Virus record (IMG/VR): IMGVR_UViG_3300028805_000002
Length of the DNA: 64,000 nucleotides
Reading direction: 5' to 3' (one strand)
Source: an uncultured virus (IMG/VR IMGVR_UViG_3300028805_000002)
Lineage: Duplodnaviria; Heunggongvirae; Uroviricota; Caudoviricetes
The notes below the pieces were generated by a model, which saw nothing but the letters and a program-made list of their open reading frames with translations, was not told where the DNA came from and did not search any database. Below, piece after piece: positions 1 to 64,000 of this stretch; positions within the stretch are counted from its first letter, which is position 1, and every line of letters begins with the position of its first letter. Both the position numbers and the translations under genes were made by a program.

Positions 1-1329
1 TCAGACACATCACTTACACGTGGAGATTGGTATACTCTGTTGCCAGCAGATTATACGTGTAAGTATGTTGGAATTTCGATTTCAAGTTTATCTGGTACAT
101 ATTCAGCACACACAAGCGGTTTACTTGACCATGGACTTGTGATGATAATTGAAGATGCACCTGCTTGGGACGTAGGCTCTGAAGAGGCACAGCAAGCGAA
201 AACAGATAATCTTTTCAATCACTTGCAGTTGATTGACGAGTACACTCCTGTTGATATGGATATGCCGTCAGACCCTACGTTTGATTGTGGAGACAGAGTA
301 GAACTCGTTACAAAGAACGGAACAATCTACACGCTGATTACAAGTATAGAGTGGCGTTTCCATCAAGGAATGTCTATCGAGAGTAACGGACTTAATCCTT
401 ATCTTGAGGGCGCATCTGTTCTTGCTAATGAAAGTAGCCGTATTTTAGCACAAGCAGTAGAAAAGAGTAAGTTACAGTTTATCTCTTTTACGAACACAAG
501 GGAGCAAATCGCACGAGACGAGGAAACAGTGAAGATAGGTGAATGTATCTTCAACCCTAGTGCAAAGACAGACGCATTGTTTGTAGCAACTATTCTTGTG
601 GACGTAGATGTTGATGATATATCAACAACTACAACAGAAGAGGTTGATGTTCCTGTAAAAGCGTTTTACGGCGGTCAAGAAACTGTAATTACAGATATAC
701 ACGGAAATGCTGTATCACTTACAGGCACAGCAGAAAATACATATACGTATGAGCGTGACGGAAAGTGCGAGATAGATGTTTTCTATAAACTCAATTCAGA
801 AAGAGTTCCTAGTGACACAGAACCGTATACTGCTATTGAGGAGATAGAAAAGGGCAGGCACATTATAACTGTCGCATATCCGTTAGTTGCATTAGAACCA
901 CACATTAGATATGAGTTTGAAGTGTATATCACATCTAAAGGTGGTGTTACAACTGTTCCTATTAGAACATTACAGGCAAGTATCGTTGGTCAGGAACTCA
1001 CAGACATTACAGGATTTAGCGGACTTATCAGGGCAGAAGATGTTGACTTCGCACTTGATACGCTCACTGGTATTGGTGTTGTTAGAATAAGCGATACTGG
1101 AGACATTATTCTTAATGAAGTTCCTTACGCTAATGTTTCTGATAACATTTTATTGTATAATATTGATGATATTGGACAGTTACCGCTTGCAGAGGGAACA
1201 GGCTCGGCACAGCCACAAATCTTTATGCGTAGTGGTTTTGACTTATTGACAGAAGAAGATTTCTATTTTGCTCCTGAAAGTGGAAACGGAGCACGATTTA
1301 TAACTGAAGGACAGAGAGGTGACGAATAA
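1..1329 (+). CDS. Tail-associated structural protein (5'-truncated by window edge)
   Basis: Frame is open from base 1 to TAA at 1327-1329; acidic, beta-rich; first of a tightly coupled run of tail genes preceding the lysis cassette. Confidence 0.6.
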   Translation, partial: SDTSLTRGDWYTLLPADYTCKYVGISISSLSGTYSAHTSGLLDHGLVMIIEDAPAWDVGSEEAQQAKTDNLFNHLQLIDEYTPVDMDMPSDPTFDCGDRVELVTKNGTIYTLITSIEWRFHQGMSIESNGLNPYLEGASVLANESSRILAQAVEKSKLQFISFTNTREQIARDEETVKIGECIFNPSAKTDALFVATILVDVDVDDISTTTTEEVDVPVKAFYGGQETVITDIHGNAVSLTGTAENTYTYERDGKCEIDVFYKLNSERVPSDTEPYTAIEEIEKGRHIITVAYPLVALEPHIRYEFEVYITSKGGVTTVPIRTLQASIVGQELTDITGFSGLIRAEDVDFALDTLTGIGVVRISDTGDIILNEVPYANVSDNILLYNIDDIGQLPLAEGTGSAQPQIFMRSGFDLLTEEDFYFAPESGNGARFITEGQRGDE

Positions 1330-2072
1330 TGCCTGATACCTTTATTAGATTTTCTGATATGAAAGATAGCCACCCGTCTCCTATTGATGGTGCTAATGAC
1401 TTGCTTGCTATTGCTCATAAGGACATAAACAGTTCAACAGGGTATAACTCAATGACAGTTACCCCTAATGCCTTGGGTGCTCACGCAGTCGAAGACCAGA
1501 CATTCGTAAACCTTGAGACTGGTGCTAAGACTGTTGAGGGCGCTATAAATCAAGCGCTTGGTAATTTTGCAAACAAGTACGACGCAACACTCACATACGC
1601 AGTAAACGATTGTGTTTTGTATGCAGGAACACTTTATAAGTGTATCGTTGCGATTGATACTCCTGAAGCGTGGGATAGTACGCATTGGGAACAGATAAAA
1701 GCAACAGATGCGGTTATGTCGGCATACTCACATCAGTATTCAACAAGTGAGCAGATTGTCGGAACTTGGATTGACGGAACACCTGTTTATGAAAAGACTA
1801 TCTACAATGCTGGCGGTGTTTCGGGAAATTTCAACTTTCCCCACGGCATTACAAACTTCGGCAAACTTTTGAGTTATGAAGGCACTGTTTCAGATAGTTC
1901 TTTTGCTCAATATGGAGATATATGGGTTATTCCAAGAATTGCAAGCGATGGTAATTCAATCGGTATTGATAAGGTATCAACATCTTCAATCTATGTGATA
2001 AATCCTAACGCTTTCGGAACACGCTTGATAGATTGGTATATTACGATTAGATATACCAAGACCTCAACATAA
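1329..2072 (+). CDS. Tail fibre-like protein with CBM5/12-like module
   Basis: YDATLTYAVNDCVLYAGTLYKC...WDSTHW carbohydrate-binding-like motif; C-terminal YSTSEQIVGTWIDG...YTKT domain typical of Firmicutes phage fibre ends. Confidence 0.65.
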   Translation: MPDTFIRFSDMKDSHPSPIDGANDLLAIAHKDINSSTGYNSMTVTPNALGAHAVEDQTFVNLETGAKTVEGAINQALGNFANKYDATLTYAVNDCVLYAGTLYKCIVAIDTPEAWDSTHWEQIKATDAVMSAYSHQYSTSEQIVGTWIDGTPVYEKTIYNAGGVSGNFNFPHGITNFGKLLSYEGTVSDSSFAQYGDIWVIPRIASDGNSIGIDKVSTSSIYVINPNAFGTRLIDWYITIRYTKTST

Positions 2073-2101
2073 GAAGAGCATAAATTGGTGAGGAGGTTAA
2101 T

Positions 2102-3676
2102 ATGATAAAAGACACATACGAACTCAAAGGCTTTAATAACACAAAACTTCCTAAGTTAAAAGGACATCTGAAGATTACTCTGAAGAATGTTCATAACGGA
2201 AAGACTGAGGTTGTCGAGGGAGATAATATCGTAACTAATGCTGTTGCGGACATTTTTGCGCACAACTTCTTAGGAAAGTTAAACTATAATACTATGATGC
2301 CTCTTTGGTCAAAGTGGTATGGCGGTGTTTTGTGCTATCAAAATCCTCACCCGACTATTACAGTTGGGAACGAAGAAGTGCTTGACCCCGATAACTACTT
2401 TTTACACGGAGATAACCCTCTTACGGCTCACGCAGGAGGAACGACAATAGATGCCTCACACGATGATAACTTAAAGCGCGGTAATCCGACAACTGCGGTA
2501 TTTGAAATTACAGACCATTCAGTAAAGCAAGTATGGGAGTGGGGTACGACACACGGCAACGGAACAATCTCTGCACTGTCTCTTACACATAAAGATACAG
2601 GAGATGCAGGTCTTGGAAATGCGGGATATACATTTCAAAACTTTATCCCGTTTGAAACACTATTTTCTGAAAGCGTTGATACAGGCTTCTATCAGGGCGA
2701 CAGTGTTCTCTTTCAGTATGACGATAATCACGGTATTGCGTTCACAATGCAAGCAGACGGTACATACTGGAGTGATGACCCCTCACCAACAGACACAATC
2801 ACTTTCTATGTAAAGCGACTGCCTTATAACAAAGCAGGATTGTTTGAGACTGTGTACGCTAATAACGACAGCACACAAGTTAAGAAGTTCACAGTAGCCA
2901 CGTCTGTTACGTTTAGGAGAGACCCTTGTTATTACTGGGATGCTGATAATAAGAGATTGTGGCTCTTTACTAATATCACAGGCAATTCAGGCTATTCCCC
3001 TTATGTTGCTTGGAGTAAAACAACAATTAACTACTCTGTAATTGATTTGTCAGATTTAAACAACCCAACAGAGTATAGTCACGGAACACTTACAAGCGAT
3101 ACGTCAGACCTAGCACCAATAGGATATGGTATTATCGTTGGATTTGCACGTCAATATATCTCTATGCGTTATCAGGTAATCAAGGACGGTGATGCTTTTT
3201 GGTTTCCTCTCTGTGATAGTTGCTATTTTGACAGTAGTTCAGGTTACAGATTTGGTCTCAATGCAAAAGCATTTAAGAGAATAAGTACAACAAGTGCGGC
3301 TCAAATGACGAGCACCTTTAATCAAAACATAACAGCACTTGTTCCTGCATTTTACGGAGGAGACGGAGTAGTTGTTTCTGATGGCGGAGTTGTTTATGGG
3401 ACAGACGGATATAAGTGCGGAACTCTGTTTAACCCCACTGGTTCAGCACAAAACTTTAACACACGTGCATTTAATCATAACAATCTTCCTGTATCTTATG
3501 TTGTTGCTACGGATAGACAGAACTATCAATCTAGTACAGGTTTAGTTGGTGGTGCAAGATACATCCTTGCAAATAAGATGTTGAACACAACACTCTTTAA
3601 TCTGCCTACACCTATCATCAAGAGTGCGAGTCAGGCGATGACAGTGGAATATACGCTCACCGAAGTATCTTCTTAA
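2102..3676 (+). CDS. Tail/baseplate structural protein
   Basis: LKGHLKITLKN...GDNIVTNA N-terminus and K.ASQAMTVEYTL C-terminus typical of tail proteins; RBS GAGGAGG. Confidence 0.6.
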   Translation: MIKDTYELKGFNNTKLPKLKGHLKITLKNVHNGKTEVVEGDNIVTNAVADIFAHNFLGKLNYNTMMPLWSKWYGGVLCYQNPHPTITVGNEEVLDPDNYFLHGDNPLTAHAGGTTIDASHDDNLKRGNPTTAVFEITDHSVKQVWEWGTTHGNGTISALSLTHKDTGDAGLGNAGYTFQNFIPFETLFSESVDTGFYQGDSVLFQYDDNHGIAFTMQADGTYWSDDPSPTDTITFYVKRLPYNKAGLFETVYANNDSTQVKKFTVATSVTFRRDPCYYWDADNKRLWLFTNITGNSGYSPYVAWSKTTINYSVIDLSDLNNPTEYSHGTLTSDTSDLAPIGYGIIVGFARQYISMRYQVIKDGDAFWFPLCDSCYFDSSSGYRFGLNAKAFKRISTTSAAQMTSTFNQNITALVPAFYGGDGVVVSDGGVVYGTDGYKCGTLFNPTGSAQNFNTRAFNHNNLPVSYVVATDRQNYQSSTGLVGGARYILANKMLNTTLFNLPTPIIKSASQAMTVEYTLTEVSS

Positions 3677-3687
3677 GGAGGGAAAAT

Positions 3688-4029
3688 ATGAATATTATTC
3701 GCGGAACAACCCCAACAATTTGTGCTAACATTCAAAACGAGATTGATTTACACGATGTTACGCAGGTATGGTTTTATATAGCACAGCAAAAGAAGCCTAA
3801 GGTAGATAAGACCATTGACGATTGTGAGTTTGATTACGATAACAGAAAGATAATTGTAACACTCACGCAGGAAGACACGCTTAATTTAAAAGCGGGTGAG
3901 GCTATATTTCAGTTGCGTATATTACTTGCTGATGGAACGGCACTTGCTAATGAGGGAACTGATGCAGATATTTTAGAGGTTTACAAGCAAGGTGTTATCA
4001 CGGTTGAAGAGGAGGCTCAAGATGGCTGA
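3688..4029 (+). CDS. BppU-like baseplate adaptor protein
   Basis: IIRGTTPT...LTQEDTL...QLR pattern; lies just before the large fibre gene. Confidence 0.6.
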   Translation: MNIIRGTTPTICANIQNEIDLHDVTQVWFYIAQQKKPKVDKTIDDCEFDYDNRKIIVTLTQEDTLNLKAGEAIFQLRILLADGTALANEGTDADILEVYKQGVITVEEEAQDG

Positions 4030-6343
4030 CGTTGAATTAGATGTAACATTTGAAACGCTCAACAATCAAGTTTCTGCAAATTTTGGGACTGTTTATGTTA
4101 TAGATAATGGTGTTGCAGTAAAAATTATTGCAGACAAATATTCTAATACAAACACTTATGAAGTAGGAGATTACGTAATTGATAATGACTTATTGTATAA
4201 GTGTGTTACAGCCGTAGAAGAGCCTGAAGAGTTTGATACTGAGAAGTGGTCACTTGCTAAACTTGCTAACGATGTAAAGAACAAGGTTGAGACAACATAC
4301 GTTGACGAACAGTTAGAACTCAAAGCAGATAAGGACAACACCTATACCAAAAGCGAAGTTGATACTGCTTTAGACAGTAAAATGAATAAGGTAAACCCGA
4401 CAGGTACGGGTTCATTTAGCCTTAACCGAAAGGCTAACACAACTATTGGTGATAACAGTTTTGCGGCTGGTATGAACACAACGGCAAGTGGGCGAACTTC
4501 TTACGCAGAGGGAGTGCTCACAACGGCAAGCGGGCAAGGTTCGCATTCCGAGGGCTATCATACAACTGCTGAAGGGAATTATTCACACGCAGAGGGAAAC
4601 GACACGACCGCAAGCGGAATGTTTTCGCACGCAGAGGGATATGGAACAACCGCAAGCGGTAGAGCACAACACGTTTCGGGAAAATACAATATCGTTGATA
4701 ATAATAATGCTTATGCCGAGATAGTTGGCAATGGTGTTGATATTATAACACACTCTAATGCTCGTACACTTGACTGGCAGGGCAACGAAATGATTGCGGG
4801 TGATTTAACCTACAACGGAAACAAGAGCCTTACAAGCGAAATCTCACGCCTTGACGGACGCATTACAGACTTGCCAGAGGCTATGGTTTTCAAAGGCACT
4901 CTTGGAGTTGGCGGAACAGTTGAGACCTTGCCAACTGCAAGTGCTGAAAATGAGGGTTGGACTTTTAAGTGTATTACGGCAGGAACATACGCAGGACTGA
5001 CATTAAAGGTTGGTGATAGTGTTACCTGTTTCAATCCCCCGAATACAAGCGTTTATGAGTGGGATATATCAGGTCACGGAGATACAGATACCGATACTTG
5101 GAGAGCAATAAAGGTCAACGGAACAGAAGTGCTTGGCAACGGCATTAGTAGTGGTGCGGTTGATTTTGTCGGTTCTGAAAATATCGAAGTCGATTTTGAC
5201 GGCAACGGCAACAAGGTTGGTGTTAAGACAAAGAATATCTACACTAAAGCGGAGGTTGATGATATTGTTTACAACATTCTGCCTGATGATACCGCAAGCG
5301 GTTCTGTTGCTAATTTTGAAACAGACCTCACTCTGCCTTTAAAGTCGTTAGAGGTTGATATAAATGCGGTGCAGGAAAGCGGAACACCTACGCCTGCCTC
5401 GCCTTTACCGATAAGTGGTTGGAGCGAGATTAGCCTTTATCATAGAGGCGCGAACCTTTTTAACAAGGCAACTGTTATTAACGGATATTATATAGCCGAT
5501 ACTGATGGAATAGCAAAATCTGATGCAAATTCTAAATGCACAGATTTTATTGAGGTTAAAGGCGGTGCTACTTATGCCATAATGACAGAACAAACAAGTG
5601 GCGGTTGGGGTGCTTGGTATGATAAGAATAAGAACTTTATAAGTGCTATTACAGGTTATGCAAAAGCGACACCGACAACCTATACCGCACCAAGCAACGC
5701 CTTTTTTGCTCGATTGACTTGTTATCGTGCGGGTGTTGGAAACATTGACACATTTGCATTTAACACACCAAGAACGGCAACAACTTACGAACAATACGCA
5801 GGCACAACCGAAGTAATACAACTCGGTGGCACTTACTATGGCGGTCATTTCACGCAGGACAAGGACGGACATAGGCAGTTTGAGGTAACACACGGAATTG
5901 CGTTAATACCTGATTTAACCCTTTCTTACTCAAACAATAGCGGTAATTGGGAGAATTATTTGTTCTATGGTATTGTATCAGGCAAATCAAGAGGAAAAGC
6001 GGTAAAGTGCTCAAAATACGAGCCTGTAACAGGAGTAGTGGAGAGAAATTTACCAAACGAAAAATTGCTTGCACCAACTTGGAATGATTATATTTATATC
6101 CGTGATGATGCCTATACAACAGTTGCAGATTTCAAAACGGCAAATGCAAATACGCAGTTGGTTTACGAACTTGCAACACCTTACACAATCGACTTACCTG
6201 ACGGAGAGCCTATCATCACGCTTAACGGCACGAATAATATCTTTGCAGATACAGGTGATACGAGTGTGGTGTTCAAGGTGAGCGTTAATGGTTATGTTGA
6301 GAAGAAGATAGCAAGCGTACAGGCATTGACACTTAACACATAA
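4022..6343 (+). CDS. Receptor-binding tail fibre with YadA-like head repeats
   Basis: About six tandem 14-aa S[HY]AEG..TTA[SE]G repeats (~4445-4680); N-terminal CBM-like motif; start ATG 4022 after GGAGG. Confidence 0.75.
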   Translation: MADVELDVTFETLNNQVSANFGTVYVIDNGVAVKIIADKYSNTNTYEVGDYVIDNDLLYKCVTAVEEPEEFDTEKWSLAKLANDVKNKVETTYVDEQLELKADKDNTYTKSEVDTALDSKMNKVNPTGTGSFSLNRKANTTIGDNSFAAGMNTTASGRTSYAEGVLTTASGQGSHSEGYHTTAEGNYSHAEGNDTTASGMFSHAEGYGTTASGRAQHVSGKYNIVDNNNAYAEIVGNGVDIITHSNARTLDWQGNEMIAGDLTYNGNKSLTSEISRLDGRITDLPEAMVFKGTLGVGGTVETLPTASAENEGWTFKCITAGTYAGLTLKVGDSVTCFNPPNTSVYEWDISGHGDTDTDTWRAIKVNGTEVLGNGISSGAVDFVGSENIEVDFDGNGNKVGVKTKNIYTKAEVDDIVYNILPDDTASGSVANFETDLTLPLKSLEVDINAVQESGTPTPASPLPISGWSEISLYHRGANLFNKATVINGYYIADTDGIAKSDANSKCTDFIEVKGGATYAIMTEQTSGGWGAWYDKNKNFISAITGYAKATPTTYTAPSNAFFARLTCYRAGVGNIDTFAFNTPRTATTYEQYAGTTEVIQLGGTYYGGHFTQDKDGHRQFEVTHGIALIPDLTLSYSNNSGNWENYLFYGIVSGKSRGKAVKCSKYEPVTGVVERNLPNEKLLAPTWNDYIYIRDDAYTTVADFKTANANTQLVYELATPYTIDLPDGEPIITLNGTNNIFADTGDTSVVFKVSVNGYVEKKIASVQALTLNT

Positions 6344-6356
6344 GGAGGAACAGAAA

Positions 6357-6557
6357 ATGAAGAAGAGAGAAAAGAGAGTTATTGACGCATTTGTAAACTG
6401 CATTAAACACGGTGAGTTTACGGTTGATTATGCTGATGTTCTGATTGCAGACCAAAGCAAGTATGGTTGGCTTTCAGAGGCGGCACTTGAATACTACGAG
6501 AAACAGACAGAACAGTTCAGACCTGTTGAGGAAGACGAAAGTGTTTATGAGGAATAA
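6357..6557 (+). CDS. Small tail-associated hypothetical protein
   Basis: RBS AAGGAGG; follows the fibre gene. Confidence 0.55.
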   Translation: MKKREKRVIDAFVNCIKHGEFTVDYADVLIADQSKYGWLSEAALEYYEKQTEQFRPVEEDESVYEE

Positions 6558-6629
6558 TATCAAATAAGTTACACATTTGATACCATAAAATGCTATAATA
6601 AAGAAAAATGGGTAAGGAGGGCAAACACA

Positions 6630-6878
6630 ATGGACAGCGAGGTTCTTGTTGCAATCATAGCCCTTATAGGAACAGTTACGGGTTCAATAAGTGGTATTAT
6701 GATTTCAAGCAAACTCTCTAACTATCGTATTGAGCAATTAGAGATTAAACTTGATAAGTATATTAGTAATCAGGATAAACTCAAAGATAAGGTTTTACTT
6801 CTGGAAAAAGATATATTAACATTCAGAGAAAAACTGGAAGATATTGAAAAGCAAGTTCAAAAGTTACTTGACGTATGA
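6630..6878 (+). CDS. Holin-like/XhlA-like membrane protein
   Basis: N-terminal transmembrane helix followed by YRIEQLE coiled coil; lysis cassette position. Confidence 0.6.
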   Translation: MDSEVLVAIIALIGTVTGSISGIMISSKLSNYRIEQLEIKLDKYISNQDKLKDKVLLLEKDILTFREKLEDIEKQVQKLLDV

Positions 6879-6982
6879 TAGATTACGAGTTTTGGACGCT
6901 TGTTTTAATTATACTACTTTGTGGAATATTTGCATTTATGGCAATATTTATACGAAACGATAAAGGAGGAGACAAACAATGA
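6875..6982 (+). CDS. 35-aa single-TM peptide in lysis cassette (not in ORF track)
   Basis: MIDYEFWTLVLIILLCGIFAFMAIFIRND...; ATGA overlaps with both neighbours. Confidence 0.4.
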   Translation: MIDYEFWTLVLIILLCGIFAFMAIFIRNDKGGDKQ

Positions 6983-7266
6983 ACATTACAGAAATCGTAA
7001 CAGTGCCGGTTATTGTGGGTTTTTGTTATCTTGTAGGCTACATCATCAAGTTGTTCAAGGACGAGAAACTAAATGATTTTATCCCTGGCATTTGTGCAAT
7101 CGTGGGTGTTATTTTGGGTCTTGTGTCGTTCTATACAATCCCCAACCTTATCCCTGCATCTGATTGGCTTACTGCAAGTGTAATCGGTGGATTTTCTGGT
7201 CTTGCCGCAACAGGTGTAAATCAGGTTGTTAAGAAACTCAAAGCACTGTTTAACGACGAGGGTTAA
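6979..7266 (+). CDS. Holin
   Basis: Three hydrophobic helices, GLAATGVNQ motif, immediately before the endolysin. Confidence 0.85.
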   Translation: MNITEIVTVPVIVGFCYLVGYIIKLFKDEKLNDFIPGICAIVGVILGLVSFYTIPNLIPASDWLTASVIGGFSGLAATGVNQVVKKLKALFNDEG

Positions 7267-7269
7267 AAT

Positions 7270-8031
7270 ATGGCTATTGAAAGAACGGCTCAAAATCTTG
7301 CTACGTTTTGCTTGCAAGTAGTAGGTACTGCCTATTGGATGGGTTGTTTCGGACAAAGAGCCAGCCGTAGTCTGTATAATCAGAAGAAGTCTGACTACCC
7401 TCAATACTACCCACCCAAGAGTTGGACTGAGGCAAGTTTCGTTGATGATTTCGGAAAGCCTGTGACAGACTGTGCAGGGTTAATCAAGTGGTTCTTATGG
7501 TCTGATAATATGACAAACAAGAACCCTACATACAAGGCTTCTGAAGATTGGGGTGCAACCACAATGTTCAAGAACTGCACAGAGACAGGAAAGATAGGTT
7601 CTTTACCCAAAGAAAAAGTCGGCATACTTGTATTCAATGGAGACGCAAGCACTAAGAAACACGTTGGCGTTATTGTAGACAACAACGGAACAGTAGTCGA
7701 GGCAAAGGGTCACGCATACGGAACGATTAAATCAAATGCGAGTTCTTGGGATTATTGGGGAAAACTCAGACTTATTAAGTATGAGAGCACACCACAGCCT
7801 GCTCCAGAACCGACACCCGAGCCAGAACCCGTTACAGTAAAGACATATAAGGTAGTCAACATTCATACATACTTGGCTATCAGAAGTACGCCTGTGGTCA
7901 CTTCTAATGATGCAAACCTTGTTGGAAAACTCTTTAATGGTGCGTTAGTATCTGTTTTTGAAACAAAGGGTAACTGGGCAAAGATAGGAAGCGGTATGTG
8001 GGTATCTATGTCGTATCTTAGAGCGGTATGA
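7270..8031 (+). CDS. Endolysin: NlpC/P60-type peptidase, Pro-rich linker and SH3b domain
   Basis: DCAGLIK catalytic Cys, HVGV His, VVEAKG; PEP linker; C-terminal SH3-like GNWAKI...WVSMSYL. Confidence 0.85.
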   Translation: MAIERTAQNLATFCLQVVGTAYWMGCFGQRASRSLYNQKKSDYPQYYPPKSWTEASFVDDFGKPVTDCAGLIKWFLWSDNMTNKNPTYKASEDWGATTMFKNCTETGKIGSLPKEKVGILVFNGDASTKKHVGVIVDNNGTVVEAKGHAYGTIKSNASSWDYWGKLRLIKYESTPQPAPEPTPEPEPVTVKTYKVVNIHTYLAIRSTPVVTSNDANLVGKLFNGALVSVFETKGNWAKIGSGMWVSMSYLRAV

Positions 8032-8228
8032 AACTGTATGACTTTGTAGAGAAGGAACTGGAGAGATTTAGAAAGGAGTGCAACTTTACTCCAGATGAAC
8101 TCGAATATTTCAATCTTCGGGCAAAGCATTATAGCAACTTCCAAATCTCATTGAAGATGAACGTATCAGAAAGTAAAGTTTCAAAACTCGCAAAGTCAGT
8201 AAAGAACAAGATACTTAGGGTAATTTAA
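8028..8228 (+). CDS. Small stand-alone LuxR/GerE-like HTH protein
   Basis: FTPDE...SNFQISLKMNVSESKV HTH pattern. Confidence 0.6.
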   Translation: MKLYDFVEKELERFRKECNFTPDELEYFNLRAKHYSNFQISLKMNVSESKVSKLAKSVKNKILRVI

Positions 8229-8252
8229 GTACAATTTTTAAAACTTTTTTGA

Positions 8253-8283
8253 AAAGCAATCGTACAAATACGGTTGCTTTTTT
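8253..8283 (+). terminator. Rho-independent terminator
   Basis: AAGCAATCGTA-caaa-TACGGTTGCTT followed by a T run. Confidence 0.75.
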
Positions 8284-8419
8284 ATTTGTATGCTTATGTC
8301 AAAGGGGAAGGTAATTATGAGAGACATAAGCAACGAACTATTAGAAATAATGGAACGCTACAAATGTAACGAAGTAATTGCTTTCCTTATTTTAATACAG
8401 AGCGAGAAGGTATAAGTCT

Positions 8420-8800
8420 GTGGGTTGGCAATACTATAATCCTAATCCTAAAGCAAATCTTGTAGGTGACTGTGTTGTACGAGCAATCTCGTTGGCTCTT
8501 AATCAAGATTGGGACACATCTTACTTAGGTGTAACTACGCAAGGATATGAATTAAAAGATATGCCATCTTCAAATGCTATTTGGAGTGCTTACTTAAAGC
8601 ATAACGGGTTTAAACGCTACATCATTCCAGACACTTGCCCTGATTGTTATACGGTTAAAGATTTTTGTATTGACAATCCTGAAGGCTTGTATCTTCTTGC
8701 AACAGGCACGCACGTTGTTACTTGTGTAAATGGTGATTACTACGACACTTGGGACAGCGGTAACGAAATTCCAATCTATTACTTTAAGAAGGAGAACTGA
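8420..8800 (+). CDS. Conserved hypothetical protein, possible papain-like Cys/His fold
   Basis: NPNP...GDCVVRAI and THVV...YYDTWDSG motifs. Confidence 0.55.
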   Translation: MGWQYYNPNPKANLVGDCVVRAISLALNQDWDTSYLGVTTQGYELKDMPSSNAIWSAYLKHNGFKRYIIPDTCPDCYTVKDFCIDNPEGLYLLATGTHVVTCVNGDYYDTWDSGNEIPIYYFKKEN

Positions 8801-8802
8801 CA

Positions 8803-9207
8803 ATGGCATTTGGTTACAATCCGTATCAACAGTATTATCAACCCACACAGCAGTATATGCCACAAATGGTTACTAATAATACGCAACAGCAAAATGATGG
8901 CATCACCTGGGTTCAAGGAGAAAACTCTGCAAAATCTTATCCAGTAGCGGCAGGGAGAAGTGTGCTTTTAATGGACAGCGAAAGTCCTGTTATGTATATC
9001 AAGTCAACAGACCAATCAGGTGTTCCTTTGCCGTTGAGAATTTTTGACTACAAAGAACGCTCACAATCGAGTTCTAACGCACAAGAGCAAAAAACAGAAT
9101 ATATCTCACGAAACGAGTTTGACGCGTTTAGAAACGAAATCAGAGCGGAATTAAAGCAATCTAAACAACAGACTAATAACACATATAAGAAAAATAAGGA
9201 GGAGTGA
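8803..9207 (+). CDS. Hypothetical protein with Gln/Tyr-rich N-terminus
   Basis: RBS AAGGAG; WVQGE..AKSYPVA motif. Confidence 0.6.
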   Translation: MAFGYNPYQQYYQPTQQYMPQMVTNNTQQQNDGITWVQGENSAKSYPVAAGRSVLLMDSESPVMYIKSTDQSGVPLPLRIFDYKERSQSSSNAQEQKTEYISRNEFDAFRNEIRAELKQSKQQTNNTYKKNKEE

Positions 9208-9449
9208 TTATGAGTTCACCTCTTTATCAGCAACTTCAACCGCATAATAACTTTATAAGTATGCTCAATCAATTTAAGCAAAACCCAATGTCTATGCTTT
9301 CTCGTAAGTATAACATTCCACAAGATATGACAGACCCAAACCAAATACTTCAGTATTTGCTTAACAGCGGTCAGGTAAGTCAAGAACAGATAAACAGGGT
9401 TATGAAGATGAAGAATGACCCACAATTTCAAAACTTAATTAAGAACTAA
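9204..9449 (+). CDS. Hypothetical Gln/Asn/Met-rich protein
   Basis: Coupled ORF; DPNQILQYLLNSGQVSQEQ. Confidence 0.6.
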   Translation: MIMSSPLYQQLQPHNNFISMLNQFKQNPMSMLSRKYNIPQDMTDPNQILQYLLNSGQVSQEQINRVMKMKNDPQFQNLIKN

Positions 9450-9608
9450 TTAAAAGCGACTCCGCTAAGATATGGGAAGGTAGCACGGAGTCGCTCTCAG
9501 GAAGTAAAAACCGAATGAGAAGTCTAATCACATTGGATATTTCTATTTTAATTCAGTTTTCTATTAGTTGCAACAGTAGATATAAAAATTTATGAAAGGA
9601 GAACTATT

Positions 9609-10460
9609 ATGACTAATGGTTCAGAACAAATGGTAATGCCAGTAGCACCTATGTACGGAAGTGGAAGCAACGGTTTCGGCTCTTGGGGCGGGGACGGTTG
9701 GTGGATTTTACTTCTTCTCTTGTTCGCAGGCGGCGGCTGGGGTAACGGCTTCGGCGGCGGTTTCGGAAACGCTATGTTAGGTTACGATTTTCCTTGGCTT
9801 CTTAATGGACAGTCTGGAATTAACGCAAACACTAACAACGGATTCCAGAACGCTCTGCTCAACGACAATGTTACTTCCATTCGTGATGGAGTATCTGCAT
9901 TATCCACTCAACTCTGTAATTGTTGCGGAGATATTTCTCAGCAGTTGTGTAGCGGATTTGCTGGCGTAACCGCATCTGTAAACGGTGCGCAGAACGCCGT
10001 AGCACAGCAACTTTACACCAATCAGATTGCAGATATGGAAAGAAGTTTCAATGCTCAGACAGCCTCTACACAGGGTATGCAGGCAATTCAGTCTCAGTTG
10101 GCACAGTGTTGCTGTGATAACAAAGCCGCAACGGCAGATGTTAAGTACACAATCGCAACAGAGGCTTGCAATACAAGACAGGCAAATACTGCCAATACTC
10201 AGGCTATTCTTGACAAACTTTGTCAACTTGAACTCGATGGCTATAAGAGGGAGAACGACAATCTCCGTACTCAACTCAATATGGCTACTCTGTCTGCTAG
10301 CCAGACGGCACAGAACGCATTTATCCAAAAGGGTTTCTCTGATGAGGTTGATGCGCTCTACAATAGGCTTTCTAACTGCCCTGTTCCGTCAACACCCGTT
10401 TACGGCAGAACTCCAATTTTCACTTGCAATCAGAATGTAGGTTGCGGTTGCGGAATGTAA
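9609..10460 (+). CDS. Gly-rich membrane-anchored coiled-coil protein with Cys-Cys motifs
   Basis: GGDGWWILLLLLFAGGGWG, CNCC, QCCCD, C-terminal CGCG; strong RBS. Confidence 0.65.
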   Translation: MTNGSEQMVMPVAPMYGSGSNGFGSWGGDGWWILLLLLFAGGGWGNGFGGGFGNAMLGYDFPWLLNGQSGINANTNNGFQNALLNDNVTSIRDGVSALSTQLCNCCGDISQQLCSGFAGVTASVNGAQNAVAQQLYTNQIADMERSFNAQTASTQGMQAIQSQLAQCCCDNKAATADVKYTIATEACNTRQANTANTQAILDKLCQLELDGYKRENDNLRTQLNMATLSASQTAQNAFIQKGFSDEVDALYNRLSNCPVPSTPVYGRTPIFTCNQNVGCGCGM

Positions 10461-10475
10461 TGTGAGGTGATACGT

Positions 10476-10928
10476 ATGGCTGAATATCTTGCTAATGCAG
10501 TACAGAATGTGGCAGTTAATGCCCCTGTAATCTTTTCGGCATCTATACCTTGCACTCGTGGTTGTGTTTATCACGAGGACGAAACAGGTGTTTTTATTCT
10601 CCGTGGTATCACTAATAATTGTTTTGCTCGTTATCAAGTTATATTCAACGGTAATGTTGCAATACCCGAAGGCGGTGACATTACTCCTATCGCTATCGCA
10701 GTTACAGTTCAGGGTGAACAGCGCCTTACGAGTAGAGCAATTTATACTCCGCAAGCCGTTGACGAGTATGGTAATCTGACCAGTACGGCAATTATTACAG
10801 TTCCTAAGGGTTGTTGTATGACTGTTGCAGTTGAGTATGTTGACGCAACTACTGATGACCCGACAGTAACACCCACACCGCTTATTGAGGTTCAAAATGC
10901 TAACCTCACCATTACACGTATTGCGTGA
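10476..10928 (+). CDS. Beta-sandwich protein, BclA C-terminal-like
   Basis: HEDETGVFILRG...YQVIFNGNVA...VQNANLTITRIA pattern; RBS GAGGTGA. Confidence 0.5.
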   Translation: MAEYLANAVQNVAVNAPVIFSASIPCTRGCVYHEDETGVFILRGITNNCFARYQVIFNGNVAIPEGGDITPIAIAVTVQGEQRLTSRAIYTPQAVDEYGNLTSTAIITVPKGCCMTVAVEYVDATTDDPTVTPTPLIEVQNANLTITRIA

Positions 10929-10941
10929 GAAAGGAGAAAGT

Positions 10942-11418
10942 ATGAAAGTATTATATGAAATACAGGATATACTCGAAGATGAACTTAAAAAGATTTGTAA
11001 GAAAGAAGAAATCTCCTCGACAGACCTCGAAAACATCTATAAGATGGTCGACATTGTTAAGGACGTCACAACCGTCGATGCTATGCACAAGGCAGAGCAA
11101 GAAGGGTACTCAAGAGATTACGCAAGAGATTATTCGAGAGGCTATTCAGACGATTACGCCAACGCTTATGGTTCTTATAACTCTTATGCTCGCAGAGGGC
11201 GTGATGGTGACGGCGATGGAAGATATAGCGAAGATGGTTCTTATCGTAGAGGCCGTGACGCTATGGGTCGCTTTACTAGTCGTGACAGTTCATACGACGG
11301 TTATAGCCGACATAGTAAAGACGAGATGATTGAGCACCTCACAGAGATGATGCACAACGCTCGTAATGAGGACGAAAGAGAAAGTTATCGTAAAGCGATT
11401 GAACAGATGAAAAGATGA
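10942..11418 (+). CDS. Hypothetical protein with Tyr/Ser/Arg/Gly/Asp low-complexity core
   Basis: YSRDYARDYSRGYS and RRGRD repeats; RBS AAGGAG. Confidence 0.65.
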   Translation: MKVLYEIQDILEDELKKICKKEEISSTDLENIYKMVDIVKDVTTVDAMHKAEQEGYSRDYARDYSRGYSDDYANAYGSYNSYARRGRDGDGDGRYSEDGSYRRGRDAMGRFTSRDSSYDGYSRHSKDEMIEHLTEMMHNARNEDERESYRKAIEQMKR

Positions 11419-11474
11419 TGTTATAATAAATTATTAGAACATTCTTTGTTATTGTTCTGTCTTTCTTTTGGGAG

Positions 11475-11508
11475 AGTAGCGAGAGGAGAGGCTCGCTACT
11501 TTTCTTTT
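11475..11508 (+). terminator. Rho-independent terminator
   Basis: AGTAGCGAG/CTCGCTACT stem and T tract. Confidence 0.75.
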
Positions 11509-11521
11509 GCATAAATTTTTG

Positions 11522-11550
11522 TTGACTTACGCTCAATCGTTTAGTATAAT
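11522..11550 (+). promoter_or_regulatory. SigA-type promoter with ATCGTTTAG spacer motif
   Basis: TTGACT-17nt-TATAAT. Confidence 0.8.
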
Positions 11551-11596
11551 GTTCGTAGTTATGTAGCAAAGTACACTGAAAGAGAGCGAAAACTAG

Positions 11597-13324
11597 ATGA
11601 TAAACATTGAAATCAAAACGAGCAAACAATGTAATGGAGAATACTCATTGTTCGTGTCTTTTAATTATGATGAAACTGTTATAAGTATTATAAAGTCATT
11701 TCCTACTCGGTCTTACGACAAGACAAATAAAACGTGGGAACTTCCGTTTAATCAACTTGGAAATCTTGTAAACAGTCTGTCCGAGTACGACATTACTATT
11801 ACAGGAAAATACATAAAACTTGAAACGCACGAAAAACAGATACCAAATGATTTTAAGTTCAAAACAAAACCCTTTGAGCATCAACTTGAGGGTATTAGGT
11901 ATGGACTTAATCACGACAAGTGGTTGTTAGGCGATGAACAAGGACTTGGAAAGACAAAACAAGTAATTGATATTGCTAACATTAAAAAGGTAAAGCACTG
12001 TCTCATTGTTTGTTGTGTAAATGGTCTTAAATGGAACTGGCAGAATGAGGTTCGCACGCACTCTAACGAAGATGCGTGGATATTAGGACAGCGCACAAAT
12101 CGTAACAACAAGGTTGTTATAGGCGATAATCCAGACAGATTAGACGATTTAATGCACATAGATGAACTGCCAAGATTTATTATAACTAACATTGAAACCC
12201 TGCGATACAAAGTAAAAACAGGAAGAAAGATACAAGTAAAAGTCAAAGGTAAACTTAAAGAGGTCGATGAATATCGTTACCCTATTACAGAGAGATTACA
12301 AGAACTCTGTTCTATGGGCGAGATTGTAATGATTGCGGCAGACGAGGTTCACAAGTGTAAAAATCCAGAGGCTGACCAGACAGAGCAATTACTTAAACTG
12401 CACACATCAACACAGATTGCGATGACGGGTACTCCGCTTATGAACGCACCTATTGATTTGTATGCGCTACTCAACTGGCTTGGATATGAGAAACACACTT
12501 TCTGGCAGTTTAAAAATCACTATGGCAGACTCGGTGGATTTAACGGAACACAGGTTGTCGGCTATAAGAATTTAGACGAACTCACGGATATGCTTGACAC
12601 AATGATGTTGCGCAGACTTAAAGAGGACGTATTAGACTTGCCTGAGAAGACACGTATAAATGTCTATCTTGATATGGGCAAAGAGCAGACAGAGATATAT
12701 AACGGAGAATACAAGAGTATTGACGCTACTAAAATCAGGATGTCAAACAATCCTCTTGCTGAACTCATTAGACTGCGACAAGCGACAGGCAACCCTAGTA
12801 TCTTGTGTCCGTCTATAAAAGAGAATGTAAAGTTTGACCGACTTGACGCAGATGTAGAAGATGCTGTGGCAAACGGAAGAAAGGTAATAATCTTCTCTAA
12901 TTGGACACAGGTTGTAAATCCTGCGTTTGCACGTTTGTCAAAGAAGTATAAAGGTGTAATGATTACAGGTGATACAAAAGATAACGAAAGACAGGCTAAT
13001 GTAGAGGCATTTCAGAATGACCCAAATGTGCATTTCATAATTGGCACTATTGGTGCTATGGGAACTGGTCTCACGTTAACGGCAGGCTCTCTTTTGATAT
13101 TCTTAGACGAGCCGTGGAATATGGCACTAAAAGAACAAGCGGAAGATAGAGGACACAGAATTGGTCAGACCAACAGATTAACAGTTCTAACTTATCTATG
13201 TAAAAACACGATTGATGAACGCATAAATAGTCTTGTTGAGAGAAAGGGACAGATAGCAGACATTATAGTTGACGGCACAGCCGAAGGAGATAAAAACGCT
13301 TTAATTAACTACTTGCTATCGTAA
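11597..13324 (+). CDS. SNF2-family helicase/ATPase
   Basis: DEQGLGKT, DEVH, MTGTP, MLRRLK, QAEDRGHRIGQ. Confidence 0.92.
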   Translation: MINIEIKTSKQCNGEYSLFVSFNYDETVISIIKSFPTRSYDKTNKTWELPFNQLGNLVNSLSEYDITITGKYIKLETHEKQIPNDFKFKTKPFEHQLEGIRYGLNHDKWLLGDEQGLGKTKQVIDIANIKKVKHCLIVCCVNGLKWNWQNEVRTHSNEDAWILGQRTNRNNKVVIGDNPDRLDDLMHIDELPRFIITNIETLRYKVKTGRKIQVKVKGKLKEVDEYRYPITERLQELCSMGEIVMIAADEVHKCKNPEADQTEQLLKLHTSTQIAMTGTPLMNAPIDLYALLNWLGYEKHTFWQFKNHYGRLGGFNGTQVVGYKNLDELTDMLDTMMLRRLKEDVLDLPEKTRINVYLDMGKEQTEIYNGEYKSIDATKIRMSNNPLAELIRLRQATGNPSILCPSIKENVKFDRLDADVEDAVANGRKVIIFSNWTQVVNPAFARLSKKYKGVMITGDTKDNERQANVEAFQNDPNVHFIIGTIGAMGTGLTLTAGSLLIFLDEPWNMALKEQAEDRGHRIGQTNRLTVLTYLCKNTIDERINSLVERKGQIADIIVDGTAEGDKNALINYLLS

Positions 13325-13376
13325 ATAACATATATTATAATGTTTATAGTTTAATAAATGAAAGAAAGGAGACAAG

Positions 13377-13643
13377 ATGGGACTTACGCTTTTAAGAATT
13401 GAAGAAGTTGCCCTGCTTTGTGGCGTTTCTGTTCAGTCAATAAATAACTGGTACAAGTTTAAGCGAGAAAATCCTGATAACGAGTATGCAAGACTGTTGC
13501 CTGAATACACTACGCTTGAAGGCAGTAGACAAAGACAGTGGAACAAAGCGGACATCAGTGCTCTTATTGAGTTTAAGCAAAAAATGCCTAAAGGATGTAA
13601 GGGAGTTATGGGGTCTGTAACACAACGATACGTAAAAAAGTGA
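13377..13643 (+). CDS. HTH DNA-binding protein
   Basis: IEEVALLCGVSVQSINNWY HTH. Confidence 0.7.
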   Translation: MGLTLLRIEEVALLCGVSVQSINNWYKFKRENPDNEYARLLPEYTTLEGSRQRQWNKADISALIEFKQKMPKGCKGVMGSVTQRYVKK

Positions 13644-13652
13644 GGTGATAAA

Positions 13653-14072
13653 ATGTCAGAAGAAGAAAGACAGGCTAAATATAATGAACTTGTATTACAA
13701 GCCACTGATTACGCTTACAACAAATCAATAGAGGGCGGATTAAAAAAGAAACTGGATAGTGCTAACACGGCTGTTAAGGCTCTTATGGAACTGTTGCAGT
13801 TAGACGAAGTTAAAACTCAAGATGGCGCAACTGTGTGTTACAGTGTAACAACTCAGGAGAGTTTGGATGAAGAACAACTGATTATGCTATTACATAATGT
13901 TGCACCGACTACGCGCTGTATCAAAACAAAAGAATATATTGATATGGATATTCTTGAGAGTGAACTCTATCACGGAGAACTGTCAGAGGAAGCATTAAAC
14001 GCGATTGCGAGTTGCAGAAGAACAAAAGAAATACCGAAGTTGACTATTAAGAAAGCGAAGAAAGGAAAGTGA
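13653..14072 (+). CDS. Hypothetical protein
   Basis: RBS GAGGTGA; IKTKEYIDMDILES motif. Confidence 0.6.
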   Translation: MSEEERQAKYNELVLQATDYAYNKSIEGGLKKKLDSANTAVKALMELLQLDEVKTQDGATVCYSVTTQESLDEEQLIMLLHNVAPTTRCIKTKEYIDMDILESELYHGELSEEALNAIASCRRTKEIPKLTIKKAKKGK

Positions 14073-14073
14073 T

Positions 14074-14232
14074 ATGAATATTTACATTAGTCCTTTTGTG
14101 CTTGGTGTAATCTGCACCATTGGCTCTGAAATCATAGCGTTAATTTTAACTGTTATGTTTTTCAGTTTAAAGCATAGTCGTAAAACGCGCAGAAATGCGT
14201 CTAATTCGCAAAGGAGAGACATAGATGAATAA
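14074..14232 (+). CDS. 52-aa membrane peptide (not in ORF track)
   Basis: MNIYISPFVLGVICTIGSEIIALILTVMFF; fills the gap between genes. Confidence 0.45.
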   Translation: MNIYISPFVLGVICTIGSEIIALILTVMFFSLKHSRKTRRNASNSQRRDIDE

Positions 14233-14500
14233 AGACACTAATAACGAGAGCAACGCGCTTACAACGAAAACTAGAGCGTATAAATCTAAGGCTACTACAA
14301 CTAAGTTGGTTGCAACATCAAGAGCAAGCGTAAAAATCAATGATAATTTTTACACAGTTGAGATGTCGGAAGAACGCACTATCAATTCAACAGCAAGAGG
14401 TGTAAATCTTACACAGGAACAGCAGTTGTTATGGGATAGTGTAAACAACAGTGTTGATAACCAGATTATTGACATTAAAAATGCGTTTGCAAAACGCTAA
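14225..14500 (+). CDS. Hypothetical protein
   Basis: RBS AAGGAG; in operon. Confidence 0.6.
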   Translation: MNKDTNNESNALTTKTRAYKSKATTTKLVATSRASVKINDNFYTVEMSEERTINSTARGVNLTQEQQLLWDSVNNSVDNQIIDIKNAFAKR

Positions 14501-14515
14501 CGTGTATGCTATACT
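14487..14515 (+). promoter_or_regulatory. Promoter upstream of the initiator leader
   Basis: TTGCAA-17nt-TATACT with TG extension. Confidence 0.6.
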
Positions 14516-14675
14516 GTATTCATTCAAAAAGAGTGTAGCACTACATTCTTCTGTCGGTTATTTGGGTCAAGGAAATAACTGATACAACTAAATAACCGAC
14601 TAAACGGGCAATTAGTGTGAGTTCTTGACCAACTCAGACTAATTGCTTTTTTATTACTTATTAGGAGATACGTGT

Positions 14676-15515
14676 ATGCGATATGAAGTATTAGGATTTA
14701 ATCAAGAAAAAGTTGTTGAAGCAGGATTAGATGTAACAGACCTCTTCATCTTAAACTATATTATTCAGGCAAATGGTAATCCAACAATGGAACATATTGT
14801 TAAAGATGGTGTAGCGTATGTTTGGATTTGTCACGATACGTTCTTACAAGATTTGCCTATACTTCCTATTTCACCTGGAACATTTAGAAATATTTTATGT
14901 GACCTTAAACATAAGGGTTTAATAATGTCAGAGACTATTCGACTTGTTAAAGGTGCAAAGTCATATTACTCTGTTACCGCGCTTACGATGTCATTTTTAA
15001 ATGACGTCAGATGTCATTCTGAAATGACATCAGACAATATAACTAGTATATCATCAAATAATATTAAAACAGACACTACGGATATTACTAATAAACAACA
15101 AGAATTATTTAATACTAATAAAGAAGATACATATAAGGAAAAAATCGACCGCTTTGTTGAGGAGTACAACTCTACGTGTAAGTCACTTCCTAAGTGTGTG
15201 AGAATGAGTAGTAAACGTGGTAAAGGCATTCTTAATATTCTCAAGAAATTTTCAGACGAAGAGATTACTGAGGTTTTTAATAAATTAGAAGAGAGTGATT
15301 TTTGTTCTGGAAGAAGCGGTAAGTGGCGAGCAGACATTGATTTTATTTTAAGAGAAGACAAGTTCATTTCAGTTTTAGAAGGAAAATATGATAACAAGAC
15401 GCGTGGTTGTAGTGTAGAGACAATCTCTAGTACAGGTCCGAAATATCGTGTTTCAGCAGAAGAAAAAGAAGAAATGAGAAAGGCGGTAGAACGTGGAGAA
15501 CTCAAGGAATACTGA
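14676..15515 (+). CDS. Replication initiator (N-terminal wHTH, low-complexity linker)
   Basis: Precedes a DnaC-like loader; C-terminal WRADIDFIL...VLEGKYDN motif; ATG 14676 after AGGAGA. Confidence 0.75.
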   Translation: MRYEVLGFNQEKVVEAGLDVTDLFILNYIIQANGNPTMEHIVKDGVAYVWICHDTFLQDLPILPISPGTFRNILCDLKHKGLIMSETIRLVKGAKSYYSVTALTMSFLNDVRCHSEMTSDNITSISSNNIKTDTTDITNKQQELFNTNKEDTYKEKIDRFVEEYNSTCKSLPKCVRMSSKRGKGILNILKKFSDEEITEVFNKLEESDFCSGRSGKWRADIDFILREDKFISVLEGKYDNKTRGCSVETISSTGPKYRVSAEEKEEMRKAVERGELKEY

Positions 15516-16149
15516 TTGTTGGTACGCGAGTAACTGCACCGATGATTGTACTAGATGTGTGATATATCCACAGATGAAGTGGCAATTTGATAATAGCGGA
15601 TTGCCGAAGACTAAGTATATGCCGATACATTTAAGACCACAGCCAGGCGATGTTCGAGCATTTAATAAGTTGGCAGAAGTTCGAGAAAACATAGACGAGT
15701 TTGTTGAGCAAGGAAAGAACTTGTATATCTGCGGTGAGATGCCCGGTAACGGCAAGACTAGTTGGGCAATAAAGATGTTGCAGACATATTTTCATTATGT
15801 TGCTGAAGGAAATCTGTTTACTGTAAAAGGGATGTTTGTCTCTGTTCCAGACTTGCTCTTAAAGATGAAAGACTTTAGCAACCCATTGTCGAGTGAATAT
15901 AAGGAAAATTTAAAGTCGTGCGATTTACTTATTCTTGATGATATAGCAGTAACAGGAATATCGCAGTATGACTATCTGCAATTATTCACTTTAATTGATA
16001 GCAGAATGTTAGCGGGCAAGTCGATTATATTTACATCTAACGTAACAAGTATAAAGAAGTTAGAAGAAATTATCGGTGAGAGATTATCCAGTAGAATATT
16101 CGGTAATAGTTTAGTAGTTGAAATAAAGGGCGGTGATATGCGTGGTTGA
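15493..16149 (+). CDS. DnaC/IstB-like helicase loader ATPase
   Basis: GEMPGNGKT Walker A, LLILDD Walker B, IFTSN, RLSSRI. Confidence 0.85.
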   Translation: MENSRNTDCWYASNCTDDCTRCVIYPQMKWQFDNSGLPKTKYMPIHLRPQPGDVRAFNKLAEVRENIDEFVEQGKNLYICGEMPGNGKTSWAIKMLQTYFHYVAEGNLFTVKGMFVSVPDLLLKMKDFSNPLSSEYKENLKSCDLLILDDIAVTGISQYDYLQLFTLIDSRMLAGKSIIFTSNVTSIKKLEEIIGERLSSRIFGNSLVVEIKGGDMRG

Positions 16150-17467
16150 GTTACAGATAATTGCAAAAATTCTAAAGACAGGTAATTTTGCTCTTGTCGA
16201 AAGCAACGGTATCACTGAAGATTTTTTCAAAGGCAAGAAAGACAGTAAAGGAAAAGAAACAAAAGGATTTGTTGACGAGTACAGATTTATTAAAGACCAC
16301 GTTGAGAAATATGGAAATGTCCCTGATACAGAAACTTTCTTATCCGCTTTTCCGATATATAAAGACGGTGGATTGCCTGACGTATTCGAGAGTGACGAGT
16401 TTTTAGTTGACAAGATACGAGAGGAGCACTTATTCAGACAGGGCGCACCGATATTGCAGAGAGCCGCAGAGATATTCTTGGAAGATGCCAATGCTGGTGT
16501 TGAATATATGCTCAAAGCATTACAAGACCTGCAAGTAAACTATAATCTCGGTGGAACAGATATTATTGCGCAAGCAGACCAGAGATTGGAGCATTTAAAA
16601 GAGCGCATTGAAAATCAAGACCAGTGGTATTTCAGTAGTGGCTTTCCTGAGTTAGACACTGTTATGCACGGCATAAAGCGCGGTGAAGAACTCTTAGTAA
16701 TCTTTGCTCGTACTAATCAGGGCAAGTCCTGGGTTCTTGAGAAGATGATTGCTCACATTTGGAAACAGGGTTTTAATGTCGGCTATATATCTCCTGAGAT
16801 GGGTGCAGACAGTATCGGATATAGATTTGATACGCTGTATAAGGGTTTTTCAAATTCAAACTTGGTATGGGGCAACAAAGACACGGATGTTGACGCATAC
16901 GCACAGTATATTGATGAACTCAAAGAGCAGAAGAATAAATTTGTCGTTGCAACTCCAAAAGACTTTGGCAGAACAATAACTGTAAGCAAATTAAGACAGT
17001 GGGTTAAACAGCAGAAGTTAGAGGCGTTAGCAATAGACGGTATAACTTATCTGACTGACGAGCGAGGAAAAAGAAATGACAATAAGACAACTTCATTGAC
17101 CAACATAAGTGAAGATTTAATGTCGTTGTCTGTTGACCTCGGTATACCGATTTTAGTAGTTGTTCAGGCAAATAGAAACGGTGTAATTGATAAAGACAGC
17201 GATGGCACACCAGAACTTGAAAGTATACGAGACAGTGACGGCATATCTCATAATGCAACGAAAGTTATCTCTTTACGTCAGAAAGACGGCGGACTTGATT
17301 TGAACTTGCCGAAGAATAGAGAAGGACGCGTTAATGTTCGTTTTCGTTATTTATGGAATATTAACACTGGTGAGTTTATTTACACAGAGAACACAGACAC
17401 CGCTACACCAGAAGAGAAAGCAGAACGTAGAGAGCGAAAGAAAGCAACAGGAAAGGATATATTCTAA
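16142..17467 (+). CDS. dnaB: DnaB-like replicative helicase
   Basis: ARTNQGKS Walker A, AIDG, VQANR, DSDGISHNA. Confidence 0.85.
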   Translation: MVELQIIAKILKTGNFALVESNGITEDFFKGKKDSKGKETKGFVDEYRFIKDHVEKYGNVPDTETFLSAFPIYKDGGLPDVFESDEFLVDKIREEHLFRQGAPILQRAAEIFLEDANAGVEYMLKALQDLQVNYNLGGTDIIAQADQRLEHLKERIENQDQWYFSSGFPELDTVMHGIKRGEELLVIFARTNQGKSWVLEKMIAHIWKQGFNVGYISPEMGADSIGYRFDTLYKGFSNSNLVWGNKDTDVDAYAQYIDELKEQKNKFVVATPKDFGRTITVSKLRQWVKQQKLEALAIDGITYLTDERGKRNDNKTTSLTNISEDLMSLSVDLGIPILVVVQANRNGVIDKDSDGTPELESIRDSDGISHNATKVISLRQKDGGLDLNLPKNREGRVNVRFRYLWNINTGEFIYTENTDTATPEEKAERRERKKATGKDIF

Positions 17468-18429
17468 TGCAGATAAACGATATTATCATTGACGCTGATG
17501 TATCAGAAATCTTGACTGCGCTTAGAGAACAACTAGCCGAGCACGGAATAATGCGGTTTGAGAAGATAGTTGATAGCGGCGAAGATGTTATGGTTCAGTG
17601 TCCATATCACAAAGACGGACAAGAGCGTAGACCAAGTGCTGGCATAAGAAAGTCCGATGGTTTGCTTCATTGTCTTGCGTGTGGAGAAACACACTCATTA
17701 CCAGAAGTCATAGGTTTTTGCTTTGGTCGTGATATGTTTTTTGGCTATAACTGGCTTATGAAAAACTTTGGTGCTTTATCAGAACAAGACAGACAACCAA
17801 TAAATCTAAACTTATCAAGAACACCTAGTATATCTGTGCAGGAGTATGTGTCTGAAGATGAACTTGACAGTTATCGGTATACGCATCCTTATATGTATGA
17901 GCGAGGACTGACTGATGAAATTATTGAGATGTTTGACATAGGATATGATAAGAGTACAGACAGCATCACATTTCCAGTCAGGGATATTAAAGGCAACACA
18001 TTATTCGTTGCGCGTAGAACAATTAAGTATAAGAGTTTTAACATTCCTAAAAACGTAGATAAACCCTTATATGGTGATTACGAATTGTCACAGTTACTTC
18101 AAACAAAAGAAGGTGTTGACAAGTTTAAAGAAGTGTATGTGTGTGAGGGATTATTCGATTGTTTGAGATTATGGTGTGTAGGAAAGTATGCAGTAGCGGG
18201 GTTCGGGTGTTTGTTTAGTGATAAGCAGATAAAAGACTTATGCGAGTTACCTACACGTAAACTTATCTTTGCACTGGATAATGATAAGGCAGGAATATCT
18301 GCAACAGAGCGATTGAAGAAATTAGTCAGAGGAAAAATTATGACAACGGCAATACTTCCGTATAATCGCAAAGATATTGGTGAGTGTACCGATGACGAAC
18401 TCAAAAATTTGCGTGAAACTCTTTATTGA
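17467..18429 (+). CDS. dnaG: DNA primase (CHC2 zinc finger and TOPRIM)
   Basis: CPYH...CLAC, VCEGLFD, LDNDKAG, KDIGE. Confidence 0.9.
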   Translation: MQINDIIIDADVSEILTALREQLAEHGIMRFEKIVDSGEDVMVQCPYHKDGQERRPSAGIRKSDGLLHCLACGETHSLPEVIGFCFGRDMFFGYNWLMKNFGALSEQDRQPINLNLSRTPSISVQEYVSEDELDSYRYTHPYMYERGLTDEIIEMFDIGYDKSTDSITFPVRDIKGNTLFVARRTIKYKSFNIPKNVDKPLYGDYELSQLLQTKEGVDKFKEVYVCEGLFDCLRLWCVGKYAVAGFGCLFSDKQIKDLCELPTRKLIFALDNDKAGISATERLKKLVRGKIMTTAILPYNRKDIGECTDDELKNLRETLY

Positions 18430-18454
18430 CTTTTGTATAATCGTTTAGTATAAT
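18426..18454 (+). promoter_or_regulatory. SigA-type promoter with ATCGTTTAG spacer motif
   Basis: TTGACT-17nt-TATAAT. Confidence 0.8.
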
Positions 18455-18508
18455 GATTATGTATCAATGATACGCTAAACACAAAAACATTAAGAAAGGA
18501 AACATTTT

Positions 18509-19210
18509 ATGGGCAGACTACTTGGTGACAACATTGAACAGTTCAGCACAGGAAGTGGCGGTGGAAAGGGCAGTTATTTTTCGTTGAAGAACGATAAAGA
18601 AACTGCAAGAGTACGTTTTCTTTACGAGAGCGCAGGAGACATTGAGGGTTTCACTGTTCACAAAGTAAGAGTTGGAGACAGAGACAGATACGTTAATTGT
18701 ATTGCAGATGAAGGAGAGTGTCCGTTCTGTCGCGCAGGTCTTCAGAAGTTTGTTAAGATTTTTGTACCGCTGTTTAACGAGACAACAGGACAACTTCAGA
18801 CTTGGGAAAGAGGACAGAAGTTCTACGGCAAACTCTCTGGTTTGTGTTCAAGATACAACAATCTTACTTCTCGTGTATTTGAGATTGAGCGTAATGGCAA
18901 GCCTAAGGACACACAGACAACGTATGAGATTTATCCTGTAGGTGATGCAGACGGCACAACTCTTGATGATATTCTTGACGATTGTGGCGTTGATGAACTC
19001 GCAAATCCTCTCGGCACAATCATTCTCAACAAGACCGCAGACGATATGGAATATTATCTCAGAAACGAGGATTTTCCGAGCAAGGACGAAGCACCAGTTA
19101 GACGTAGAGGCAGAGCAGAAGAGCCTGATGATTTGCCGTTTGAAGCAGAAGAGGAAGAAAGACCGCGCAGAGAGGGCAGAACTGGTAGAGGTAGAGCCAG
19201 AGGTTTCTAA
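18509..19210 (+). CDS. Single-stranded DNA-binding protein (gp32-like)
   Basis: YFSLKND..ARVRFL, CPFC, RNG...TTYEI, acidic DDLPF tail. Confidence 0.75.
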   Translation: MGRLLGDNIEQFSTGSGGGKGSYFSLKNDKETARVRFLYESAGDIEGFTVHKVRVGDRDRYVNCIADEGECPFCRAGLQKFVKIFVPLFNETTGQLQTWERGQKFYGKLSGLCSRYNNLTSRVFEIERNGKPKDTQTTYEIYPVGDADGTTLDDILDDCGVDELANPLGTIILNKTADDMEYYLRNEDFPSKDEAPVRRRGRAEEPDDLPFEAEEEERPRREGRTGRGRARGF

Positions 19211-21534
19211 TGAAGCAGATTTCATTGTTTGACGATTTAAGTCGGCCAGATAAGTCCGAAGACATAGCACTCGTCAAGAAGTCCAATTCTAAATCTAAGA
19301 AGATTACTCCCACAAAGAAAAGTGGGAGTTTATCTTCTAAGATAAAATTTATCCGTGAGTTTGTTGAGCAGTATCTTGGCAAGTATAGAGATAAATACAT
19401 CTGTATTCGAGACGTTGATACATTACATAAATATGTTGATACGTGTCTTGCAGATGGAAGAATTGCGCTTGATACAGAGACAACAGGACTTAATGTGTTT
19501 CAAGATAAAATCGTAGGAATAAGTTTGACTTCTAAAAACAATAAACCCGCGTACATTCCAATAAATCACGTTATTTACAATGTTGCAGACAACTCTTTTA
19601 CGCTGGCTGAAAATCAGTTGACGATAGAGCAGATACTTCCAGAGTTGAAAAGACTGGCTAACGTGTCTGAAGTCGATATGTTTAACGCCGTATTCGATAA
19701 GCGCGTTATAAAGCACGGATTTGGAATTTACTTTCCTTGCACTTTTGATACTTCTATTGGCGCAAAGATGCTGAATGAGTTGAAGCCGCCGAAGTGGTAT
19801 AAACTTAAAATCGTTCACTGTGAGTGGTGTCTTGACGGTAAGGAAGACGAGTTCTCATTTGACGAACTTTTTAACGATGTTGGATTTGATAAAGTGCCTA
19901 TTGACGTTGGTTATTTGTATGCGTGTCGTGACGCGGAGATTACTTATGAGTTGTCAGACTTTGAGCGTCAATATCTGTATTACAATCCAGAGCAGGATTT
20001 TAGTGCAAGAAATGGTATGAACGGTGCGTCTTGGTGTTTCTTCAATATAGAGATGCCTTGTGAAGATGCTACAATGGAACTCGAAGAAAACGGCGTTACG
20101 CTTGATTTGGAGTATCAAAAACAACTCTCTATTAGGTATCATCAACTCGAAGAAGATGTGCTGAAAAAGTTTAACGAGAGTTTACTGCCATATCAAGACA
20201 CAATAAACGCATTACGTAGTAGAGGTGCTAAACTCGACAATCCAATAAACATCAACAGTACGTCACAGTTGCCTATTCTGTTGTATGACATCTTGGGACT
20301 TGATGCTGGAATAAATAAAAGAACAAAGAAACCCGAGCGCGGTACAGGAGAAGAAGTATTAGCAAAACTTAATCACCCTATTGTTGACATTATTAAAGAG
20401 TATCGAGGCGTTAAGAAACTTATTAGCACGTATATAGATAAGTTGCCTAAGTGTCTTGAGAGCGACGGAAAGATACACGGACAGTTTCATCAATATGGTG
20501 CAAGAACAGGTAGATTTAGTTCATCAGACCCAAATCTTCAAAACATACCGAGTAAGAACAAAGACATACGACCGATGTTCGTTGCAAGTCCGGGACATCT
20601 TTTGATTTCAATGGACTATTCACAGCAAGAGCCTTCTTGTCTTGCGTCATTCTGCAAGAAAATGGGATATGATGCGTTGTTCAATGCAAGATTTAAGGGC
20701 AACGATTTGTATAGTGAGGTTGCTAGTGCTATCTTCAATTTGCCTTATGAGGACTGTGTTGAGCATAGAGCAGACGGCAGTATCAATAAAGAAGGCAAGA
20801 AGAGAAGAAACGACGCAAAGCCAGTTCTTTTGGGCATCTTGTATGATAGAGGAGATGATAGCGTAGCAGAGGCACTCGATATTTCATTAGAAGAGGCAAA
20901 GCGACTTCATCAAAATCTGTATAAAAGATTTCCAGAGATATTGGTTTTTGAGCAAGAAAGTGTTAAGATGGCAACAGAGTTGGGTTACGTTGATACAATC
21001 TGTGGACGTAAGTGTAGAATACCTGATATGTTACTTGACGAGTACGAGTTTGAATGGGTAGACGCACCGAAGAATGATGATGTGCTCGATTTCGAGAATG
21101 ACGTTGACACACAGGTGCCAGATGACTTATGCGACAAGTATTGGAACAAGTTACATCGAAAGTATGCTAAGAAAAGAGAAATCTTTAAAGAAGCCAACGA
21201 AAAAGACGGAATATGGATTATTGATAACAGAACAAAGATAGCAGACGCTACAAGACAATGTGTTAATAGTCGTATTCAAGGAAGTGCCGCAGACCTTACG
21301 AAGAAAGCGATGCAAGAGGTACTTAAAAATAAGAGACTGACGGAACTTGGATTTAAGTTGATAATTCAAGTACACGACGAACTTATTGGCGAGTGTCCAG
21401 AAGAGAACATCAAAGAGTGTTCGGAGTTATTAGCAGAAGTAATGTCTAAGGCCGCAGAAGAGTTGATTGGTATGCCGTTCTCTTGTGACGCAGAGATTTC
21501 ACGCGCTTGGTACGGTGAAAGATATGAAATTTAA
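19210..21534 (+). CDS. polA: Family A DNA polymerase with 3'-5' exonuclease
   Basis: DTETTG, TGRFSSSDPNLQNIP, DYSQQE, IQGSAAD, QVHDE; N-terminal QISLF. Confidence 0.95.
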   Translation: MKQISLFDDLSRPDKSEDIALVKKSNSKSKKITPTKKSGSLSSKIKFIREFVEQYLGKYRDKYICIRDVDTLHKYVDTCLADGRIALDTETTGLNVFQDKIVGISLTSKNNKPAYIPINHVIYNVADNSFTLAENQLTIEQILPELKRLANVSEVDMFNAVFDKRVIKHGFGIYFPCTFDTSIGAKMLNELKPPKWYKLKIVHCEWCLDGKEDEFSFDELFNDVGFDKVPIDVGYLYACRDAEITYELSDFERQYLYYNPEQDFSARNGMNGASWCFFNIEMPCEDATMELEENGVTLDLEYQKQLSIRYHQLEEDVLKKFNESLLPYQDTINALRSRGAKLDNPININSTSQLPILLYDILGLDAGINKRTKKPERGTGEEVLAKLNHPIVDIIKEYRGVKKLISTYIDKLPKCLESDGKIHGQFHQYGARTGRFSSSDPNLQNIPSKNKDIRPMFVASPGHLLISMDYSQQEPSCLASFCKKMGYDALFNARFKGNDLYSEVASAIFNLPYEDCVEHRADGSINKEGKKRRNDAKPVLLGILYDRGDDSVAEALDISLEEAKRLHQNLYKRFPEILVFEQESVKMATELGYVDTICGRKCRIPDMLLDEYEFEWVDAPKNDDVLDFENDVDTQVPDDLCDKYWNKLHRKYAKKREIFKEANEKDGIWIIDNRTKIADATRQCVNSRIQGSAADLTKKAMQEVLKNKRLTELGFKLIIQVHDELIGECPEENIKECSELLAEVMSKAAEELIGMPFSCDAEISRAWYGERYEI

Positions 21535-21546
21535 GGAGGTAACCGT

Positions 21547-22284
21547 ATGTCTAACATTGACAATGTAGTTCCAGGAGACAAGTGGGAATTTGACGCTGAA
21601 GTAGCCGACTGTTTTTCTGATATGCTGTCACGCTCTATTCCTCAGTATGACGTTATGCGTGACACATCCGCAAGTCTGGCCACTGACATTATTCAGCAGA
21701 ATAACGCGTATCGAGATTTTAATTTGCTCGATATTGGTTGCTCTGACGGACTTATGATACAAACGCTGTTGCAGAAGTTGAAAGGTAACAAGGGAAGAAT
21801 ATTGGGTGTAGATGTTTCTGAGCCGATGTTACAGAAAGCAGAGGAGAGATTTAAACTCAATAACGGTGTATCAAGTATTTCCGTTGCTATTCAGAATTGC
21901 GATTTACGTTATGCGTTTCCTAAGAACAACTATGACGTAATCACATCCATTCTTTCAATTCAGTTTATACCGATTGAGTATAGACAGACGATACTTCAAA
22001 ACATCTATGATAACTTAGTTCCCGGCGGTGCTTTTATCTTTGTTGAGAAAGTTCTGGGCAATACAGCAGAGTTGAACAAGTTATTTGTTAAGGAATACTA
22101 CGACTTAAAGAAACAGAATGGATATTCAGAAGACCAGATTGAGCGTAAGCGATTATCTCTTGAGGGTGTTCTTGTACCAGTAACGAGCGATTGGAACAAA
22201 TCCCTGTTACAGCAAGCAGGTTTCAGACAGATTGATGATTTTTGGAGGTGGATGAACTTTGTCGGATATATTGCAATCAAATGA
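21547..22284 (+). CDS. cmoA: Carboxy-S-adenosylmethionine synthase (CmoA family)
   Basis: WEFDAEVA..F.DMLSRSIPQY, DIGCSDG, SIQF, PGGAFIFVEK, NGYS..QI..KRLSLEGV, WMNF match the CmoA pattern along the whole length. Confidence 0.88.
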   Translation: MSNIDNVVPGDKWEFDAEVADCFSDMLSRSIPQYDVMRDTSASLATDIIQQNNAYRDFNLLDIGCSDGLMIQTLLQKLKGNKGRILGVDVSEPMLQKAEERFKLNNGVSSISVAIQNCDLRYAFPKNNYDVITSILSIQFIPIEYRQTILQNIYDNLVPGGAFIFVEKVLGNTAELNKLFVKEYYDLKKQNGYSEDQIERKRLSLEGVLVPVTSDWNKSLLQQAGFRQIDDFWRWMNFVGYIAIK

Positions 22285-23260
22285 GTCTTTGACCGCTGTT
22301 GACTTGTTTTGTGGTGCTGGTATCGGTGCTTATGGTATAAAGAAAGCAGGTTACAATATTTTATTTGGTGTTGACAATGACGAGTTCGCTGTTGAGACAT
22401 ACAATACAAATATTGGTAATCACGCAATCTGTCAGGATATTCGTAAACTAAAATCGTCAGATATTCCTGAGCACGATTTGATGATAGCAACGCCCGTATG
22501 TAAGCCGTTTTCTGTGTGTGGTGCAAGACGATTAACAAATGACGAGAAGTATGGTGACTTGTTAGCCGAGACACTTCGTATATTTTCAGAGTGCAAGCCT
22601 AAAGCACTGTTCTTTGAGAATGTTGCAGGTCTTGTAATGGATAAGAGTTTGCCAATCTTTTTAGAGTTTGTTGAGCAGATACAAGACTATGGTTATTGTG
22701 TTTATTGGAATACATTTAACTGTTGGGATTACGGTGTACCGCAAGAGCGTGTAAGAGTGTTTCTCGTGGCAATTAGGACAGACATTCCAAATGAGTTTAT
22801 ATGGCCTGAGCCACTTGTACGAAACAAGGCCGTTATGCGTGATGCAATCTACGATTTAAAGGATAAGACAATCGCAGATATTAAAAATCATAACACGGAC
22901 TATGTAAAGCACTTCGACAATGCAATGGTTGTTAAACATAGACAGCGTGGTTGGGACGAGCCTGCTATGACTGTTTTGTCCGATGCAGATAGTCAGCAGT
23001 ATTATCCAGAGCCTAAGATAACAGATTGGAAAGACTTTGATAATATGCCGAGAAGAATGTCAGTAAGAGAACATTTGCGATTACAGACTGTCGGCGATGA
23101 CTTTTATTTTCCTGATGATGTGCCGTTGCGCGAGCAGTATATCCGTTGCTCTGGCGTACCAAGTCTGATGGCATACAAGATAGGAACAGCAATTAAAGAG
23201 TGTCTTTTGGGCAAAACGCCTATTAGAACATACGAAAGAAAGCAACAGACATTATTTTAA
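22259..23260 (+). CDS. C5 DNA cytosine methyltransferase-family enzyme; predicted carboxymethyltransferase
   Basis: Motif I DLFCGAG, IV TPVCKPFS, VI FENV, VIII PQERVRVF; atypical motif X QYIRCSGVP; TTG start after GGAGGTG, overlapping cmoA. Confidence 0.85.
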   Translation: MSDILQSNESLTAVDLFCGAGIGAYGIKKAGYNILFGVDNDEFAVETYNTNIGNHAICQDIRKLKSSDIPEHDLMIATPVCKPFSVCGARRLTNDEKYGDLLAETLRIFSECKPKALFFENVAGLVMDKSLPIFLEFVEQIQDYGYCVYWNTFNCWDYGVPQERVRVFLVAIRTDIPNEFIWPEPLVRNKAVMRDAIYDLKDKTIADIKNHNTDYVKHFDNAMVVKHRQRGWDEPAMTVLSDADSQQYYPEPKITDWKDFDNMPRRMSVREHLRLQTVGDDFYFPDDVPLREQYIRCSGVPSLMAYKIGTAIKECLLGKTPIRTYERKQQTLF

Positions 23261-23272
23261 GGAGGAAACACA

Positions 23273-24343
23273 ATGTCAACATTTACAACGGAATCATTAA
23301 AGAAACTGGTATCATACGCAATCCAGGGCGCAGGTCTTAACGACAAGATTGAACTCTCAAAGTACATTGGAATAAGAATTTCTGATGGCGTGATTTATCT
23401 TAACACGACAGACGGCGAGAACTTTTTAAGCGTGTCGGACACTTGCGTTGCTGATGATATGGACATTACGTTAGATGCCGATACGTTTTCAAAACTTATT
23501 GGTAAGATTAACTCTGACACAGTAGACCTTGATATGGTTGATAACACTCTTGTAGTAAAGGGAAACGGCAAGTACACACTCGAACTTATCACAGATGACG
23601 CTGGAAATACTCTGTCATTTCCAGATAGATTTCCTGAACTGTCAGAAACACTTGGAAACATTAGTGCTGAGGACTTGCTTGCAATAAATACAACTATTAA
23701 GGCATCACTGAGTACAGTTGTTGGTAGCACATATTCATCATATTATTTTGGAAGTGTTGTCGCAAGCACAGACAGAGTTATGATGTCCATTTTTAATCGT
23801 AGTGTGTTTGACGAGCCTTATATGCTTAACAGGCAGTTTGTTGATTTAATGTGTCTCGGCAATTCACCTGTTGTGCTGTCAAAATCAGAGAACACTATTG
23901 TGTCAGAGGCGCAGATAACCGATTCCTGCACAATTAGTGTATGCACAAGGCTTACAACTAACACTTCTGATTTTAGGCTTGACGTAATTCAGAAGTTTAA
24001 TGCACTTACAACGGACTCATTTTGTCGATTTAAGAGAGCGGATATGCTTAGTCTCCTTGATAGACTTTCTTTGTTCGTAAGCAGATTTGATGATGGTGCG
24101 ATTGAACTTCACTTCACCGATAAGTATGTTGAGGTTTCTTCATTAAAGAGTAATGGCGTAGAACGTGTCGATTATACAGAGAGCAAAGACATAAAGGACA
24201 TCACGATAAAGATTAACATTGATAGGTTTAGAAATCAGTTAAAGGCGTATAGTTCTGATATTGTTGATTTGTATTATGGAAGTGACGTTTGCATTAAGTT
24301 GATTGATGGAGATATGACGCAGATTATTGCTTTAATTAAGTAA
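23273..24343 (+). CDS. DNA sliding clamp (DnaN/beta-like)
   Basis: 356 aa; TTDG and STDR repeat positions and overall layout of a beta clamp; clamp-loader genes present. Confidence 0.7.
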   Translation: MSTFTTESLKKLVSYAIQGAGLNDKIELSKYIGIRISDGVIYLNTTDGENFLSVSDTCVADDMDITLDADTFSKLIGKINSDTVDLDMVDNTLVVKGNGKYTLELITDDAGNTLSFPDRFPELSETLGNISAEDLLAINTTIKASLSTVVGSTYSSYYFGSVVASTDRVMMSIFNRSVFDEPYMLNRQFVDLMCLGNSPVVLSKSENTIVSEAQITDSCTISVCTRLTTNTSDFRLDVIQKFNALTTDSFCRFKRADMLSLLDRLSLFVSRFDDGAIELHFTDKYVEVSSLKSNGVERVDYTESKDIKDITIKINIDRFRNQLKAYSSDIVDLYYGSDVCIKLIDGDMTQIIALIK

Positions 24344-24367
24344 TAAGAACAACAAAACATTTACTAG

Positions 24368-24393
24368 AGGGCGAGTAATCGCCCTTTATTTTT
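24368..24393 (+). terminator. Rho-independent terminator
   Basis: AGGGCGA-gtaa-TCGCCCT and T tract. Confidence 0.8.
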
Positions 24394-24419
24394 GTCATCA
24401 AATTGTAATATTTAGTTTG

Positions 24420-24448
24420 TTGATTTTCAATCTATCGTTTAGTATAAT
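24420..24448 (+). promoter_or_regulatory. SigA-type promoter with ATCGTTTAG spacer motif
   Basis: TTGATT-17nt-TATAAT. Confidence 0.75.
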
Positions 24449-24501
24449 GTTTACAGTTGATAACTATAATCAACGAGAAAGAGAGACAGAGGTAAATTGA
24501 T

Positions 24502-24702
24502 ATGTCAGATATGGAAAAGTTTATGAAACTCTTTGATGAACTCGGTATTAAGTACGAAGTAAACGGAGACACGTTGTATTTAGAAACTGATGTCGATGGC
24601 GCTCAAGAATTTGGTGTATCTTTTTGGGACGGCGAAGATTATCCGAAAGGAAAGTTTCACGAATTTTGGGTAGTTCCTGTTGACTGGTTTTACCGACGCT
24701 AG
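24502..24702 (+). CDS. Small acidic hypothetical protein
   Basis: First ORF after the promoter; RBS GAGGT. Confidence 0.55.
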   Translation: MSDMEKFMKLFDELGIKYEVNGDTLYLETDVDGAQEFGVSFWDGEDYPKGKFHEFWVVPVDWFYRR

Positions 24703-24714
24703 AGGTATAATGAT

Positions 24715-24912
24715 ATGAGAGAAGAATATTATGTTCCTACATCAATGATGAATGACTGGAAAAGAATTTGTGAAGCATTTGCAGATAAATTCGGCTATAG
24801 GTTGCTTTTCGTAAATGAGACTTCTTGTGGAGTAGAACTTAAAGACGGAAGTTTTAAGCATATTTATATAGATGAAATGCAGGAGATATTGAAGAATGTT
24901 GACAATGCTTAA
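24715..24912 (+). CDS. Hypothetical protein
   Basis: RBS GAGGT; in operon. Confidence 0.55.
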   Translation: MREEYYVPTSMMNDWKRICEAFADKFGYRLLFVNETSCGVELKDGSFKHIYIDEMQEILKNVDNA

Positions 24913-25480
24913 AGACTACAAGGGCGCTATTGAGATTAACGGCGAAAAGTATGATAGTGTAAAAGACGCTATAAAGCGATTTAAGAGCGACAGCGACACA
25001 ATAACGATAAAGTTATCATCTAAGAACGAGACGCACGACAGAGAGCGCGTGAGAGCGTCAGAACGCAAAGCGCAGAAGAAGATAACTGTTAAGCAATATA
25101 TGACAAGACCCGCGACTGACGATTTTACTTTTATGCGTGATTGGAATGATAATGTTCCTATGCCATTACGTACTATGATAGGAACAGTTGAGAAAGAAAC
25201 TCGTGGTATGGTCTATATGAAACTTCACGGTGATATAACCGAAGAAAAGACCCTGCATTGTCTTAAATGCGGAAGACCTATAACAAACCCTGTATCACAG
25301 TATTTTGGTATGGGACCAGAATGTGGTTGTCATAATTATATCAATCCTTTCTACTCTAAAGAGGAGTTAGAGCAGGCGGTAAAAGATTATCGTGAGAATG
25401 TTTTGAAAAACTTAACTTGGGAGGGATGGATTATTCGGTCAGCAATTTTAAGTGAGGAGGACGTAGATGATAGAACCTAA
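24896..25480 (+). CDS. DUF6011-like zinc-binding protein
   Basis: CLKCGRPITNPVS...GMGPEC. Confidence 0.6.
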   Translation: MLTMLKDYKGAIEINGEKYDSVKDAIKRFKSDSDTITIKLSSKNETHDRERVRASERKAQKKITVKQYMTRPATDDFTFMRDWNDNVPMPLRTMIGTVEKETRGMVYMKLHGDITEEKTLHCLKCGRPITNPVSQYFGMGPECGCHNYINPFYSKEELEQAVKDYRENVLKNLTWEGWIIRSAILSEEDVDDRT

Positions 25481-25808
25481 AGATGAGGCTTGGTGGGAAG
25501 ATATGAACTGGGACGCACAACAGTATGAGGCAGACAAAGGAGATTATGAAGATGAATAACCCAGTTTTAGACTTCATTATATATTTTATAATGGGTCAAA
25601 TTCTGTTTTGGATAGGGCATTGGAGAGGTAGAAAATGGGAACAACGAAAGCATACGGAGGGTGATAACTAATGACTGTTACGAAGATAACAGAAAGACAG
25701 AGCCTTGCAAGAATATTAGGAAGATTGCTTAGTATTCTTATTCACAAAAACATAATTACTAAGGAAGACGCAGAGTACATTCTTAACCCTTATGAGGAGG
25801 ATGAGTAA

Positions 25809-26123
25809 ATGACTAATGGGGAAAAATTGAAACAGATGTTTCCTGACGCAGAAGTATGTCGTATAAGTCAAAATTACTTCAATCGACATAATCGTGTAAC
25901 AGGGTTGAGATTTAAGGGAGAGTCCGAGATTGTGTGGTTTCCTATTTCTTGGTGGAATGCTGAATACAAAGAAAGCGAGGAAGTTGATATTTATGAAGAA
26001 CATAGTTGTCTTACTTGTAAATTTGGAAACCTTTATTCAGATAGTGAGCCTTGCTGTAATTGCACAGACGATAACGATATGTATGAACCTAATGAAAGCG
26101 AGGATAAAAATGAAAAACGCTGA
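25809..26123 (+). CDS. Hypothetical protein (MTN...WWNxEY family, Cys-rich tail)
   Basis: MTNGEKLKQMFP...WWNAEY; CLTC..CCNC. Confidence 0.55.
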   Translation: MTNGEKLKQMFPDAEVCRISQNYFNRHNRVTGLRFKGESEIVWFPISWWNAEYKESEEVDIYEEHSCLTCKFGNLYSDSEPCCNCTDDNDMYEPNESEDKNEKR

Positions 26124-26292
26124 CAAATTCAAAGAAGTATTCGGGTTTGAGCCGAGAATGGATAAATGTCTTTCTGAGTCCTGTCGTGATTGTCCGTTGA
26201 AAACTTACGGCTTAGAAATGTCTTGTTATTCATATAGAATGGTAGATTGGTGGAATAGCGAGTATAAGGGGAGCGAGGCAACAAATGACTAA
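26110..26292 (+). CDS. Hypothetical protein (WWNSEY family, Cys-containing)
   Basis: MKNADKFKEVFG...C..C..CP...WWNSEY. Confidence 0.55.
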   Translation: MKNADKFKEVFGFEPRMDKCLSESCRDCPLKTYGLEMSCYSYRMVDWWNSEYKGSEATND

Positions 26293-26443
26293 TGGTGAGA
26301 GAATAATGTCAATGATACCTAACGAGATATTTACAGAGCACACGTACCCGCAGTTAGGCGAGTTCAATAGTCATATTGAATTAGTAATCAACAAAGAGTG
26401 GTGGAATAGCGAATACACAGAAAGCGAGGGAAAAGATGAGTAA
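26285..26443 (+). CDS. Hypothetical 52-aa protein (WWNSEY family; not in ORF track)
   Basis: MTNGERIMSMIP...KEWWNSEY. Confidence 0.5.
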   Translation: MTNGERIMSMIPNEIFTEHTYPQLGEFNSHIELVINKEWWNSEYTESEGKDE

Positions 26444-26723
26444 TACTGTATATTACTTGGCTAAAGTAGCCACATCGTTTGATAAAACAATAACTAAGAC
26501 ATACTACCTTGCGAACTGTTGTCGTGACAATGTGTGGACATTATACGGAGGTGCTTGTGAACCAAAGCGATTTACTTTAAAGTTTCTCGCGGAAAAATCT
26601 AAGGAATACTACGAAAGGTGTGAAAAAGATTGTCCGTCTTTTGTTGATGCTATGGTTGAGTATAAAATTGTTACAGAGTGCCCGTTTGATAGAACAGAAG
26701 GAAAGGAGAACGACAATGAATGA
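26436..26723 (+). CDS. Hypothetical protein
   Basis: Coupled ORF with RBS. Confidence 0.5.
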   Translation: MSNTVYYLAKVATSFDKTITKTYYLANCCRDNVWTLYGGACEPKRFTLKFLAEKSKEYYERCEKDCPSFVDAMVEYKIVTECPFDRTEGKENDNE

Positions 26724-26757
26724 CATAACACCTAAGCACCCGAAAGCGAGGGAAACA

Positions 26758-27126
26758 ATGAACAACGATTTAATCAGCCGTGAGGCATTGAAAGAGGCGG
26801 TAAAAAACCGTTTTGATAATTCTGAATATTTTCCTTTTCACTTTTTAGCACTTATCGACAATGCCACGCCAGTACCACAAGTAACAGTTTTTACCGAAAC
26901 CGCTGATGAAACGGCGGTAGCAGACTTGAAAGCGGAATTGCAGAGCGTAATCGAACCGAGACCGCAAGGCAAGTGGATAAATCATAGGAATGATTACGGT
27001 CATAATATTGCTGATTGTTCACTCTGCGGTAAAACAATGCAATGGCACGATGAAGATGAGGACGGTATTCCAAGATATTGTTGGTATTGTGGAGCGAGAT
27101 TAGAGGAGGCAGAGGAGAATGCTTAA
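26758..27126 (+). CDS. Zinc-ribbon hypothetical protein
   Basis: DLISREAL...RPQGKW...CSLCG...YCWYCGA, a common phage accessory pattern. Confidence 0.6.
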   Translation: MNNDLISREALKEAVKNRFDNSEYFPFHFLALIDNATPVPQVTVFTETADETAVADLKAELQSVIEPRPQGKWINHRNDYGHNIADCSLCGKTMQWHDEDEDGIPRYCWYCGARLEEAEENA

Positions 27127-27514
27127 AGGTAAACCAAAGATACAAATGCCTAATGACCTTGACCCCGAAATCAGAGAACTTATAAGCCTCATCAATAATG
27201 TCGAAGGGATTGAAACACTTGAGAGTTGCTTTGGTCATAATGAAGGTCCGATTGTAATCTGTGGAGAGGCTGATAGCATAGAAGATTTACATAAGTTTAT
27301 GTATAACTACTTCTATTGTGACCAACTTTGGCATTTTGAATTGGTATTAAGTGACATAATGATTGACGAACAGGATTGGGGAAAGGTAGTATTCCTAATG
27401 AAGTCTGATGATAAATATATTGATTTCCCCACTACACAACTTATGGCTGATAACCTAACCAAGAGATTTCAAATTAAACAGGGAGCAGATATGCGGAAAG
27501 GCGGTGCGGAATGA
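27119..27514 (+). CDS. Hypothetical protein with Tyw3-like N-terminal motif
   Basis: LDPEIRELISLINN..GIETLESCFGH resembles the D..I...IN...T.SSC.G pattern. Confidence 0.45.
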   Translation: MLKGKPKIQMPNDLDPEIRELISLINNVEGIETLESCFGHNEGPIVICGEADSIEDLHKFMYNYFYCDQLWHFELVLSDIMIDEQDWGKVVFLMKSDDKYIDFPTTQLMADNLTKRFQIKQGADMRKGGAE

Positions 27515-27774
27515 ACACAGAACAGATACTTAAAGTTTTAAAGAATGAGCGAGAGTGCATCAAGAGGCAGAGCAGACCACTCGGAGAATTTCCACAATGT
27601 CGAAAGGACGACGACGGAGTAAAGTTATGCGAGTATTGTGATTTATGTTTACCAGATACAGAAATACTTGAAGTGTATGACTTCTTGATTAACGGCTACG
27701 AAATGTTGCAGAACGAGGGTGCGGAATCTTATACTATCAGGTTTATACCTAAAGGTGATGCAGAATGGCATTAA
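27511..27774 (+). CDS. Hypothetical protein
   Basis: LKNERECI...CEYCDL. Confidence 0.55.
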   Translation: MNTEQILKVLKNERECIKRQSRPLGEFPQCRKDDDGVKLCEYCDLCLPDTEILEVYDFLINGYEMLQNEGAESYTIRFIPKGDAEWH

Positions 27775-27904
27775 AGAAAAAATTTCAGTCACAGTTGCAT
27801 ATTCATATTTACGATACACCAAGTATTATTATCCGATTGCGTTTAGGAAGAGCGTGGATATATTATTCAGAGTGTCGAATTTGTGGCAAATTGAGAATTA
27901 GAGA

Positions 27905-28087
27905 ATGAAAGGTGATGTCAATATGAGTCTCGATAAAGCAATAGAGCACGGGAAAGAACATCGCGAGCCTTATCGCAAGAGCAAGGCGATTGACAGAACG
28001 TGTCGAAATCACGGCAGTTGTGAGTGGTGTAAAGAGAACAGACTTCATAAATTCAAAAAAGCAGAAATGCGAGGCAAAGAAGAATGA
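27905..28087 (+). CDS. Small basic hypothetical protein
   Basis: MSLDKAI.HGKEHR...CRNHGSCEWC. Confidence 0.6.
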   Translation: MKGDVNMSLDKAIEHGKEHREPYRKSKAIDRTCRNHGSCEWCKENRLHKFKKAEMRGKEE

Positions 28088-28425
28088 CATACAATAAAAG
28101 AGCAACAAGATATTATAGCAGTAGACAGGAAAAGAAAGTAGCAAATGCGGTGAACGGAAAACAAGTTCCTAACAGCGGTGCGGCTACATTTGTTGCTGGA
28201 GATGTAACAACCGATGATTGGCTTATTGAGTGTAAGACCAAGTGTAGCGTTGCTAAGTCTTTTTCAATTAAGAAAGAGTGGTTAGACAAAAATCGTGAAG
28301 AGATGTTTGCTATGGGCAAATCTTATTCTGCACTTGCTTTTGATTTTGGAGACGGGAATAATTATTATGTTCTTGACGAAAAAACATTTTTACTATTAAA
28401 GGAGATGTTAGACAACAATGGCTAG
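28084..28425 (+). CDS. PD-(D/E)xK nuclease, Holliday junction resolvase-like
   Basis: QEK...NSGA...GDV...LIECKT. Confidence 0.7.
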   Translation: MTYNKRATRYYSSRQEKKVANAVNGKQVPNSGAATFVAGDVTTDDWLIECKTKCSVAKSFSIKKEWLDKNREEMFAMGKSYSALAFDFGDGNNYYVLDEKTFLLLKEMLDNNG

Positions 28426-28681
28426 AAAGTATACTCAAATCAATAATTTAGTGTCTGATAGTAGGAACAATCTGCATAAAGCCTATGACAGAGGATATGA
28501 ACAGGCAAAGAAAGACTATCAGCCAGAACGCACACAGTTAAAAGTAGAACCTAGCGAAGGTGGATTACAATTTAGGTGTATCAAGTGTAATCGTCTAATG
28601 ATAGCCAATTACGCATTTTGTCCACATTGTGGAAGAATTGTTGAGAACTGTTTAAATGAAAGGAGTAGTAATAATGATTAA
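28418..28681 (+). CDS. Zinc-ribbon protein
   Basis: CIKC...FCPHCG. Confidence 0.55.
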   Translation: MARKYTQINNLVSDSRNNLHKAYDRGYEQAKKDYQPERTQLKVEPSEGGLQFRCIKCNRLMIANYAFCPHCGRIVENCLNERSSNND

Positions 28682-29027
28682 CTTACCGACAACTGTGGAT
28701 ATTTTAGGACAGACATATTTAATCAAAGAGACAACTGAAAAAGAAACACCCGGGATAAAGGGATTATGGGGACTTTGTGACTTCTCAATTCATTGTATCT
28801 ATATTGATAGAACCGTTGACCCAAATGATGTACGAAATATCGCAAATTTAGACCGTCATTTTAATAAGGTGTTACGCCACGAAATAGTACACGCGTTTCT
28901 TGACGAGAGTGGCTTAATGGAAAACGCCAGATTTGATGATGAACACTTTGAGCAAATGGTAGATTGGATTGCAATTCAATTTCCTAAGTTGATGCAGGTG
29001 TATCAAAAATTAGATATACTGTCGTGA
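28674..29027 (+). CDS. HExxH metallopeptidase-like protein
   Basis: GLCD...VLRHEIVHAFLDESGL...EQMVDW. Confidence 0.65.
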   Translation: MINLPTTVDILGQTYLIKETTEKETPGIKGLWGLCDFSIHCIYIDRTVDPNDVRNIANLDRHFNKVLRHEIVHAFLDESGLMENARFDDEHFEQMVDWIAIQFPKLMQVYQKLDILS

Positions 29028-29044
29028 GAAAGCGAGGAGACTAT

Positions 29045-29245
29045 ATGGGCAAATACAACTCCAAAGAACAACAAGACAGATTTTTTGAACATCACAAATC
29101 GTTTAAAGTGTATTTAAGTACAGAAGAGGATATGGATATTATTAAAAACATTATGCAGTCCAAGTGTGTTTCTCATTATATTAAAAAGGCGCTTGAATAT
29201 TACGTGCGTCATATAGATAAGGAATGTAGTTATGAAAATACGTGA
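29045..29245 (+). CDS. Small ribbon-helix-helix-like protein
   Basis: FKVYL...DIIK...SHYIKKAL pattern. Confidence 0.45.
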   Translation: MGKYNSKEQQDRFFEHHKSFKVYLSTEEDMDIIKNIMQSKCVSHYIKKALEYYVRHIDKECSYENT

Positions 29246-29816
29246 CCTGTGTGTTTGCTTGATTACATTCGCATATCTTTTTCTCGGGTACGGATTTGTT
29301 CTTGTTGAGAGTAAAGCCGCAAACGAGCAGACAGTTATTGAGGAAATAGTCGAAGAGATAGTTGTTGAGCAAGAAGGTAGATTAAGCAATTATCATATTG
29401 CGTATTTATGGCATACTAAAATGAATGTTATGCTTGCGCTAACTCCTGTGTCATACACCAAAGAAATACAAAATCTTGAGGAATATAACTGCTTGTTTTA
29501 CGCAACTGTTCCGATAGGGCGTTACTATATAACTGCTTATAATCATAAAGAGACAGGCAGTAAGATAACAGCAAGCGGTACGACCTGTCACGAAGGAACT
29601 ATAAGCACTTGTGCCGCAGACCCGAAGTATCACAAGTTTGGTACATATTTAGAAATCGACGGCAGATTATACGTTGTTGAGGACACGGGAAGTGCAGTTA
29701 AAAGGCGTCATATTGATTTATACTTTTCCGATTACAGAACAATGTACAGATACGGAAGCAACTATCAAAACATTTATCGAGTAGAGTTTCCGTTTGGTAA
29801 ACCTAAGTACGCATAA
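29232..29816 (+). CDS. Membrane-anchored 3D-domain protein (lytic transglycosylase-like)
   Basis: ITAY...TASG...AADP...VEDTG...HIDLY; N-terminal transmembrane segment. Confidence 0.8.
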   Translation: MKIRDLCVCLITFAYLFLGYGFVLVESKAANEQTVIEEIVEEIVVEQEGRLSNYHIAYLWHTKMNVMLALTPVSYTKEIQNLEEYNCLFYATVPIGRYYITAYNHKETGSKITASGTTCHEGTISTCAADPKYHKFGTYLEIDGRLYVVEDTGSAVKRRHIDLYFSDYRTMYRYGSNYQNIYRVEFPFGKPKYA

Positions 29817-29843
29817 TTCATAATTTGTTTACAAATTTAATAC

Positions 29844-29872
29844 TTGACACATAATTAAACATTTATTATAAT
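29844..29872 (+). promoter_or_regulatory. Consensus SigA promoter
   Basis: TTGACA-17nt-TATAAT. Confidence 0.85.
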
Positions 29873-29925
29873 GATTACAGTTGCTAGAGTGCAACAAGAA
29901 AAAGAAAGAAAGGACAAGCCAAAAA

Positions 29926-30402
29926 ATGAATAGAAATTCGTATGCTAAAAAAGACACGTTTTGGAACAGAGTAAGAGCAGAGAAGGGCATAAAGATTAAA
30001 GAAGTTGCAGAGTTCTTGCATCGTCCTGAAGGCAGTGTTGGTATGTATTTCAGTGGACAAGTTATGCCTAACGAAAATACTATTAGGACTCTTTGTGACT
30101 TCTTTGATGTTGAGTTTGACAAAGGTGTTCTTGAGTTTCAGCACGCAAACAGAAATTGGAAGGCGGAGCATAATGCGAAGTTGCAGTATCGTTCTAACAC
30201 GCCAGTTGCTATTCCAGAGATGACAACACACGTTGAAGAAATCCTTAAAACGCTTTATGGTGTTATTTCTTGTGAGGACTTTGTTGCAATTTACAATCAT
30301 CTAATCTCTGGTTCTGCGACGAACTTTGATGTTGAAGAACTTATTTATGGTAAGTTTGATTATGCGACTTACTGCAAGATACGTGACATACTCAGGGGGT
30401 GA
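29926..30402 (+). CDS. XRE-family HTH regulator
   Basis: RAEKGIKIKEVAEFL...YFSGQVMP...LCDFFDV. Confidence 0.75.
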   Translation: MNRNSYAKKDTFWNRVRAEKGIKIKEVAEFLHRPEGSVGMYFSGQVMPNENTIRTLCDFFDVEFDKGVLEFQHANRNWKAEHNAKLQYRSNTPVAIPEMTTHVEEILKTLYGVISCEDFVAIYNHLISGSATNFDVEELIYGKFDYATYCKIRDILRG

Positions 30403-30406
30403 TACA

Positions 30407-30631
30407 ATGACAAAGTATGATTTAGTAGGACAAGACGGTAACGCATTTGCTCTTATGGGCTATACTGCGAGAGCGTTGAGGAATGAGGGACTTCGAGATA
30501 AAGTTGAAGAAATGCAGAGCAGAGCAATGGCAGGAGATTATTATAATCTTATTGCTGTTTGTGACGATTATCTTCAGATGGCGAATAGAAAAGCAGAAGA
30601 GAATGGATTTGTTGACGAGGAGGATGAATAA
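30407..30631 (+). CDS. Hypothetical protein
   Basis: LVGQDGNAFALMG motif. Confidence 0.6.
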   Translation: MTKYDLVGQDGNAFALMGYTARALRNEGLRDKVEEMQSRAMAGDYYNLIAVCDDYLQMANRKAEENGFVDEEDE

Positions 30632-30829
30632 ATGCTAGACATTAACAAAAAGATTACTGTTTCGATAGACCAACTTACTGACGTACTGGCAGAGTCGGCT
30701 ATCAGTGTTGCAAATGCACTAGAGGAGCACGACAAAGATATGGCTAAGTTTGCAATAAGTTTACTGGCTGTATATAGCGCAGAAGTTACACAAAAACTAT
30801 CTAAAAAGTACGCAACAGAGGAGGAATAA
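30632..30829 (+). CDS. Hypothetical protein
   Basis: Coupled ORF with RBS. Confidence 0.5.
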   Translation: MLDINKKITVSIDQLTDVLAESAISVANALEEHDKDMAKFAISLLAVYSAEVTQKLSKKYATEEE

Positions 30830-30831
30830 CA

Positions 30832-31059
30832 ATGAAAGGTCAGAGACAGGCGGTTCTTAACGAACTTAAAGCAGGTAATGAAGTTACAAATCGTACTATG
30901 CACAATAAGTATGGCATTGAGCGACTTTCTGGTATCATCTTCGATTTAAGAGGAATGGGATATAACATTCACACGATTATGAAAGACGGCAAGACACGTT
31001 TTGGCGACAGCACAAAGTATGCAAGTTATATCTTAGGCAAAGATAGTGAGGAAGTATAA
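30832..31059 (+). CDS. Winged-HTH protein
   Basis: YGIERLSGIIFDLRGMGYNI. Confidence 0.65.
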   Translation: MKGQRQAVLNELKAGNEVTNRTMHNKYGIERLSGIIFDLRGMGYNIHTIMKDGKTRFGDSTKYASYILGKDSEEV

Positions 31060-31319
31060 TGGAAATAGCAGTTATTTTAGGAATAGTTAATGCTGTTGTT
31101 GGTGCTGTTCTTATTGGCTTATTCGTTTTTGCTTATACTAAATTTAAGCGCAGAATGGCAGAACTCGACGAACTAGAAGAAACAGTGTCCAATCTGTGTT
31201 TATGTTTCTTACAGTTCAAGGACAATCCCGATAGTATATCAATCATAGAGGACTATTCAGCATTATCAGACACAGATACTACGTCAGGATTTAATTTTCC
31301 AAGTAGAGAGGGTTTTTAA
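31059..31319 (+). CDS. Membrane-anchored hypothetical protein
   Basis: N-terminal transmembrane helix. Confidence 0.5.
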   Translation: MEIAVILGIVNAVVGAVLIGLFVFAYTKFKRRMAELDELEETVSNLCLCFLQFKDNPDSISIIEDYSALSDTDTTSGFNFPSREGF

Positions 31320-31322
31320 TAT

Positions 31323-32327
31323 ATGATTTCTTTGGCAGTTAAGTACCGTCCACAGAAGTTTGACGAGGTCGTAGAGCAGTCTGCGACCAAAGTCATTCTT
31401 GAACAACAGTTAAAAACTGGTGAGATTAAAAATGCGTATTTGTTTTGCGGTTCAGCAGGAACAGGCAAGACAACGTGTGCAAGAATATTTGCTAATGAGA
31501 TAAATAAAGGCAAGGGTTCTCCTATTGAACTTGATGCCGCAAGTAATAACTCCGTTGACGATATTCGAGATATAATTCAGCAGTCAAAAACGGCAAGTCT
31601 TGATAGTGAATACAAGGTGTTTATTATTGACGAGTGCCACGCATTATCCAACAGTGCTTGGCAGGCTATGTTAAAGGTTCTTGAAGAGCCGCCTGCAAAG
31701 TCTATCTTTATCTTCTGTACTACGGACCCCCAAAAAATTCCAGGAACAATTCTTTCAAGAGTACAGCGGTACGATTTCCATAAGATAAGTCAGCAGGCTA
31801 TTCGGAATAGATTGATAGTTGTTCTTAAAGAGGAGGATAAAGAAAATCCACAGATTAGAGTTTCTATGCCTGCGCTAGAGTATATCGCAAAACAGGCACA
31901 GGGAGGTATGCGAGATGCCTTGACAATGCTCGATAAGTGTTTGGCGTACTCTAATGAGTTAACGATTGACAACGTAATAAAAGCACTTGGATTGCCTGAT
32001 TACGATGTTATGTGCAGTCTGTTAAGCGCAGTCGTAGAGGACAATGTGACAGATAAACTAAATATGATAAACACCATATTTATGAGTGGCTATGACTTAA
32101 AACAGTTCATCAAGCACTTCACAAATTTTGTTCTTGACGGCATTAAGTATAATCTCGGCGTTTCAGAGTATATGGAATGTGCAACTACTCAAGAGGTTAT
32201 AGATACGTTTGAGACATTCTCGCCATCTGCGGAGTTGCTGGCGTCACTGATTAAGTTACAGAATGATATAAAATGGGACTCAAATCCTAAAGCAAGGATA
32301 GAGTCTTGGTGTGTTACAGGAGAATAA
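31323..32327 (+). CDS. dnaX: Clamp-loader ATPase subunit (DnaX gamma/tau-like)
   Basis: LAVKYRP, GSAGTGKTT, DAASNN, IIDECH, LKVLEEPP, TILSR, GGMRDAL. Confidence 0.92.
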   Translation: MISLAVKYRPQKFDEVVEQSATKVILEQQLKTGEIKNAYLFCGSAGTGKTTCARIFANEINKGKGSPIELDAASNNSVDDIRDIIQQSKTASLDSEYKVFIIDECHALSNSAWQAMLKVLEEPPAKSIFIFCTTDPQKIPGTILSRVQRYDFHKISQQAIRNRLIVVLKEEDKENPQIRVSMPALEYIAKQAQGGMRDALTMLDKCLAYSNELTIDNVIKALGLPDYDVMCSLLSAVVEDNVTDKLNMINTIFMSGYDLKQFIKHFTNFVLDGIKYNLGVSEYMECATTQEVIDTFETFSPSAELLASLIKLQNDIKWDSNPKARIESWCVTGE

Positions 32328-32329
32328 TT

Positions 32330-32530
32330 ATGGAAATAGATAATTTAAAGATTATAGAAGTTTGTATGTTAGGTAATGGTTTTGTAATTCGTTGGTCTGC
32401 AAATATAGGCTTTGGTGAAGTCACTTTCTATAAAGAAGATGATAAGTGGTACGCAGATACGGAGTATATGGGTAAAGACTTTTGCAAACTGGTACTTGAT
32501 AAATTTTTAGAAACAATAGAGGTAAGATAA
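32330..32530 (+). CDS. Hypothetical protein
   Basis: RBS AGGAG; lies between clamp-loader genes. Confidence 0.55.
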   Translation: MEIDNLKIIEVCMLGNGFVIRWSANIGFGEVTFYKEDDKWYADTEYMGKDFCKLVLDKFLETIEVR

Positions 32531-33360
32531 TGATTGGACAAACAAATTTATTAGATAGAATTAGCGGACAGATTGAGAGAGACAAGTTTCCTAGATTTTC
32601 TATTTTTATAGGTGAAAAGGGAAGCGGTAAGAAAACATTAGCCACTGCTGTTGCACAAATGATGGGACACCCTGCGTGGATTGCTCCTGATGTTAAGGTA
32701 GATACAATTCGTAGTATTATTGAGACGTGTTATAAAGCAGACTTGCCTATCTTCTACGTTATTCCTGATTGCGATAATATGTCGCTTGCCGCGGCTAACG
32801 CCTTACTCAAGGTGACAGAGGAGCCTCCGAAACACGCCTATTTTATTCTTACGTGTGAGAATGAGGACAACTTGCTTTCAACAATAAGAAGTCGCGGTGT
32901 TACTTATATGCTTGAGCCTTATTCTTATGAGGAGAAGTGTGACTATGTAAATCAAGCATACGATATGACCAAGTGGTCAGAAAAAGAAACAGAGTTCGCA
33001 CTTGATACGGCAACTAACCCGGGCGATATTGATTGCTTATGGTCAACTGATTTGACAGGATTTATTAAGTACGTAACCCTTGTAATTGATAATATCGCAG
33101 AAGTAGAAGGCAGTAATGCGTTCAAGATTTCAGAGAAGATAGCATTAAAGGGAGAAGATGATAAGTATAGTCTTAGACTTTTCTGGAAGATGTTTAACTC
33201 TATTTGTGTGAGTAAAATGCGTTCAGCAGAAGACCCATTAAAGTATGCAAGAGCAATCGCCGTGACTGGTGATTACGCACAGCAATTAAACATTCGCGGC
33301 ATAAATCTGCAAATGCTTTTCGACAATTGGATTTTATCTATTCGAGAGGAATGGTTATGA
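32530..33360 (+). CDS. holB: Clamp-loader delta-prime-like subunit
   Basis: GEKGSGKKT, AANALLKVTEEPP, LLSTIRSR. Confidence 0.85.
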   Translation: MIGQTNLLDRISGQIERDKFPRFSIFIGEKGSGKKTLATAVAQMMGHPAWIAPDVKVDTIRSIIETCYKADLPIFYVIPDCDNMSLAAANALLKVTEEPPKHAYFILTCENEDNLLSTIRSRGVTYMLEPYSYEEKCDYVNQAYDMTKWSEKETEFALDTATNPGDIDCLWSTDLTGFIKYVTLVIDNIAEVEGSNAFKISEKIALKGEDDKYSLRLFWKMFNSICVSKMRSAEDPLKYARAIAVTGDYAQQLNIRGINLQMLFDNWILSIREEWL

Positions 33361-33551
33361 GTAAAAAGAGAAAGAATGGTTCGCAGGGCTTTTGGCGATT
33401 TTTGTATTTTTGTATACACGCGTTTTTTATAGTTCTTATCTTGGCTTTGATTGTATTTGAGGTATTTATATTTGTTAAATACGGCGGAAAACCAATAAAC
33501 GAAGTTCCTTCTTGGGTACATTGGTTTATGCTTTCAGGTGATTTGTTATGA
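33357..33551 (+). CDS. Small membrane protein
   Basis: Hydrophobic helix; YGGKPINEVPSW. Confidence 0.5.
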   Translation: MSKKRKNGSQGFWRFLYFCIHAFFIVLILALIVFEVFIFVKYGGKPINEVPSWVHWFMLSGDLL

Positions 33552-34522
33552 ACATTACAGATGTAAAGACAGATATTAAGAACGGTACAATTCGTCCTTA
33601 TTATATATTTACAGGTGATGAATTTGAGGTTCAGCGCATTTACATCAATAAGATTGCCGAGGTTCTCGGATATGATGTTAGACGCGTGGATAGTCTGTCT
33701 GAAGTTTGGCCAGAACTGACTAGTCCCGTGTTGTTTGGTTCTGCTTGTGTGTATGTAATTCGAGATGATAAAGACATATTACAAGACGAGACAGTACAAA
33801 CGCGACTAGCACAAGGCAACTTGAATGATAATGTTGTAATTCTCCTACTTACAACGGTTGATAAGCGCACGAAGTTCTATAAGGCTAACGCTGATAAAAT
33901 AGTCTTATTTGAGCATTTATCAGTCGATATGCTTGTAAAGTATTGTCAACGTCTTACAACGCTAAATAGAGCAAATTGTGAGCGTTTAATCGCTATATGC
34001 GAGAATGACTATTCACGCATTTTATTAGAGATAGACAAAATAAAGCAATATAAAGAATGGCTAGTAGAAGAAGGCTACGATAAAGAGACAGACAATTCTC
34101 TTCCATCTTGTTATGCTGACAGTGTTTTTGAGTATCTTGTAAAAGATGGCGCAATAGCAGTTCCCCCACAAGACGCCGTGTTTGACCTAGTTGATGCTAT
34201 TCTTAAACGTCAGGTTAAGAGAGCATATTATTTGTTTGACCAGTGTAAGCAGATTGGTGAAGCAAATATGGTCATTCTGTCTGTCTTGTATAATAATGCA
34301 AAACAGGTGCTACAAGTTCAGGCGTGTGAAAGCAGAGATGTTTGTAAAGCAACTGGACTAACCGCGTGGCAAGTAAAATGCGCAAAAGAAAAAGCGGATA
34401 AATATACTGACGGCGAACTGGTAAATGTGTTAAAATCTATACAGAAAATACAGAAAGACATAATAACAGGGCAACTTGATGAAACGATTGCCGTTGATTA
34501 TTTACTGGTGCAAATTCTATGA
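33548..34522 (+). CDS. holA: Clamp-loader delta-like subunit
   Basis: YYIFTGDE, DKRTKFYK, EIDKI, VFDLVDAIL, DIITG pattern of HolA. Confidence 0.8.
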   Translation: MNITDVKTDIKNGTIRPYYIFTGDEFEVQRIYINKIAEVLGYDVRRVDSLSEVWPELTSPVLFGSACVYVIRDDKDILQDETVQTRLAQGNLNDNVVILLLTTVDKRTKFYKANADKIVLFEHLSVDMLVKYCQRLTTLNRANCERLIAICENDYSRILLEIDKIKQYKEWLVEEGYDKETDNSLPSCYADSVFEYLVKDGAIAVPPQDAVFDLVDAILKRQVKRAYYLFDQCKQIGEANMVILSVLYNNAKQVLQVQACESRDVCKATGLTAWQVKCAKEKADKYTDGELVNVLKSIQKIQKDIITGQLDETIAVDYLLVQIL

Positions 34523-34689
34523 CAGACTTTGAGAAATGCGGTGGCGCACTATGGCTACCAGAAAAGCGACTACATAAAAACTGTCTCCGTTGTAATCGTC
34601 AATTAAAGACACAAGAGGCGCGTGAGCGTGGTTATGGCGAAGTATGTTGGAAGAAACATCTTGCTGATAGACAGACTACACTTTTTTGA
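34519..34689 (+). CDS. 56-aa DUF6011-like zinc protein ending in QTTLF (not in ORF track)
   Basis: CLRCNRQL...RGYGEVCWKK; ATGA overlap with the holA stop. Confidence 0.65.
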   Translation: MTDFEKCGGALWLPEKRLHKNCLRCNRQLKTQEARERGYGEVCWKKHLADRQTTLF

Positions 34690-34716
34690 GTTTACAAATT
34701 GTTTACAATTAGTTTG

Positions 34717-34745
34717 TTGAGTAATAGTTAATCGTGTAGTATAAT
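34717..34745 (+). promoter_or_regulatory. SigA-type promoter driving the RNA cluster
   Basis: TTGAGT-17nt(ATCGTGTAG)-TATAAT. Confidence 0.7.
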
Positions 34746-34782
34746 GTTTATATCAACAAAGAAAGAGAGATTAAATAAGAAG

Positions 34783-35247
34783 ATACTCACCGAGGCGCTT
34801 GTTCATACAATATGACTCCGTATATAATTCAAACTTAATAGTATCAACCACACAAAAACTGTCTCGGTGAGTATTTTAAAGGCACATACAGCAATCTTCA
34901 GTTTTCAATGCTAATGAAAGTTCTTGTGCCTTGTAAAAGAGTTTGTTAGGTATCTTTTCAAAAACTTATCACCAATAGGGTTGAACGGTCACCAATTCGG
35001 ATAATGCAAATCCGTTAACGTAATGGAATAATGGCTGGTCACAAGATATCAGAAATGTCGAGCGTTACGGCTATGTTATCTGCCCTATACCAGTAGGACA
35101 AACTTCTACTCGTAAACAAGTGCGTGAGAGTTAAACGATGCATCGGGAAGAATGTCCTATACCGCCAGTTTACCAACTCAACCGCGCGGTATAGAAACAA
35201 GGTAGAGTGCGATACCGAATCCGTCAAGTGTTCGCGACGCTTGACGG
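34783..35247 (+). ncRNA. Candidate structured non-coding RNA(s) upstream of the tRNAs
   Basis: No + strand ORF; at least six helices, e.g. 34783-95/34862-74, 34879-86/34925-32, 35157-65/35186-94, 35221-30/35238-47. Confidence 0.5.
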
Positions 35248-35263
35248 TAAGTAGGTAAAATAT

Positions 35264-35366
35264 GAAGTAGTGATGGATAGGTAAACATAGCGTCCGAGTT
35301 GCATTTGACATAGGAGGCAGGAAATCAGGAGATTTCCCTACTAGGTTCGAGTCCTAGTCTACTTCA
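35264..35366 (+). ncRNA. tRNA-like RNA (class II/Leu-like body, aberrant anticodon arm)
   Basis: Acceptor GAAGTAG/CTACTTC, D arm ATG-GATAGGTAAA-CAT, variable stem GGAAATC/GATTTCC, T arm CTAGG-TTCGAGT-CCTAG. Confidence 0.6.
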
Positions 35367-35375
35367 CAAAAACAC

Positions 35376-35450
35376 TGAGGTGTCGCCAAGCGGTAAGGCA
35401 TTGGTCTTTGACTCCAACACTCGTAGGTTCGATTCCTGCCACCTCAGCCA
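35376..35450 (+). tRNA. tRNA-Gln (TTG)
   Basis: TGAGGTG/CACCTCA acceptor, GCCAAGCGGTAAGGC D arm, CT-TTG-AC loop, GGTTCGATTCC, encoded CCA. Confidence 0.92.
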
Positions 35451-35564
35451 AAACTCTACCACGTCATAGTAGGGTTCCTCGGATTTTTTATGTGAAATTC
35501 ATAGCAGGTTTTGTTGATTTCCCTCTCGTTAAAGCCGAGTATCTTATAAAAGGAGAAGTAACTA

Positions 35565-36371
35565 ATGGCGAGAAATTCCCTCAAAGCAGTTATTAAGGCG
35601 TTGGATAGAGCAAATAAAAGTGTTCCCATTGAACAGCAGTTTTTAGATGATTTAAAAAGGTCTATTGAAATAGGGGATATGAAGAACGCTCGTATGCCCT
35701 CTCAGACATACAAGCCATCAGGAATGAACTGTATGCGGTCTATGTATTATCAAGTTATAGGCGCTACTCCAGTTTCAGATAGTAGTTATACACTTGTCGG
35801 TATATGCGAAAGTGGCACAGATAGACACGCCAGAATACAGAACGCAATCGCGCAAATGAAAGAGAATGGGTTTGACTGTGAATACATAGATGTTGCAGAG
35901 TACGTTAAATCACGTGGTCTTGACGCGTATCTTGACATAGTTGACCAGTGTGGTAACGAGACAAAGTTATATGACAGAGAGCGCAATATTAGTTTTCTTT
36001 GCGATGGAATTATAAAGTATCAGGGAGTATATTATATCGTAGAGTTCAAGACAGAGAGTTCCTTTAAGTGGAAAGATAGAAAAGAAGTTGACCCTAAGCA
36101 TTATAATCAAGCGCGTACTTATAGTTTAGAGTTAAAGATAGATAGCGTTTTATTCGTTTATATCAATCGTGATATTGTAGACTACAAAGCGTTTATGTAT
36201 AACGTAACAGATAGCGAAAGAGACAGTATAATTGATTTAATCGCAGAGTGTCAGTCGTATGTTGAGAAGGAAGTTCTCCCACCATTACCTATAGACGCGT
36301 CACCTAAAAAGTGTGCGTATTGCAATTATAAATACTTGTGCGAGAAAAACAGCGATGGCAAAGAAGAATAA
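35565..36371 (+). CDS. Cas4-like/PD-(D/E)xK exonuclease
   Basis: PSGMNC, GTDRH, CDGII...VEFKT, QARTY, CAYCNYKYLC. Confidence 0.8.
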   Translation: MARNSLKAVIKALDRANKSVPIEQQFLDDLKRSIEIGDMKNARMPSQTYKPSGMNCMRSMYYQVIGATPVSDSSYTLVGICESGTDRHARIQNAIAQMKENGFDCEYIDVAEYVKSRGLDAYLDIVDQCGNETKLYDRERNISFLCDGIIKYQGVYYIVEFKTESSFKWKDRKEVDPKHYNQARTYSLELKIDSVLFVYINRDIVDYKAFMYNVTDSERDSIIDLIAECQSYVEKEVLPPLPIDASPKKCAYCNYKYLCEKNSDGKEE

Positions 36372-36831
36372 TTTAGGCAAAAAGTTTGAAGATGCGGTAA
36401 AGAAGTCGTTTGAGTTGGTTCAAGATATTTCTATTGACCGCTTACGAGATGCTCCTAAGAAACTAAAAGGAGTAGATAATCCTTCTGACTTTATCGTGTA
36501 TAAAAAGCCTCACGAAATTTATGTTGAGTGTAAGTCGCATAGAGGCAACACCCTTCCCTTTTCTTGTATACGACAAAAGCAACTAAAAGGAATGAGCGAG
36601 AAAGCACTAAAGCCAGGGGTAATAGCAGGCTTTATGATATGGTTTATTGACCACGATTTAACTGTATGGGTATCAATAGATATGATTAAGACACTGATGT
36701 GGTTTGGATATAAGTCTCTAAATATAAAGGACTTAAACAAAATACCGCATTTGATTGTTCCCGGAAAGAAAAAGAGAGTTTATTTTGAATACGAGATGAA
36801 ACAGTTTTTGGAGGATTTATATGGTAGATAA
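36355..36831 (+). CDS. RecU-like Holliday junction resolvase
   Basis: GKKFE, RLRD, PSDF, VECKS, Q motif. Confidence 0.75.
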   Translation: MAKKNNLGKKFEDAVKKSFELVQDISIDRLRDAPKKLKGVDNPSDFIVYKKPHEIYVECKSHRGNTLPFSCIRQKQLKGMSEKALKPGVIAGFMIWFIDHDLTVWVSIDMIKTLMWFGYKSLNIKDLNKIPHLIVPGKKKRVYFEYEMKQFLEDLYGR

Positions 36832-36975
36832 GATTATAGGCATCGTAATTATTCTGTTAATAATAGCCTCGATTTTTGTTTTGTTCTTTTTTGGGCTTTG
36901 GCTTACGCTTTTCTGTAAGTCACTTCGCCTAATTAAAGATATGGAAAATAAACACCCAAACTGGAGGAGACTAAA

Positions 36976-37500
36976 ATGAGCAAATTTGACAACATTGAAC
37001 TGGAAAAGATTAACGCTATCAAACTTCATATTGAAGATAATTCAAAGCAAATGGATGCTATCGTTGACGATATTATTAAGATATATGTAAAAGACCTTGA
37101 TGATTACGTTGCATATATTGATGATAGATTGTGTCAGAAAGACAATCCTCCCACTGACCAGGAACTTGAAACTTTCTGTCTTAATCTGTCTTCCCTTATT
37201 TATTTTGCAGGTGGTATGTGTGAGCAGTTGGGATTAAGAAGTTCAATAGCAACCGCTGTATACAAAGAGATGTATAACACAACAAGAAACAGTCTTGAAA
37301 AGGGCACTATTGACGATAAGAACACCCTTGCAGAGTTAGCCTCACAGCAAGAGCAATTAGTAGATATTGCGTATAAGTCAGCATACAAAATTGTAAAATC
37401 AAAAGTAGATAACGCGCAGGAACTTTTATCGTCTTGTAAAAAGGCGATTTCACGCAGGATGCAGGAAATCGACCTTACTAAAATGATGGGAGGTACGTGA
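36976..37500 (+). CDS. Helical hypothetical protein in the recombination module
   Basis: RBS GGAGGAG; coiled-coil character. Confidence 0.6.
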   Translation: MSKFDNIELEKINAIKLHIEDNSKQMDAIVDDIIKIYVKDLDDYVAYIDDRLCQKDNPPTDQELETFCLNLSSLIYFAGGMCEQLGLRSSIATAVYKEMYNTTRNSLEKGTIDDKNTLAELASQQEQLVDIAYKSAYKIVKSKVDNAQELLSSCKKAISRRMQEIDLTKMMGGT

Positions 37501-37895
37501 TGCTACGCATAACTGAAATTCAGTGGCCTATTAACCCTTCAAGAATGTCTCCTAAAGAATATTTTGAGACAACAACCTGTATCAGAATAGTTTTCGAGGC
37601 TCCTCTGTTGTGGGTATTAGATGCAAGCACCCAAATTTATCGCTTTAATGTTAGTCTTCCCGTGTTGATGGAAGAAAACGGATATACGCTCAATAACAAA
37701 AAATTGTCTGATATGGTTTCTGGAAGTATTCAGTTACAATACTCTGACTTGATAGCAATTTCCGAAGATTATTTGCGTGGATTTTTTAATTACGGGGTGT
37801 GTGATAGAGAGTGGGAAGATTTGTGTGAAACGATACTAGATATGTATGGTGTAAGAACAATATTAGAAGAAAGAGGTGTTTTAAATGTCGAGTAA
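37497..37895 (+). CDS. Hypothetical protein
   Basis: Coupled ORF. Confidence 0.5.
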   Translation: MMLRITEIQWPINPSRMSPKEYFETTTCIRIVFEAPLLWVLDASTQIYRFNVSLPVLMEENGYTLNNKKLSDMVSGSIQLQYSDLIAISEDYLRGFFNYGVCDREWEDLCETILDMYGVRTILEERGVLNVE

Positions 37896-38925
37896 AATGG
37901 ACGCGCTATTGTCAGAAGTCAACAAGAAAGTAAAAGAGGAGATTATCTTTAAGGGATTAGCAAGTTATAACTACAATAAAATTCCCTTTACTTCTCCTAG
38001 AGCAAATTATTGTACGTATGGTGGTGTTCCCATTGGCAAAGTTATTGAGTTCTATGGCGCGGAGCACGGCGGCAAAACTACCTCAGCATTAGACATCGCT
38101 GGACAGTTTCAGGCGTTAGAGCGCCAAAAAGCGGAAGAAAATAAGAATTATTCCGAGCGTGATGTTTTTTATTGTGATGTTGAAAATACCCTCGATAGCG
38201 AGTGGGCACAAAAACTGTGTGTTGACACGGATAGAATGTATCTGTTACAGCCTAAGACACAGAGCGCAGAGCAGATATTCAACCTTATTACTGATGCTAT
38301 CGAGACAGGTGAGATTGGTCTTGTAGTTCTTGATAGTATTGCCGCTATGGTATCACAAGACGAGTTAGACAAGGATTACGATGAAAAGTCTTTTGGCGGT
38401 ATTAGTGGACCTCTTTCGAGATTTGCCAAGAAGATTGAGATGCTTTGCGCTAAGTATAATTGCACCTTTATAGGAATAAATCAGGTGCGAGATGATGTCA
38501 ACAGCACTTGGGGCGGATATAAAACTCCTGGTGGACGTGCTTGGAAGCATATTTGCATTATGCGTGTTGAGTTTAGTAAAGGAAACTTCATTGATGAAAA
38601 CGGCACAAAGTTGTCTAACAACACAGAGACGCCTGATGGCACACTTATAAACTTTAAGGTAGTTAAGAACAAGACTTGTCCACCTGACAGACGTATTGGA
38701 TTTTATACTCTTAATTGGAATGGTATTGATTATGTTGCCGACTTAGTTGAAGTCGCTTTGCGCTATGGTCTTATAGCAGAGCCGACTAAGGCGTGGTTTA
38801 CTATTCCCGGTATTACTGAGGATAAGATGCACGGACAAGGTGCTGTGAGCAAATTCCTTATGGAAAATCAGGATGCGCTAGACAAATTAGATGCTATGGT
38901 TATGGAGAAACTTTCCTTGACCTGA
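37885..38925 (+). CDS. recA: RecA-family recombinase
   Basis: EFYGAEHGGKTT, VVLDSIAA, INQVR, TPGGRA, KVVKNK. Confidence 0.93.
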   Translation: MSSKMDALLSEVNKKVKEEIIFKGLASYNYNKIPFTSPRANYCTYGGVPIGKVIEFYGAEHGGKTTSALDIAGQFQALERQKAEENKNYSERDVFYCDVENTLDSEWAQKLCVDTDRMYLLQPKTQSAEQIFNLITDAIETGEIGLVVLDSIAAMVSQDELDKDYDEKSFGGISGPLSRFAKKIEMLCAKYNCTFIGINQVRDDVNSTWGGYKTPGGRAWKHICIMRVEFSKGNFIDENGTKLSNNTETPDGTLINFKVVKNKTCPPDRRIGFYTLNWNGIDYVADLVEVALRYGLIAEPTKAWFTIPGITEDKMHGQGAVSKFLMENQDALDKLDAMVMEKLSLT

Positions 38926-38955
38926 TGCCTCGTCCGTGACCTGAACTTTTTGCAC

Positions 38956-39007
38956 AAAAAAAGGGGAGAGCAGAACTTAATCTGCTCTCCCCTATCTTTT
39001 ATTTTTT
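38956..39007. terminator. Bidirectional terminator at the convergence of the two arms
   Basis: A7-GGGGAGAGCAGA/TCTGCTCTCCCC-T-rich. Confidence 0.85.
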
Positions 39008-39151
39008 GCCGTTTGTTTATTCGCGTTGTAGTACGTCTGTTTTCGCTTTGCAATATAAAACATATCTCTATATTATTTTATACTGCAAAGCGAAATAAAG
39101 CACATTGTAGCGTGAAATAAGTACACTATAAAATACATCATAAATCATACT

Positions 39152-39189
39152 ATAAAACAAAGCGGAGCAATATTTCTATTGCCCCGCTT
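39152..39189 (-). terminator. Terminator-like hairpin for the minus-strand arm
   Basis: AAGCGGAGCAATA/TATTGCCCCGCTT with an adjacent A-rich tract. Confidence 0.6.
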
Positions 39190-39339
39190 GCGTCAGAATA
39201 TGGGAGGGTTATTAGTTATAGGTTCTGATTATCAGAAGTATCTTGTTCCGCAATATATAATAACCACAGTTCAAGTTCTTCCTCGCTCATAGTAACACCT
39301 CTGATTTGATGTTTCTATTGTACTTGAAACTTTCGACTT

Positions 39340-39723
39340 TTACAAGAACTCTTTTAGTGGTCTAAGTCTAAAATCTGTTTCATCACACGAAACCCACCAC
39401 TCTCCGTCTTTGAATACATAGTTGTATTCTTCCCAGGTTCTAAAGTGTTCCAAATCTGATGCAGATATTACTAATTCTTCTCCTCTGTCTCGATGATACG
39501 CAACACACTGGTCAGGATTAGGTGTGTTAAAGTCTGTCTTAACTCCGATTGTTTCGTCTAACGAAGATAAATCTCCGAGAGCAATTAGTTTTTGTACTTC
39601 TTCTCTTGTGGTGTAACATCTGTTCAGAATGTCTCCATTGTGCTCGATATATCCATCCCAATGACAGTAGATAGATTTTACTGCGCCGTTCTCATAAATG
39701 CCTATTCTTGAATTTGTACTCAT
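39340..39723 (-). CDS. Conserved phage hypothetical protein
   Basis: MSTNSRIG...SIYCHWDGY...AYHRDRGE...EYNYVF; RBS AGGAGG. Confidence 0.7.
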   Translation of the reverse strand: MSTNSRIGIYENGAVKSIYCHWDGYIEHNGDILNRCYTTREEVQKLIALGDLSSLDETIGVKTDFNTPNPDQCVAYHRDRGEELVISASDLEHFRTWEEYNYVFKDGEWWVSCDETDFRLRPLKEFL

Positions 39724-39749
39724 TTGATTATTCCTCCTGTTTTCTAATG

Positions 39750-39941
39750 TTATGTTTTTTCTGTTGGCCAAGAACACGGACAGTCCCCGAATATGCAAGT
39801 CACGGTTTTGCCCGTATAGTCTTTCGCTATCCATTTAATACTATATCTGCATCCTCTACACTTATAGTTTCTGCTGGTACAGTAATCTTTAATTGGTTGT
39901 ATTGCTTCTTTCGATAGTGACTCTGTTGGATTCCACATCAA
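39750..39941 (-). CDS. Small Cys-rich hypothetical protein
   Basis: YC...CRGC...CIF..CPCSW. Confidence 0.5.
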   Translation of the reverse strand: MMWNPTESLSKEAIQPIKDYCTSRNYKCRGCRYSIKWIAKDYTGKTVTCIFGDCPCSWPTEKT

Positions 39942-39942
39942 C

Positions 39943-40161
39943 TTATGCCTCCTTGCCTACAAATAAGTCAACTGGAAACAGATTATCAGGACACCCAATC
40001 TTATAGTGTCTGTTGTTTGCCTGAATTGTTCCGTTTACCAATCCTATTGCTAAGTATTCTTCATTTCCAGCCGCATACGCCTCTGGATTATACTTTTTGT
40101 ACAGTGCGCGAATATCCTCAAGACGAGCCACTAGTTCACGTTCAAAATCTTCTTTGGTCAT
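39943..40161 (-). CDS. Hypothetical protein
   Basis: RBS AAGGAG. Confidence 0.55.
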   Translation of the reverse strand: MTKEDFERELVARLEDIRALYKKYNPEAYAAGNEEYLAIGLVNGTIQANNRHYKIGCPDNLFPVDLFVGKEA

Positions 40162-40261
40162 TCTTCTTCTCCTTTCATATCTTCTACTTCATCTTGCAGT
40201 CTTTCAATAGGAATAATAACTCCGTTTGTCATTCTTCCCATTCGCAATCAACAACAAATGT

Positions 40262-40468
40262 CTAGGCATTGTCGATAAGCAAAAGGACTTCTTCAAAGGG
40301 CAAACCCTTGTTTGCTATTTCCGTCATTAAAGTACGGAACATTATCAAATCACCCTCGGTTATGGGTGTGCCGTTCTTAATGGTACTCATCATACGAGTA
40401 ATATTCATACCATCGTAATTGCAGATTTTATTATATTCTTCTTCGGGTATATCAATTATCAGTTTCAT
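40262..40468 (-). CDS. Hypothetical protein
   Basis: MKLIIDIPEE...IKNGTP motif. Confidence 0.55.
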   Translation of the reverse strand: MKLIIDIPEEEYNKICNYDGMNITRMMSTIKNGTPITEGDLIMFRTLMTEIANKGLPFEEVLLLIDNA

Positions 40469-40470
40469 AG

Positions 40471-40710
40471 TTATGCCTCCGTCATCGCATATTTAATGTC
40501 GCTGATTACCTGCTCAGGGTCGTTTTTGAGCAGGTATCTAATGTCTGTCTTCATCTTCTCTCGGCGTGACTTTACGCTTATGTCTCCGTAAAAATCAAGA
40601 ACACCATACGGGTCAAATTCATCATAGAACTTTACCAGACTTTCAATAAGTTCAGGCGAAAATCTTTTCTTGCCTTTGCCGATTTCTTCAAGCATCTTCT
40701 CGTTGGTCAT
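40471..40710 (-). CDS. Hypothetical protein
   Basis: RBS GGAGGTGA before MTNEK. Confidence 0.55.
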   Translation of the reverse strand: MTNEKMLEEIGKGKKRFSPELIESLVKFYDEFDPYGVLDFYGDISVKSRREKMKTDIRYLLKNDPEQVISDIKYAMTEA

Positions 40711-40715
40711 TGTTA

Positions 40716-40973
40716 TCACCTCCAATAAGTTCCTTCACGAATGAACTGCTCTGTTCCATAGAGTATTTCAGGCTTTGTTGCTCCATCACACACACCTGCT
40801 ACTCGAAGTAAGTAACGCTCTGCTCCACTAAGGGTCTTGTATGTGCGCAACGCTATGCACAGTGTGCCTTTTTCGCTCTTGTGCATTTCCGCTACTACAT
40901 ATTTTCCTAACTGATACATAATGCAATATGTCTTGGTCTTATACTTCTTCATATAGGCAAATTCAGTTTTCAT
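40716..40973 (-). CDS. Hypothetical protein
   Basis: RBS AGGAGGAG; YKTLSGAERYL. Confidence 0.55.
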   Translation of the reverse strand: MKTEFAYMKKYKTKTYCIMYQLGKYVVAEMHKSEKGTLCIALRTYKTLSGAERYLLRVAGVCDGATKPEILYGTEQFIREGTYWR

Positions 40974-41099
40974 TCTTTTTTATCTCCTCCTTTTTAGGCT
41001 CGCAGGGTACGCCAATTGCTATTATGGCACGTAAGGTTTCAGTGTATCGCTCGCGCTTACACTCTTCATACAACCATTCGGGAATATCAATTATTAACT

Positions 41100-41819
41100 T
41101 CATTGTTCTTCTCCTTTCTTCTTTTCTTTTACATAAGCATTTCCGTCTTTGTCTAAAGATACTCCGAGTTCCTTTAACAACTGAGTGTATTGTGCTCTGT
41201 AATTTGCCTCACTGTAATTTTCCGAGTTAAACGTATACAGCAGGTCGTTCAGCATTAACAGTTTTTCCAGTTTGTTTCTCTGTTCTGGTGTAGTACACAG
41301 TCCTTGGTCTCTAATGTACGTGAGTCCGTCATAGTCACTGGCATTGTACTCTTCACAAAGTCCTGCAAGACCTGTTAATGTTGTTTTCTTGCGCTCAGGA
41401 TTTACATCAGGTCTCTTTGTTATAGCACTGACGCTGAACTCGCCTGTATATTCACTTTTCCACCATTTTTCTGTATCACATCCTCCGCTCGGTTTCTTAT
41501 ACTTTTTTGCTGGACAGGTATGACAGTTAGTATGGGGACATTTGTGTGTACTCGGAGTAAGACCAAACACCTTTGTATACATCGCTAAGTTGGATGTCTC
41601 AGGACAGTCCTTGTCTTCGGGAGCGTTTGTAATCATATCGTGATTTATCCACAACGTATGGGGTTCACCGTTACGCTCAAACTTTATTCGTATGTCTAAT
41701 GACCTATCTTCCTCGTCTAATTCGTCTACTTCGAGCCTGTCCACATCCGCATAAGTAGGCCATTCTTTTTTGCCTTTTTCAGTCCAAACTACAATATCGC
41801 CTTCTTCAAAGGGTATCAT
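41100..41819 (-). CDS. Modular hypothetical protein, paralog of 44238-45206
   Basis: Shared C-terminal GL.GLCEEYN...LGV.LDK.GNAYVK domain. Confidence 0.65.
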   Translation of the reverse strand: MIPFEEGDIVVWTEKGKKEWPTYADVDRLEVDELDEEDRSLDIRIKFERNGEPHTLWINHDMITNAPEDKDCPETSNLAMYTKVFGLTPSTHKCPHTNCHTCPAKKYKKPSGGCDTEKWWKSEYTGEFSVSAITKRPDVNPERKKTTLTGLAGLCEEYNASDYDGLTYIRDQGLCTTPEQRNKLEKLLMLNDLLYTFNSENYSEANYRAQYTQLLKELGVSLDKDGNAYVKEKKKGEEQ

Positions 41820-42127
41820 TTTATATCTCCTTTCGCTCTTGAGCCATCTATGATGTACGTACTGCTCGGCGTTTCGATGCGCGTCATAATTTCGCCTGTT
41901 TTGTCATTCACGTACTTCCAAGCGACAGAGAATCCCCAGCCGTTGTGACTGATGATATGAAAGTTCGTTCCGTTCACGGCGTCACACCACGCTTTGCAGT
42001 CACGCATAGCAGACGCCTTAGCCGACGAGTATCTGCCATACACGTCATCTAAGTCCGTGCCTTCAAAACGACTTGCTCTTGCTAATAACGCCTGTCCTGT
42101 CTTTGTTGAACCTTTGATAATTTTCAT
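41816..42127 (-). CDS. Hypothetical protein
   Basis: LDDVYGRYSSAK...IISHN..FSV motif. Confidence 0.6.
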   Translation of the reverse strand: MKIIKGSTKTGQALLARASRFEGTDLDDVYGRYSSAKASAMRDCKAWCDAVNGTNFHIISHNGWGFSVAWKYVNDKTGEIMTRIETPSSTYIIDGSRAKGDIK

Positions 42128-42154
42128 AGTGTACTGCCTCTCTTTCCTTTTTAT

Positions 42155-43288
42155 TTATACGAGTTTGCCACGTCTAGGCTGCATCACTCTGTTAAATACT
42201 ATGCGCTTAGTTACCAGTGAGGATAACAGTTCGTCCATACGGTCGTGCAACTCTTCATCTGAAATATCGTTTTCCGTTTCAAGTCTCACACACTCAGGAT
42301 TGAGCAACGTAGTTCCGTTCTCACGTATAAAACTTTCAGAATCAAAGTGTAGTGTGATATAGGTGTCTCGTTTGTTACACGCTCTAAGTTCTTCGGGGAG
42401 TGTTTTATTGTCAAGTACGCAGTATACGATATTATCATCGTCCCTAAGGTCTATTGTACATCCACCCCTTTCTGTGTACGCTGTTACGCCATTTTCAAAC
42501 TCAATGCTTACACTTCCTGTGATATACCTTGAGCGTTCAATATTTAAATCCTCCAACGTTTCTTTCAGCGTATATCCGTTGTTGAGTTCAAACACTACCG
42601 CCCTCAAGATGTCATACGTAAATTCCGAAAGACCACTAGCCAAGATAATTTCTGGAATATACTTCTTTGCTGTGTCCACGAGCGTGTCCTCTAGGTACTC
42701 TGTCATTTCTTCTTCGCTAAGAATGCCAAACTCAAAGTGATAATGAAATCTTCCTGGTCTGTTGAGTAAAAACTCACTAAGTTTTAACGTATCATTACAG
42801 GTGAGAACAAACAACTTCTTGCCAGAGTCTAAGCCATCGAACAAGGACAGCAACGGCTCCTGTTCTCCGTTTTCTCTGTCGAAGGTCTTTTCAAATTCGT
42901 CAAACAACACGATACATTCCTGCTTAATCTTGGAAATGAAGTCTGACAATCCAGCATAAGAACCATCAACAATTATCAACGGCAGATTTTGCTTTTTGCC
43001 TTCTGTTGCAAGACATCTGGCGAACATCGACTTACCCGCACCTTTAGGCCCTGATAAGATTATGCCCATATTTCTATTAAACGTATCAAACGTGCGGAGT
43101 ACCTTAGTCACTTTCTCACGCGTATTGCCATAAATCTTCTCCTCAGTTATTAAATCGTCGTGCGGCTGAAGACTAAAGCCTGCCATAGGAGAGAAACATA
43201 CTCGATAAGTTCCAACTGGAAGTGTCTTGTACGTCTGTACTTCTTCTCCATAGATTGAGATTGAGTTGCCTGATTTTACAATGTTCAT
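42155..43288 (-). CDS. AAA+ ATPase
   Basis: GPKGAGKS, LFDEFEK, LTCN, NRPGRF. Confidence 0.9.
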   Translation of the reverse strand: MNIVKSGNSISIYGEEVQTYKTLPVGTYRVCFSPMAGFSLQPHDDLITEEKIYGNTREKVTKVLRTFDTFNRNMGIILSGPKGAGKSMFARCLATEGKKQNLPLIIVDGSYAGLSDFISKIKQECIVLFDEFEKTFDRENGEQEPLLSLFDGLDSGKKLFVLTCNDTLKLSEFLLNRPGRFHYHFEFGILSEEEMTEYLEDTLVDTAKKYIPEIILASGLSEFTYDILRAVVFELNNGYTLKETLEDLNIERSRYITGSVSIEFENGVTAYTERGGCTIDLRDDDNIVYCVLDNKTLPEELRACNKRDTYITLHFDSESFIRENGTTLLNPECVRLETENDISDEELHDRMDELLSSLVTKRIVFNRVMQPRRGKLV

Positions 43289-43290
43289 AC

Positions 43291-43482
43291 TTATATTTCT
43301 CCTTTACTCAGTGCGTCCTTAAACTTCTTCGTTGCTTGTGCTTTATTGCGTCCGATATATACTCGGCGTATAAATCTGTTGTTATATACCGCAGATACTT
43401 CGATTACTCTTGGACTGTACTCTTTAACAGTCAGAGTACAGCCTTCATTTATCTTCGCCATATAGTTCCTCGCTTTCTGCAC
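43291..43482 (-). CDS. Hypothetical protein
   Basis: In operon; basic. Confidence 0.45.
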   Translation of the reverse strand: MQKARNYMAKINEGCTLTVKEYSPRVIEVSAVYNNRFIRRVYIGRNKAQATKKFKDALSKGEI

Positions 43483-43546
43483 GTTTTATTTATTTTCTTT
43501 TTATCGCTTGTATTATTGCATATAAGAAATCACGCAGATGTTGTGG

Positions 43547-44245
43547 TTACTTTCGTTTGTTTCTTTCTATTATCTTCTTTATCCATTCCGACGGAATTAA
43601 AGGAACTGTTACTCGTTTTAATCCCGTGGTTGGATAGAGTATGAGTGCTTGACCATACATTGGTAAGTCCTCACATCCATTGACATCTATTATGTTTCTT
43701 GAGTGCTGTGCCCTTGCAGTATGCAATCCTATGATTATTGCAAAGTTGACCTTTATTCTCGTAGGAATTACAGATGCAAGCGGACACTGTGTAGCGCAGA
43801 TTACTTGAACACCTGCGGCACGTCCCATTTGACATATACTTTGTAGTGCGTCCGCGAACTCTCTGCCATTAAGCATAAGTTCTGCCATTTCATCAATTAT
43901 CAGATGAATGGTCATACCGTCCCATTTCTCAAGACCTCTGCGTTCCATATTATCAAGTCTGTCAATGATAGTTCGGCGTAGATAGTCCAACACTACTGTG
44001 ATTTCTCCTGGAGTTTTTGCAAACGCAATACAATGGGCAGTATCTTTATACTTGCTAAACTCCACACGCTTTAAGTCCACTAAAAGCAACTGATGTTCTG
44101 CCGCATCTTCATACAGGATTGAGTTGATTATTCCGTTAAGTATTGTTGACTTACCTGAACCAGTCATTCCTGCAATCAAGATGTTTTTACCGCTTCGCAT
44201 CAGTTCGTCGTATAGTGGTGCTACGACACCGACAAACTCATCCAT
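43547..44245 (-). CDS. FtsK/SpoIIIE-domain ATPase
   Basis: ILIAGMTGSGKS, DLKRVEF, IIDEMAEL, GRAAGV..ICATQ. Confidence 0.88.
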   Translation of the reverse strand: MDEFVGVVAPLYDELMRSGKNILIAGMTGSGKSTILNGIINSILYEDAAEHQLLLVDLKRVEFSKYKDTAHCIAFAKTPGEITVVLDYLRRTIIDRLDNMERRGLEKWDGMTIHLIIDEMAELMLNGREFADALQSICQMGRAAGVQVICATQCPLASVIPTRIKVNFAIIIGLHTARAQHSRNIIDVNGCEDLPMYGQALILYPTTGLKRVTVPLIPSEWIKKIIERNKRK

Positions 44246-45206
44246 TCTTTTCCTCCTTCTTTACATACGCGTTGCCTTCTTTGTCAAGACGAACTCCAAG
44301 AACTTTAAGCAACTGTGTATACCTTGCTCTGTACTCGATTTCGCGGTGCTTTTCTGAGCCATATACATATATCAACTCATTAAGCAGGCTTAATACTTCC
44401 AGCGTTGTCTTCTGTTCATCAGTAGTGCAGAGGTTGTTGTCTGCAATATACTTCAAGCCTGCACTGTCGCTGTAATTGTATTCCTCACAGAGTCCGTCAA
44501 GTCCCTTCTTTTTTGTCTTAACGTGCTCTCCATTACGCTCGGGAATTGTTCTGGACAATCCAGCAGGAACTAGTACGCGTGAGACTTTTGCGTTGTCAGA
44601 ACTGTACGGACTATCCCACCACTTTGCGGCTTCTTTACAATTACCGTCACCAGGACACTCAGAACAACCTGCGGCAGGACAGCCTGCGTGAGTACATCCA
44701 AACAAGAAAGCGTATAACTGAGCATTGGTGAAGTTCTCAGGCAGTTCAGTTCTTTCTTTCTTCCATTCTTCTTTTACCTTGCCTTCGTATAAGTCAAATC
44801 GTGCGGCAAAAACGATGCCATCATAGTGACTGGAATCTCCGCGTGATTTAACGTGGATGCGTCCGTTTGTGCAGACTTCTGTAACTTCTCCAATCCATCC
44901 TTCTTTTGTAACGCCATATACGTTTGCACGCTCATTTCCTATTACCCAGTCTCCAACGTGAAACTCTTTGGGTAACTCAGGGTCCGTGTGTTGTACTAAG
45001 TCAAAGTATTTGGGATTAACCCACGCGTGACAACCCTTATACCCTGTTAGATTTTCTACTCGGATTGTTTCGTCCATTGGTCTACTATCATCAATGTCGG
45101 TGACTGTTCCTTTCCATCCGTCTCTTGTTATACCGTATGGGGCACCGTCGTGGGCGACAATTATATCACCCAAGTTAAACTTTACTGTTGTCTTTTTTCT
45201 TGCCAT
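44238..45206 (-). CDS. Modular protein: two SH3-like repeats, Cys cluster and shared C-terminal domain
   Basis: F.[LV]GD...YG[IV]T..GW.G.V twice; CP..GC..CP...C...WWDSPY. Confidence 0.65.
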   Translation of the reverse strand: MARKKTTVKFNLGDIIVAHDGAPYGITRDGWKGTVTDIDDSRPMDETIRVENLTGYKGCHAWVNPKYFDLVQHTDPELPKEFHVGDWVIGNERANVYGVTKEGWIGEVTEVCTNGRIHVKSRGDSSHYDGIVFAARFDLYEGKVKEEWKKERTELPENFTNAQLYAFLFGCTHAGCPAAGCSECPGDGNCKEAAKWWDSPYSSDNAKVSRVLVPAGLSRTIPERNGEHVKTKKKGLDGLCEEYNYSDSAGLKYIADNNLCTTDEQKTTLEVLSLLNELIYVYGSEKHREIEYRARYTQLLKVLGVRLDKEGNAYVKKEEKNG

Positions 45207-45207
45207 T

Positions 45208-45390
45208 TTACTCTGCCTCCTTGTTTACCATACAGATGTTGATTGTCTTGCACGAATGGCACTTAATCTCTACGATACAATCATTCCTGTCGCTGTGCAT
45301 AATGGACTTACCGAGTTTGTGTCCACAACACACACATCGAATCCATTTATCTTTGCCAATACTCGTGGCATTATTTCTTCGGTTGTACAT
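45208..45390 (-). CDS. Com-like zinc-ribbon protein
   Basis: IRCVCCGHKL...EIKCHSCKTIN. Confidence 0.6.
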   Translation of the reverse strand: MYNRRNNATSIGKDKWIRCVCCGHKLGKSIMHSDRNDCIVEIKCHSCKTINICMVNKEAE

Positions 45391-46237
45391 TTGTGAACAT
45401 CTCCTTTAAAGTCTCTTTGTTATAGTTGTTGTCTATCAGAGTTGAGCAGGAGATGTATGTTGCGTTATTTCCAAACATAGCATCTGCCAGTGCTCTTATC
45501 TCCTCTTTTGAGTAGTCATACCCTAAAGCACGACCTCTTCCACTGCCAATATTTCTTGTTATTGGACTTGTGCCCTGCCAATCGAATCCGATTACTCTGA
45601 AGAACGACGGATGGGTAAGAGGATAACTCATTCTCTTTAAGTCTAACGGTCTATCGCTGGACTTAATCTTGATACACAGAATATCCGTTGTGCCCTGACC
45701 TTTGCTTGTATAGGACTGAACAGCATACAGATTAAATCTATATCCCTGCTTTTCAAGTCCGAGTATCGCACCGAGAAGTGTCTTTCCTGCTTCGATGAAC
45801 TGGTCAACCGTCTTACTACAATTTGCTGTAAGGTCATAGTACACATCAAGAACTTTTGCTTTGATAGGCTTCATCTGTGTATTGAGCATATTCTTAGGAA
45901 CTCCGCTCAGTGCGAGAGGTACAACAGGTGCAAATCCCATAATGTTGTTATCAAATGAGAACCTTGTGCCGTCTCTTGAAGGCACTTTTAACTCGGTCTT
46001 GAACGCATCAACTACAGGCTGATAACCTGACGCGAGCAAGTCAAGCGCCTCCTGATATGTCTTAACTCCGCACCAGTCTTCCTCAAGAGTCTCGTTCTTC
46101 ATATTGTAGATACTGTGTCTAACTGGTCTGGTCTTGCAGTCATTGACCATTTCGTTTACGGTGTTATAGAACTCAATCTTGGCGTCAAGAGAACGCCCTG
46201 TGCCGAGGTCAACTTTCTTTTCTTTGATGATGGACAT
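45371..46237 (-). CDS. VWA-like partner of the MoxR ATPase
   Basis: Directly downstream of the AAA gene; GFAPVVP.AL.GVP, HPSFFR motifs. Confidence 0.55.
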   Translation of the reverse strand: MSIIKEKKVDLGTGRSLDAKIEFYNTVNEMVNDCKTRPVRHSIYNMKNETLEEDWCGVKTYQEALDLLASGYQPVVDAFKTELKVPSRDGTRFSFDNNIMGFAPVVPLALSGVPKNMLNTQMKPIKAKVLDVYYDLTANCSKTVDQFIEAGKTLLGAILGLEKQGYRFNLYAVQSYTSKGQGTTDILCIKIKSSDRPLDLKRMSYPLTHPSFFRVIGFDWQGTSPITRNIGSGRGRALGYDYSKEEIRALADAMFGNNATYISCSTLIDNNYNKETLKEMFTNVQPKK

Positions 46238-46251
46238 ATCTCACATCCTCC

Positions 46252-47463
46252 TTACATCTTCTCCCAAACGTGTCTTAACGCGGTCTTGTAGTCAGAGTTA
46301 GGCAACTCATTTGTTATGAGGTTAACATCGTCCTTCTCTAAGTCCTTGACAAGACAATATCTGATGGCATCTTCCACAGACATAACATCCAGCACATTTG
46401 CGAGATTGCTGATGGCACGATAAGAAACGATGATGCCAACACCAACTTTCTTTGCGGCGGCTCTAAATGCACGGCAGAAGTCTGCGAGCATTGTACTTCC
46501 TGCGAGACTGTCCTCAATCTCCTTGCAGTAGTCAACAGGAATCGGGAGGAATCGGTCAAGGCTGGCCGCGTCTAACTGATTTCTTCCTACGTACTGATAG
46601 TCAGCGCCGTGACCTGTCGTATTGCCTGCGGCAACTACTCTGAAGTCGGGATGTGCTTCCTTATAACCGATAGGTGCCGGGAAGTCAAAATACTTGTTTG
46701 CGATTGCGGCGTTGAGAATGTTAAGCACTTCAGGAATTGACGCGTCCATTTCATCTAACATAAACAGACCGCCTTCCGTGAAGGCTTTGAAAAACTGAGT
46801 GGGCTGGTAATTACCCATAGCGTCAGTAAAACCAGTCAACTTATACTCCTGAGTTACGGCGTTGGTGAAGTAGAACTTCAAACCAAGCGCCTCAGCAACT
46901 TGTTTGCAGAGTACGTTCTTTCCTGAACCAGCAGGCCCAACTAAGAACACAGGAATATTCTTGCTGACCAAGTGAAGAACATTGTCGAACTGTGCGTGGA
47001 GAACTCCGTGAAGTTCTGCCTTTTTACCGCTGACATCGACCGTTATCTTTCTCTCAATCGGTCCGTACTCCTTGCTGATGAAGTTTCTAACTTCTTCCTG
47101 CACGTTGCCCATTATATCTTTCTCGATGTTTTCGGCCTGTGTCTGTACGATTAAGTCAGCGACAGCCTTGCCGATAATATCGAGGCTTGTTCCGAGATTT
47201 TCTTCGGAAGTCTTAAATGCGTATCGAGGAACTTCGATTGCCTCGAAACATTCCTCAAATCTGTCTGCTAACAGACCTTCTTCCAGATGTTCATCTACCC
47301 ACTTTCTAATGTGGTTCTTGACGTAGATGTAATCACCACCAATCCTTTCCAGACAGACAAACACTGTTTCCTGTGCGTCCTTGTTTGTCAGAGAAATTGC
47401 TGTGCCTGCCTGGTCATTGTAGAAGCGGATAAGCATTTTTGCGGTATCGAGATTTCTTCTCAT
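46252..47463 (-). CDS. MoxR/CbbQ/CobS-like AAA+ ATPase
   Basis: GPAGSGKN, MLDEMDAS, HPDFRVVAAGNT, LDAASLDRF. Confidence 0.88.
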   Translation of the reverse strand: MRRNLDTAKMLIRFYNDQAGTAISLTNKDAQETVFVCLERIGGDYIYVKNHIRKWVDEHLEEGLLADRFEECFEAIEVPRYAFKTSEENLGTSLDIIGKAVADLIVQTQAENIEKDIMGNVQEEVRNFISKEYGPIERKITVDVSGKKAELHGVLHAQFDNVLHLVSKNIPVFLVGPAGSGKNVLCKQVAEALGLKFYFTNAVTQEYKLTGFTDAMGNYQPTQFFKAFTEGGLFMLDEMDASIPEVLNILNAAIANKYFDFPAPIGYKEAHPDFRVVAAGNTTGHGADYQYVGRNQLDAASLDRFLPIPVDYCKEIEDSLAGSTMLADFCRAFRAAAKKVGVGIIVSYRAISNLANVLDVMSVEDAIRYCLVKDLEKDDVNLITNELPNSDYKTALRHVWEKM

Positions 47464-47523
47464 TGAATTAGTCCTCCTATGGAATCGTTATTATTTTGTT
47501 TGTTGCGCTTGCAACTCTTAATC

Positions 47524-47552
47524 ATTATACTAAACGATTGAATGGATTGCAA
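47524..47552 (-). promoter_or_regulatory. SigA-type promoter with ATCGTTTAG spacer motif
   Basis: Minus strand TTGCAA-17nt-TATAAT. Confidence 0.75.
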
Positions 47553-47632
47553 GCGTTATTTCTTGCGCCATTCAATCGTGTTGTATAGTTGTTGTATAGT
47601 TATAGTAGATTAAATGTTGCTCCGAGGAGCAA

Positions 47633-47905
47633 TCACTCAATCTCCAGTGTATCATCCTCGTCGGATGTGTCATCCTGGTCCATTGAATGAATAAGGAGCA
47701 TCCTTGTAAGGAGCAACGGAACAGGAATACCTCTCTCCTCAGAGAGTCTGTTTATCAATTCGTAGGCAAGCGCCTCGATTGCATTACCATCTCCTGCGAT
47801 GTAGAGTTTGCACTCTACCTTGTTGCTAAGTTCACCGTGAACGTAGCCAAAGCCGTCCTTGTTTCTGAACTTCTCAGAATCCTTAAGCAAATCCTTTTTT
47901 TCCAT
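47633..47905 (-). CDS. Hypothetical protein with acidic tail
   Basis: RBS AAGGAGG. Confidence 0.55.
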   Translation of the reverse strand: MEKKDLLKDSEKFRNKDGFGYVHGELSNKVECKLYIAGDGNAIEALAYELINRLSEERGIPVPLLLTRMLLIHSMDQDDTSDEDDTLEIE

Positions 47906-47958
47906 TTTAACTTCCTCCTTTGGGATAGTTTATTTGTGTCAGCGGTCGTTCCACTGTA

Positions 47959-48714
47959 TCACTTCTTAGATGTGGTCTTTCTTGTGGCCGTCTTCTTAGC
48001 GATAGGCTTCTTAGTCTTGGTCGTAGACGCAACAGGCTTCTTTGCAGATGCCTTCTTGCTTTCCTTCTTACGATACTTTCCAAGATACTTCTTGAAAGGC
48101 TCATAGTAGCCATAGTTGTTTCCAAGCGCCTTCTTGGCGATGCAAAGTGCGAGACCCTTTTCTGGGTCATACTTCTCTCCTTCACCGCACTTAACTACGG
48201 TCTTTGTATCGTCATTCCAGAATACGATTGTCGCTGGCGCATTGAAGATTACGTCCTTAATGCCGTTGGACAAGTCTTCTGGACAGTTTGATGTAGTATG
48301 GAAGGGGTCAAATCGTTCTGACAGTACCCACACACCTGCGTCGTTAAACCCTGGGCCTTTAACTTTTATTTTCTCTGCGCCATCGCCACAGGTATCGACA
48401 TCTACTACTACGCCAACCCATCCGCACTTAGTCTTACCGTATGCGTCTGCGCTCTTGTTGCCTATTACCCAATCTCCTCTTTTAAACTTTCTCATAACAG
48501 AGCCTGCCTTTCTCTTTTCCTCTTCGGTCGCTAATCTAAAATGTTCGGCTTTAACTGTGGGCTTAAATGTACCCTTTGCGTTTGTGAGTTGTATGGTATT
48601 ACCGCTGTCACTCACCCAAATAACTTCTCCAGTCCAGCCCTTTCCTGTAACCGAATAGGCTTCTTCTGCTGCCTCGGTTCCTGTAACGATGTCTCCTACC
48701 TTAAATTTGTTCAT
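47959..48714 (-). CDS. Two SH3-like repeats, VIFNAPATIVFW domain and Lys-rich tail
   Basis: FK.GD.V.G...Y..T..GW.G.V twice; DPEKGLA; histone-like K/A/T tail. Confidence 0.65.
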   Translation of the reverse strand: MNKFKVGDIVTGTEAAEEAYSVTGKGWTGEVIWVSDSGNTIQLTNAKGTFKPTVKAEHFRLATEEEKRKAGSVMRKFKRGDWVIGNKSADAYGKTKCGWVGVVVDVDTCGDGAEKIKVKGPGFNDAGVWVLSERFDPFHTTSNCPEDLSNGIKDVIFNAPATIVFWNDDTKTVVKCGEGEKYDPEKGLALCIAKKALGNNYGYYEPFKKYLGKYRKKESKKASAKKPVASTTKTKKPIAKKTATRKTTSKK

Positions 48715-49112
48715 ACTGTTTCCTCCTTGTACTTTTCATATAGGTCAGGGAACTTTCTCTTGAAGTCCTCTGTAAGCGTATCGTGTTCCATAATCCAATT
48801 GATTATTTCTTCTTCACGACTGCTGTCCTCTGTCTTCTCTACCAGAGATGCAACCACAACTCCGTGTTCAGGAATGTACGCTCTTACGCGGTCGATTGCC
48901 TGTTCTTTGCACTCGAACACAGCCTTTTCCACTCGCTTTGTTCGACACGCCTCGGCTAACTCATACATATCCTTGCCAGACGTTGTGAACTTTCCTTTGA
49001 GTTTTTCACTTGTAGCAGGAATCTCCTCGGGGTTAATCGGAATGTTGAACACTCCAAACACTGTGCCCTGCTTTCTTGCGGTGACACTCTCGTAAAACTT
49101 AACTTCTACCAT
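48711..49112 (-). CDS. Hypothetical protein
   Basis: RBS AAGGAGG before MVEVKF. Confidence 0.55.
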   Translation of the reverse strand: MVEVKFYESVTARKQGTVFGVFNIPINPEEIPATSEKLKGKFTTSGKDMYELAEACRTKRVEKAVFECKEQAIDRVRAYIPEHGVVVASLVEKTEDSSREEEIINWIMEHDTLTEDFKRKFPDLYEKYKEETV

Positions 49113-49293
49113 TTGACGTTTCCTCCTTTTTGATTTCATTTATGCTGTCTATGGTATACTTGTCTGTACCTGTAATCTTGCTCCAGTTAGCGAGCACCCA
49201 CTTCTTACTAGGCGCTCGCACAAATCTTGTGCCTACTATCTGTAATGCACCATTACTTCCGTGATATGCCACGGCGTATCTCTTTCTTGCCAT
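49099..49293 (-). CDS. Hypothetical protein
   Basis: RBS AAGGAGG. Confidence 0.55.
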   Translation of the reverse strand: MARKRYAVAYHGSNGALQIVGTRFVRAPSKKWVLANWSKITGTDKYTIDSINEIKKEETSNGRS

Positions 49294-49459
49294 TTGTTTT
49301 CCTCCTTATCTTCTCGTATGCCCACAAGTACCAGTCTATAAATCGCATTAGCGGGTACTTCCGATAGAAAGTCTTTAGATAGACCTTTATCGCTTTCTTG
49401 TCCAGATTTTCATAATCAAGTCCAACATCGGCGTTGCACTCTTTTCTTGTGGCTTTCAT
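49253..49459 (-). CDS. Hypothetical protein (exact start uncertain)
   Basis: AAGGAGGTG RBS-like element at the start region. Confidence 0.4.
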   Translation of the reverse strand: MKATRKECNADVGLDYENLDKKAIKVYLKTFYRKYPLMRFIDWYLWAYEKIRRKTNGKKEIRRGISRK

Positions 49460-49468
49460 TACACCTCC

Positions 49469-50314
49469 TTAGTATTTTGCGGCTTCCTCAAATGTGAGGA
49501 AGAAGTGTATTCCAGATGCACATTCGTGCCATCTGTTTTCCTCAAATGGATGTTGAGGCACTACTGTGTCTCCTATTTTGTATTCAAACAGTGAGTTGTA
49601 GTGGCTTACTGCGTGGTAGTTTTTCGCGTCTTCTTTCGAGATTTTGTCACCTGATTTTCGATAGAAGCCTTTTACTTTTGCCGCGCTTGCACGACACTTT
49701 CTAGATGTGCTGGAAGTTCTCTTGGCACTGGCAGGAATGTATAACTCTACAACAATCTCCCTGCCTGTCAATTTATCCACACACTGTTTATACGCGGTGA
49801 AGCCTCCTTTTTCAGGACACATAATCGGCATACCGTTTCTAATAGTTTCCGTTTTGAGTGCCTCGTCTAAGTCTGCGCGACACATTTTGGCAAATCCGAA
49901 ATCGGTCTGGTCAAGGGTTGAATCCCCAAAATAGGCGTCAGATACATCTGCCTCAGTGAACTTTGCATACGTTAGGTCGCAATTAGTGAATCTGGAACGT
50001 GTTGCTGTTGTACGGCAAAAATACACATTTCGTAGGTTGCAATCTACGAATCTTGCTCCGTCTAGGTGAGCCCAGTCTATTGAGGCAAACGTAAATGTGC
50101 AATTCCTAAATAACGCATCTTCCATAGAGACGTGGCTTAGGTTACAATGAGAAAAGTTTACATTAGTGAAAACGATGCCTCGAATATCCAAACCGCGAAG
50201 GTCCAGTCCACTCGCATCTACGAAATCTATTCCAGACAGGCGAGCACTTCCTATTCTTACGCGCAGAAGTTCCGCGCAAAGTTTTTTTCTTGATACCTTT
50301 GGTAGACGTCCCAT
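49469..50314 (-). CDS. Pentapeptide-repeat protein with C-terminal DUF5758-like domain
   Basis: A.F..C.L pentapeptide repeats; CPEKGGFTAYK...RKCRAS...ECASGIHFF. Confidence 0.8.
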   Translation of the reverse strand: MGRLPKVSRKKLCAELLRVRIGSARLSGIDFVDASGLDLRGLDIRGIVFTNVNFSHCNLSHVSMEDALFRNCTFTFASIDWAHLDGARFVDCNLRNVYFCRTTATRSRFTNCDLTYAKFTEADVSDAYFGDSTLDQTDFGFAKMCRADLDEALKTETIRNGMPIMCPEKGGFTAYKQCVDKLTGREIVVELYIPASAKRTSSTSRKCRASAAKVKGFYRKSGDKISKEDAKNYHAVSHYNSLFEYKIGDTVVPQHPFEENRWHECASGIHFFLTFEEAAKY

Positions 50315-50327
50315 TTTGTGTCTCCTT

Positions 50328-50576
50328 TCATTTCAGTTCCTCGGGCATTACTACATCAAGTCCACGGTTAGCACGTACCATACGGAGTAACACTCTTCCG
50401 TATATATCGTCCTTTCCTGTGAGTATGCGGTTGCACCAGTATTGTGCTCGGTGGTCTATCCACATACCATCGAGTATCAGGCTGTACTTGTCGTGGTAGA
50501 GTTTGTTTATCCTAGCGCAATACTTCTTATAACAGCGCCATCGGCGTTCCATTCGTTTAACAGATTCCTCTGTCAT
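50328..50576 (-). CDS. Basic hypothetical protein
   Basis: RBS GAGGAGG. Confidence 0.5.
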   Translation of the reverse strand: MTEESVKRMERRWRCYKKYCARINKLYHDKYSLILDGMWIDHRAQYWCNRILTGKDDIYGRVLLRMVRANRGLDVVMPEELK

Positions 50577-50578
50577 AT

Positions 50579-50872
50579 TTATCCCTCCTCTCTATTACCT
50601 ACTGTTGATACAGTCTTCGTGTCACACCATATTCCGCCTGACTTGCTTGCGCGTCTCATACAACGAAGGAAACAGTCCATCAGTCCTACGAGTGTGTCGT
50701 TGTCGGTATATCCCATCTCGTCGATTTCCTCGAGAGTTGTTTCCGATGTAATGTCGCCATCTGCAACACCACACATCAGCCAACCCATAAAGATGTCCTC
50801 GTCATTGATACATCTTGCAATGGTCTCCATAGCCTTTACCAGTTCTGCCCTTCTCTTCGTTTTACTGTCCAT
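50579..50872 (-). CDS. Hypothetical protein
   Basis: INDEDIF..WLMCGVADGD motif. Confidence 0.6.
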   Translation of the reverse strand: MDSKTKRRAELVKAMETIARCINDEDIFMGWLMCGVADGDITSETTLEEIDEMGYTDNDTLVGLMDCFLRCMRRASKSGGIWCDTKTVSTVGNREEG

Positions 50873-50972
50873 ATCTATTACTCCTCTCTTTTTAATTCCC
50901 AGACAATCCAGAGTTGAACTATCTTAAATACAGCGAGCACTACACTCGCCATAAACGTCATATCAAGTGGGC

Positions 50973-51290
50973 TCATACAATTTCATCCTCCTTAAGCCAT
51001 TCTGGTATGTGAACTGCATCCTTGTAGTCAAACACGCGGATAATGGATTTCAGCGTGTTACAGTCCTCGGTCAGTTTCCTGTTAAGTGCTACCTTAACAT
51101 AGTTGAGTGGTTCCTCTTCCATTGAGAGAAGCGCCTCTTCCATCTGCTTATACAGATTACAGAATATGCCTCTGTCATCGAAGAACAGGTTGTCCGAGTT
51201 GCGTCCTTCTCTATTGTACTTATTGAAGTATCTGCCATAGAGCAATCTCAGGCAGTCTAAGTGGATTTCTCTCCAAGAGGGTTTTGGCAT
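50973..51290 (-). CDS. Hypothetical protein
   Basis: RBS AAGGAGGTGA. Confidence 0.6.
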   Translation of the reverse strand: MPKPSWREIHLDCLRLLYGRYFNKYNREGRNSDNLFFDDRGIFCNLYKQMEEALLSMEEEPLNYVKVALNRKLTEDCNTLKSIIRVFDYKDAVHIPEWLKEDEIV

Positions 51291-51302
51291 AGTATCACCT
51301 CC

Positions 51303-51575
51303 TTAACAACAAACGAGTGCTTCCCACTCGTGATTGGCTTCCACTTCCTTATAGACTTCATCGAACAGGTCGTAGAAGTCTGCCCAGAACATCGTCTCAG
51401 GACAGATGCGATTGCACGCCTTGTCTCTGTACTCCTGATAGATGTCCAATCTTTGAAGTGTCGTGAGGACGTTTCCCTCGTTCAGTTTATCTACCTCTGC
51501 CAGCAATATTCTTGTCCAGCACTTCTCTGCAACCTTGCGGATGCGCTCCTTGATTTCCTCTTTAGTGATTGTCAT
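51303..51575 (-). CDS. Hypothetical protein
   Basis: RBS AGGAGG before MTITKEE. Confidence 0.55.
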   Translation of the reverse strand: MTITKEEIKERIRKVAEKCWTRILLAEVDKLNEGNVLTTLQRLDIYQEYRDKACNRICPETMFWADFYDLFDEVYKEVEANHEWEALVCC

Positions 51576-51637
51576 ATTAGGTTTCCTCCTGTGTATTTTC
51601 TGTATTCTTTCCAAGCCAAACTTCTTCAAACAGATAT

Positions 51638-51967
51638 TCAAACTCCTCTAACATTTTGTGCCTCCTTAGCAACGGTCTTCCTAAAGAGACAGTCTACATA
51701 ACAGCCTCTTTCCACGTCTTTGTATACGTCGATTCCCTTAACTTCAGGAAAAGCCTCGAACACAAGCGGCAACGCGCGTTCCAGTGACTTGAGTGAGGAG
51801 AAACTGTGCCAGGTGTACCAGTCATCAGTTGCCCACTCACAGAAGCCATCAGGCATTTCCCTATCGAACTTGTGCAGGATGTCCCACATTTCATCACTGG
51901 TTCTCTTGCACGGGTCTATCTGAAACATCATAGACCACGACACCTTCTTAATCTTACGCTTGCTCAT
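51638..51967 (-). CDS. Hypothetical protein
   Basis: RBS AAGGAGG before MSKRK. Confidence 0.55.
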   Translation of the reverse strand: MSKRKIKKVSWSMMFQIDPCKRTSDEMWDILHKFDREMPDGFCEWATDDWYTWHSFSSLKSLERALPLVFEAFPEVKGIDVYKDVERGCYVDCLFRKTVAKEAQNVRGV

Positions 51968-51977
51968 ACTTCCCTCC

Positions 51978-52253
51978 TTATGCCTGTGCGAGTATTTCGC
52001 CATCTTCATCTACCATAGCGATAAGACCTTCAAACACTTCCGTGTTCTCGATGTCACCTACCGCTACCCACTCACATCCTTCCTCAGGGTCTGCGTCATA
52101 TCCGACCATACTTCCGATGGTGTTTATGGCTTCCTGATACTGAAAGTACCTGTGCTCACACGCTTCTTCCTCAGGAAGATGTGCGAGTTTGTAAATTCTG
52201 TCAGGCACTTCCACTTCCTTAACTACGCTGACGATTACTCTAACCTTTGCCAT
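51978..52253 (-). CDS. Acidic hypothetical protein
   Basis: RBS AAGGAGG. Confidence 0.6.
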   Translation of the reverse strand: MAKVRVIVSVVKEVEVPDRIYKLAHLPEEEACEHRYFQYQEAINTIGSMVGYDADPEEGCEWVAVGDIENTEVFEGLIAMVDEDGEILAQA

Positions 52254-52769
52254 ACTAATTTCCTCCTTTGGGATATTCTGTCTATACTGACAAGGTAGTG
52301 TTTTGTATGTTCCCGATTGTTTACTTGTGGTGTTCCGCTCTGTATTGTCTAAGTTCCTTTAGTGTACATCTCTGAAGCCAGAGCCGCTTCTGCTGTTCCT
52401 TGATGGCGCGTTCTATCTTACCTCTTCCCATATATGCACTCCCTGGTAAGATACTGGCGAGTGCCCGGGACAATCTTCAGACAGGTCTGAAGTCCGTTTC
52501 TCTTAATGAGTTCCCGATACGGAATCTTGTATGTGATTGTGGATTTTGCTGTGTTGGTCATAGTGTAATTTCCTCCTAGGGGATATTTACTTCCCTATTC
52601 CTATCTTCCCATTTATATGTTCCCATACAAAACACTCCCTTGCCTGTATAGGCTGAGGGAGTGCTGAGTTGTGCGCTTTAAAGTGCCCAGTTGCGTGTCG
52701 CGTGTTTATGCGGGTTCACGCGTTTCCGTTCTGTCTACCGTATGGTGTCTTCCCGTATGAGGCTATGCC

Positions 52770-53273
52770 TCAGAATCCTAAGACCTCTGCAACACCGTCC
52801 CAGTTCTCTACCTTGAGGGCATATTCATTTGCCCAACCCTCGTGATGTTCCCAGTCGGAGCGTGTAGCCTTGAGTTCCTTGCCAGGGAAAACCCAGGCGC
52901 CGTCCTTGAGCGGTCTGATACGAGCGTAGGCTGTCTTGTCTCCCTCTACCTTAGAGATGAGGATGTGTCCCTTCGCGTTTGTTCTGAAGATGTACTTGTC
53001 CTTCGGGATGTCTGCTAAGAAGGCGTCGGCAGTGGGGTGCTTGCGTTCCTTCTTCTCTGCGGGTGCTTCCGGTGTCGGCTCTGCAGGTGTCTGTTCTGCG
53101 GGAATCTCTTCCTGAGTCTGTTCTGCGAGTGCCTTCTGTTCTGTCTGATATGCTTCAAAGATAGGCATAAAGTCAACTTTGGGCATCTGTTCTGTCTTGC
53201 CGTCAACTATGCGGGCAAAGTATGTCTTGTGATTTGTCTTGTATTCTGTGCCGTTGTATGTAAACTGTGTCAT
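52770..53273 (-). CDS. Early hypothetical protein with Pro/Glu linker
   Basis: RBS AGGAGGA before MTQFTY (the ORF-track start at 53345 is probably too long). Confidence 0.65.
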   Translation of the reverse strand: MTQFTYNGTEYKTNHKTYFARIVDGKTEQMPKVDFMPIFEAYQTEQKALAEQTQEEIPAEQTPAEPTPEAPAEKKERKHPTADAFLADIPKDKYIFRTNAKGHILISKVEGDKTAYARIRPLKDGAWVFPGKELKATRSDWEHHEGWANEYALKVENWDGVAEVLGF

Positions 53274-53355
53274 AATAAAATCCTCCTGTGATTTTGTAAA
53301 ATTGATTTTTTGATGTGGTGCAACTGAACACTTTAACGCGCACAACTCAGTGGCG

Positions 53356-53764
53356 CACGTTTTCGAGTGCTTTACTTTTGCGCATTGTTATATGCGCTTA
53401 GAAGTACAGGTCATCGTGTAAATCTTCGTGTAATTTGCGCGCGCTTGTAATTACGATTGTGTCGTTATACTCATCATTGACGCAAGTACGATAGAATAAG
53501 AAGAAATCATCAAATTCGGCACAATGTGAATTGAGTTCTGTAATACAGTCAAATATTATCTTTTCGATATTTTCAAATTCGCTGTAAAAGTCTTTATTGA
53601 TACAGCACAAAAAAGCATTACAATTTATCGCTTCATCAAATTGTGCTAAATTGTATTTTTCAAGAATTGAATAGTAGAGTTCATAATTTTTTGTCATTGT
53701 CTTTTATCTCACTTTCATTAGATTTTTTGAGACAATGCGCAAAAACAAAACACTCGAAAACGTG
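53356..53764 (-). repeat. 33-bp inverted repeat pair (53356-53388 / 53732-53764) enclosing ORF 53398-53697
   Basis: 30/33 identity; the three differences are G-U pairs in the minus-strand transcript. Confidence 0.9.
53398..53697 (-). CDS. First early gene: 99-aa acidic protein with no Gly, Pro or Trp (candidate anti-defence DNA mimic)
   Basis: 20 D/E versus 7 K/R; RBS AAAGTGAG; first ORF of the minus-strand arm. Confidence 0.6.
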   Translation of the reverse strand: MTKNYELYYSILEKYNLAQFDEAINCNAFLCCINKDFYSEFENIEKIIFDCITELNSHCAEFDDFFLFYRTCVNDEYNDTIVITSARKLHEDLHDDLYF

Positions 53765-54700
53765 ATATTTTGCGCGATATTTTGCACTTTGCATACATTT
53801 TGCGCTTAGATAAAATCAATTATCTAAGAATAGAGCGCGCACTTATAAAATACAGATAGACTTTCAAATTTACTCTAACAAACAATAGTGTTTGAGTGCA
53901 TTTCACAGCGTAGTAATGAACAAGACTTCAATACAACTATGCAACAAGTATATTGTCGTTCGCGTTTACTAATAATTCGCGCATAGTGTTTTTCTACTAT
54001 TCGCACTATTTCACAACAGTGCTATTTTATGACTGTTTATAGCAATAAACTCAAAAATCAACTAATTTTATAGTTAGTATTCACATACTAATAACTATTA
54101 TGCAATTCGTTTATCTAGTGAATTATAACAGCACTCGATTATAATAATCACGTACTATATTATTACACTTTACTATCAACACAGCGCAAACGATTAAATA
54201 GTTAAGTCTTGTTTTAGAATGATTATATTGTCGAACTAAAGTGTTAAATAATGCACATTACAAGTTACTTTGAGTGTAAGACAATACACTACACAAAATA
54301 CTTTTATTAGTTTTTTCTTTTGTGTTTTACGTTTTATCACGTTCTAAAACAGTGTCACTAATTACTTAAAAGAAACACAGTGTATTTTTTCAAGTATCAT
54401 TCACTAAACGCGTAAAAGACTAGTGATTTTTATCTGTATTTATTTGTCAAGTTACAGTGTTATTACTTAAAGTATTCGCAACAACTTTTTAGCACTCATT
54501 ACGCGTTAACTCGATATACTCGAATAATACGTTATACTTCAGCGCAAGAACTATAAACAACTAGTGATTATAGAGAACGTATGACTAACTTGTGTATGCT
54601 TGCTAGTTCGTTCTTTTGTTATGCATAGAGTAACGCTTATTAAACGATATTTCAATACAACTTTTGACTTATTTGTTCGATAACGAACAAAAACACGTCA
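53520..54700. other. GG/CC-free tract
   Basis: No GG or CC seen between the GG at 53518-19 and the GG at 54701-02. Confidence 0.9.
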
Positions 54701-54809
54701 GGTTGTTCGATAAATACATTAAAACAATAATAATTTATCATTATTCGATAAACGCTATATAATATGCTTATTATATATAATAAATACGCGTATGCGCATG
54801 GGGTAATAT

Positions 54810-54828
54810 GATAATGATTATCATTTTC
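54810..54828. promoter_or_regulatory. Fur-box-like operator
   Basis: GATAATGATTATCATTTTC versus consensus GATAATGATWATCATTATC (18/19). Confidence 0.55.
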
Positions 54829-55217
54829 AAATTCATACATTAGTCTAGTTAGTATCTTTATATAACAGATTATTAGTGTATAGCGCTGTAACGCTCATAT
54901 TTAACGTATAACGCGCTCTAGCACTTATACACAAGAATTTATATTCACAGCGCACGAGCGCGTCACAGATCAAATTTAAAATTTAAGTTAGCACGCATAT
55001 ACAAGCGCATACACACGGGCATATTTATACGCACGCGCGCGCGCGCACGTACACGGGATTCTCGAACTCTTACGTCGAACTTTGTAGACAAGTATGCGCG
55101 GTGCTTGAAAATAGAGGGGATTGGGCATAAAAGTAATCCTAGAGGTGGGTAGGTCGAGTGTGGTAGTAAGGTCGTTCAAGAACGACAGGAAAGGCGTGGA
55201 AAATTAAAAGTAAAATT

Positions 55218-55236
55218 GAGAATGATTATCATTTTC
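55218..55236. promoter_or_regulatory. Fur-box-like operator
   Basis: GAGAATGATTATCATTTTC (17/19). Confidence 0.5.
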
Positions 55237-55415
55237 AGTTTCAAGGTCGAGGTTTGTAGACAAAGTCTTGACTAATAGTAGGAGTATGTGTTATTTTGTA
55301 TATGTAATTGGAGAGATACAATGTTATCGAGGGTCTCTTAGTAAGTCGCCGCAGGGCGCAGGAACGACGGGTGATTAACAGTATATCTTTAGTTATAGAA
55401 GGATAATATAAATAT

Positions 55416-55676
55416 ATGGAAAATGAAACACTAGCAACTGAAATGTTGCACGAACTGAAATCGAATGGCCGAAGGTGGTTTATAGCATTTCTAGTCGTTC
55501 TAATGCTTTGGTTTGCTACTATCGGTGCGTTTCTTTGGTATATCTCTTTGCCCGTGGACGAAACTTCGGTGGAACAGTATGCCGAAGGCAACGACAATTC
55601 TTTTGTTGGTATAGGTGATATGAATGGCGGCGTATCAGAAAGTTACAAGACGCAGGAGAGCACTTCGCAGTCGTAA
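55416..55676 (+). CDS. Single-TM hypothetical protein
   Basis: LATEMLHELK...WFIAFLVVLMLWFATIGAFLWY. Confidence 0.6.
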   Translation: MENETLATEMLHELKSNGRRWFIAFLVVLMLWFATIGAFLWYISLPVDETSVEQYAEGNDNSFVGIGDMNGGVSESYKTQESTSQS

Positions 55677-55701
55677 GTCAACCCGTAGAAGGAGACACTA
55701 A
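55624..55701 (+). CDS. 25-aa Arg-rich peptide (not in ORF track)
   Basis: MAAYQKVTRRRRALRSRKSTRRRRH; AGGTGA 5 nt upstream; stop 2 nt before the next gene. Confidence 0.45.
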   Translation: MAAYQKVTRRRRALRSRKSTRRRRH

Positions 55702-55703
55702 TT

Positions 55704-56021
55704 ATGGCAGCGGCTGGTCAAACACGTACTATCAAAAAGTTACAACAGGCTCTCCAAATGGAAGGAGAGTTAATTCTTATCTCTACTTCTCAATTCTTTA
55801 GTTTGGAAAAGCAGACCACTGTAACAAGATACCACGTTAAGAAACAAGTTCAATCAGGTGAGAAGTATAAGTCTTCTCAGGTTGAACTTTTTTCTTCTTG
55901 TTCACAAATCCAGATTACTCTCTTTTTAAGAGATTATTATTACGAGATTAAAGGATATGAGGTGCCGCAGGATAATCCTTATTGGTTAGCGGCAAAGAAG
56001 AAATATTTTGAGGAGCATTAA
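55704..56021 (+). CDS. Hypothetical protein upstream of terminase
   Basis: IKKLQQAL...TSQFFS...ELFSSCSQIQI..FLRD; RBS AAGGAG. Confidence 0.65.
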   Translation: MAAAGQTRTIKKLQQALQMEGELILISTSQFFSLEKQTTVTRYHVKKQVQSGEKYKSSQVELFSSCSQIQITLFLRDYYYEIKGYEVPQDNPYWLAAKKKYFEEH

Positions 56022-56023
56022 GT

Positions 56024-56542
56024 ATGGCTGAAAAGAAGAAGAAACCGGGTTATGGTGGAAATCCTAAAGGGTCTGAATATAAACTCTCTATCAGAGAGCA
56101 AAAGTTCGTGTCTCTCTATTTAGAGTACGGTGACCCGAAGAAAGCAGTTGTTGAGGCAAAGTTCAATACTACTGCACCTAGTCAGTACGCTAAGAAACTC
56201 TTGGCTAAGCCGAAAATTCAAAGAGAGATTGCATCACAAATGGAACTCTTTAGAAATGAGTGTATCGCCAGTTCGCAGGAGATTATGAACTTCTACACTC
56301 TCACAATGCGTGGAGAAGTTAAAGACCAGTTCGGTCTTGACGCTACTCTTTCTGACAGACTTAAGGCGGCTGATGCGCTCGCTAAGAGACAGATTGACGC
56401 CAGAGCACTTGCAGAGAAGGCGAGTGACAATGAGTTTAAGGTTACACTTACTTGGGGTGCACCTGCTACTCCTGAGCCTAAACCTGAAGAAGATTTAGAT
56501 GACACCGCTGATGAAGAGGAAGACATAGATGCCGAACAGTAA
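56024..56542 (+). CDS. terS: Terminase small subunit
   Basis: LSIREQKFV..YL, IAS.QEI..FYT..MRGEVKDQFGLD...DRLKAA. Confidence 0.85.
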   Translation: MAEKKKKPGYGGNPKGSEYKLSIREQKFVSLYLEYGDPKKAVVEAKFNTTAPSQYAKKLLAKPKIQREIASQMELFRNECIASSQEIMNFYTLTMRGEVKDQFGLDATLSDRLKAADALAKRQIDARALAEKASDNEFKVTLTWGAPATPEPKPEEDLDDTADEEEDIDAEQ

Positions 56543-56924
56543 ACACATCATTATAGACGATAAAGAATATAAGGTGCCTATCGTTGAGTTACAGCGAAAG
56601 GGCGATATTCTTGACTTGACTGCGAACAGAACAGAGGATGGTGTTCTTCACAGAGATGTTATAGGTACATACTATAACTACACGCTTACAATCGGAATTA
56701 TTAACGACCCAGAGTTGTATGAAGAGTTGTGGAACGTCTTAACTGCACCCGTGGCAAGTCACTGGATAGAGTTGCCACACGACCACGTGAGATTTGAAGG
56801 CTACTTCGGTAGTTGTAAAGATAATATTCAGATGATAACAGAAGATGGCTATAAGGCAAAAGGACTGTCTTTCAATCTTGTTGCCACTAGAGCCGCAAGG
56901 ACGGCAGTAAATGGCGGTAATTAA
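56529..56924 (+). CDS. Structural protein resembling distal-tail-type proteins
   Basis: ANRTEDGVLHRDVIGTYYNYTL...GLSFNLVA pattern. Confidence 0.45.
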   Translation: MPNSKHIIIDDKEYKVPIVELQRKGDILDLTANRTEDGVLHRDVIGTYYNYTLTIGIINDPELYEELWNVLTAPVASHWIELPHDHVRFEGYFGSCKDNIQMITEDGYKAKGLSFNLVATRAARTAVNGGN

Positions 56925-58170
56925 CGTAAACTTACAAGAATGTATCATACCTATGTATAAAGAAGTGCTCCAAGATGTCTTGGAGCATAAACATACTCAC
57001 TTTATTTTTCCTGGCGGAAGAGGTAGTTGTAAATCTTCTTTTGTAGGCATAGCAATACCTCTTGTACTTGTGAATAATCCGACAGTACACGCAGCCTGCT
57101 TCAGAAAAGTAGGAAATACTATTCAAAACTCTATCAGAGCACAAATTGAGTGGGGAATTTACAAATTAGGTATGCAGGACCTGTTTAATATACCTGCCTC
57201 ATACGCAAATCCGATAACTTTTAAGCCTACTGGACAAAAAATCTACTTCTTAGGTCTCGATAAACCAGCAAAAATCAAGTCAATTAAGCCAAAATTCGGC
57301 TACATAGGCATTACTTGGTTCGAGGAGTTGGACCAATTCGCTGGCGAGAATGAAATTCGTACTGTAACACAGTCTACAATGCGTGGTGGCGATAAATATT
57401 GGGACTTTAGAACATTCAATCCGCCGATTTCAAAGAATAATTGGGCAAATATGTATGCAGATAAGGCCGCTATTTACTCTAAAAGTAGTCTTGTTACCCG
57501 AAATACGTATCTTTCAGTACCGCCAGAGTGGCTTGGACCACAGTTTTTTGAAGAAGCGGAAGAACTTAAAGTACTTAATCCACGCGCTTATGAGCACGAA
57601 TATCTTGGAGTTGCTACAGGAACGGGCGGAGATGTCTTTGAAAACGCCTGTGAACTCGATATGTCAGGTATGATTGACAACTTCGACCATATCTATAACG
57701 GAATTGACTGGGGTTTTGCAAGAGACCCGTTCAGATTTGTTCGTATGCACTTTGACGCAAGAAAACTCGACCTATATATCTTTGACGAGTTTTCTACCTA
57801 TAAGACACGTAACGAGGACACTTTCCACAGACTATATGATGAAGAGTGCAAAATATCCCGAGACGAATTGGTAACAGCCGATAGTGCGGAAGAAAAATCT
57901 GTTGCAGACTTTAGGGCGTATGGTGCGTTTATCAGACCTGCTAAGAAAGGTCCTGACAGTGTTCGTTATGGAATTAAGTGGTTACAGGGACTTAGACACA
58001 TCTATATAGACAAAAAACGCTGTCCTGAGACGTTTTATGAGTTCATAAACTATGAATATGAGCGAGATAAGGACGGAAACTTCATTAGTGCGTACCCCGA
58101 TGCAGACAATCATAGTATCGACGCGGTACGCTATGCACTGGAAAACTACTGTAACCGCAGAGGAACATAA
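56911..58170 (+). CDS. terL: Terminase large subunit (PBSX family)
   Basis: GGRGSCKS, WFEE, TFNPP, GIDWG, ADSAE, NHSIDAVRYA. Confidence 0.95.
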   Translation: MAVINVNLQECIIPMYKEVLQDVLEHKHTHFIFPGGRGSCKSSFVGIAIPLVLVNNPTVHAACFRKVGNTIQNSIRAQIEWGIYKLGMQDLFNIPASYANPITFKPTGQKIYFLGLDKPAKIKSIKPKFGYIGITWFEELDQFAGENEIRTVTQSTMRGGDKYWDFRTFNPPISKNNWANMYADKAAIYSKSSLVTRNTYLSVPPEWLGPQFFEEAEELKVLNPRAYEHEYLGVATGTGGDVFENACELDMSGMIDNFDHIYNGIDWGFARDPFRFVRMHFDARKLDLYIFDEFSTYKTRNEDTFHRLYDEECKISRDELVTADSAEEKSVADFRAYGAFIRPAKKGPDSVRYGIKWLQGLRHIYIDKKRCPETFYEFINYEYERDKDGNFISAYPDADNHSIDAVRYALENYCNRRGT

Positions 58171-58220
58171 TTTAGGCTTTATCCATTTACTTCTATCTAC
58201 AAAAGTTATAGAATTATGAT

Positions 58221-58838
58221 ATGAGCGAGATGTTAAACCTGCTAACTATGGCGTTTGACGGTGTTGGTGAGTACAACATACCGCAAATTAAGCCAGTTAC
58301 TGAACTCTATGTCAAAGATTGGATAGGGTTTAACTTCGTAGCGTCCACAAGAAAGCAACGAGAAATCACAGGCGTACATTTTTACATAGACGATTATCAA
58401 TTTGAGCGTGTTTGGAACTTTCCTTGGCGCTTTTCCAAGACTTTTAACGAGTTCGGAGCGATAATGACGCCCGATTTCTCAACTTATCTTGATTTTCCTA
58501 AAGCAGTTCGCATATTTAACCACTATCGTAAGCATTGGTGTGGCGCTTATTGGCAAGAAATGGGCGCAACAGTCATTCCTACGATAGAGTGGGGCACTGA
58601 AGAGGACTATTCTTGGTGTTTTGATGGTGAACCAGAAGGAGGAATAGTGGCTGTTTCTAATGTAGGCATTATGCGAAGTAAAGAACTGCGTGAAAATTAT
58701 ATGAAAGGCTACAAAGAGATGCTTACAAGACTTCAACCAAAGGAAGTTTTAATGTTTGGGCATATCTTTGATGATTATCCTGGTCCTGTTCATTACATTC
58801 ACTATCAGCAAGCAAAGGGTGAACAAGGAGAAGAATAA
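58221..58838 (+). CDS. DUF4417-family protein
   Basis: GVHFYIDDYQFERVWN, TPDFSTY, WQ..G..VIPTI.W, CFDG. Confidence 0.8.
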   Translation: MSEMLNLLTMAFDGVGEYNIPQIKPVTELYVKDWIGFNFVASTRKQREITGVHFYIDDYQFERVWNFPWRFSKTFNEFGAIMTPDFSTYLDFPKAVRIFNHYRKHWCGAYWQEMGATVIPTIEWGTEEDYSWCFDGEPEGGIVAVSNVGIMRSKELRENYMKGYKEMLTRLQPKEVLMFGHIFDDYPGPVHYIHYQQAKGEQGEE

Positions 58839-59173
58839 TGGCGAACAAGGCAAGATACTACGGATTGGCAAAAACAGAGCAAAAAGATATGAAAAAGAGA
58901 GCGTCAGAGACCCCGTTTATTAACGTCGAGGAACTTACGCCGTGGACTGTTTACTCTGTTTTAGCACTTTATCCAACAATAGATGCGTCCTCGTCTCAGA
59001 CAGCAACACGCAGAATGAAGGAAGAACTGATAAAAAACGGGTTTAATGGTAAAATAGAAGTGAATGGTAGCAGTATTTCAGACGGCACAAACACTTATGT
59101 TTTAACTAAAACCAGTTCTAATGGCATAATGATAGTAAAGGAAACACACGAAGAAAAGAGACGTAAGAGGTAA
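58838..59173 (+). CDS. Hypothetical protein
   Basis: Coupled ORF before the portal. Confidence 0.55.
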   Translation: MANKARYYGLAKTEQKDMKKRASETPFINVEELTPWTVYSVLALYPTIDASSSQTATRRMKEELIKNGFNGKIEVNGSSISDGTNTYVLTKTSSNGIMIVKETHEEKRRKR

Positions 59174-59176
59174 AAT

Positions 59177-60955
59177 ATGAGCGTATGGTCAACTATAACA
59201 GAAAAGGTAAAGGGGATTATAACTAAAATGATTGGTAGACAAGACATTGAAGAAGTATTGAGAGTAAAACCCGCAATTTCTAACGAAATGGTGCAGGCCA
59301 TTGAGTTATGGTCGGCTATGTATGAGGGAAGAGCGCCGTGGCTCAAAGAGCCAACAAAAGATGACCCGTCAGCAGTTAAATCGTTAGGATTACCTCAACT
59401 TATTGCGAGTGAAAAAGCGAGAACGGCGCTTATTGAGTTCGAGAGTGAAATTACAACACCTATTCTCGATAGCGAGCCTGCTACTCCCAACTATCTGAAC
59501 AAGGATAATGTAGGAACAGACGGTCAACCCGAGCCGATGGTATCTACACCTCTTGTTATGAAGGATATTCCTAAGGGTAGTACAAAAAGAGCACAGTTTC
59601 TTAATAAACAGTATGTAAAACTCAAAGAGGCACTTCGTATTCAACTTGAGTACGGTATTGCAAAGGGTGGACTTGTTGTTAAGCCCTACATAATTAAGCA
59701 TAACAATCAGACGCTTCATCAAGAAACAGATATGATGACAGGTGAAAAGAGTCAAGACGAGAGCGACACTGGTTATGAGTTCGAGTTTGACTACATTCAG
59801 GCAAACGAGTTCTATCCTCTCGCATTTGACGGAAGCGGAAAGATGACTGAAGCCGCCTTTATTCAGCGAAAGGTAGATAAGGACATTATTTACAGCCGTC
59901 TTGAATATCACAAGTTGGAAGATAACACTGTTACAGTTATAAACAAGGCGTTTAAGGCAAACTCTCGTTCTATGAAGGCGGACTATCTTGGAGAGGAAAT
60001 TCCGCTTACAGATGTTCCAGAGTGGGCGATGCTCTCAGCAGAAACGAAGATTGCCAATGTAAATCGTTTGCTTTTTGCGTACTTTAAGATGCCTGAAGCA
60101 AACACGATTGATACACACAGTCCTCTTGGTGTAAGTGGCTTTGATAAAGTTAAGAGCCTTATAGCGGAAGCCGATAGACAGTATTCAAGACTTCTTTGGG
60201 AGTTCGAGGGTGGCGAACTTGCTATTGATATTGATAGAAACGCGCTGACTTGGCTTGAAGACCCGAAGAATCCTGAAAGCGGTCACTCTGTTATGGGAAC
60301 ATTACAGAACAGGCTTTATCGTAAAGTTGACCTTAATGAAGACAATACGTATGAAGTTTTCTCTCCTACACTTAGAGACCAGTCGATTATAAACGGACTT
60401 AACTGTATCTTAATGAGAATAGAAGACGGCGCTGGAATTTCTCGTGGCACTCTTTCTGACGTTGTAAGCGAGGCTAAGACCGCGACAGAGTTAAGAATGT
60501 TGCGTATTAGAAGTTATGAGACCAACGCACACATACAGAAAGCCACAGAGAAGATGCTTAGAGACGTTATATATGTAATGAATGTCTACTGTGACCTTTA
60601 CAAAATTACAGAAGAGGGCGAGTATGAGGTATCATTTGAGTGGGATGACAGTATTTTGAGCGATAGCGATACGGAACTTACAAAGAGAATGATACTTATG
60701 CAGAATGGTCTTGCTGGTAAGGTTGAAACTCGTATGTGGTACTTTGGCGAAACAGAGCGTCAGGCAAGAGAGGCACTTATCAAAATTCAGCAAGAAAATC
60801 TTGAGGCTGTTCAGCAGAATGTTGCCGAAATGGAAATACTCGGACAAACACCAGAAAGTCAAAAGAACGAAAGTCCAAAAGCACCCAACAATAACAACAA
60901 CAATAACAGCAACAATAATTTTAAGAGTGGTGACAATCAATATAGCAACAAATGA
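59177..60955 (+). CDS. Portal protein (A118/SPP1-like)
   Basis: GGLVVKPY, RLEYH, SPLGVS, YSRLLWEFEGG, FEWDDS; follows terminase. Confidence 0.9.
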   Translation: MSVWSTITEKVKGIITKMIGRQDIEEVLRVKPAISNEMVQAIELWSAMYEGRAPWLKEPTKDDPSAVKSLGLPQLIASEKARTALIEFESEITTPILDSEPATPNYLNKDNVGTDGQPEPMVSTPLVMKDIPKGSTKRAQFLNKQYVKLKEALRIQLEYGIAKGGLVVKPYIIKHNNQTLHQETDMMTGEKSQDESDTGYEFEFDYIQANEFYPLAFDGSGKMTEAAFIQRKVDKDIIYSRLEYHKLEDNTVTVINKAFKANSRSMKADYLGEEIPLTDVPEWAMLSAETKIANVNRLLFAYFKMPEANTIDTHSPLGVSGFDKVKSLIAEADRQYSRLLWEFEGGELAIDIDRNALTWLEDPKNPESGHSVMGTLQNRLYRKVDLNEDNTYEVFSPTLRDQSIINGLNCILMRIEDGAGISRGTLSDVVSEAKTATELRMLRIRSYETNAHIQKATEKMLRDVIYVMNVYCDLYKITEEGEYEVSFEWDDSILSDSDTELTKRMILMQNGLAGKVETRMWYFGETERQAREALIKIQQENLEAVQQNVAEMEILGQTPESQKNESPKAPNNNNNNNSNNNFKSGDNQYSNK

Positions 60956-62139
60956 TTACCGATGAACAGATAGAGGACATCATATTTAAGTACACAAGTC
61001 GGCAAGACGAGTTCAATATGTCTGTAATAAATGTTATTGCAGACAGACTGGCTCATATTGCCGATTTTGATGCACTTAACACGATGGACAGTGTTACGGT
61101 ACGCATTAAAGATATTAAGAAACTAAAGGAACTTCACGCTGAATATAGAAAAAGTCAGAGCAAGCACCTGAAAGATACGTTGTGGTGGATTGCTGTCGTT
61201 GTGTATTTAGAAAGTCTGAAGTTTTACGAGGTTAAGACAGAACTTGAAATGAACAAGGCATTGATGCGTGCAATAGAGGATATAACCATAGACGCGCAAA
61301 AAAGCCTTGATAAGGTCTTATCGCACCCTGCCATTGTAATGCGCGATTTAAAGTCTCCTGTCGTTCTTAAAGCCTACAATTTAGAGCAAGCATATAATTC
61401 AATACTTCAAGAGGCCGTATCGTACAGTAATGTATCGAAAGAGTTACGGGACATAGCGTTAAAACGCACAGAAACGCAGTTATTTGACAGCGGCGTGCGA
61501 TATATGACAAATGTATCATCTGACAGCGTAAAAGACACTGTAAGCGCAAATAACACGATTAGAATGAGTGTGTTAGATAGCATTAAAAATCTGATAAATA
61601 AAATGCAAGAAATTATGGGCAAGCAGTTTGGTGCTGATGCGGTAGAACTGTCTGCTCATATCTATCCTGCACCAGACCACGCACCTGCTCAAGGACATCA
61701 ATTTTCTCTTAAAGAGGTCGAAAAGATGCAGAGTGGTATGGATTTTGAAGACTTGCAAGGTCATAGTTACATCGGGTTTGAGCGTAATATTGGGGAGTGG
61801 AATTGCAGACACTATTTTATGCGTATAAAGAAGGGCACATCTCCAACTTATACGCAAGAGCAATTAAACAAGATATTAGAGGATAATGAGCGCGGTTATA
61901 CTGATGAACAAGGAAAACACCGCACGTTATACGAGTGTACACAAGTTCAGCGCAGATATGAACGAGAAATCAGAAAAGCAAAAGAAAAATACCTGTATGG
62001 CAAAACACTAAACGACCAAATAATGATGTCGAGAGCCAGAAACAGGGTGGGTGTATTAACAACGCAGTATAAACAATTCAGCAAAAAGTGTGATATTCCC
62101 GCAAAACTTGAAAGAATTAGGGTGAAATATTATAAGTAA
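60952..62139 (+). CDS. Minor capsid/head morphogenesis protein
   Basis: ELSAH..PAPDH..AQG, WNCRH, YECTQVQRRYERE. Confidence 0.85.
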   Translation: MITDEQIEDIIFKYTSRQDEFNMSVINVIADRLAHIADFDALNTMDSVTVRIKDIKKLKELHAEYRKSQSKHLKDTLWWIAVVVYLESLKFYEVKTELEMNKALMRAIEDITIDAQKSLDKVLSHPAIVMRDLKSPVVLKAYNLEQAYNSILQEAVSYSNVSKELRDIALKRTETQLFDSGVRYMTNVSSDSVKDTVSANNTIRMSVLDSIKNLINKMQEIMGKQFGADAVELSAHIYPAPDHAPAQGHQFSLKEVEKMQSGMDFEDLQGHSYIGFERNIGEWNCRHYFMRIKKGTSPTYTQEQLNKILEDNERGYTDEQGKHRTLYECTQVQRRYEREIRKAKEKYLYGKTLNDQIMMSRARNRVGVLTTQYKQFSKKCDIPAKLERIRVKYYK

Positions 62140-62141
62140 TG

Positions 62142-62202
62142 TTGACATTTGCGCCTATATATTATAATATGGAAGTATGAAATTGAGAATTGTTCTCAAT
62201 TT
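62142..62202 (+). promoter_or_regulatory. Promoter for scaffold/capsid genes followed by a Fur-like palindrome
   Basis: TTGACA 62142-47, TATAAT 62163-68; AAATTGAGAA-ttg-TTCTCAATTT 62180-62202. Confidence 0.6.
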
Positions 62203-62349
62203 TTATGGCTCCTAACGATAATACAGGCAATACGCCTTTATTATATTGTCTCGTTCCAGACATTTAAACAGGAACACAATCAACGCAGACCGCGACTGCG
62301 ACATTATAAATAAAGCGGATATAAAAGATTGTTTTAGGAGGAATTTTTC

Positions 62350-63033
62350 GTGAACATCAAAGAGATTTTTGACAAGGCAGAGAACGGCACTTTAACTTTT
62401 GAACAGTTTGAGGCAATCGCTAAAGACGGTGGTGCGAAGTTTACCGACCTTTCTGAAGGCAAGTACGTCAGTAAGTCAAAGTATGACGATGATATTGGTG
62501 CTAAAGACACTTCCATCACACAACTTAATGACACTATCGCACAGAGAGATAAGGACCTTGGTGACTTGCAGACAAAGTTAAAGGAAGCAGGAACTGACAC
62601 ATCGAAGTTAGCCGATTTACAGGCAAATTTTGACTCTTTGCAGAGTAAGTACACCGCAGATATGCAGGCTTATCAACAGCAACTTGCTGACCAAAAGTAT
62701 GAGTTTGCAGTTAAGGAGTTCGCTAACGGCAAGGAATTTACGAGTCAGGCGGCTAAGAGAGATTTTGTTAGGTCTTTGTTAAGCGAAAAGTTGAAGATGA
62801 AGGACGACACTATCATAGGTGCAGAAGACTTCGTTACTGCTTATACAAAGGACAACGAAGATGCTTTTGTAACTAAGAAAGAGTCCAACGAACCTGGAAC
62901 TCCTAATAACGGAAGTAACCAGGGTAAGCCACAATTCGTGAGTACGACACCAGGTACTACTCCGAAAAAGACACCTACATTGACAGAGTTAATGAAGGCG
63001 GCAAATGAAAACCCTGGTACTCAAATATTGTAA
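62350..63033 (+). CDS. Capsid scaffolding protein (GP20-like)
   Basis: GKYVSKSKY then coiled coil with RDKDL.DL; directly before the capsid gene. Confidence 0.8.
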   Translation: MNIKEIFDKAENGTLTFEQFEAIAKDGGAKFTDLSEGKYVSKSKYDDDIGAKDTSITQLNDTIAQRDKDLGDLQTKLKEAGTDTSKLADLQANFDSLQSKYTADMQAYQQQLADQKYEFAVKEFANGKEFTSQAAKRDFVRSLLSEKLKMKDDTIIGAEDFVTAYTKDNEDAFVTKKESNEPGTPNNGSNQGKPQFVSTTPGTTPKKTPTLTELMKAANENPGTQIL

Positions 63034-63065
63034 AAACAAGACATTGAATTAAGGAGGAAACAAAA

Positions 63066-64000
63066 ATGTCGGAAGTTTTTAACGCTAAGATTTTTAATGG
63101 CGAAGTATTCCAGAAGTACGTTGACCGTATTCCTAATACCAAGTTAAACGAACTCATTAAGTCCAGAGCAATCGTTCAGAGACCTGACCTTGCATCTGCA
63201 ATGGCTGACCAGGCTGGTGGAAACTACATCACAACACCTCTCAAGGGTCTTATCAGTGGTTCTGTTCCGCTCAACTATGATGGTGAAACAAACATTACTG
63301 CCAACTCTACAAAGACATTCTCTCATTCAAGAGTTGTTATAGGTCGTGCTAATGCTTGGACAGAGAGAGACTTCTCCTATGACATCACAGGCGGTGTTGA
63401 CTTTATGGAGAACATCGCACAGCAGATTTCAGAGTATTGGGACGAAGTTGACCAAGATACACTCGTTCATATTCTTAATGGTGTATTCAATATGTCTGAC
63501 GCTAAGGGTCAAGAGTTCGTACAGACACATACCTATGACGTAACAGCCGCTACAAACAGCGAGGGTGTTGTTGGTTATATGGACGGTACAACGCTCAATA
63601 CTGCTATTCAGAGAGCGTGCGGTGACCATAAGGGTAAGTTCTCTATGGCAATTATGCACTCTTTCGTTGCTACAAACCTCGAGAACCTCAAGTTGCTCGT
63701 TTATCTCAAGTATAACGATGCTAACGGTCTTCAGAGAGACCTTTCCATCGGTACGCTCAATGGTAGACTCGTAATGGTTGATGATAGTATGCCTACTGCT
63801 GAGGACGAGTCCACAGCAACATACACGAAGACATCTGACCAGGCTGTTGTTGCAGGCAAGACATATTACACACGTTCTGGTTCTTCTCCGAACTATGTAT
63901 ACACACCTGTTGCAGAGCCTGCCGATGCTAACATCGGTTCTTACTATGAGAAGACCGCCGCTGGTAAGATTGCATACACAACTTATGTATTTGGCGACGG
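63066..64000 (+). CDS. Major capsid protein (runs off window end; absent from ORF track)
   Basis: RBS AAGGAGG; MSEVFNAKIFNGEVFQKYV...NYDG...GRANAWTERDFSYDITGGVDFM...; follows the scaffold. Confidence 0.88.
   Translation, partial: MSEVFNAKIFNGEVFQKYVDRIPNTKLNELIKSRAIVQRPDLASAMADQAGGNYITTPLKGLISGSVPLNYDGETNITANSTKTFSHSRVVIGRANAWTERDFSYDITGGVDFMENIAQQISEYWDEVDQDTLVHILNGVFNMSDAKGQEFVQTHTYDVTAATNSEGVVGYMDGTTLNTAIQRACGDHKGKFSMAIMHSFVATNLENLKLLVYLKYNDANGLQRDLSIGTLNGRLVMVDDSMPTAEDESTATYTKTSDQAVVAGKTYYTRSGSSPNYVYTPVAEPADANIGSYYEKTAAGKIAYTTYVFGD

Follow-up and report, generated by a model that had tools for sequence, protein, structure and literature searches.

A CmoA homolog and a C5-methyltransferase with a rebuilt motif X in a phage replication operon: a probable variant of DNA carboxymethylation

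The stretch of phage DNA analysed here (64 kb, hereafter the window) carries a methyltransferase (MTase) that, judging from its sequence, is probably a variant DNA carboxymethyltransferase, dependent on carboxy-SAM (Cx-SAM), making 5-carboxymethylcytosine (5cxmC) and having no ligase beside it in the window. The chemistry is not new, since the CmoA/CmoX/CmoY system of Synechococcus phage S-B43 (GenBank MN018232.1; PDB 8YF3), in which SpCmoA, SpCmoX and SpCmoY yield 5cxmC and its glycine amide, was published in December 2025 (PMC12783734). The spread of this chemistry among phages is likewise in print, with 5,615 CmoX candidates counted in that study, and the precedent named in the sequence-only reading, a CmoA-linked carboxymethyltransferase from a cyanophage, does exist. 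The new part is the MTase, whose cofactor pocket is rebuilt in a manner unlike that of SpCmoX, so that 5cxmC is probably written by a variant route. The relevant features of the window are as follows.

19210..21534, plus strand: family A DNA polymerase with 3'-5' exonuclease (PolA), the upstream neighbour (PF00476, E 1.5e-86; PF01612, E 3.2e-10)
21533..21539, plus strand: Shine-Dalgarno sequence AAGGAGG of the CmoA-like gene (read from the sequence)
21547..22284, plus strand: CmoA-like gene, predicted carboxy-SAM synthase (245 aa, ATG start; TIGR00740 match)
22150..22152, plus strand: codon of CmoA Arg202, equivalent to E. coli CmoA Arg199 (4gek alignment; codon checked in the DNA)
22244..22248, plus strand: Shine-Dalgarno sequence GGAGG of the MTase gene, inside the CmoA gene (read from the sequence)
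22259..22284, plus strand: 26-nt overlap of the CmoA 3' end and the MTase 5' end (ORF coordinates; relatives begin at the same N-terminus)
22259..23260, plus strand: C5-cytosine DNA methyltransferase homolog of the "RCSG" class, predicted DNA cytosine C5-carboxymethyltransferase (333 aa, TTG start; PF00145)
22490..22513, plus strand: motif IV, TPVCKPFS, with catalytic Cys81 (read back from the DNA)
22616..22624, plus strand: motif VI, ENV (read from the DNA; invariant in family members)
22742..22756, plus strand: motif VIII, QERVR (QxRxR; Q162, R164 and R166 invariant in the family)
23135..23161, plus strand: motif X, QYIRCSGVP (Arg296, Cys297, Ser298 and Gly299 invariant)
23273..24343, plus strand: clamp-like DNA polymerase processivity factor, the downstream neighbour (phrog_947, E 8.5e-24)

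The sequence-only reading had placed a full-length CmoA-like gene, overlapping a C5-MTase gene, between a DNA polymerase and a sliding clamp, and this layout is borne out by the exact ORF boundaries and by the profile matches of both neighbours, the clamp-like gene being recognised by its phrog_947 match and having none in Pfam. The operon is tightly packed: the PolA stop codon (TAA, 21532-21534) overlaps the ribosome-binding site of the CmoA-like gene, which is itself likely to be translationally coupled to the MTase gene. A megablast search with positions 19210-24343 against 50,697 phage records returned no match. Neither a CmoB-like nor an asparagine-synthase-like family was detected by Pfam among 66 ORFs of the window, drawn from 113 candidates of at least 45 aa and taking in all the long ones, which agrees with the earlier statement that CmoB is missing; many of the ORFs have no family assignment. 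The sole phage tRNA in the window is tRNA-Gln(UUG), which is not known as a cmo5U tRNA, and a tRNA role for the window CmoA was rejected on these two grounds.

TIGR00740 aligns with the CmoA-like protein over model positions 14-239 of 239 (E 9.7e-46), and the score of 156.4 bits lies under the curated NCBIfam cut-off of 193.3; that cut-off is evidently too strict for phage members, because the experimentally active SpCmoA scores just 115.6 bits. The protein also matches phrog_4752 (E 1.4e-72), is 28% identical to the assayed SpCmoA (E 3e-28), and has as its best solved relatives YecO (1im8) and E. coli CmoA (4gek/4iwn), with E values of 5e-30 to 1e-25. In E. coli CmoA, Arg199 forms a salt bridge to the cofactor carboxylate, and the contact list further comprises Tyr39, Asp62, Gly64, Ser66, Asp89, Asp117, Asn132 and Glu164 (PMC3663124). 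Arg202 of the window protein aligns with Arg199, Glu167 is the counterpart of Glu164, and the contacts to the SAM moiety are kept at Y34 (E. coli Tyr39), D62, G64, S66, D89 and the Asp of CDLR; Asn132 is replaced by Ser134, a position that is Ser in SpCmoA as well. The nearest CmoA protein among named phages is 44.7% identical. The neighbourhood of the CmoA gene of Afa-NA1 was uninformative.

The downstream ORF matches PF00145 (E 1.8e-57), and its motifs, as read back from the DNA, are DLFCGAGIGAYG, TPVCKPFS, ENV, QERVR and QYIRCSGVP. Motif I (FxGxG), the catalytic Cys (in PVC), ENV and QxRxR are all present as in canonical m5C enzymes, the last three as the sequence-only reading had them. Among solved structures, M.HaeIII (1dct) is matched with an E value of 1.4e-35 and SpCmoX (8yf3) with 2.3e-13, and an AF2 model of the protein (pTM 0.84) gives Foldseek TM-scores of 0.77 to 1dct and 0.69 to 8yf3; the nearest MTase protein among named phages is 37.8% identical. 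Specificity for the HaeIII site is not suggested, since GGCC is itself depleted four-fold in the window. That no solved structure comes closer, in sequence or in fold, than that of an m5C enzyme, and that the catalytic motifs are intact, speaks for an ordinary SAM-dependent m5C MTase with an odd motif X, alongside which CmoA would drain SAM, blunt SAM-dependent host defences by way of Cx-SAM, or feed host tRNA modification; depletion of SAM by CmoA is raised as a possibility in the S-B43 study (PMC12783734). We nevertheless regard this explanation as decidedly unlikely, given that the two genes overlap within one operon, that neither CmoB nor any tRNA other than tRNA-Gln(UUG) accompanies them, and that the neighbourhoods of related MTases, described below, argue against it.

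The departures from the canonical enzyme lie around the cofactor pocket. In motif IV, where most Asn-bearing MTases have Pro-Cys-Gln (60 nearest representatives scanned), the window MTase reads Val-Cys-Lys, with Val in place of the usual Pro before Cys81 and Lys82 in place of the usual Gln after it; this motif, TPVC included, is the same in all 18 family members. In motif X the canonical Gly-Asn is replaced by RCSG, within a loop that hhalign shows to be one residue shorter than in a sister clade that retains the Asn. The loss of this Asn, as claimed in the sequence-only reading, thus stands, but the Arg that it saw gained does not occupy the Asn position: BLASTP, MAFFT and hhalign put Ser298 or a gap opposite HhaI Asn304 and SpCmoX Arg350. 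Nor does this residue, Arg296, correspond to the Lys of M.MpeI N374K or to SpCmoX R350: invariant throughout the class, it aligns instead with SpCmoX Arg347 (MAFFT, hhalign), itself invariant in SpCmoX-type enzymes and not discussed in the structure paper (PMC12783734). An Arg occurs close to this position in the sister clade too (QYRIVGN), and Arg296 is therefore not necessarily a novelty of the RCSG class.

Set against the published description of CmoX, the window MTase presents a mixed picture. The hallmarks given for that family are the motif SPPC (S95 P96 P97 C98) and, where HhaI has Asn304, an Arg; in SpCmoX this is Arg350, which contacts the cofactor carboxylate and whose mutant R350N is dead (PMC12783734). 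The window MTase has the C5-MTase fold and the catalytic Cys (PF00145, Cys81 and the structural match to 8yf3), as well as the genomic association with CmoA in the form of overlapping genes, CmoY being found in relatives only; in place of SPPC it has TPVC, and where SpCmoX has Arg350 it has Ser298 or a gap, with Arg296 at the Arg347 position instead. That the carboxylate contact of SpCmoX has no equivalent here counts against a carboxymethyltransferase, which the distribution of CmoA genes nonetheless favours.

All eight IMG/VR relatives with upstream DNA show the order PolA-CmoA-MTase(-clamp), with PolA identity down to 39%; in the eighth, L009, the contig stops within the MTase gene and the clamp gene is thus out of view. 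In the metagenome set, CmoA is present in every locus of the TPVCK subclade whose upstream DNA exceeds 1 kb. Counted from the MTase, and only over loci in which motif X was seen, an adjacent CmoA-like gene occurs in 12/12 RCSG versus 0/8 non-RCSG loci of viral_contigs (where its best NCBIfam match is TIGR00740), in 1/1 RCSG versus 0/61 other loci of genome_contigs, and in 24/38 RCSG versus 0/32 Asn-bearing loci of metagenome_contigs, some contigs being shared between the IMG/VR and metagenome collections. CmoA was found near none of the approximately 100 Asn-bearing relatives from the same scans. Counted from CmoA, a C5-MTase lies in the fetched flanks of 45 of 80 viral loci, and these 45 enzymes divide into 40 with Arg at the Asn position, four of the RCSG type and one with an aberrant C-terminus, none retaining the canonical Asn. 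Both of these zeros count against an ordinary m5C enzyme. More favourable to it is the finding that 14 of 38 viral CmoA loci with full flanks have no C5-MTase nearby, which means that CmoA can occur in phages without such a partner.

A perfect rule joining RCSG to CmoA was rejected on account of five metagenome exceptions (L189, L202, L208, L213 and L216), in which the flanks on either side, each 3.7 kb or longer (3.7-6 kb), contain no CmoA. These loci suit an ordinary m5C enzyme and weigh against Cx-SAM dependence as a property of the class; their MTases all retain the ordinary Pro-Cys-Gln, and their neighbouring genes gave no clue. Either CmoA is encoded elsewhere or supplied by the host in such cases, or some RCSG enzymes use SAM. 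The residue after the catalytic Cys varies across the class between Lys, Thr and Gln, and as enzymes with Thr or Gln there also adjoin CmoA, Lys82 was rejected as a general carboxylate binder; it cannot be the general solution, a further point against the carboxymethyltransferase reading. The class also keeps company with other CmoA-linked MTases: in L195 a single CmoA gene precedes three tandem MTases (one RCSG-type, one SpCmoX-type with SPPC and GR, and one of a third type that likewise has GR), L209 combines CmoA, CmoY, an SpCmoX-type and an RCSG-type MTase, and L204 has CmoA with an RCSG-type and a third-type MTase. In a free tree the RCSG class stands apart from the SpCmoX type, but a single clade of the two is not rejected by the AU test (p-AU 0.211, delta lnL 14), for which reason an independent, convergent origin of the class was dropped.

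A promiscuous MTase could also be envisaged, one using both SAM and Cx-SAM, with the phage CmoA tilting the mixture toward 5cxmC and leaving DNA that contains 5mC as well as 5cxmC. The Ser that replaces the Asn has a small side chain and no charge, no Arg350 is present to exclude SAM, some RCSG enzymes have a CmoA nearby and others do not, and MTases whose pockets were opened by engineering still methylate to some extent (PMC3526304). Even so, this seems improbable, considering that SpCmoX accepts Cx-SAM only (PMC12783734) and that all assessable members of the window's own subclade are tightly coupled to CmoA, which argues for a Cx-SAM requirement rather than an option.

Support of another kind for carboxymethylation comes from CmoY-like amide ligases, whose known substrate is 5cxmC in DNA (PMC12783734) and which are encoded in ten related loci, two viral and eight metagenomic. 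In the viral loci (L005 and L009) the CmoY-like gene sits between CmoA and the MTase, and the protein from L005 shares 27% identity with SpCmoY (E 4e-23); the metagenomic carriers are seven RCSG loci and L186. Ligases of this kind need a carboxyl group on the DNA, and their position between CmoA and an MTase of this type, in all ten loci, is a further argument against an ordinary m5C enzyme. The core proposal of the sequence-only reading, that a CmoA-fed C5-MTase writes carboxymethylcytosine on the phage DNA, is thereby strengthened, together with the S-B43 precedent, the conservation of the pair in all assessable close relatives and the missing Asn in the CmoA-adjacent C5-MTases.

In the window itself no such ligase is apparent, as had been noted for the immediate neighbourhood of the pair: the Pfam scan showed no asparagine-synthase-like or other adenylating ligase in the 66 ORFs, and tblastn with two CmoY proteins gave nothing at E < 1 across the 64 kb. 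For this reason the modification probably ends at 5cxmC. This base could conceivably be an intermediate, converted to a hypermodified base by an unrecognised enzyme, whether a non-CmoY protein of the window or the product of a gene beyond its ends. S-B43 virion DNA contains only the glycine amide and no 5cxmC (PMC12783734), CmoY-like genes accompany MTases up to 78% identical to that of the window, and the contigs of relatives run to 64-73 kb, so that the window, with its many unassigned ORFs, may fall several kb short of the full genome and a ligase could sit elsewhere. We consider such an intermediate unlikely in view of the empty searches and of the gene order, CmoY lying between CmoA and the MTase in relatives where it occurs, and the two genes overlapping cleanly here, as they also do in several other relatives.

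Taken as a carboxymethylation system, the pair would form a two-gene module within the phage replication operon. By homology, the CmoA-like enzyme would convert SAM and host prephenate into Cx-SAM; by context and the changes to its pocket, the MTase, with Cys81 as the nucleophile and with ENV and QxRxR, would then transfer the carboxymethyl group to C5 of cytosine in newly replicated phage DNA, giving 5cxmC. Relative to SpCmoX, the pocket would differ in having Ser298 for the Asn on a shorter loop and, in this subclade, Lys82 for the motif IV Gln, with Arg296 corresponding to Arg347; it could be that Arg296 reads the carboxylate, aided here by Lys82. The resulting 5cxmC, probably in its free form, would block host restriction. 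More tentatively, and as a serious possibility rather than a likelihood, the RCSG enzymes may constitute a second, structurally distinct class of natural C5-carboxymethyltransferases, which would use Cx-SAM without Arg350 by means of a shortened motif X and of Arg296, shared with SpCmoX as Arg347, with Lys82 perhaps helping in this subclade; the SPPC and R350 signature would then miss entire classes of phages that carboxymethylate their DNA, and unamidated 5cxmC would be the final base here.

If RCSG enzymes do use Cx-SAM, natural 5cxmC would be wider than the published signature implies and would reach phages with terminase relatives that infect gut Clostridia. Annotation rules built on SPPC and R350 would be missing at least two CmoA-linked MTase classes, the RCSG and the FPC/YPC...ERxGR types, and a second natural template, with the basic residue placed differently, would be available for Cx-SAM-dependent DNA labelling enzymes, whose sequence specificities may differ from the GC of SpCmoX (PMC12783734). 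If they do not, the pair would still offer a clear instance in which to consider other roles of phage CmoA.

The CmoA/CmoB pathway of E. coli, which forms cmo5U in tRNA (PMC3663124), shares with the window the Cx-SAM synthase fold and the residues contacting the cofactor, including the Arg199 equivalent, and differs in that the window has no CmoB and that the predicted acceptor is DNA cytosine rather than tRNA ho5U. M.HaeIII (1dct, 3ubt), the closest solved structure (matched over residues 13-315), shares its domain order with the window MTase and resembles it in the target-recognition region, but retains the canonical Pro-Cys-Gln and Gly-Asn. We know of no CmoA partner for M.HaeIII. In M.HhaI, Gln82 and Asn304 adjoin the transferred group, Gln82 lining the pocket around it (PMC3526304), and both positions are altered in the window MTase. 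The M.HhaI variant Q82A/Y254S/N304A, engineered to take extended SAM analogues (PMC3526304), is changed as well at these two conserved positions, which were shown to crowd the transferred group, but its pocket was opened with small residues, whereas the window MTase has Lys at the first and Ser at the second. In M.MpeI, the engineered N374K change at the motif X Asn, as described in PMC12783734, leads a C5-MTase to use Cx-SAM; the same Asn is changed in the window, with the difference that there a basic residue replaces it, whereas here it is replaced by Ser and the basic Arg296 and Lys82 lie elsewhere.

The closest parallel in organisation is S-B43 itself. The window MTase is only 24% identical to SpCmoX, has TPVC rather than SPPC, lacks Arg350 and carries Lys after the catalytic Cys; the window has no CmoY, and the two MTase classes fall apart in the free tree, with a single clade not rejected. 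The hosts also differ, that of S-B43 being a cyanobacterium and that of the window phage probably a gut member of the Bacillota, judging from terminase relatives, which infect gut Clostridia. In both phages, however, a CmoA homolog adjoins a C5-MTase homolog without CmoB and with the motif X Asn lost, and relatives of the window share with S-B43 the order CmoA-CmoY-MTase. An invariant Arg is common to the two enzymes as well, making Arg296, or Arg347 in SpCmoX, a candidate common determinant.

The CmoA-like gene and the C5-methyltransferase (MTase) gene are intact, co-oriented and overlapping, and reside within a replication operon, where the two ORFs coincide exactly with the coordinates proposed in the sequence-only reading.

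Gene order in the replication module, with the position of the terminase region
14643-15515, + strand: DnaD/replication-initiator-like gene
between this gene and the helicase in the listed order, + strand: IstB-like loader
16133-17467, + strand: DnaB-type helicase
17467-18429, + strand: primase
18509-19210, + strand: SSB-like protein
19210-21534, + strand: PolA
21547-22284, + strand: CmoA-like ORF, 245 aa, after PolA
22259-23260, + strand: C5-MTase ORF, 333 aa, TTG start
23273-24343, + strand: clamp-like processivity factor
beyond the clamp-like gene, + strand: clamp-loader subunits, RecU-like and RecA-like genes
56-63 kb of the window: terminase, portal and scaffold genes (outside the module)

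The PolA stop codon and the Shine-Dalgarno site of the CmoA gene overlap; the MTase gene starts 26 nt within the CmoA gene and is preceded by its own GGAGG, and 12 nt separate the MTase stop from the start of the clamp gene. Elsewhere in the window (G+C ~40%), the only tRNA gene encodes tRNA-Gln with anticodon UUG (35376-35450). A minus-strand block at 39340-53700, containing AAA, FtsK-like, DUF7192, AAA_5 and pentapeptide-repeat/DUF5758 genes, displays reversed GC skew and a G+C content raised to 0.41-0.45, and a DUF4417 protein (58221-58838; E 8.5e-53) that also matches phrog_940, "nuclease", is flanked by the large terminase and portal genes.

A natural phage precedent for this type of system, to which the sequence-only reading had pointed, is real: 5-carboxymethylcytosine (5cxmC) has been described in Synechococcus phage S-B43 (PMC12783734; Nat Commun, Dec 2025). 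There, SpCmoA synthesises carboxy-SAM (Cx-SAM), the sole cofactor accepted by SpCmoX, which carboxymethylates cytosine at C5 in GC sites, and SpCmoY ligates glycine to 5cxmC (PMC12783734). In the crystal structure (8YF3), Asn304 of HhaI is replaced by Arg350, which touches the carboxymethyl group, and an R350N mutant is inactive (PMC12783734).

By far the top NCBIfam match of the window CmoA-like protein is TIGR00740 (CmoA), which spans its full length (E 9.7e-46). Its score of 156.4 bits lies below the curated cut-off of 193.3, and the assayed SpCmoA, to which it is 28% identical, scores lower still. Among solved structures, H. influenzae YecO (1im8) and E. coli CmoA (4gek, 4iwn) are the best matches; the cofactor contacts of E. 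coli CmoA include a salt bridge from Arg199 to the carboxylate (PMC3663124). In the 4gek alignment, Arg199, Glu164 and Tyr39 correspond to window Arg202, Glu167 and Tyr34, and Asp62, Gly64, Ser66 and Asp89 are retained, while Asn132 is replaced by Ser, as it is in SpCmoA. At the Arg199/Arg202 column, SpCmoA (locus L004:7083-7778) carries Glu, with basic residues at +2 and +4 (alignment A2); here the window protein is nearer to the bacterial pattern than is the characterised, experimentally active phage enzyme.

Motifs I, IV (Cys81), VI (ENV), VIII (QERVR) and IX are all present in the MTase, a complete member of PF00145, and the catalytic residues of both the CmoA and MTase folds are kept. Motif IV reads TPVCK rather than the usual Pro-Cys-Gln, and motif X reads QYIRCSGVP rather than the usual form with Gly-Asn, from which we name the RCSG class. 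Both departures are shared without exception by 18 of 18 relatives from metagenomes (60-89% identity). Since Gln82 and Asn304 of M.HhaI, together with Tyr254, crowd the transferable group (PMC3526304), the two changed positions are pocket positions. The AF2 model (mean pLDDT 77, pTM 0.84) is closest to M.HaeIII (TM 0.77), with SpCmoX (8yf3) sixth (TM 0.69); the sequence matches have E values of 1.4e-35 to HaeIII and 2.3e-13 to 8yf3.

Comparison with the S-B43 proteins (genome MN018232.1) places the window MTase at 24% identity to SpCmoX and revises one element of the sequence-only reading, namely that an Arg in motif X takes the place of the Asn. The Arg350 position is occupied by Ser298 or a gap (BLASTP; MAFFT with 45 CmoA-linked MTases; profile-profile hhalign), and Ser298 also aligns with the Asn of the nearest Asn-bearing clade (motif QYRIVGNGV), the window loop being one residue shorter. 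Window Arg296 instead lies opposite SpCmoX Arg347 (MAFFT, hhalign). Arg347, which the main text and supplement 1 of PMC12783734 do not mention, is invariant among SpCmoX-type enzymes, as are Glu346 and Arg350 (12-sequence alignment).

The association between this motif and CmoA can be followed from either gene. In a CmoA-first survey of IMG/VR, 492 of 551 pattern matches encode a CmoA relative; among the best 80 loci, which were kept, 45 have a C5-MTase within the fetched flanks, of which none retains the Asn: it is replaced by Arg in 40, 4 belong to the RCSG class and the remaining 1 is aberrant at its C-terminus. An MTase-first search of 1.84 billion representative proteins returned 29,321 matches, and within the nearest 61 (P0108, the highest-ranked representative of the clade, and the 60 that follow it) RCSG co-occurs with the motif IV forms TPVCK, TPTCK, GFPCT, GFPCQ and GFPCK; one protein, P0123, combines SPVCK with Gly-Asn. 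Seven diverse RCSG enzymes were then aligned, and the alignment was used to scan three contig collections.

CmoA-like genes adjoining C5-MTase loci in three contig collections
viral_contigs: RCSG loci, 12/12 where motif X was seen (excluding L009, cut within the MTase, and L013, cut upstream); other C5-MTase loci, 0/8
genome_contigs: RCSG loci, 1/1 (an Aneurinibacillus plasmid); other C5-MTase loci, 0/61
metagenome_contigs: RCSG loci, 24/38 (37 matched the pattern; L192, with RCSGAP, was recognised by eye); Asn-bearing loci, 0/32

In the viral collection, the top NCBIfam match of the neighbouring CmoA-like gene is TIGR00740 in every case. Nine further metagenome loci were left unclassified; L238, read by eye, is of the Asn type and without CmoA. 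Independent lineages are far fewer than loci, because the IMG/VR and metagenome sets share some contigs (e.g., L102/L193 and L105/L217) and many loci come from the same subclade as the window. CmoA is missing from 14 metagenome RCSG loci. Upstream DNA is shorter than 1 kb in 9 of these, and 2 of the 9 start with a CmoY-like gene. The remaining five (L189, L202, L208, L213, L216) lack CmoA in fetched flanks of 3.7 kb or more in each direction; all 5 keep Pro-Cys-Gln, and their neighbours are mostly ORFans. The gene pair is conserved, and the RCSG motif tracks CmoA, albeit imperfectly.

RCSG-type MTases of 650-690 aa (P0129, P0136; L201:2130-4079, L203:133-2082) contain an intein-like insert of ~330 residues that adjoins the catalytic Cys of motif IV and ends in His-Asn, followed by Cys. 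Others, of 554 aa (P0124, L102, L103, L193; L102 MTase at 7971-9635), have a C-terminal ParB-like extension and follow two genes, one CmoY-like, the other CmoA-like but short and divergent (207 aa, TIGR00740 E 7e-12). The CmoA match is spread over two reading frames in L011 (5227-5966) and L181, and in L012 (2083-5298) a PolA match interrupted by ~1 kb suggests an inserted element. Of 38 viral CmoA loci whose flanks reach 4 kb or more in both directions, 14 have no C5-MTase in the vicinity. In 3 of 4 such loci examined (L047:3455-5008, L045:2971-4488, L029:6526-8085), CmoA adjoins a 505-519 aa phrog_5475 protein, next to terminase genes, with a ParB_N domain and ~400 residues without assigned function; this protein may be another Cx-SAM user.

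Homologs of the S-B43 components also join the same clusters as the RCSG pair. At locus L005, CmoA and the MTase are separated by a gene whose product shares 27% identity with SpCmoY (E 4e-23) and matches Asn_synthase weakly; CmoY-like genes also occur in L009 and in 8 metagenome loci, where the identity of the MTase to that of the window reaches 78%. SpCmoX-type MTases are present in L195 (5222-9127), where one CmoA precedes three tandem MTases, of RCSG type, SpCmoX type (motifs GSPPCC and ERIGRAVPP) and a third type (motifs YPCK and ERAGRGIV), and in L209 (49-3662), which encodes CmoA, a CmoY-like protein, and SpCmoX-type and RCSG-type MTases. L204 (1601-4462) has CmoA with RCSG-type and third-type MTases. 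Such mixed operons are as expected if the three classes share a cofactor and differ in target sequence.

The conserved pair, the CmoA-tracking motif, and the CmoY-like and SpCmoX-type genes in these clusters support the main proposal of the sequence-only reading, that a CmoA-fed MTase makes 5cxmC. CmoA would make Cx-SAM from host prephenate, and the MTase would move the carboxymethyl group to cytosine C5, with Arg296 and, in the window enzyme, Lys82 binding the carboxylate. The predicted end product is 5cxmC itself, since no CmoY-like or amide ligase gene was found within the 64-kb window. Because 5cxmC blocks HhaI in vitro (PMC12783734), the mark could, by analogy, protect against restriction.

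The nearest relatives of the window terminase come from Blautia and Clostridium phages and from faecal phage contigs, which points to a Gram-positive gut anaerobe as the probable host. In cmo5U synthesis, the Cx-SAM/CmoB step is tied to Gram-negative bacteria (PMC6158493), a link that would fit a possible need of the phage to carry its own CmoA. Relative to Markov expectation (in parentheses), the window contains 0 AGCT (145), 1 GATC (193), 2 CATG (174), 12 CCGG (71), 20 GGCC (84), 4 GCAGC and GCTGC together (55), 0 GAATTC (12.5) and 1 CTGCAG (12.5), whereas GCGC (139 versus 157) and TCGA are not depleted. The near absence of several short palindromes indicates that the phage relies on site avoidance too and, as AGCT contains GC, a GC-wide modification of the S-B43 kind seems unlikely.

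In an MTase tree (62 rows, 315 columns, quick IQ-TREE search), the RCSG enzymes and P0123 form one clade (SH-aLRT 99), whose sister group bears the Asn. The 12 enzymes of SpCmoX type make up a separate clade elsewhere (support 100), and L017 and L070 branch at a third position. A tree uniting the RCSG and SpCmoX-type enzymes is not rejected by the AU test (p-AU 0.211), and we therefore make no claim of an independent RCSG origin; the Glu-Arg before the loop, common to both types, could equally be inherited.

Because this type of system is already published (PMC12783734), the finding is not categorically new. What does appear to be new is the MTase class, which is CmoA-linked and lacks both hallmarks of published CmoX. 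The 5,615 candidate CmoX proteins gathered previously were required to have an SPPC motif and Arg350 (PMC12783734); the window MTase, as aligned to SpCmoX and the Asn-bearing clade, has neither. Judged by these stated criteria, the published filter would miss the RCSG class.

Follow-up and report, generated by a model that had tools for sequence, protein, structure and literature searches.

The 64,000-nt stretch of DNA from an uncultured rumen caudoviricete analyzed here (the window) carries a tract, positions 53519 to 54700, that is strictly free of GG and CC on both strands, where approximately 51 such dinucleotides would be expected. We assign a probability of about 40% to the interpretation that the tract is a "stealth" leader, free of recognition sites, for the phage's first genes, which probably serve anti-defence; such a leader would present no GG/CC PAM and hardly any restriction site. 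Zero out of some 50 to 100 expected dinucleotides, kept without sequence conservation, is unusual whatever the mechanism and requires explanation; to our knowledge, the void ranks among the strongest local compositional constraints in a phage genome.

Extent and Statistics of the GG/CC-Free Tract

In the window, the GG at 53518 is followed by the next GG at 54701, leaving a gap of 1183 bp. The plus strand is free of CC over a longer extended tract, 53287 to 55137, with CC at 53285 and again at 55138. These dinucleotide positions agree with the preliminary description of the sequence, which had reported both spans. Because the plus strand has no CC there, a leftward transcript would contain no GG over 53287 to 55137; about 20 plus-strand GG starts are left at the flanks of this extended tract.

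The strict tract has a GC content of 29% (A405, C191, G155, T430), from which 20.3 GG and 30.9 CC are expected, matching the "some tens" anticipated earlier for approximately 30% GC. In 20,000 mononucleotide shuffles of the tract, the GG+CC count averaged 51.0 (sd 6.1) with a minimum of 27, and no shuffle gave a zero count. The Poisson probability of zero is about 9e-19, even when scaled to the window-wide GG/CC observed/expected ratio of 0.80–0.83. Ranked by length, the GG/CC-free gaps of the window begin with 1183, 215 (54802–55017, adjoining the tract), 176, and 176 bp, and the gaps for every other dinucleotide pair do not exceed 229 bp. The remainder of the genome holds about 4200 GG/CC, corresponding to a genome-wide GG+CC ratio of about 0.82, and the 22 other intergenic segments of the window show a ratio equal to the genome-wide value (0.83) and no void. 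G and C remain common as GC, CG, and GCGC, as previously stated; CG (42) and GC (40) both exceed their expectation of 25 in the strict tract, and every run of two or more G/C bases is strictly alternating, for example, GCGC or CGCGC.

The void is not an assembly artefact, since RNA-library contigs of another sample match the sequence without differences. An origin from repeat arrays was considered and rejected; two tiny arrays were found, both outside the tract.

Organization of the Locus

The tract is positioned between the minus-strand early arm (39340–53697) and the terminase operon, with TerS at 56024 and TerL at 56911, in agreement with the layout proposed earlier. It consists of an untranslated stretch of approximately 0.85–0.9 kb and the first gene of the minus-strand arm, and thus covers coding sequence, a ribosome-binding site (RBS), and non-coding DNA, as had also been noted. 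The untranslated leader (53765–54606, minus strand, ~0.85 kb) has no ORF longer than 43 aa and does not align between relatives.

RNA-library evidence for the locus consists of unstranded, untimed contig depth in one sample. One contig spans 53407–54606 at a word depth of 47.8, and another from the same sample covers 52686–53317 (gene 2) at a depth of 82.3, while other RNA-library contigs on 49000–59000 reach at most 10.6. Our guess, from the end of the first of these contigs only, is that leftward transcription starts near 54.62 kb; RNA-library cover is absent over 54678–55316, an absence that carries no evidential weight. A promoter scan returned 14 promoter-like sites compared with 11.8 from shuffles, and consequently no promoter could be named. 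The minus-strand leader RNA is predicted to fold better than its shuffles (z −4.2, 20 shuffles), whereas the plus strand gives no signal (z −0.75). Searching 53000–56000 against Rfam at E ≤ 1 revealed only two sub-threshold matches to miRNA models (E 0.5–0.9), located on the CG/CA run described below.

Several elements cluster near the right-hand end of the strict tract or beyond it. At that end, TTGTTCGATAA(C/A) is present three times over 54673–54752, its first copy forming the palindrome TTGTTCG-N4-CGAACAA; judged by their sequence, these copies look like operators. A repeat and palindrome search disclosed a palindromic TGATAATGATTATCA element at 54809–54835, repeated at 55217–55243 and also present in the relatives L002, L003, and L028, which is a putative regulator site. 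An alternating purine-pyrimidine (CG/CA) run followed by GGG (55026–55054) overlaps palindromes, and its counterparts are conserved in L028 and in a further relative, L005. As a separate observation, the word CGCAC is strand-biased within the tracts (7:0, 17:4, and 3:1) and unbiased window-wide (43:41); a Chi-like orientation was considered. The terminase (Terminase_3, with an SPP1-like portal) suggests headful packaging with permuted ends, which would leave no fixed first-injected end.

Gene 1 and Its Surroundings

Gene 1 (53398–53697, minus strand) heads the early arm and lies within the strict tract except for its last ~120 nt. It encodes a 99-aa acidic protein (pI 4.26; 20 D+E, 7 K+R) with no Gly, Pro, or Trp, giving it the lowest G+P+W fraction of the 43 window ORFs (0 vs. 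a median of 0.112). It is a real gene, given that its homologues share 65–75% identity and 55 invariant columns. Small, strongly acidic, and encoded by the first ORF, the protein has the general properties of DNA-mimic anti-defence proteins (Ocr, AcrIIA4-like). It has no match in Pfam, PHROG, or NCBIfam, and searches of viral contigs with the gene 1 family and with TerS returned no relatives. An AF2 model of the protein (pLDDT 78.5) gave a best Foldseek E of 0.27 and a best VIA Z of 6.0, to unrelated HAD-cap domains; these two fold searches disclosed no recognizable anti-CRISPR or anti-restriction fold.

The Shine-Dalgarno sequence of gene 1, read from the DNA as GAAAGUGAG (53708–53716, minus strand), contains no GG. 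It could pair with the 16S 3' end as GAAAG(U)GAG, the partner presumably being the anti-Shine-Dalgarno of Firmicute type. The sequence GAAAGTGAGAT also precedes the non-homologous first genes of L028 and L005. Gly and Trp are wholly missing from the proteins that the first genes of the window, L028, and L005 encode, and no significant similarity links the window protein with that of L028.

Gene 1 is bracketed on the minus strand by a 33-nt long-range stem whose 5' arm (53732–53764) and 3' arm (53356–53388) are 91% complementary. The stem was found in both the MFE and centroid structures (z −3.3), and an equivalent, covarying stem is present in L028 (z −6.4). The 5' arm overlaps a local hairpin (53687–53702/53730–53745) that pairs with the gene 1 start codon. 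Just outside the tract, gene 2 (52770–53273, minus strand, 167 aa) has a canonical AGGAGG RBS at 53282–53287 and an ordinary GG/CC content (25/32 and 45/43, observed/expected).

The Void in Related Phages

The check set out in the preliminary description, whether relatives keep a void at this locus, came out positive for the closest relatives. L028 has 0 GG/CC where ~103 are expected over 1668 bp of 31–37% GC at the same locus, and the voids at this position in L005 (CC 1/62, GG 15/53, observed/expected) and L016 (4/17 and 4/14) are leaky; the void is missing from more distant relatives. The closest complete relative, G001 (TerL 86%), retains an AT-rich remnant of ~500 bp with 4 GG/CC compared with ~13.5 expected.

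Across this region, the window and L028 are homologous only at 53691–53744 (86% identity), at 54880–54992, and from 55200 onwards, and no homology with L005 or L016 was found left of 55044. Relatives therefore keep composition and not sequence, which supports the earlier suggestion in the sense of a constraint acting on the nucleic acid itself rather than on a protein or a sequence motif. Genome-wide, the GG+CC ratio of the window is 0.82 vs. 0.93–0.95 in complete relatives without a void, and at codon junctions of the window the observed/expected ratios are 0.75 for GG and 0.58 for CC. The DNA of 53300–55300 showed no similarity to 50,697 GenBank phage records, and TerL and PolA protein searches returned relatives of <50% identity only.

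Restriction-Site Avoidance and CRISPR

The phage is heavily shaped by restriction. Genome-wide, the observed/expected counts are 0/145 for AGCT, 1/193 for GATC, 2/173 for CATG, 12/71 for CCGG, and 20/84 for GGCC, and GGWCC and numerous 5- and 6-mers are likewise avoided. In the three voids pooled, CATG occurs 0/14.6, GATC 0/6.1, and GTAC 5/20.8 times, and AGCT 0/12.0 times in the window and L028 together and 11/10.3 times in L005.

The tentative host family was guessed from a 54% lysin match to a 1.5-kb MAG contig. Cas9 scored above the cut-off in 12 of 143 genomes of this family. A spacer search with window positions 44000–63999 against these 143 genomes gave no match at E ≤ 1e-5; four short matches in G010 are weak, and the two that were examined both lie outside repeat arrays.

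A Possible Stealth Leader for the First Genes

In the stealth interpretation, transcription would run leftward from a regulatory hub at ~54.6–54.8 kb, through the ~0.9-kb untranslated leader, gene 1 within its 33-bp stem, and then gene 2. GG and CC, and also CATG, GATC, and AGCT, would have been purged from the promoter-proximal leader through the end of gene 1, with G and C persisting only singly or as alternating (CG)n. GG on either strand is the minimal DNA feature for NGG-type Cas9 and for type I systems with a CC PAM, and it also forms part of many restriction sites avoided throughout the genome, among them CCGG, GGCC, and GGWCC. Lacking any PAM and all but free of restriction sites, the locus would be neither cut, nor bound, nor sampled as spacer, and the first products, probably counter-defence proteins, would be made from an intact template.

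A strand-symmetric and absolute void fits recognition on duplex DNA. That the constraint overrides function follows from the GG-less Shine-Dalgarno sequence GAAAGUGAG in three phages and from first-gene proteins lacking Gly and Trp. Composition is kept without sequence conservation, and the effect is confined to this locus, both in favor of the stealth leader. The extreme site avoidance of the genome, the high-depth RNA-library contigs over the locus, the published PAM depletion of phages, and the occurrence of Cas9 in the tentative host family also count in its favor. Selection by defence recognition, early entry or action of the tract DNA, and gene 1 as an anti-defence gene are what we infer from these data. 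The PAM-free leader put forward in the preliminary description, in which an anti-CRISPR gene is protected from NGG-dependent Cas9s, is compatible with the results and is part of our best explanation.

Several observations argue against the stealth leader. A local void protects only if the tract enters or acts first, or is the main source of spacers, and the headful-type terminase suggests that there is no fixed entering end. Gene 2, in the same high-depth RNA unit as gene 1, has normal GG/CC, and the closest complete relative has its AT-rich remnant only. The 143 genomes contained no spacer match, and gene 1 showed no anti-defence fold. Avoidance by itself does not account for CG/GC being 2-fold, and GCGCG 40-fold, in excess. 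Furthermore, the CC-free span of the plus strand exceeds the GG-free span, and L005 has a CC:GG count of 1:15; such strand bias is not expected for a PAM.

A broader and more doubtful proposal is that a "stealth cassette" at the level of dinucleotides has arisen in a clade of rumen phages: the promoter-proximal 1.2–1.7 kb of the first transcription unit, written in a reduced alphabet and including a swappable, stem-bracketed first gene, would be neither cut nor sampled for spacers while delivering counter-defence proteins. If so, the cost of this alphabet would be a rewritten Shine-Dalgarno sequence, GAAAGUGAG, and proteins without Gly or Trp and almost without Pro, and this would be the first defence-evasion rule to dictate amino-acid usage and RBS design in a defined genome segment. 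More generally, if the stealth interpretation holds, motif avoidance can focus on one small critical locus, to completion, despite the needs of translation initiation and of protein composition. Long dinucleotide-void tracts could then serve as a simple signature for first-expressed or first-entering DNA and for new anti-defence genes in uncultured phages, could hint at the PAMs or restriction systems that their hosts carry, and could offer phage engineers a model from nature for leaders that withstand defences.

Alternative Explanations

A constraint at the RNA level is an unlikely alternative. An abundant, processed, and partly structured early RNA of ~0.85 kb could carry a restricted alphabet, of which the void in the DNA would be a shadow; without GG, it would have no Shine-Dalgarno-like or CsrA-type sites and no GGAG-type endonuclease cleavage, and with few YC dimers, Rho would not load. 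The high-depth RNA-library contig over 53407–54606, the folding signal specific to the minus-strand RNA (z −4.2 vs. −0.75), and the conserved, covarying stem around gene 1 are consistent with this idea. Contig ends at 52686, 53317, and 53353 with adapter-like remnants, which we take to be Illumina adapter sequence, fit discrete RNA ends. In addition, AUG is depleted approximately 2-fold in the leader sense (9/18.8, 12/26.7, and 12/22.8), and GG in the transcript sense is avoided over 1853 nt, longer than CC, with the same bias in L005. However, one RNA needs the rule of one strand, and GG and CC are both absolutely absent; the CC-free span of the plus strand reaches 55137, past the end of the RNA contig; and gene 1 requires the ribosome, yet avoids GG. 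The leaders cannot be aligned between relatives, and no Rfam family matches the window at this locus. Half of the L028 leader lacks a folding signal (z −1.2 and −0.8), and the other half folds on both strands, which points to DNA palindromes.

Such palindromes on both strands of the L028 leader would suit a structural or regulatory DNA element, an explanation we regard as rather improbable. Here, AT-rich DNA with alternating (CG)n islands would bind a phage or host protein or shift its conformation, GG/CC steps being incompatible with it; possible roles are an injection-stop, origin, packaging-related, or Z-DNA-prone element. CG and GC are in 1.6–2.3-fold excess in three of four tracts and GCGCG in ~40-fold excess, G and C tend to sit in purine-pyrimidine alternation, with GA, TC, AG, and CT mostly rarer than expected, and the alternating CG/CA runs at the right edge are conserved. 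On the other hand, GCGC-type words are all that the tracts have in common by way of motif or spacing, their sequences do not align, a protein-coding gene also lies within the void, and most of the tract is non-alternating with AA/TT at expectation. DnaA boxes are impossible in the tract because their consensus contains CC. The first-step-transfer region of phage T5 likewise contains a large untranslated, repeat-rich part (10.1101/866236), which is in favor of a DNA element.

The preliminary description had also proposed that a phage CmoA/C5-MTase pair modifies C in a CC context, taken here more widely as modification or hypermodification of C in a GG/CC-containing context, with a site-free leader that stays readable by host RNA polymerase or uncut by modification-dependent nucleases. 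The window encodes a CmoA-like protein (21547–22284, plus strand; TIGR00740 CmoA, E 9.7e-46, 156 bits, under the curated 193; phrog_4752, E 1.4e-72) and a C5-MTase (22259–23260, plus strand), the genes overlapping by 26 nt (22259–22284). A CmoA homologue beside a C5-MTase is the arrangement of CmoA-CmoX DNA carboxymethylation. The nearest solved relative of the MTase is the GGCC enzyme M.HaeIII, and the alignment of the two (E 1.4e-35) extends through the whole MTase, target-recognition region included. Its catalytic region reads ATPVCKPFS, compared with GGPPCQSWS in M.HaeIII, so that it has TPVC in place of the SPPC motif of PMC12783734. Its motif X reads YIRCSGVP, compared with GNAVP in M.HaeIII and DNMT1; it has no Asn there, and two to three residues upstream stands an Arg. 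In SpCmoX, R350, the Arg replacing HhaI Asn-304, binds the carboxymethyl group; the Arg of IRCSGVP in our MTase appears to fall outside the HhaI N304 column. Avoidance of the words GCGC, CGCG, and ACGT is weaker in the window than in G001, but MTase-less G002 is similar, so these site statistics say little about MTase specificity.

We consider there to be little chance that this modification system accounts for the void, and a link between the two is not supported. Void and overlapping gene pair do occur together in the window, the MTase aligns with a GGCC-recognizing enzyme, and three complete relatives without the pair are also without the void, their GG+CC ratios (0.93–0.95) lying above that of the window (0.82), which is lower at codon junctions too. 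Nevertheless, all six other PolA-CmoA-MTase contigs (MTase 63–73% identical) are void-free in the parts covered, including the complete G009 and also G005, which covers the region upstream of TerL; void and pair do not go together in these parts, and the proposal is weakened. The one characterized CmoX modifies GC and not CC (PMC12783734), which weakens it further, as GC and CG are enriched in the tract. With only 20 sites in 64 kb, an enzyme specific for GGCC could not explain the loss of every GG and CC, and GGCC, still avoided at 20/84, appears unprotected.

Context-specific hypermutation, in which a CC-specific cytosine deaminase or a similar lesion on highly transcribed DNA erased CC from both strands, would suit the low GC of the tract (29–36% vs. 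44–53% in the flanks), its fast divergence between relatives, and the high-depth RNA-library contigs over it, but is very improbable, as none of the expected products CT, TC, AG, and GA exceeds expectation in any of the four tracts, it is CG and GC that are enriched, both strands are equally affected inside the strict tract, and the function-preserving Shine-Dalgarno with its U bulge and the intact, conserved gene 1 family speak for selection. A C-to-T hypermutation signature was sought in the tracts and is absent.

Comparison with Known Systems

Returning to the stealth leader, the published depletion of PAMs in phage genomes, read as CRISPR evasion (PMC4246573; PMC12174588 for the CC PAM of type I-F), is comparable in that GG/CC-type dinucleotides are under-represented relative to composition here as well. 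In contrast to the published depletion, which is modest and genome-wide, the loss here is absolute and restricted to one locus, the rest being mildly depleted (0.82). No local void was found in PMC12174588 where early, intergenic, or local sequence is mentioned.

The gene pair resembles the 5-carboxymethylcytosine system of Synechococcus phage S-B43, where a CmoA gene in the replication module of the phage is likewise followed directly by a C5-MTase gene that it overlaps (PMC12783734). In contrast, the MTase in the window has TPVC and is closer to M.HaeIII than to SpCmoX, and it is followed by a sliding clamp gene rather than by a ligase (CmoY).

The stealth leader would resemble the first-step-transfer region of T5, which is a defined, site-free stretch at the head of the first-expressed genes. 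According to PMC10644984 (citing Davison and Brunel 1979), freedom of this region from defence sites decides sensitivity to R-M, CRISPR, and Ssp, and according to 10.1101/866236 the region includes a large untranslated stretch rich in repeats and palindromes. Small, poorly conserved host-takeover or anti-defence genes occupy the T5 pre-early region. The counterpart here is the absence of sites (GG/CC 0/~51; CATG 0/14.6 and GATC 0/6.1 in the pooled voids), and a possible further one is the ~0.9-kb untranslated region with operator-like palindromes at 54673–54752, the DnaA boxes of a T5-type injection stop being precluded. Unlike T5, which happens to miss particular 6-bp sites, this phage has lost a whole dinucleotide class over 1.2–1.7 kb, and its void reaches the RBS and amino-acid usage. 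T5 injects in two steps and has terminal repeats with a fixed entering end, whereas the present phage is known from contigs alone, has a headful-looking terminase and Firmicute-type hosts, and shows no sequence kinship with T5.

A second parallel is found in T7. Its first gene encodes Ocr, a small acidic protein made after strong early promoters during slow, transcription-driven entry; its early mRNA is processed at double-stranded stems, and the logic is that counter-defence precedes the exposure of vulnerable DNA. Comparisons by sequence, Pfam, PHROG, and fold revealed no resemblance between gene 1 and Ocr, transcription-driven entry is a feature of T7, and we know of no dinucleotide void in T7. 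The likeness to T7 lies in the small acidic protein encoded first and in the stem around gene 1.

Position and extent of the GG/CC-free tract

The tailed phage has a genome of about 72 kb, most of which lies in the window (the longest contig with gene 1 is 72,413 bp); window sequence is present in runs labelled sheep gut metagenome, and no close relatives were found among GenBank phages. Tail and lysis genes on the plus strand are followed by a plus-strand replication module (SNF2 helicase, DnaB, primase, SSB, PolA, CmoA-like methyltransferase, C5-MTase, clamp, clamp loader, and RecA). The minus-strand arm (39340–53697) comprises mostly unknown genes, including AAA ATPases, an FtsK-like protein, and a pentapeptide-repeat protein, while a rightward plus-strand operon from 55.4 kb encodes TerS, TerL, a DUF4417 nuclease, portal, and head genes. 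The void is found at the start of the minus-strand arm and lies between this early arm and the terminase operon, where the preliminary description had placed it. The pentapeptide-repeat protein (49469–50314, minus strand) is fused to DUF5758; since such proteins are known DNA mimics, it is another candidate counter-defence gene.

Direct counts located GG at 53518 and next at 54701, and plus-strand CC at 53285 and next at 55138. The strict tract (53519–54700; 29% G+C) would be expected to hold 20.3 GG and 30.9 CC; in 20,000 shuffles of it GG+CC averaged 51.0 (sd 6.1, minimum 27) and never reached zero, and the Poisson probability of the void, scaled to the window's own observed/expected ratio of 0.80–0.83, is ~9e-19. 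The 1183-bp gap is followed in the window by GG/CC-free gaps of 215 (directly adjoining the void), 176, and 176 bp, and no other dinucleotide class there has a gap >229. Both bases remain frequent: CG occurs 42 and GC 40 times versus 25 expected each, and every run of at least two G/C bases alternates strictly. RNA-library contigs from a different sample carry the identical tract with zero differences. These contigs, the gap counts, and the shuffles show that the preliminary description was correct in every particular: no GG or CC at 53520–54700, no plus-strand CC at 53287–55137, tens of both expected, and G and C still common as GC and CG. A repeat array as the tract's origin was rejected by repeat searches.

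The void is specific to this locus rather than a general non-coding property, because across the window's 22 other intergenic segments the GG+CC observed/expected ratio is 0.83, equal to the genome-wide figure. That figure is 0.82 for the window versus 0.93–0.95 in three complete related genomes (G001–G003), and at codon junctions of the window the ratios are 0.75 (GG) and 0.58 (CC). The whole genome is sculpted by restriction avoidance, with observed/expected site counts in the window of 0/145 for AGCT, 1/193 for GATC, 2/173 for CATG, 12/71 for CCGG, and 20/84 for GGCC; GAATC, GCAGC, GATATC, ATTAAT, CATATG, AGTACT, GAATTC, ATCGAT, and TTCGAA are near zero outside 53200–55300. The avoided sets of relatives are partly different. 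Within the voids neither CATG nor GATC occurs, and GTAC, though tolerated elsewhere, stands at 0.24.

Gene 1, its ribosome-binding site, and the flanking stem

Gene 1 (53398–53697, minus strand) encodes a 99-aa protein of pI 4.26 without Gly, Pro, or Trp. It is real, as three homologues at 65–75% identity have 55 invariant positions in common; family and fold searches gave no match. Its ribosome-binding site, GAAAGUGAG, lies ten bases upstream of the AUG and, taking the 16S 3′ end to be the Firmicute sequence, could pair with the anti-SD as GAAAG(U)GAG; it appears to be a canonical GAAAGGAG with an inserted U that breaks the GG. In the ~0.9 kb leader upstream of gene 1 no ORF exceeds 43 aa. 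The void does span coding sequence, ribosome-binding site, and non-coding DNA, as first described. Gene 2 (52770–53273, minus strand) has a canonical AGGAGG site directly outside the CC-free span and ordinary GG/CC content.

In minus-strand RNA, a 33-nt inverted repeat or long-range stem (53356–53388 with 53732–53764; arms 91% complementary) brackets gene 1, and a local hairpin is predicted to pair with its start codon. At the related locus L028, a comparable stem surrounds the non-homologous first gene found there (L028:6270–6720); the arms of this stem differ, covary, and have a common GCGCATTGTC core. Gene 1 with its stem resembles an exchangeable cassette, a site for RNase III-type processing, or both at once. 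RNA cover came from two libraries of one sample in one study, as crude contig depth with no strand information: word depth was 47.8 over 53407–54606, 82.3 over 52686–53317, and at most 10.6 for the remaining contigs on 49000–59000. Apparent Illumina adapter remnants are present on the contig ends at 52686, 53317, and 53353. Those at 53353 and 53728 flank the arms of the stem, which is a hint, and no more, that a polycistronic early RNA is cleaved there. Compared with shuffles, the leader folds with z −4.2 on the minus strand (20 shuffles) and z −0.75, no better than shuffled, on the plus strand; in L028, both strands of one leader half fold well and neither strand of the other half does. As a separate observation, one contig of a related strain in sequencing run X5 skips from 53401 directly to 53732, exactly the stretch between the stem arms. 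ATG is ~2-fold depleted on both leader strands (53700–54620; L028:6660–8000; L005:1345–2617), for which CATG avoidance explains part, not all.

Conservation among relatives

TerL searches returned 19 loci from viral contigs and another 19 from metagenome contigs, with several records common to the two sets; those with enough sequence upstream of TerL were compared. L028 (TerL 87%) has a 1668-bp gap with zero GG/CC versus ~103 expected, at 31–37% G+C. Gaps measure 465, 433, and 199 bp in L005 (83%; CC 1/62, GG 15/53) and 369, 261, and 183 bp in L016 (81%). L003 (85%) begins, at its contig end, with a 265-bp GG/CC-free stretch, and L006/G001 (86%) has an AT-rich remnant of ~500 bp (4 versus ~13.5 expected). 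The expectation that relatives keep the void at this locus held strictly for L028 and in gapped form for L005 and L016; it failed for L007–L010 and L012–L014 (67–80%), where the void is absent, and for G001, G002, and G003, which have none anywhere (largest gaps 241, 119, and 175 bp).

Similarity between the window and L028 is confined to the gene 1 start block (53691–53744), 54880–54992, and everything right of 55200, and L005 and L016 have none to the window left of 55044. The first genes of the window and L028 have no significant similarity, and that of L005 looks different again. GAAAGTGAGAT precedes each of the three, and their proteins contain 0 Gly, 0 Trp, and 0, 1, and 3 Pro, respectively. 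With the tracts not aligning, GAAAGTGAGAT in common, and the stem in L028, conservation extends to composition, ribosome-binding-site solution, and bracket but not to the content, which is exchanged.

Possible function of the void

We read the void as the outcome of selection at the level of duplex DNA, the target being precisely a GG on either strand, because the absence is absolute, strand-symmetric, and kept through non-homologous sequences, because it overrides ribosome-binding site and protein composition, and because it is confined to the start of the first operon. The systems known to read such a GG are NGG-type Cas9 and type I systems with a CC PAM, and GG/CC is part of many restriction sites avoided by this phage. 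Our analysis tentatively favours a recognition-free "stealth leader" (probability roughly 0.4), its PAM version by itself being somewhat less probable; such a leader would escape PAM-reading CRISPR and restriction at the start of the first operon. Modell and colleagues (2017) reportedly found type II-A spacers to be acquired mainly from the first-injected phage end, where a PAM-free entry zone would blunt acquisition. The closest documented logic is the recognition-site-free first DNA of T5, which is described as resisting R-M, CRISPR, and Ssp provided its first-step-transfer region has none of their sites, with sites near the first-entering end giving greater sensitivity (PMC10644984, accessible text). 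Against the stealth leader, the terminase looks headful-type, gene 2 has no void, G001 manages without one, (CG)n enrichment is not accounted for, and the void flanks are strand-biased.

A rule at the RNA level, acting on an abundant, processed leader, would account for this strand bias and for the folding signal; it leaves the symmetric absence of GG and CC and the extension of the void past the RNA contig unexplained, and we consider it unlikely. One model in the preliminary description had tied the void to C modification by the CmoA-like/C5-MTase pair, whose genes (21547–23260) overlap by 26 nt. In the C5-MTase, which is nearest to M.HaeIII, the catalytic motif is an unusual TPVC and motif X reads IRCSGVP. 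This model is weakened: six other rumen-type phage contigs keep the gene order PolA-CmoA-MTase, and none of the six shows a void in its available sequence. A HaeIII-like GGCC enzyme would find 20 sites in 64 kb, and the characterised CmoX is described as modifying GC (PMC12783734, accessible text), leaving the modification reading improbable. A structural or regulatory DNA element has similarly little probability, and context-specific hypermutation, the expected products of which are not enriched, is very improbable.

PAM depletion in phages has been described at genome-wide scale (PMC4246573, PMC12174588, as far as their accessible text goes). A limited literature search found no report of a local PAM-free or dinucleotide-free tract. 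Site-free first-expressed DNA and PAM avoidance are already known; the complete-void form is, to our knowledge, new, and we know of no description of a complete dinucleotide void dictating ribosome-binding-site design and amino-acid usage.

Elements at the right edge

The right edge of the void carries three TTGTTCGATAA repeats, one a perfect palindrome, followed by a palindromic TGATAATGATTATCA element with a second copy just before the rightward operon. Alternating purine-pyrimidine CG/CA runs followed by GGG (54994–55060; L028:7840–7980 and 8080–8170; L005:2630–2660) end in CACGGG-type motifs, hold a conserved position between void and operon, and may represent an element prone to form Z-DNA or related to packaging. 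Two copies of TTTGTAGACAA (TTTGTAGA(C/T)AAAGT) at 55074–55091 and 55246–55263, ~170 bp apart, have conserved counterparts in L028, L005, and L006. A promoter-like TTGACT-18-TATTTT directly adjoins the second copy, and the pair probably serves the late operon as binding sites for a regulator or the terminase. CGCAC is strand-biased in the tracts (plus 7 versus minus 0 at 53287–55140; 17:4 at L028:6352–8180; 3:1 in L005) and unbiased window-wide (43:41), one possibility being an oriented Chi-like signal.

Follow-up and report, generated by a model that had tools for sequence, protein, structure and literature searches.

In the window, by which we mean the whole 64,000-nucleotide stretch of phage DNA that we analyzed, a zone of 1,851 bp upstream of the terminase genes (53287-55137) contains no CC on the + strand, where 51.3 are expected; that is, there is no GG on the - strand, which codes for the early genes. 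The zone takes in the first early gene (53398-53697, - strand), which encodes a 99-aa protein, plus about 1.4 kb of non-coding DNA upstream, and this ORF without Gly, Pro or Trp is the tip of a larger nucleotide feature. The void pattern itself is solid. The first-pass annotation had proposed that the amino-acid alphabet of the gene is constrained by DNA motif avoidance, and this is strongly supported: the void spans 1.85 kb including non-coding DNA, GG is gone from synonymous positions and codon junctions, and the first genes of two relatives, without significant similarity to this one, follow the same GG rule. The interpretation offered there as a whole, an anti-defense protein under such a constraint, is partly supported.

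The window covers most of the genome of a tailed phage (of the contigs that carry the ORF, the longest is 72,413 bp). Replication genes occupy the + strand as far as about 39 kb, small genes form a divergent arm on the - strand from 53.7 kb down to 39 kb, and from 56 kb the + strand carries the terminase, an SPP1-like portal and head genes. The small and large terminase subunits (56024-58170, + strand; Terminase_2 and Terminase_3/3C) fix the place of the void zone beside the packaging genes, and we take a Terminase_3-type terminase with an SPP1-like portal to suggest headful packaging. All runs that contained at least half of the stretch were from sheep-gut samples, namely two DNA runs, which may be the source of the stretch, and two RNA runs, which represent a single other sample; 13 runs with a small word share carry no weight as habitat evidence. 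A DNA-run contig crosses the void zone unbroken, in one piece.

The 99-aa product was confirmed to contain no Gly, no Pro and no Trp, and to be acidic (D+E 20, K+R 7) and rich in aromatic residues (18%), as had been described. The chance of finding none of the three residues in 99 aa is 2e-5 at window-wide frequencies and 5e-6 at early-arm frequencies. The ribosome-binding site is free of GG, also as described; it reads AAAGTGAG (53708-53715, - strand, 10 nt before the ATG), most of the remaining early-arm genes have AGGAG(G), and the identical 8-mer precedes the first genes of two related phages, L039 and L005. The missing Gly and Trp and the odd RBS are both explained by a zone that is kept free of coding-strand GG. 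The second early gene (52770-53273, - strand, 167 aa) lies outside the void and is back to normal, as the annotation had stated, with nine Gly, four Trp, 11 Pro and an AGGAGG RBS. Homolog searches found only three relatives of the first protein, 65-75% identical and with 20-23 D/E; a 1.84-billion library added one weak match, in a 1,753-aa protein, and none of the IMG/VR loci encodes the ORF. The idea that homologs also lack the three residues held for Gly and Trp, absent from all three, but not for Pro, of which two of the three have one each. In one sample, RNA contigs extend over the ORF.

The absolute rule is the absence of GG from the early coding strand, and CC is nearly absent. On the + strand of the zone GG occurs 18 times against 43.9 expected, with 13 of the 18 at 54800 or beyond, and word counts show a core of 1,183 bp (53519-54700) with neither GG nor CC on either strand; the longest GG/CC-free gap outside the zone is 176 bp. 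Because Gly is encoded by GGN and Trp by TGG, both are banned when coding-strand GG is lost, and Pro is only thinned. The annotation had linked the missing residues to GG and CC alike; this stands for GG, which is 0 on the coding strand of the ORF, but not for CC, which occurs there twice. In the first genes of the three phages with a full void (the window, L005 and L039), GG from Arg codons and codon junctions is 0, against 2.7, 3.8 and 9.5 expected given the proteins, and since synonymous GG is missing as well, the constraint acts on nucleic acid. CC within the three coding regions numbers 2, 2 and 7 against 5.4, 6.1 and 12.4 expected. The void is strand-biased in all three phages, CC on the + strand being 0 in each and GG on the + strand 4, 15 and 3 (expected 30, 43 and 42).

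A general equilibrium of non-coding DNA is ruled out as the cause of the void, as other non-coding stretches are not depleted of GG: in most of nine other mostly non-coding stretches GG is near expectation (36 against 38.9 in the longest). Low GC is ruled out as well, with a zone GC of 32-36% and CG and GC enriched 1.7-fold. Avoidance of a MazF-type UACAU word was also considered; ACAT is scarce on each strand, and no clear strand rule emerges.

The right edge of the void is marked by a conserved motif, TTTGTAGA(C/T)AA(A)GTA (55081-55094, + strand; second copy at 55253), which may be a promoter, terminase or end signal. A motif scan over viral contigs returned three already-known contigs and two chance matches. 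Two copies of a palindrome-like element, AATGATTATCATTTTCA (54809-54835 and 55217-55243), which we take to resemble a Fur box, flank this edge, and upstream of the first rightward gene there is a non-coding element, TATCGAGGG...GAACGACGGGTGATTAAC (55325-55385), that is conserved in several relatives and is a possible leader RNA or late promoter.

Eleven relatives were compared around this anchor motif, and two of them, L005 and L039, have a full void, with a + strand devoid of CC over 1,810 and 1,950 bp, where 63 and 76 are expected. L006 and L016 have only short AT-rich patches poor in GG/CC, and in the anchor-motif region of L072, L007, L009, L047, L049, L042 and L014 there is no void; L047 and L049 are near-identical and L042 contributed only 1 kb. 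The window, L005 and L039 are mutual nearest rows in a terminase-region tree that has no starred clade, and we therefore counted a single origin: the comparison suggests that the void arose probably once. The middle of the three voids, about 1.2 kb, does not align, so that the void property has been maintained during sequence turnover. The right edge falls within -23 to +53 bp of the anchor motif in the three phages, the distance from motif to left edge is 1797, 1820 and 1972 bp, and in all three the void stops at the RBS of the second gene or at the end of stem 1 (described below). The start of L003 (1-265), 265 nt free of GG/CC at 22% GC and at the matching position, is possibly a fourth void, too short to count.

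The first genes of the three void phages show no significant mutual similarity; they encode acidic proteins of 99 aa in the window and 105 aa in L039 and a non-acidic one of 132 aa in L005. Nevertheless, all nine proteins of the three families lack Gly and Trp, with 0-3 Pro. An hhalign comparison did not establish homology between the window and L039 first genes (probability 1-3%, P 0.016-0.039), and a similar C-terminal hairpin leaves a distant kinship open. The L005 protein has weak DUF5655/DUF1801-like structure neighbors with TM below 0.5. In L005, the GG remaining at 859-2240 is mostly inside a recurring (A)CGGAT word that is also found in the L005 stems, and this word is possibly a binding motif kept despite the purge. 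In L007, of a sister clade, GGA/TCC is 0 against 16.9 expected over 1,013 bp (7060-8072), a stretch picked after seeing it, and RBSs of early genes are written GGGG-type rather than GGAG; GGA is a possible second avoided word in that clade.

A search of Pfam, NCBIfam, PHROGs (best E 0.012-0.016) and PDB sequences (best E 0.95) gave no significant match for the first protein. An AlphaFold model built from four sequences predicts a small alpha/beta domain (pLDDT 78.5, pTM 0.74), for which Foldseek returned no match in PDB or BFVD at E<=0.001 and the ESM Atlas none that was significant; Ocr, Arn and Acr folds were absent among the fold-search rows listed. The best VIA-wide neighbor, a HAD cap-like fold (Z 6.0, rmsd 4.2, 85 aligned), is not a significant match. 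A homodimer through the strand at residues 65-71 was predicted with a score of 0.44 against 0.01 for the best control, just over a mark that 20 of the 30 solved pairs and one of the 23 single chains attain; contact agreement between runs was at least 94% and pLDDT at least 81. Ocr and Arn are dimers and this predicted homodimer is compatible with a DNA mimic, but dimers are common in general.

That the first protein is a DNA mimic like Ocr, Arn or an Acr, as the annotation had it, is nevertheless unproven: it has no sequence or fold match to a known mimic, and the L005 first protein is not acidic (20 D/E, 25 K/R). The acidity of the first gene is also not exceptional, as an ordinary neighbor, the ORF at 51978-52253, exceeds it (net charge per residue -0.165 vs. 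-0.131). A candidate anti-defense role is plausible from the position of the gene, its rapid turnover and the ending of the zone with it. For genes 1 and 2, Pfam and PHROG named no family (an Aca helix-turn-helix regulator was looked for), and for the 47-aa ORF at 52418-52561, where an adjacent Aca regulator was looked for, NCBIfam and PHROG named none. The second early gene of the window and early genes of L039 (6817-7371) and L072 (6937-7338) encode Pro/Glu/Ala-rich linkers and small beta-rich domains without a family match.

An inverted repeat of 25-34 bp encloses each of the first three early genes in its loop, and the repeats nearly abut. On the - strand, the upstream arm of stem 1 (53732-53764) pairs over 33 bp with the downstream arm (53356-53388), which closes the loop around gene 1; its three mismatches are all G.U on the coding strand and it folds with a z of -4.0. 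Stem 2 (53320-53350 with 52664-52694, 31 bp) encloses gene 2, and stem 3 (52624-52656 with 52277-52309, 33 bp) encloses the 47-aa ORF. Arm sequences vary between cassettes and between the window, L005 and L039. Two stems were also found in L006 and four gene-sized ones in L072; L072 thus has stems without a void, indicating that stems and void are separable features. Among the L072 stems there is also a perfect 25-bp inverted repeat (5853-5968) with a loop of only 66 nt. In 11 stems of 25-34 bp from four phages we counted 36 mismatches; G.U pairs account for 15 of them on the coding strand and for 7 on the other strand, the remaining 14 being G.U on neither.

Contigs of the RNA runs match this layout: X4 contig 53353-53728 in cassette 1, 52686-53317 and 52690-53311 in cassette 2 and 52314-52625 in cassette 3, with 53774-54367 and 53407-54606 further upstream. 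Most of their ends fall at or in stem arms, whereas the DNA run is one piece there, and one RNA contig traverses the upstream arm of stem 1. Adapter letters are present at both ends of 52686-53317 and at the 53353 end of 53353-53728. These contigs give neither strand, level nor true ends and come from one sample, and the ends at stems fit both RNase III cleavage and reverse-transcriptase stops. RNase III acts on double-stranded stems of two helical turns or more, and the stems are at least this long on the transcript strand. A long non-coding leader of about 850 nt (53765-54606, - strand) is also present in RNA-library contigs. The leader region 53765-54620 folds better than shuffled sequences (z -4.2), most 250-nt windows do not, and 54890-55115 folds with a z of -3.6 on the minus strand vs. 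-0.4 on the plus strand. No RNA contigs cover 54712-55180, a hole that proves nothing, and 52000-55500 has no Rfam match.

As to its cause, the void most likely hides the earliest region from a host defense until gene 1 is expressed, our best guess being a CRISPR system with a GG/CC PAM; among the explanations we considered this one leads, but we put it forward tentatively. The void zone would be the earliest-transcribed and probably early-entering DNA, purged of the two-base target of a host defense, so that gene 1 could be expressed before the body of the genome is recognized. The target would be a PAM, either NGG of Cas9 or CCN/CC of type I-B/I-F, and gene 1 would encode a swappable anti-CRISPR or other anti-defense protein. 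Repeated escape would strip PAMs from a spacer-acquisition hot spot, the ending of the void with gene 1 would mean that its product protects the remaining genome, and the flanking stems would let every early mRNA be processed on its own, as a unit with protected ends. We prefer a CRISPR PAM because it is a two-base DNA word that is read with an orientation bias relative to transcription. Spacers are acquired preferentially from the first-injected end. Type II-A systems acquire spacers from free DNA ends, according to the available part of one report (PMC10415147). In the portion available of another, Cas9 guides pairing with the template strand give better protection, and natural type II spacers favor the template-annealing strand (10.1101/300962); for type I-B, the accessible text describes PAMs that include CCN and a favored coding strand (PMC8482600). 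Given these preferences of Cas9 and type I-B, CC on the + strand would be lost first, as observed, and the avoided word, GG/CC with zero CC on the + strand, is that of a known PAM with its strand preference.

Several observations support a PAM-driven void: it is kept in L005 and L039 although about 1.2 kb cannot be aligned, its statistics and strand bias point this way and other non-coding stretches are not depleted of GG, its left edge sits at a gene or stem boundary in three of three phages, and dissimilar first genes all dispense with Gly and Trp. The presence of the region in RNA-library contigs of one sample and the predicted homodimer also agree with it. Cas9 was found in 15 of 151 genomes of the family in which L072 was binned (the bin is not the host), and one of 178 type II-A spacers from 13 loci of that family matches the phage family with 5 of 30 mismatches and the nine 3' bases intact. 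The spacer is from genome G087, and its site in a DUF4417 gene (58386-58415), conserved in the window, L003, L006 and L039, is a weak host lead. However, this match is a marginal one with a GG-free 3' flank, AACTTTCC, and the unaligned Cas9 C-termini from those loci show no obvious SpCas9-type Arg-x-Arg PAM motif, whose position we take to be near the C-terminus. Of the short matches from a spacer search of 44001-64000 against 401 genomes, we checked three, and none of these lay in an array. It also speaks against PAM avoidance that the GG tolerated in L005 is almost all GGA, which NGG would still read, that likely headful packaging leaves "first injected" unestablished, that neither sequence nor fold searches matched an Acr, Ocr or Arn, that L005 has a non-acidic first gene, and that the three void phages probably have one origin, with a full void in only two of the 11 other relatives. 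We consider it possible, with considerable doubt, that a fixed-length landing zone, PAM-free or else proof against a GG nuclease, overrides both the genetic code and the Shine-Dalgarno sequence, with genes recruited into the first slot rewritten without Gly and Trp and early genes arranged as stem-enclosed RNA cassettes.

In T7 and T3, whose left end carries gene 0.3 (Ocr), and in the first-step-transfer region of T5, the early end is poor in targets and an inhibitor comes first. The likeness would consist of an early region beside a genome end, target-poor and with a small acidic first gene, and of putative RNase III-type processing of early RNA; for the window, the position seen is beside terS, with a DNA contig continuous through the zone. 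Unlike those phages, which lost sites of 4-8 bp, a dinucleotide was removed here at the cost of two amino acids and the Shine-Dalgarno core, the first protein has no sequence or fold likeness to T7 Ocr, and the stems surround entire genes rather than separating one gene from the next. Anti-CRISPRs of the AcrIIA2/A4 type are acidic PAM mimics, and anti-CRISPRs in general are likewise small, often acidic, early and swapped as unrelated families at one locus, but no Acr or Aca match was found, and we know of no PAM-free zone with an Acr locus inside it. T4 Arn is a dimeric DNA mimic against McrBC-type enzymes; it shares with the first protein a length of about 100 aa, acidity, alpha/beta structure and, as modeled, a dimer (here through the beta-strand at residues 65-71), but it is absent among the fold-search rows listed. 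Leading regions of plasmids are the first DNA to enter, enriched in anti-defense genes and partly depleted of restriction motifs, as the accessible part of the source reports (10.1101/2025.04.03.647016). The depletion described there is a partial loss of 4-8-bp palindromes in single-stranded conjugative transfer, whereas here a dinucleotide is completely lost on one strand of a tailed phage. Thus a target-poor early end with the inhibitor first is already known from T7, T5 and plasmid leading regions. Our literature search, which was incomplete and had most subscription journals outside it, turned up no account of gene-enclosing stems or of a zone whose lack of a dinucleotide dictates a protein alphabet.

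A purge of restriction sites as in T7 and T5 is an unlikely but serious alternative, in which the zone would have lost CC/GG-containing sites (CCGG, GGCC, CCWGG, GGWCC or asymmetric type IIG/III sites) that remain in the genome body, and gene 1 would be an Ocr/Arn-like inhibitor. The phage genome is under heavy pressure from restriction, with no AGCT (291 expected), one GATC and two CATG sites in the whole window, and CCGG (12) and GGCC (20) survive in the genome; the zone also lacks GCNGC, GANTC, TCNGA and CGNCG, and the predicted dimer is compatible. But sites of 4-6 bp need far less than the loss of a whole dinucleotide, the zone retains or is enriched in GCGC (21), CGCG (12) and TCGA (10), and palindromic sites predict no strand bias. 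Across the whole window GCAGC and GANTC are strongly reduced, and the set of purged palindromes varies among relatives. The strand bias would be explained if a ribonuclease or RNA-binding factor, of host or phage, acts at GG in RNA, with CC lost secondarily for want of a GG partner in structured RNA and gene 1 being antitoxin-like. We regard this as quite unlikely, although only the coding strand obeys the rule without exception, the RBS was rebuilt without GG, the zone is largely in RNA contigs and the leader and 54890-55115 fold well, and L007 of the sister clade lacks coding-strand GGA (TCC on the + strand 0 against 12.8) and has GGGG-type RBSs. Against it, CC is also reduced within the coding regions, most 250-nt windows fold no better than shuffles and 54712-55180 has no RNA contig; to our knowledge no GG-specific defense RNase exists. 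RNA-polymerase pausing and R-loop formation follow GG-linked rules, and removal of coding-strand GG could therefore drop pauses and R-loop seeds for faster transcription-driven entry, or could suit a terminal repeat or packaging signal. The near-constant distance from motif to left edge, the strand bias and the long transcribed leader would fit, but the effect of a single site should not be strong enough to keep out Gly and Trp, the GG-rich gene 2 has RNA contigs at least as deep, and L072 shares the stem architecture with a GC-rich and GG-rich leader, so that we think this improbable. Neutral local mutation bias, such as CC deamination near a DNA end, could be imagined for a zone that is mostly non-coding and fast-evolving. 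It is very improbable given zero CC on the + strand over 1.8 kb at such a GC content, edges that fall sharply at gene boundaries, the absence of Gly and Trp from conserved proteins, a conserved substitute RBS, and other non-coding stretches with normal GG.

The window also carries a CmoA-like gene next to a C5-cytosine transferase gene (21547-23260, + strand), a possible carboxymethyl-cytosine system, and this pair is a less likely cause of the void. The CmoA-like gene matches TIGR00740 (E 1e-45; its 156 bits fall short of the 193 cut-off) and the transferase PF00145, with a TPVC motif and a motif X of YIRCSGVP, in which Ser is aligned to the HaeIII Asn and an Arg stands two residues earlier; a single-sequence model of the transferase (pLDDT 34) was too poor for use. 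Both genes are present in six of six related loci, which have at least three different recognition regions, and there is no CmoY-like ligase beside the pair. Synechococcus phage S-B43 encodes a CmoA/CmoX/CmoY carboxymethylcytosine system, in which, in the part of the report available, cmoA likewise adjoins a C5-methyltransferase homolog with the motif X Asn replaced (PMC12783734). As described there, that system has SPPC and CmoY, whereas the window has TPVC, an Arg off the aligned position and no CmoY-like ligase (PMC12783734). In place of this pair, G001 and G014 have a glycosyltransferase module of the TAGT type adjoining the polymerase; Pfam identifies TAGT in G001, and the genes of G014 are similar. 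The module does not match the genes of the window, and its presence where the cmo genes would be makes this a swappable DNA-modification slot. The void could then be an avoidance of the phage's own CmoA/CmoX-type carboxymethylation, if this occurs at CC; the first DNA would then carry no modification, so that host RNA polymerase could read it and modification-dependent restriction would miss it. Such a link would be helped by the nearest solved relative of the transferase, M.HaeIII, by the two-base target, GC, that the accessible text gives for the characterized CmoX (PMC12783734), by the lack of a void in G001 and G014, and by low codon-junction CC in the window (0.57) and in L020 (0.64; similar recognition region). 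Codon-junction CC is also depleted in G007 and G009. The link is not supported, however, and we give it little probability: G007, the complete G011 and G010 have both genes and no 2-4-mer void beside the terminase, although their recognition regions differ, and the void phages L039 and L005 show no codon-junction CC depletion (0.94 and 1.05).

Taken together, the void is an unusually clean case in which selection at the level of nucleic acid reshapes both a protein alphabet and a translation signal. It also gives a rule for scanning genomes: a short-word void before terS, with a first gene without Gly and Trp, points to inhibitors and to the word of a host defense. If PAM avoidance is the cause, the phage would escape CRISPR by an earliest region that cannot be targeted, followed by inhibition, a route we did not meet in the literature searched. 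If the landing-zone reading is true, the avoided word would read out the specificity of the host defense, GG here and GGA in the sister lineage, and first-slot genes would be a source of new defense inhibitors, possibly against an undescribed GG-reading system. The gene-enclosing stems represent a separate mode of early mRNA handling in this gut phage family.

Follow-up and report, generated by a model that had tools for sequence, protein, structure and literature searches.

The early RNase III sites of phages T7 and SP82 are local hairpins between genes, and in type I toxin mRNAs such as hok a long-distance pairing of the 5′ and 3′ parts around the ORF hides the RBS. In rRNA operons, the leader-trailer helices of pre-16S and pre-23S rRNA (processing stalks) are described as being cut by RNase III (PMC11404451, PMC4838370). 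In Bacillus subtilis, RNase III is reported to cut duplexes that are 10-36 bp long, the sites being up to 505 nt apart (PMC11780869). Judging by titles and the openings of abstracts, with subscription papers mostly outside this survey, the literature searched yielded no report of tandem stems enclosing phage protein genes.

The window, the 64,000-nt stretch of DNA analysed here, covers positions 1-64000 of a virus record that is 72,399 bp long and rated complete. Its genes include those for replication, a leftward-pointing block of small ones (53697 to 39340) and, starting at 55416 and running rightward, those for terminase, portal and head. The best TerL match among cultured phages is 48% identical (Blautia and Clostridium phages), and blastn against cultured phages gave no match. 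One relative sits in a bin named Candidatus Fimenecus, and the host of the window phage is probably a member of the Firmicutes. Two RNA runs from a single sheep-gut sample contain 86% and 84%, respectively, of the sequence words in 52200-54000. An Rfam scan of the window found only a GP20-a motif before the scaffold gene (62244-62344; also present in L028 and L106, two relatives introduced below) and one tRNA (35376-35447), both outside the stem loops. Two near copies of TGAAAATGATAATCATT (54807-54826 and 55216-55237) precede terS in its upstream gap, close to a CGCG run (55030-55050), and are candidate packaging or terminase sites.

At the upstream end of the leftward block, three abutting stems with unrelated arm pairs enclose the first genes (Table 1). 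The preliminary description had reported the first of them, as a single unit. Its inverted repeat is indeed as claimed: the arms pair over 33 bp, 30 Watson-Crick and 3 G-U on the minus strand, the latter being 3 C-A on the plus strand, and the 343-nt loop contains the gene 1 ORF and its GTGAG RBS. The stem itself stands, therefore, but it does not stand alone, being the first of the three. The arms in the window lie 314-625 nt apart, the loop of stem 2 being the longest. Strand-symmetric scores of stems 1, 2 and 3 are 24, 22 and 19, respectively, whereas 40 block-wise dinucleotide shuffles of the window reached 17 at most, and the rest of the 72.4-kb genome has no further stem that is this large and has a long loop. 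Stems 1 and 2 form in both the MFE and the centroid folds of 52600-53800. Genes 1 and 2 have no Pfam or PHROG match, and Atlas and fold searches with them gave weak YdhG/YjbR/MotA-like rows only (Foldseek E at least 0.25; the MotA structural match has Z 5.3 and rmsd 6.5 with 89 aligned). The likeness of gene 2 to MotA/YjbR folds is weak and unproven, and with rows this weak none of the enclosed proteins is given a function. Searches of viral contigs for relatives through genes 1 and 2 found none, and a pattern search with the gene 1 leader had no match.

Table 1. Positions of the stems, genes, upstream features and RNA-library pieces in the window
Feature	Position	Strand	Basis or remark
Stem 1, 5′ arm	53732-53764	-	inverted-repeat sequence
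Stem 1, 3′ arm	53356-53388	-	33 bp, 3 G-U, zero mismatch
Stem 2, 5′ arm	53320-53350	-	starts 5 nt past stem 1
Stem 2, 3′ arm	52664-52694	-	31 bp, tandem G-U, one G-A
Stem 3, 5′ arm	52624-52651	-	starts 12 nt past stem 2
Stem 3, 3′ arm	52282-52309	-	28 bp, 1 G-U, 2 mismatches
Gene 1	53398-53697	-	99 aa, acidic, without Gly/Pro/Trp, no family match
Gene 2	52770-53273	-	167 aa, small phage family (8 relatives), C-terminal alpha/beta domain
Gene 3a	52418-52561	-	47 aa; similar peptides in corresponding loops of L005 and L028
Gene 3b	52321-52431	-	36 aa
Candidate sigma-70 promoter TTGAAA-17-TACTCT	54627-54655	-	sequence; predicted start ~54620
Non-coding leader, ~850 nt	53765-54620	-	folds better than shuffles
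Tract without any GG or CC dinucleotide	53519-54700	.	dinucleotide count
Copies of promoter family TTGAC...ATCGTTTAG-TATAAT	11518, 18422, 24416, 29840, 34713	+	
Copy of the same promoter family	47519-47558	-	
X3 RNA pieces	52314-52625; 52686-53317; 53407-54606		adapter at both ends of 52686-53317
X4 RNA pieces	52309-52686; 52690-53311; 53353-53728; 53774-54367		adapter at 53353

Relatives were collected by TerL or by the two genes before TerS (106 loci). Forty loci and the window were scanned for stems, the others having too little upstream DNA or being duplicates; 31 loci, including the window, reach 3 kb or more beyond the anchor gene on its upstream side. A tandem stem array is present in 5 of these 31: the window (3 stems), L005 (3, where the contig ends), L006 (2), L028 (2 and a decayed third) and L106 (5). 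The carriers other than the window are all four testable relatives at a TerL identity of 83-87%, L001-L004 being too short for the stem scan. L007, L009 and L016 (TerL 79-81%) and all more distant loci, 26 in all, have no array. Since these three sister phages do without it, the array is dispensable. All five array loci fall inside one TerL clade (12 rows, support 100/100), of which the L007/L009 branch has no stems. A single origin of the array within this clade is possible. None of 46 loci collected with the AAA gene has a tandem array, nor does positions 8000-22000 of Blautia phage Montmirail. Scan matches in L086 and L013 were rejected as multi-copy repeats or palindromes, not gene-enclosing pairs, and duplex folding of sequence windows of set size, one around each early ORF, gave too much noise to tell positives from negatives. 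Two side observations come from this collection. In L086 (2047-3948), a promoter-like repeat of 47-68 nt occurs in four copies that face one inverted copy, and the TerL of L009 (10001-11662) carries a C-terminal insertion of ~135 aa that is intein-like in look.

The relatives keep the layout of the array, with changed arm sequences and often different genes in the loops. The 15 stems measure 25-36 bp, and 14 of them bear genes. In these 14, 21-65 nt separate the end of the 5′ arm from the ATG, 8-97 nt (mostly no more than ~25 nt) separate the stop codon from the 3′ arm, and the loop, 314-703 nt long, holds a complete RBS-ORF-stop unit. The arms always lie outside the coding sequence, and neighbouring stems are separated by linkers of 0-12 nt, two of which are 0 nt. 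The remaining stem (L106, 5188-5073, minus strand) is an empty cassette: a perfect 25-bp stem with a 64-nt loop that keeps a GGAGG and has no ORF. The paired ends around an ORF recall hok-type mRNA. However, in the phage stems the RBS and start codon are free in the loop.

The preliminary description had proposed that selection acts on an RNA helix and had suggested covariation in relatives as a check. Judging by position and by a shared GAAAGTGAGAT RBS context, the first stems of the window, L028 and L005 are homologous, and the expected double changes are found there: 10 between the window and L028, 9 between the window and L005 and 13 between L028 and L005, with 0-2 broken pairs, in arm alignments ~55% identical and with the reservation that stems picked for pairing yield double changes by construction. 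Moreover, when the arms of all 15 stems are trimmed by a strand-neutral rule, the coding strand has 396 Watson-Crick pairs out of 431 core pairs, 23 G-U, 4 A-C and 8 others. The ratio of 23 G-U to 4 A-C among the 35 non-Watson-Crick pairs has p=3e-4, in stems that are partly dependent (the same tandem G-U stands in stem 1 of both the window and L005). In stem 1 of the window alone, 3 of 3 G-U is weak (1 in 8), and significance is reached only across relatives. L028 shows the opposite, with 2 G-U and 3 A-C (5 A-C counting the decayed third stem) and slightly more stable antisense duplexes; with its third stem the pooled count becomes 23:6 (p=0.002). Fourfold-degenerate sites on the coding strand have A>T and C>G, which is the opposite of a C-to-T or A-to-G excess, so that mutational skew is unlikely to be the cause of the G-U bias. 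The excess of G-U over A-C on the coding strand makes RNA the likely level of selection. The covariation, the pairing bias, the non-coding arms and the RNA-library contigs described below all favour the earlier proposal, and on this comparative evidence an RNA helix is the likely target of selection rather than DNA.

Some observations could nevertheless be read as a role of the arms in DNA, either as inversion sites or as frames for gene exchange between phages. The loop genes vary among relatives while the arms stay: the stem-1 loop gene of L005 is a different protein, and one contig of run X5 (33-letter side) keeps both stem-1 arms around a loop under 85% alike, its loop (at most ~385 nt) and upstream DNA having no match at 85%. 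In addition, L028 lacks the G-U bias, and the window phage encodes a RecA-like recombinase. However, we consider this role improbable. Each stem has its own sequence and hence no shared recombinase site, and the complete genome has no tyrosine or serine recombinase (PF00589 and PF00239 absent; controls positive in 14 and 12 of 14). Furthermore, every looped gene in the five phages is oriented with the operon, and a strand-specific G-U bias would be useless in duplex DNA. The three unrelated arm pairs and the missing site-specific recombinase set the array apart from an invertible segment or shufflon, and DNA inversion, already judged the lesser possibility in the preliminary description, is accordingly disfavoured. 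Transposon ends were ruled out, as the arms differ between stems and abut.

If the helices form in RNA, the closest parallel is the rRNA processing stalk. In both cases a long near-perfect helix with G-U pairs closes a whole transcribed unit, and successive stalks follow one another at short linkers. In the same scan, the host-type 16S leader-trailer helices of all 4 loci contained G-U and were 28-32 bp long, close to the range of the phage stems, and the earlier choice of this helix as a model was the right one. In contrast to rRNA stalks, the phage stems enclose protein genes with an RBS and no rRNA, each has its own sequence, up to five stand in a row, and their cutting is presumed. The best boxA score in the window leader is 8.9 bits, versus 19-24 for 7 host leaders with the same weight matrix; in L106 alone is there a match of 19 bits, which lies 284 nt ahead of the first of its five stems. 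This match (6918-6905, minus strand) is a one-mismatch copy of the host rrn boxA. Given the lack of rRNA and of boxA, the phage stem is not an rRNA processing stalk, though by analogy it would work like one.

The other suggested model, T7 early mRNA, did not hold: no gene-enclosing tandem stems were found in T7 1-7000 or SPO1 1-13500 by the ungapped scan, which T7's own hairpins escape. Unlike the local intercistronic hairpins of T7 and SP82, the window arms are far apart and enclose genes. What the two have in common is an early polycistronic message and host RNase III, the latter proposed here for the array (PMC3867540). The long-range RNase III substrates of B. subtilis, as described (PMC11780869), resemble the phage stems in duplex length, into whose 10-36-bp range the phage stems fit, and in spans of hundreds of nt, although the 625-nt loop of stem 2 exceeds the 505 nt seen there, which counts against RNase III. 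Those substrates are scattered single sites, whereas the phage arms form a dedicated non-coding tandem array, one per gene unit.

The following mechanism may be proposed from these comparisons. Three arm pairs of 28-33 bases enclose, one pair per unit, the three leading gene units of the leftward operon. A promoter near 54620 would transcribe the leader and all arms, which would pair once each gene has been transcribed. Host RNase III would then make a staggered cut in mid-stem, leaving ~10-15 bp, and each unit would be released as a separate mRNA with its 5′ and 3′ ends still paired. Both 5′ (RNase J) and 3′ exonucleases require single-stranded ends. The clamped ends would be shielded from them, so that the genes expressed earliest in infection would persist longer than the remaining operon. 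In our judgement there is about an even chance that the stems are cut in this way by host RNase III and that every unit leaves as an end-clamped mRNA. RNase III processing had been put forward in the preliminary description, and the geometry makes it plausible; for a sequence signature, the stems score no better than chance. The proximal/distal-box signature, in a motif rebuilt from published text with an assumed register, has no excess over permuted stems (p 0.25-0.61), each stem holding 4-5 of 6 of the half-site as permuted stems do. The Mini-III motif ACCU/AGGU occurs in 0 of 15 stems. The missing signature, the window leader's lack of a boxA and the sister phages that do without an array all weigh against the proposed cut. 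The window phage has no RNase III gene; the bin with L106 contains two RNase III family members. The arms, their geometry, their conservation and the strand bias are observed and make the stem layout a conserved, clade-specific RNA architecture; pairing in the transcript, the cut and its effect we infer.

The absence of the signature would also be expected if the helices form uncut and act as intact clamps, either with the linkers cut by another nuclease or with the whole rosette left standing. An uncut rosette would block exonucleases, hold each stop codon near its own RBS and favour re-initiation. The close spacing of most 3′ arms to the stop codons and of the 5′ arms to the ATG suits such clamps, and an RNase III-independent role is described for rRNA leader-trailer helices (PMC11404451). 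We regard them as unlikely, though not negligibly so, given that near-perfect duplexes of 25-36 bp have the right size for RNase III, whose sequence needs are described as loose (PMC1540722, PMC3867540), and that the two 0-nt linkers leave no single strand to cut.

Theoretically, the cut could have the reverse effect. Cleavage of long-range duplexes by RNase III is often the first step of decay, which speaks against stabilisation, and the long-range mRNA sites of B. subtilis are framed as decay-initiating (PMC11780869). RNase III might then serve as a timer, the cut uncoupling the first genes and starting their decay or stopping downstream expression. The geometry would be identical to that of end-clamped mRNAs. 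However, decay needs one site, not a closed stem per unit with arms outside the coding sequence, and single cuts that leave 3′ hairpins are reported to stabilise (PMC3867540). A timer therefore appears to us rather unlikely, more so than intact clamps.

RNA-library contigs from two runs of one sample, X3 and X4, cover the region (Table 1); they carry neither strand nor single-molecule ends. One contig, identical to the window, joins the leader, the 5′ arm and gene 1 (53407-54606), and another, also identical, joins gene 1 with the 3′ arm of stem 1 (53353-53728). Since leader, 5′ arm and gene 1 are thus bridged, a transcription start inside the repeat, which the preliminary description had named as the observation that would speak against an RNA helix, is unlikely to be the only one. 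All 12 contig ends in 52260-53785 lie within 19 nt of an arm, in a region where arms plus 20 nt make up 361 of 1523 nt. Seven of the eight arm-cluster-by-run places are broken, there are 0 breaks within a loop, and the DNA run X1, possibly the source of this DNA, is continuous through the arm places. The break at 52686-52690 coincides with the tandem G-U of stem 2, the best motif-based cut being 8 nt further out. A reverse-transcriptase block at a duplex would give much the same picture; the breaks are a lead only for processing, and uncovered parts prove nothing. Depths, one figure per contig in what is a single sample, are 9-82 over the leader and loops and 2-6 downstream, and 54620-55222 has zero RNA contig cover.

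The ends held together by a cut stem might also be ligated into circular mRNAs, as the preliminary description had considered, and the loops contain whole translation units. No back-joint or strand-change joint is listed for the two RNA runs, whose contigs show presence, not absence. The phage has no RtcB, and there is no RNA ligase match among 69 window proteins. RNase III ends (5′-phosphate, 3′-OH) are not RtcB substrates. The chemistry of RtcB ligation is described elsewhere (PMC3458531). Circularisation thus found no support, and we rate it the most improbable of these fates.

Upstream of all arms, the candidate promoter has the ATCGTTTA spacer word common to promoter family D1, pointing to a promoter near 54620. 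This family is repeated in the window, and its conserved spacer word is a possible phage-activator site. The leader (folding z = -4.2 versus 20 shuffles) is covered by RNA-library contigs, has no match in Rfam and is possibly an RNA in its own right. At the same place, the leaders of L106 and L006 are GC-richer and look structured by eye. The GG/CC-free tract of the window (0 in 1182 nt versus 51 expected) reaches into gene 1, and only 6 GG/CC occur in 53353-55016. L028 has 0 in 1667 nt (5822-7489) versus 102 expected, and L005 has such a tract at 1456-1920; none was seen in L006 and L106. The remaining dinucleotides in these tracts are normal or raised. One possible cause of the missing GG and CC is that the first-injected DNA avoids a PAM, a restriction site or a modification target. 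A leader and first cassette purged of GG/CC are expected if they have to escape a GG- or CC-dependent defence until their products act. The window phage also carries a CmoA gene, which has no match in L006, L007 and L009.

Taken as a whole, these observations allow a tentative reading, which we hold to be possible and less than probable, that a clade of gut phages rebuilt rRNA-operon maturation for protein genes. A rosette of stalks would be freed by RNase III into long-lived, end-clamped mRNAs (possibly re-initiating or circular), the stalks would serve as swap frames, and the DNA purged of GG/CC would evade defence. If this is true, these phages set the lifetime and dose of their first proteins through a layout so far known for rRNA, not for mRNA. 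The stems would then flag the genes most needed early and provide a handle for host-takeover and anti-defence proteins. In the same case, enclosing an ORF of choice in a 30-bp clamp would offer a simple and portable means of stabilising and separating mRNAs in Firmicutes.
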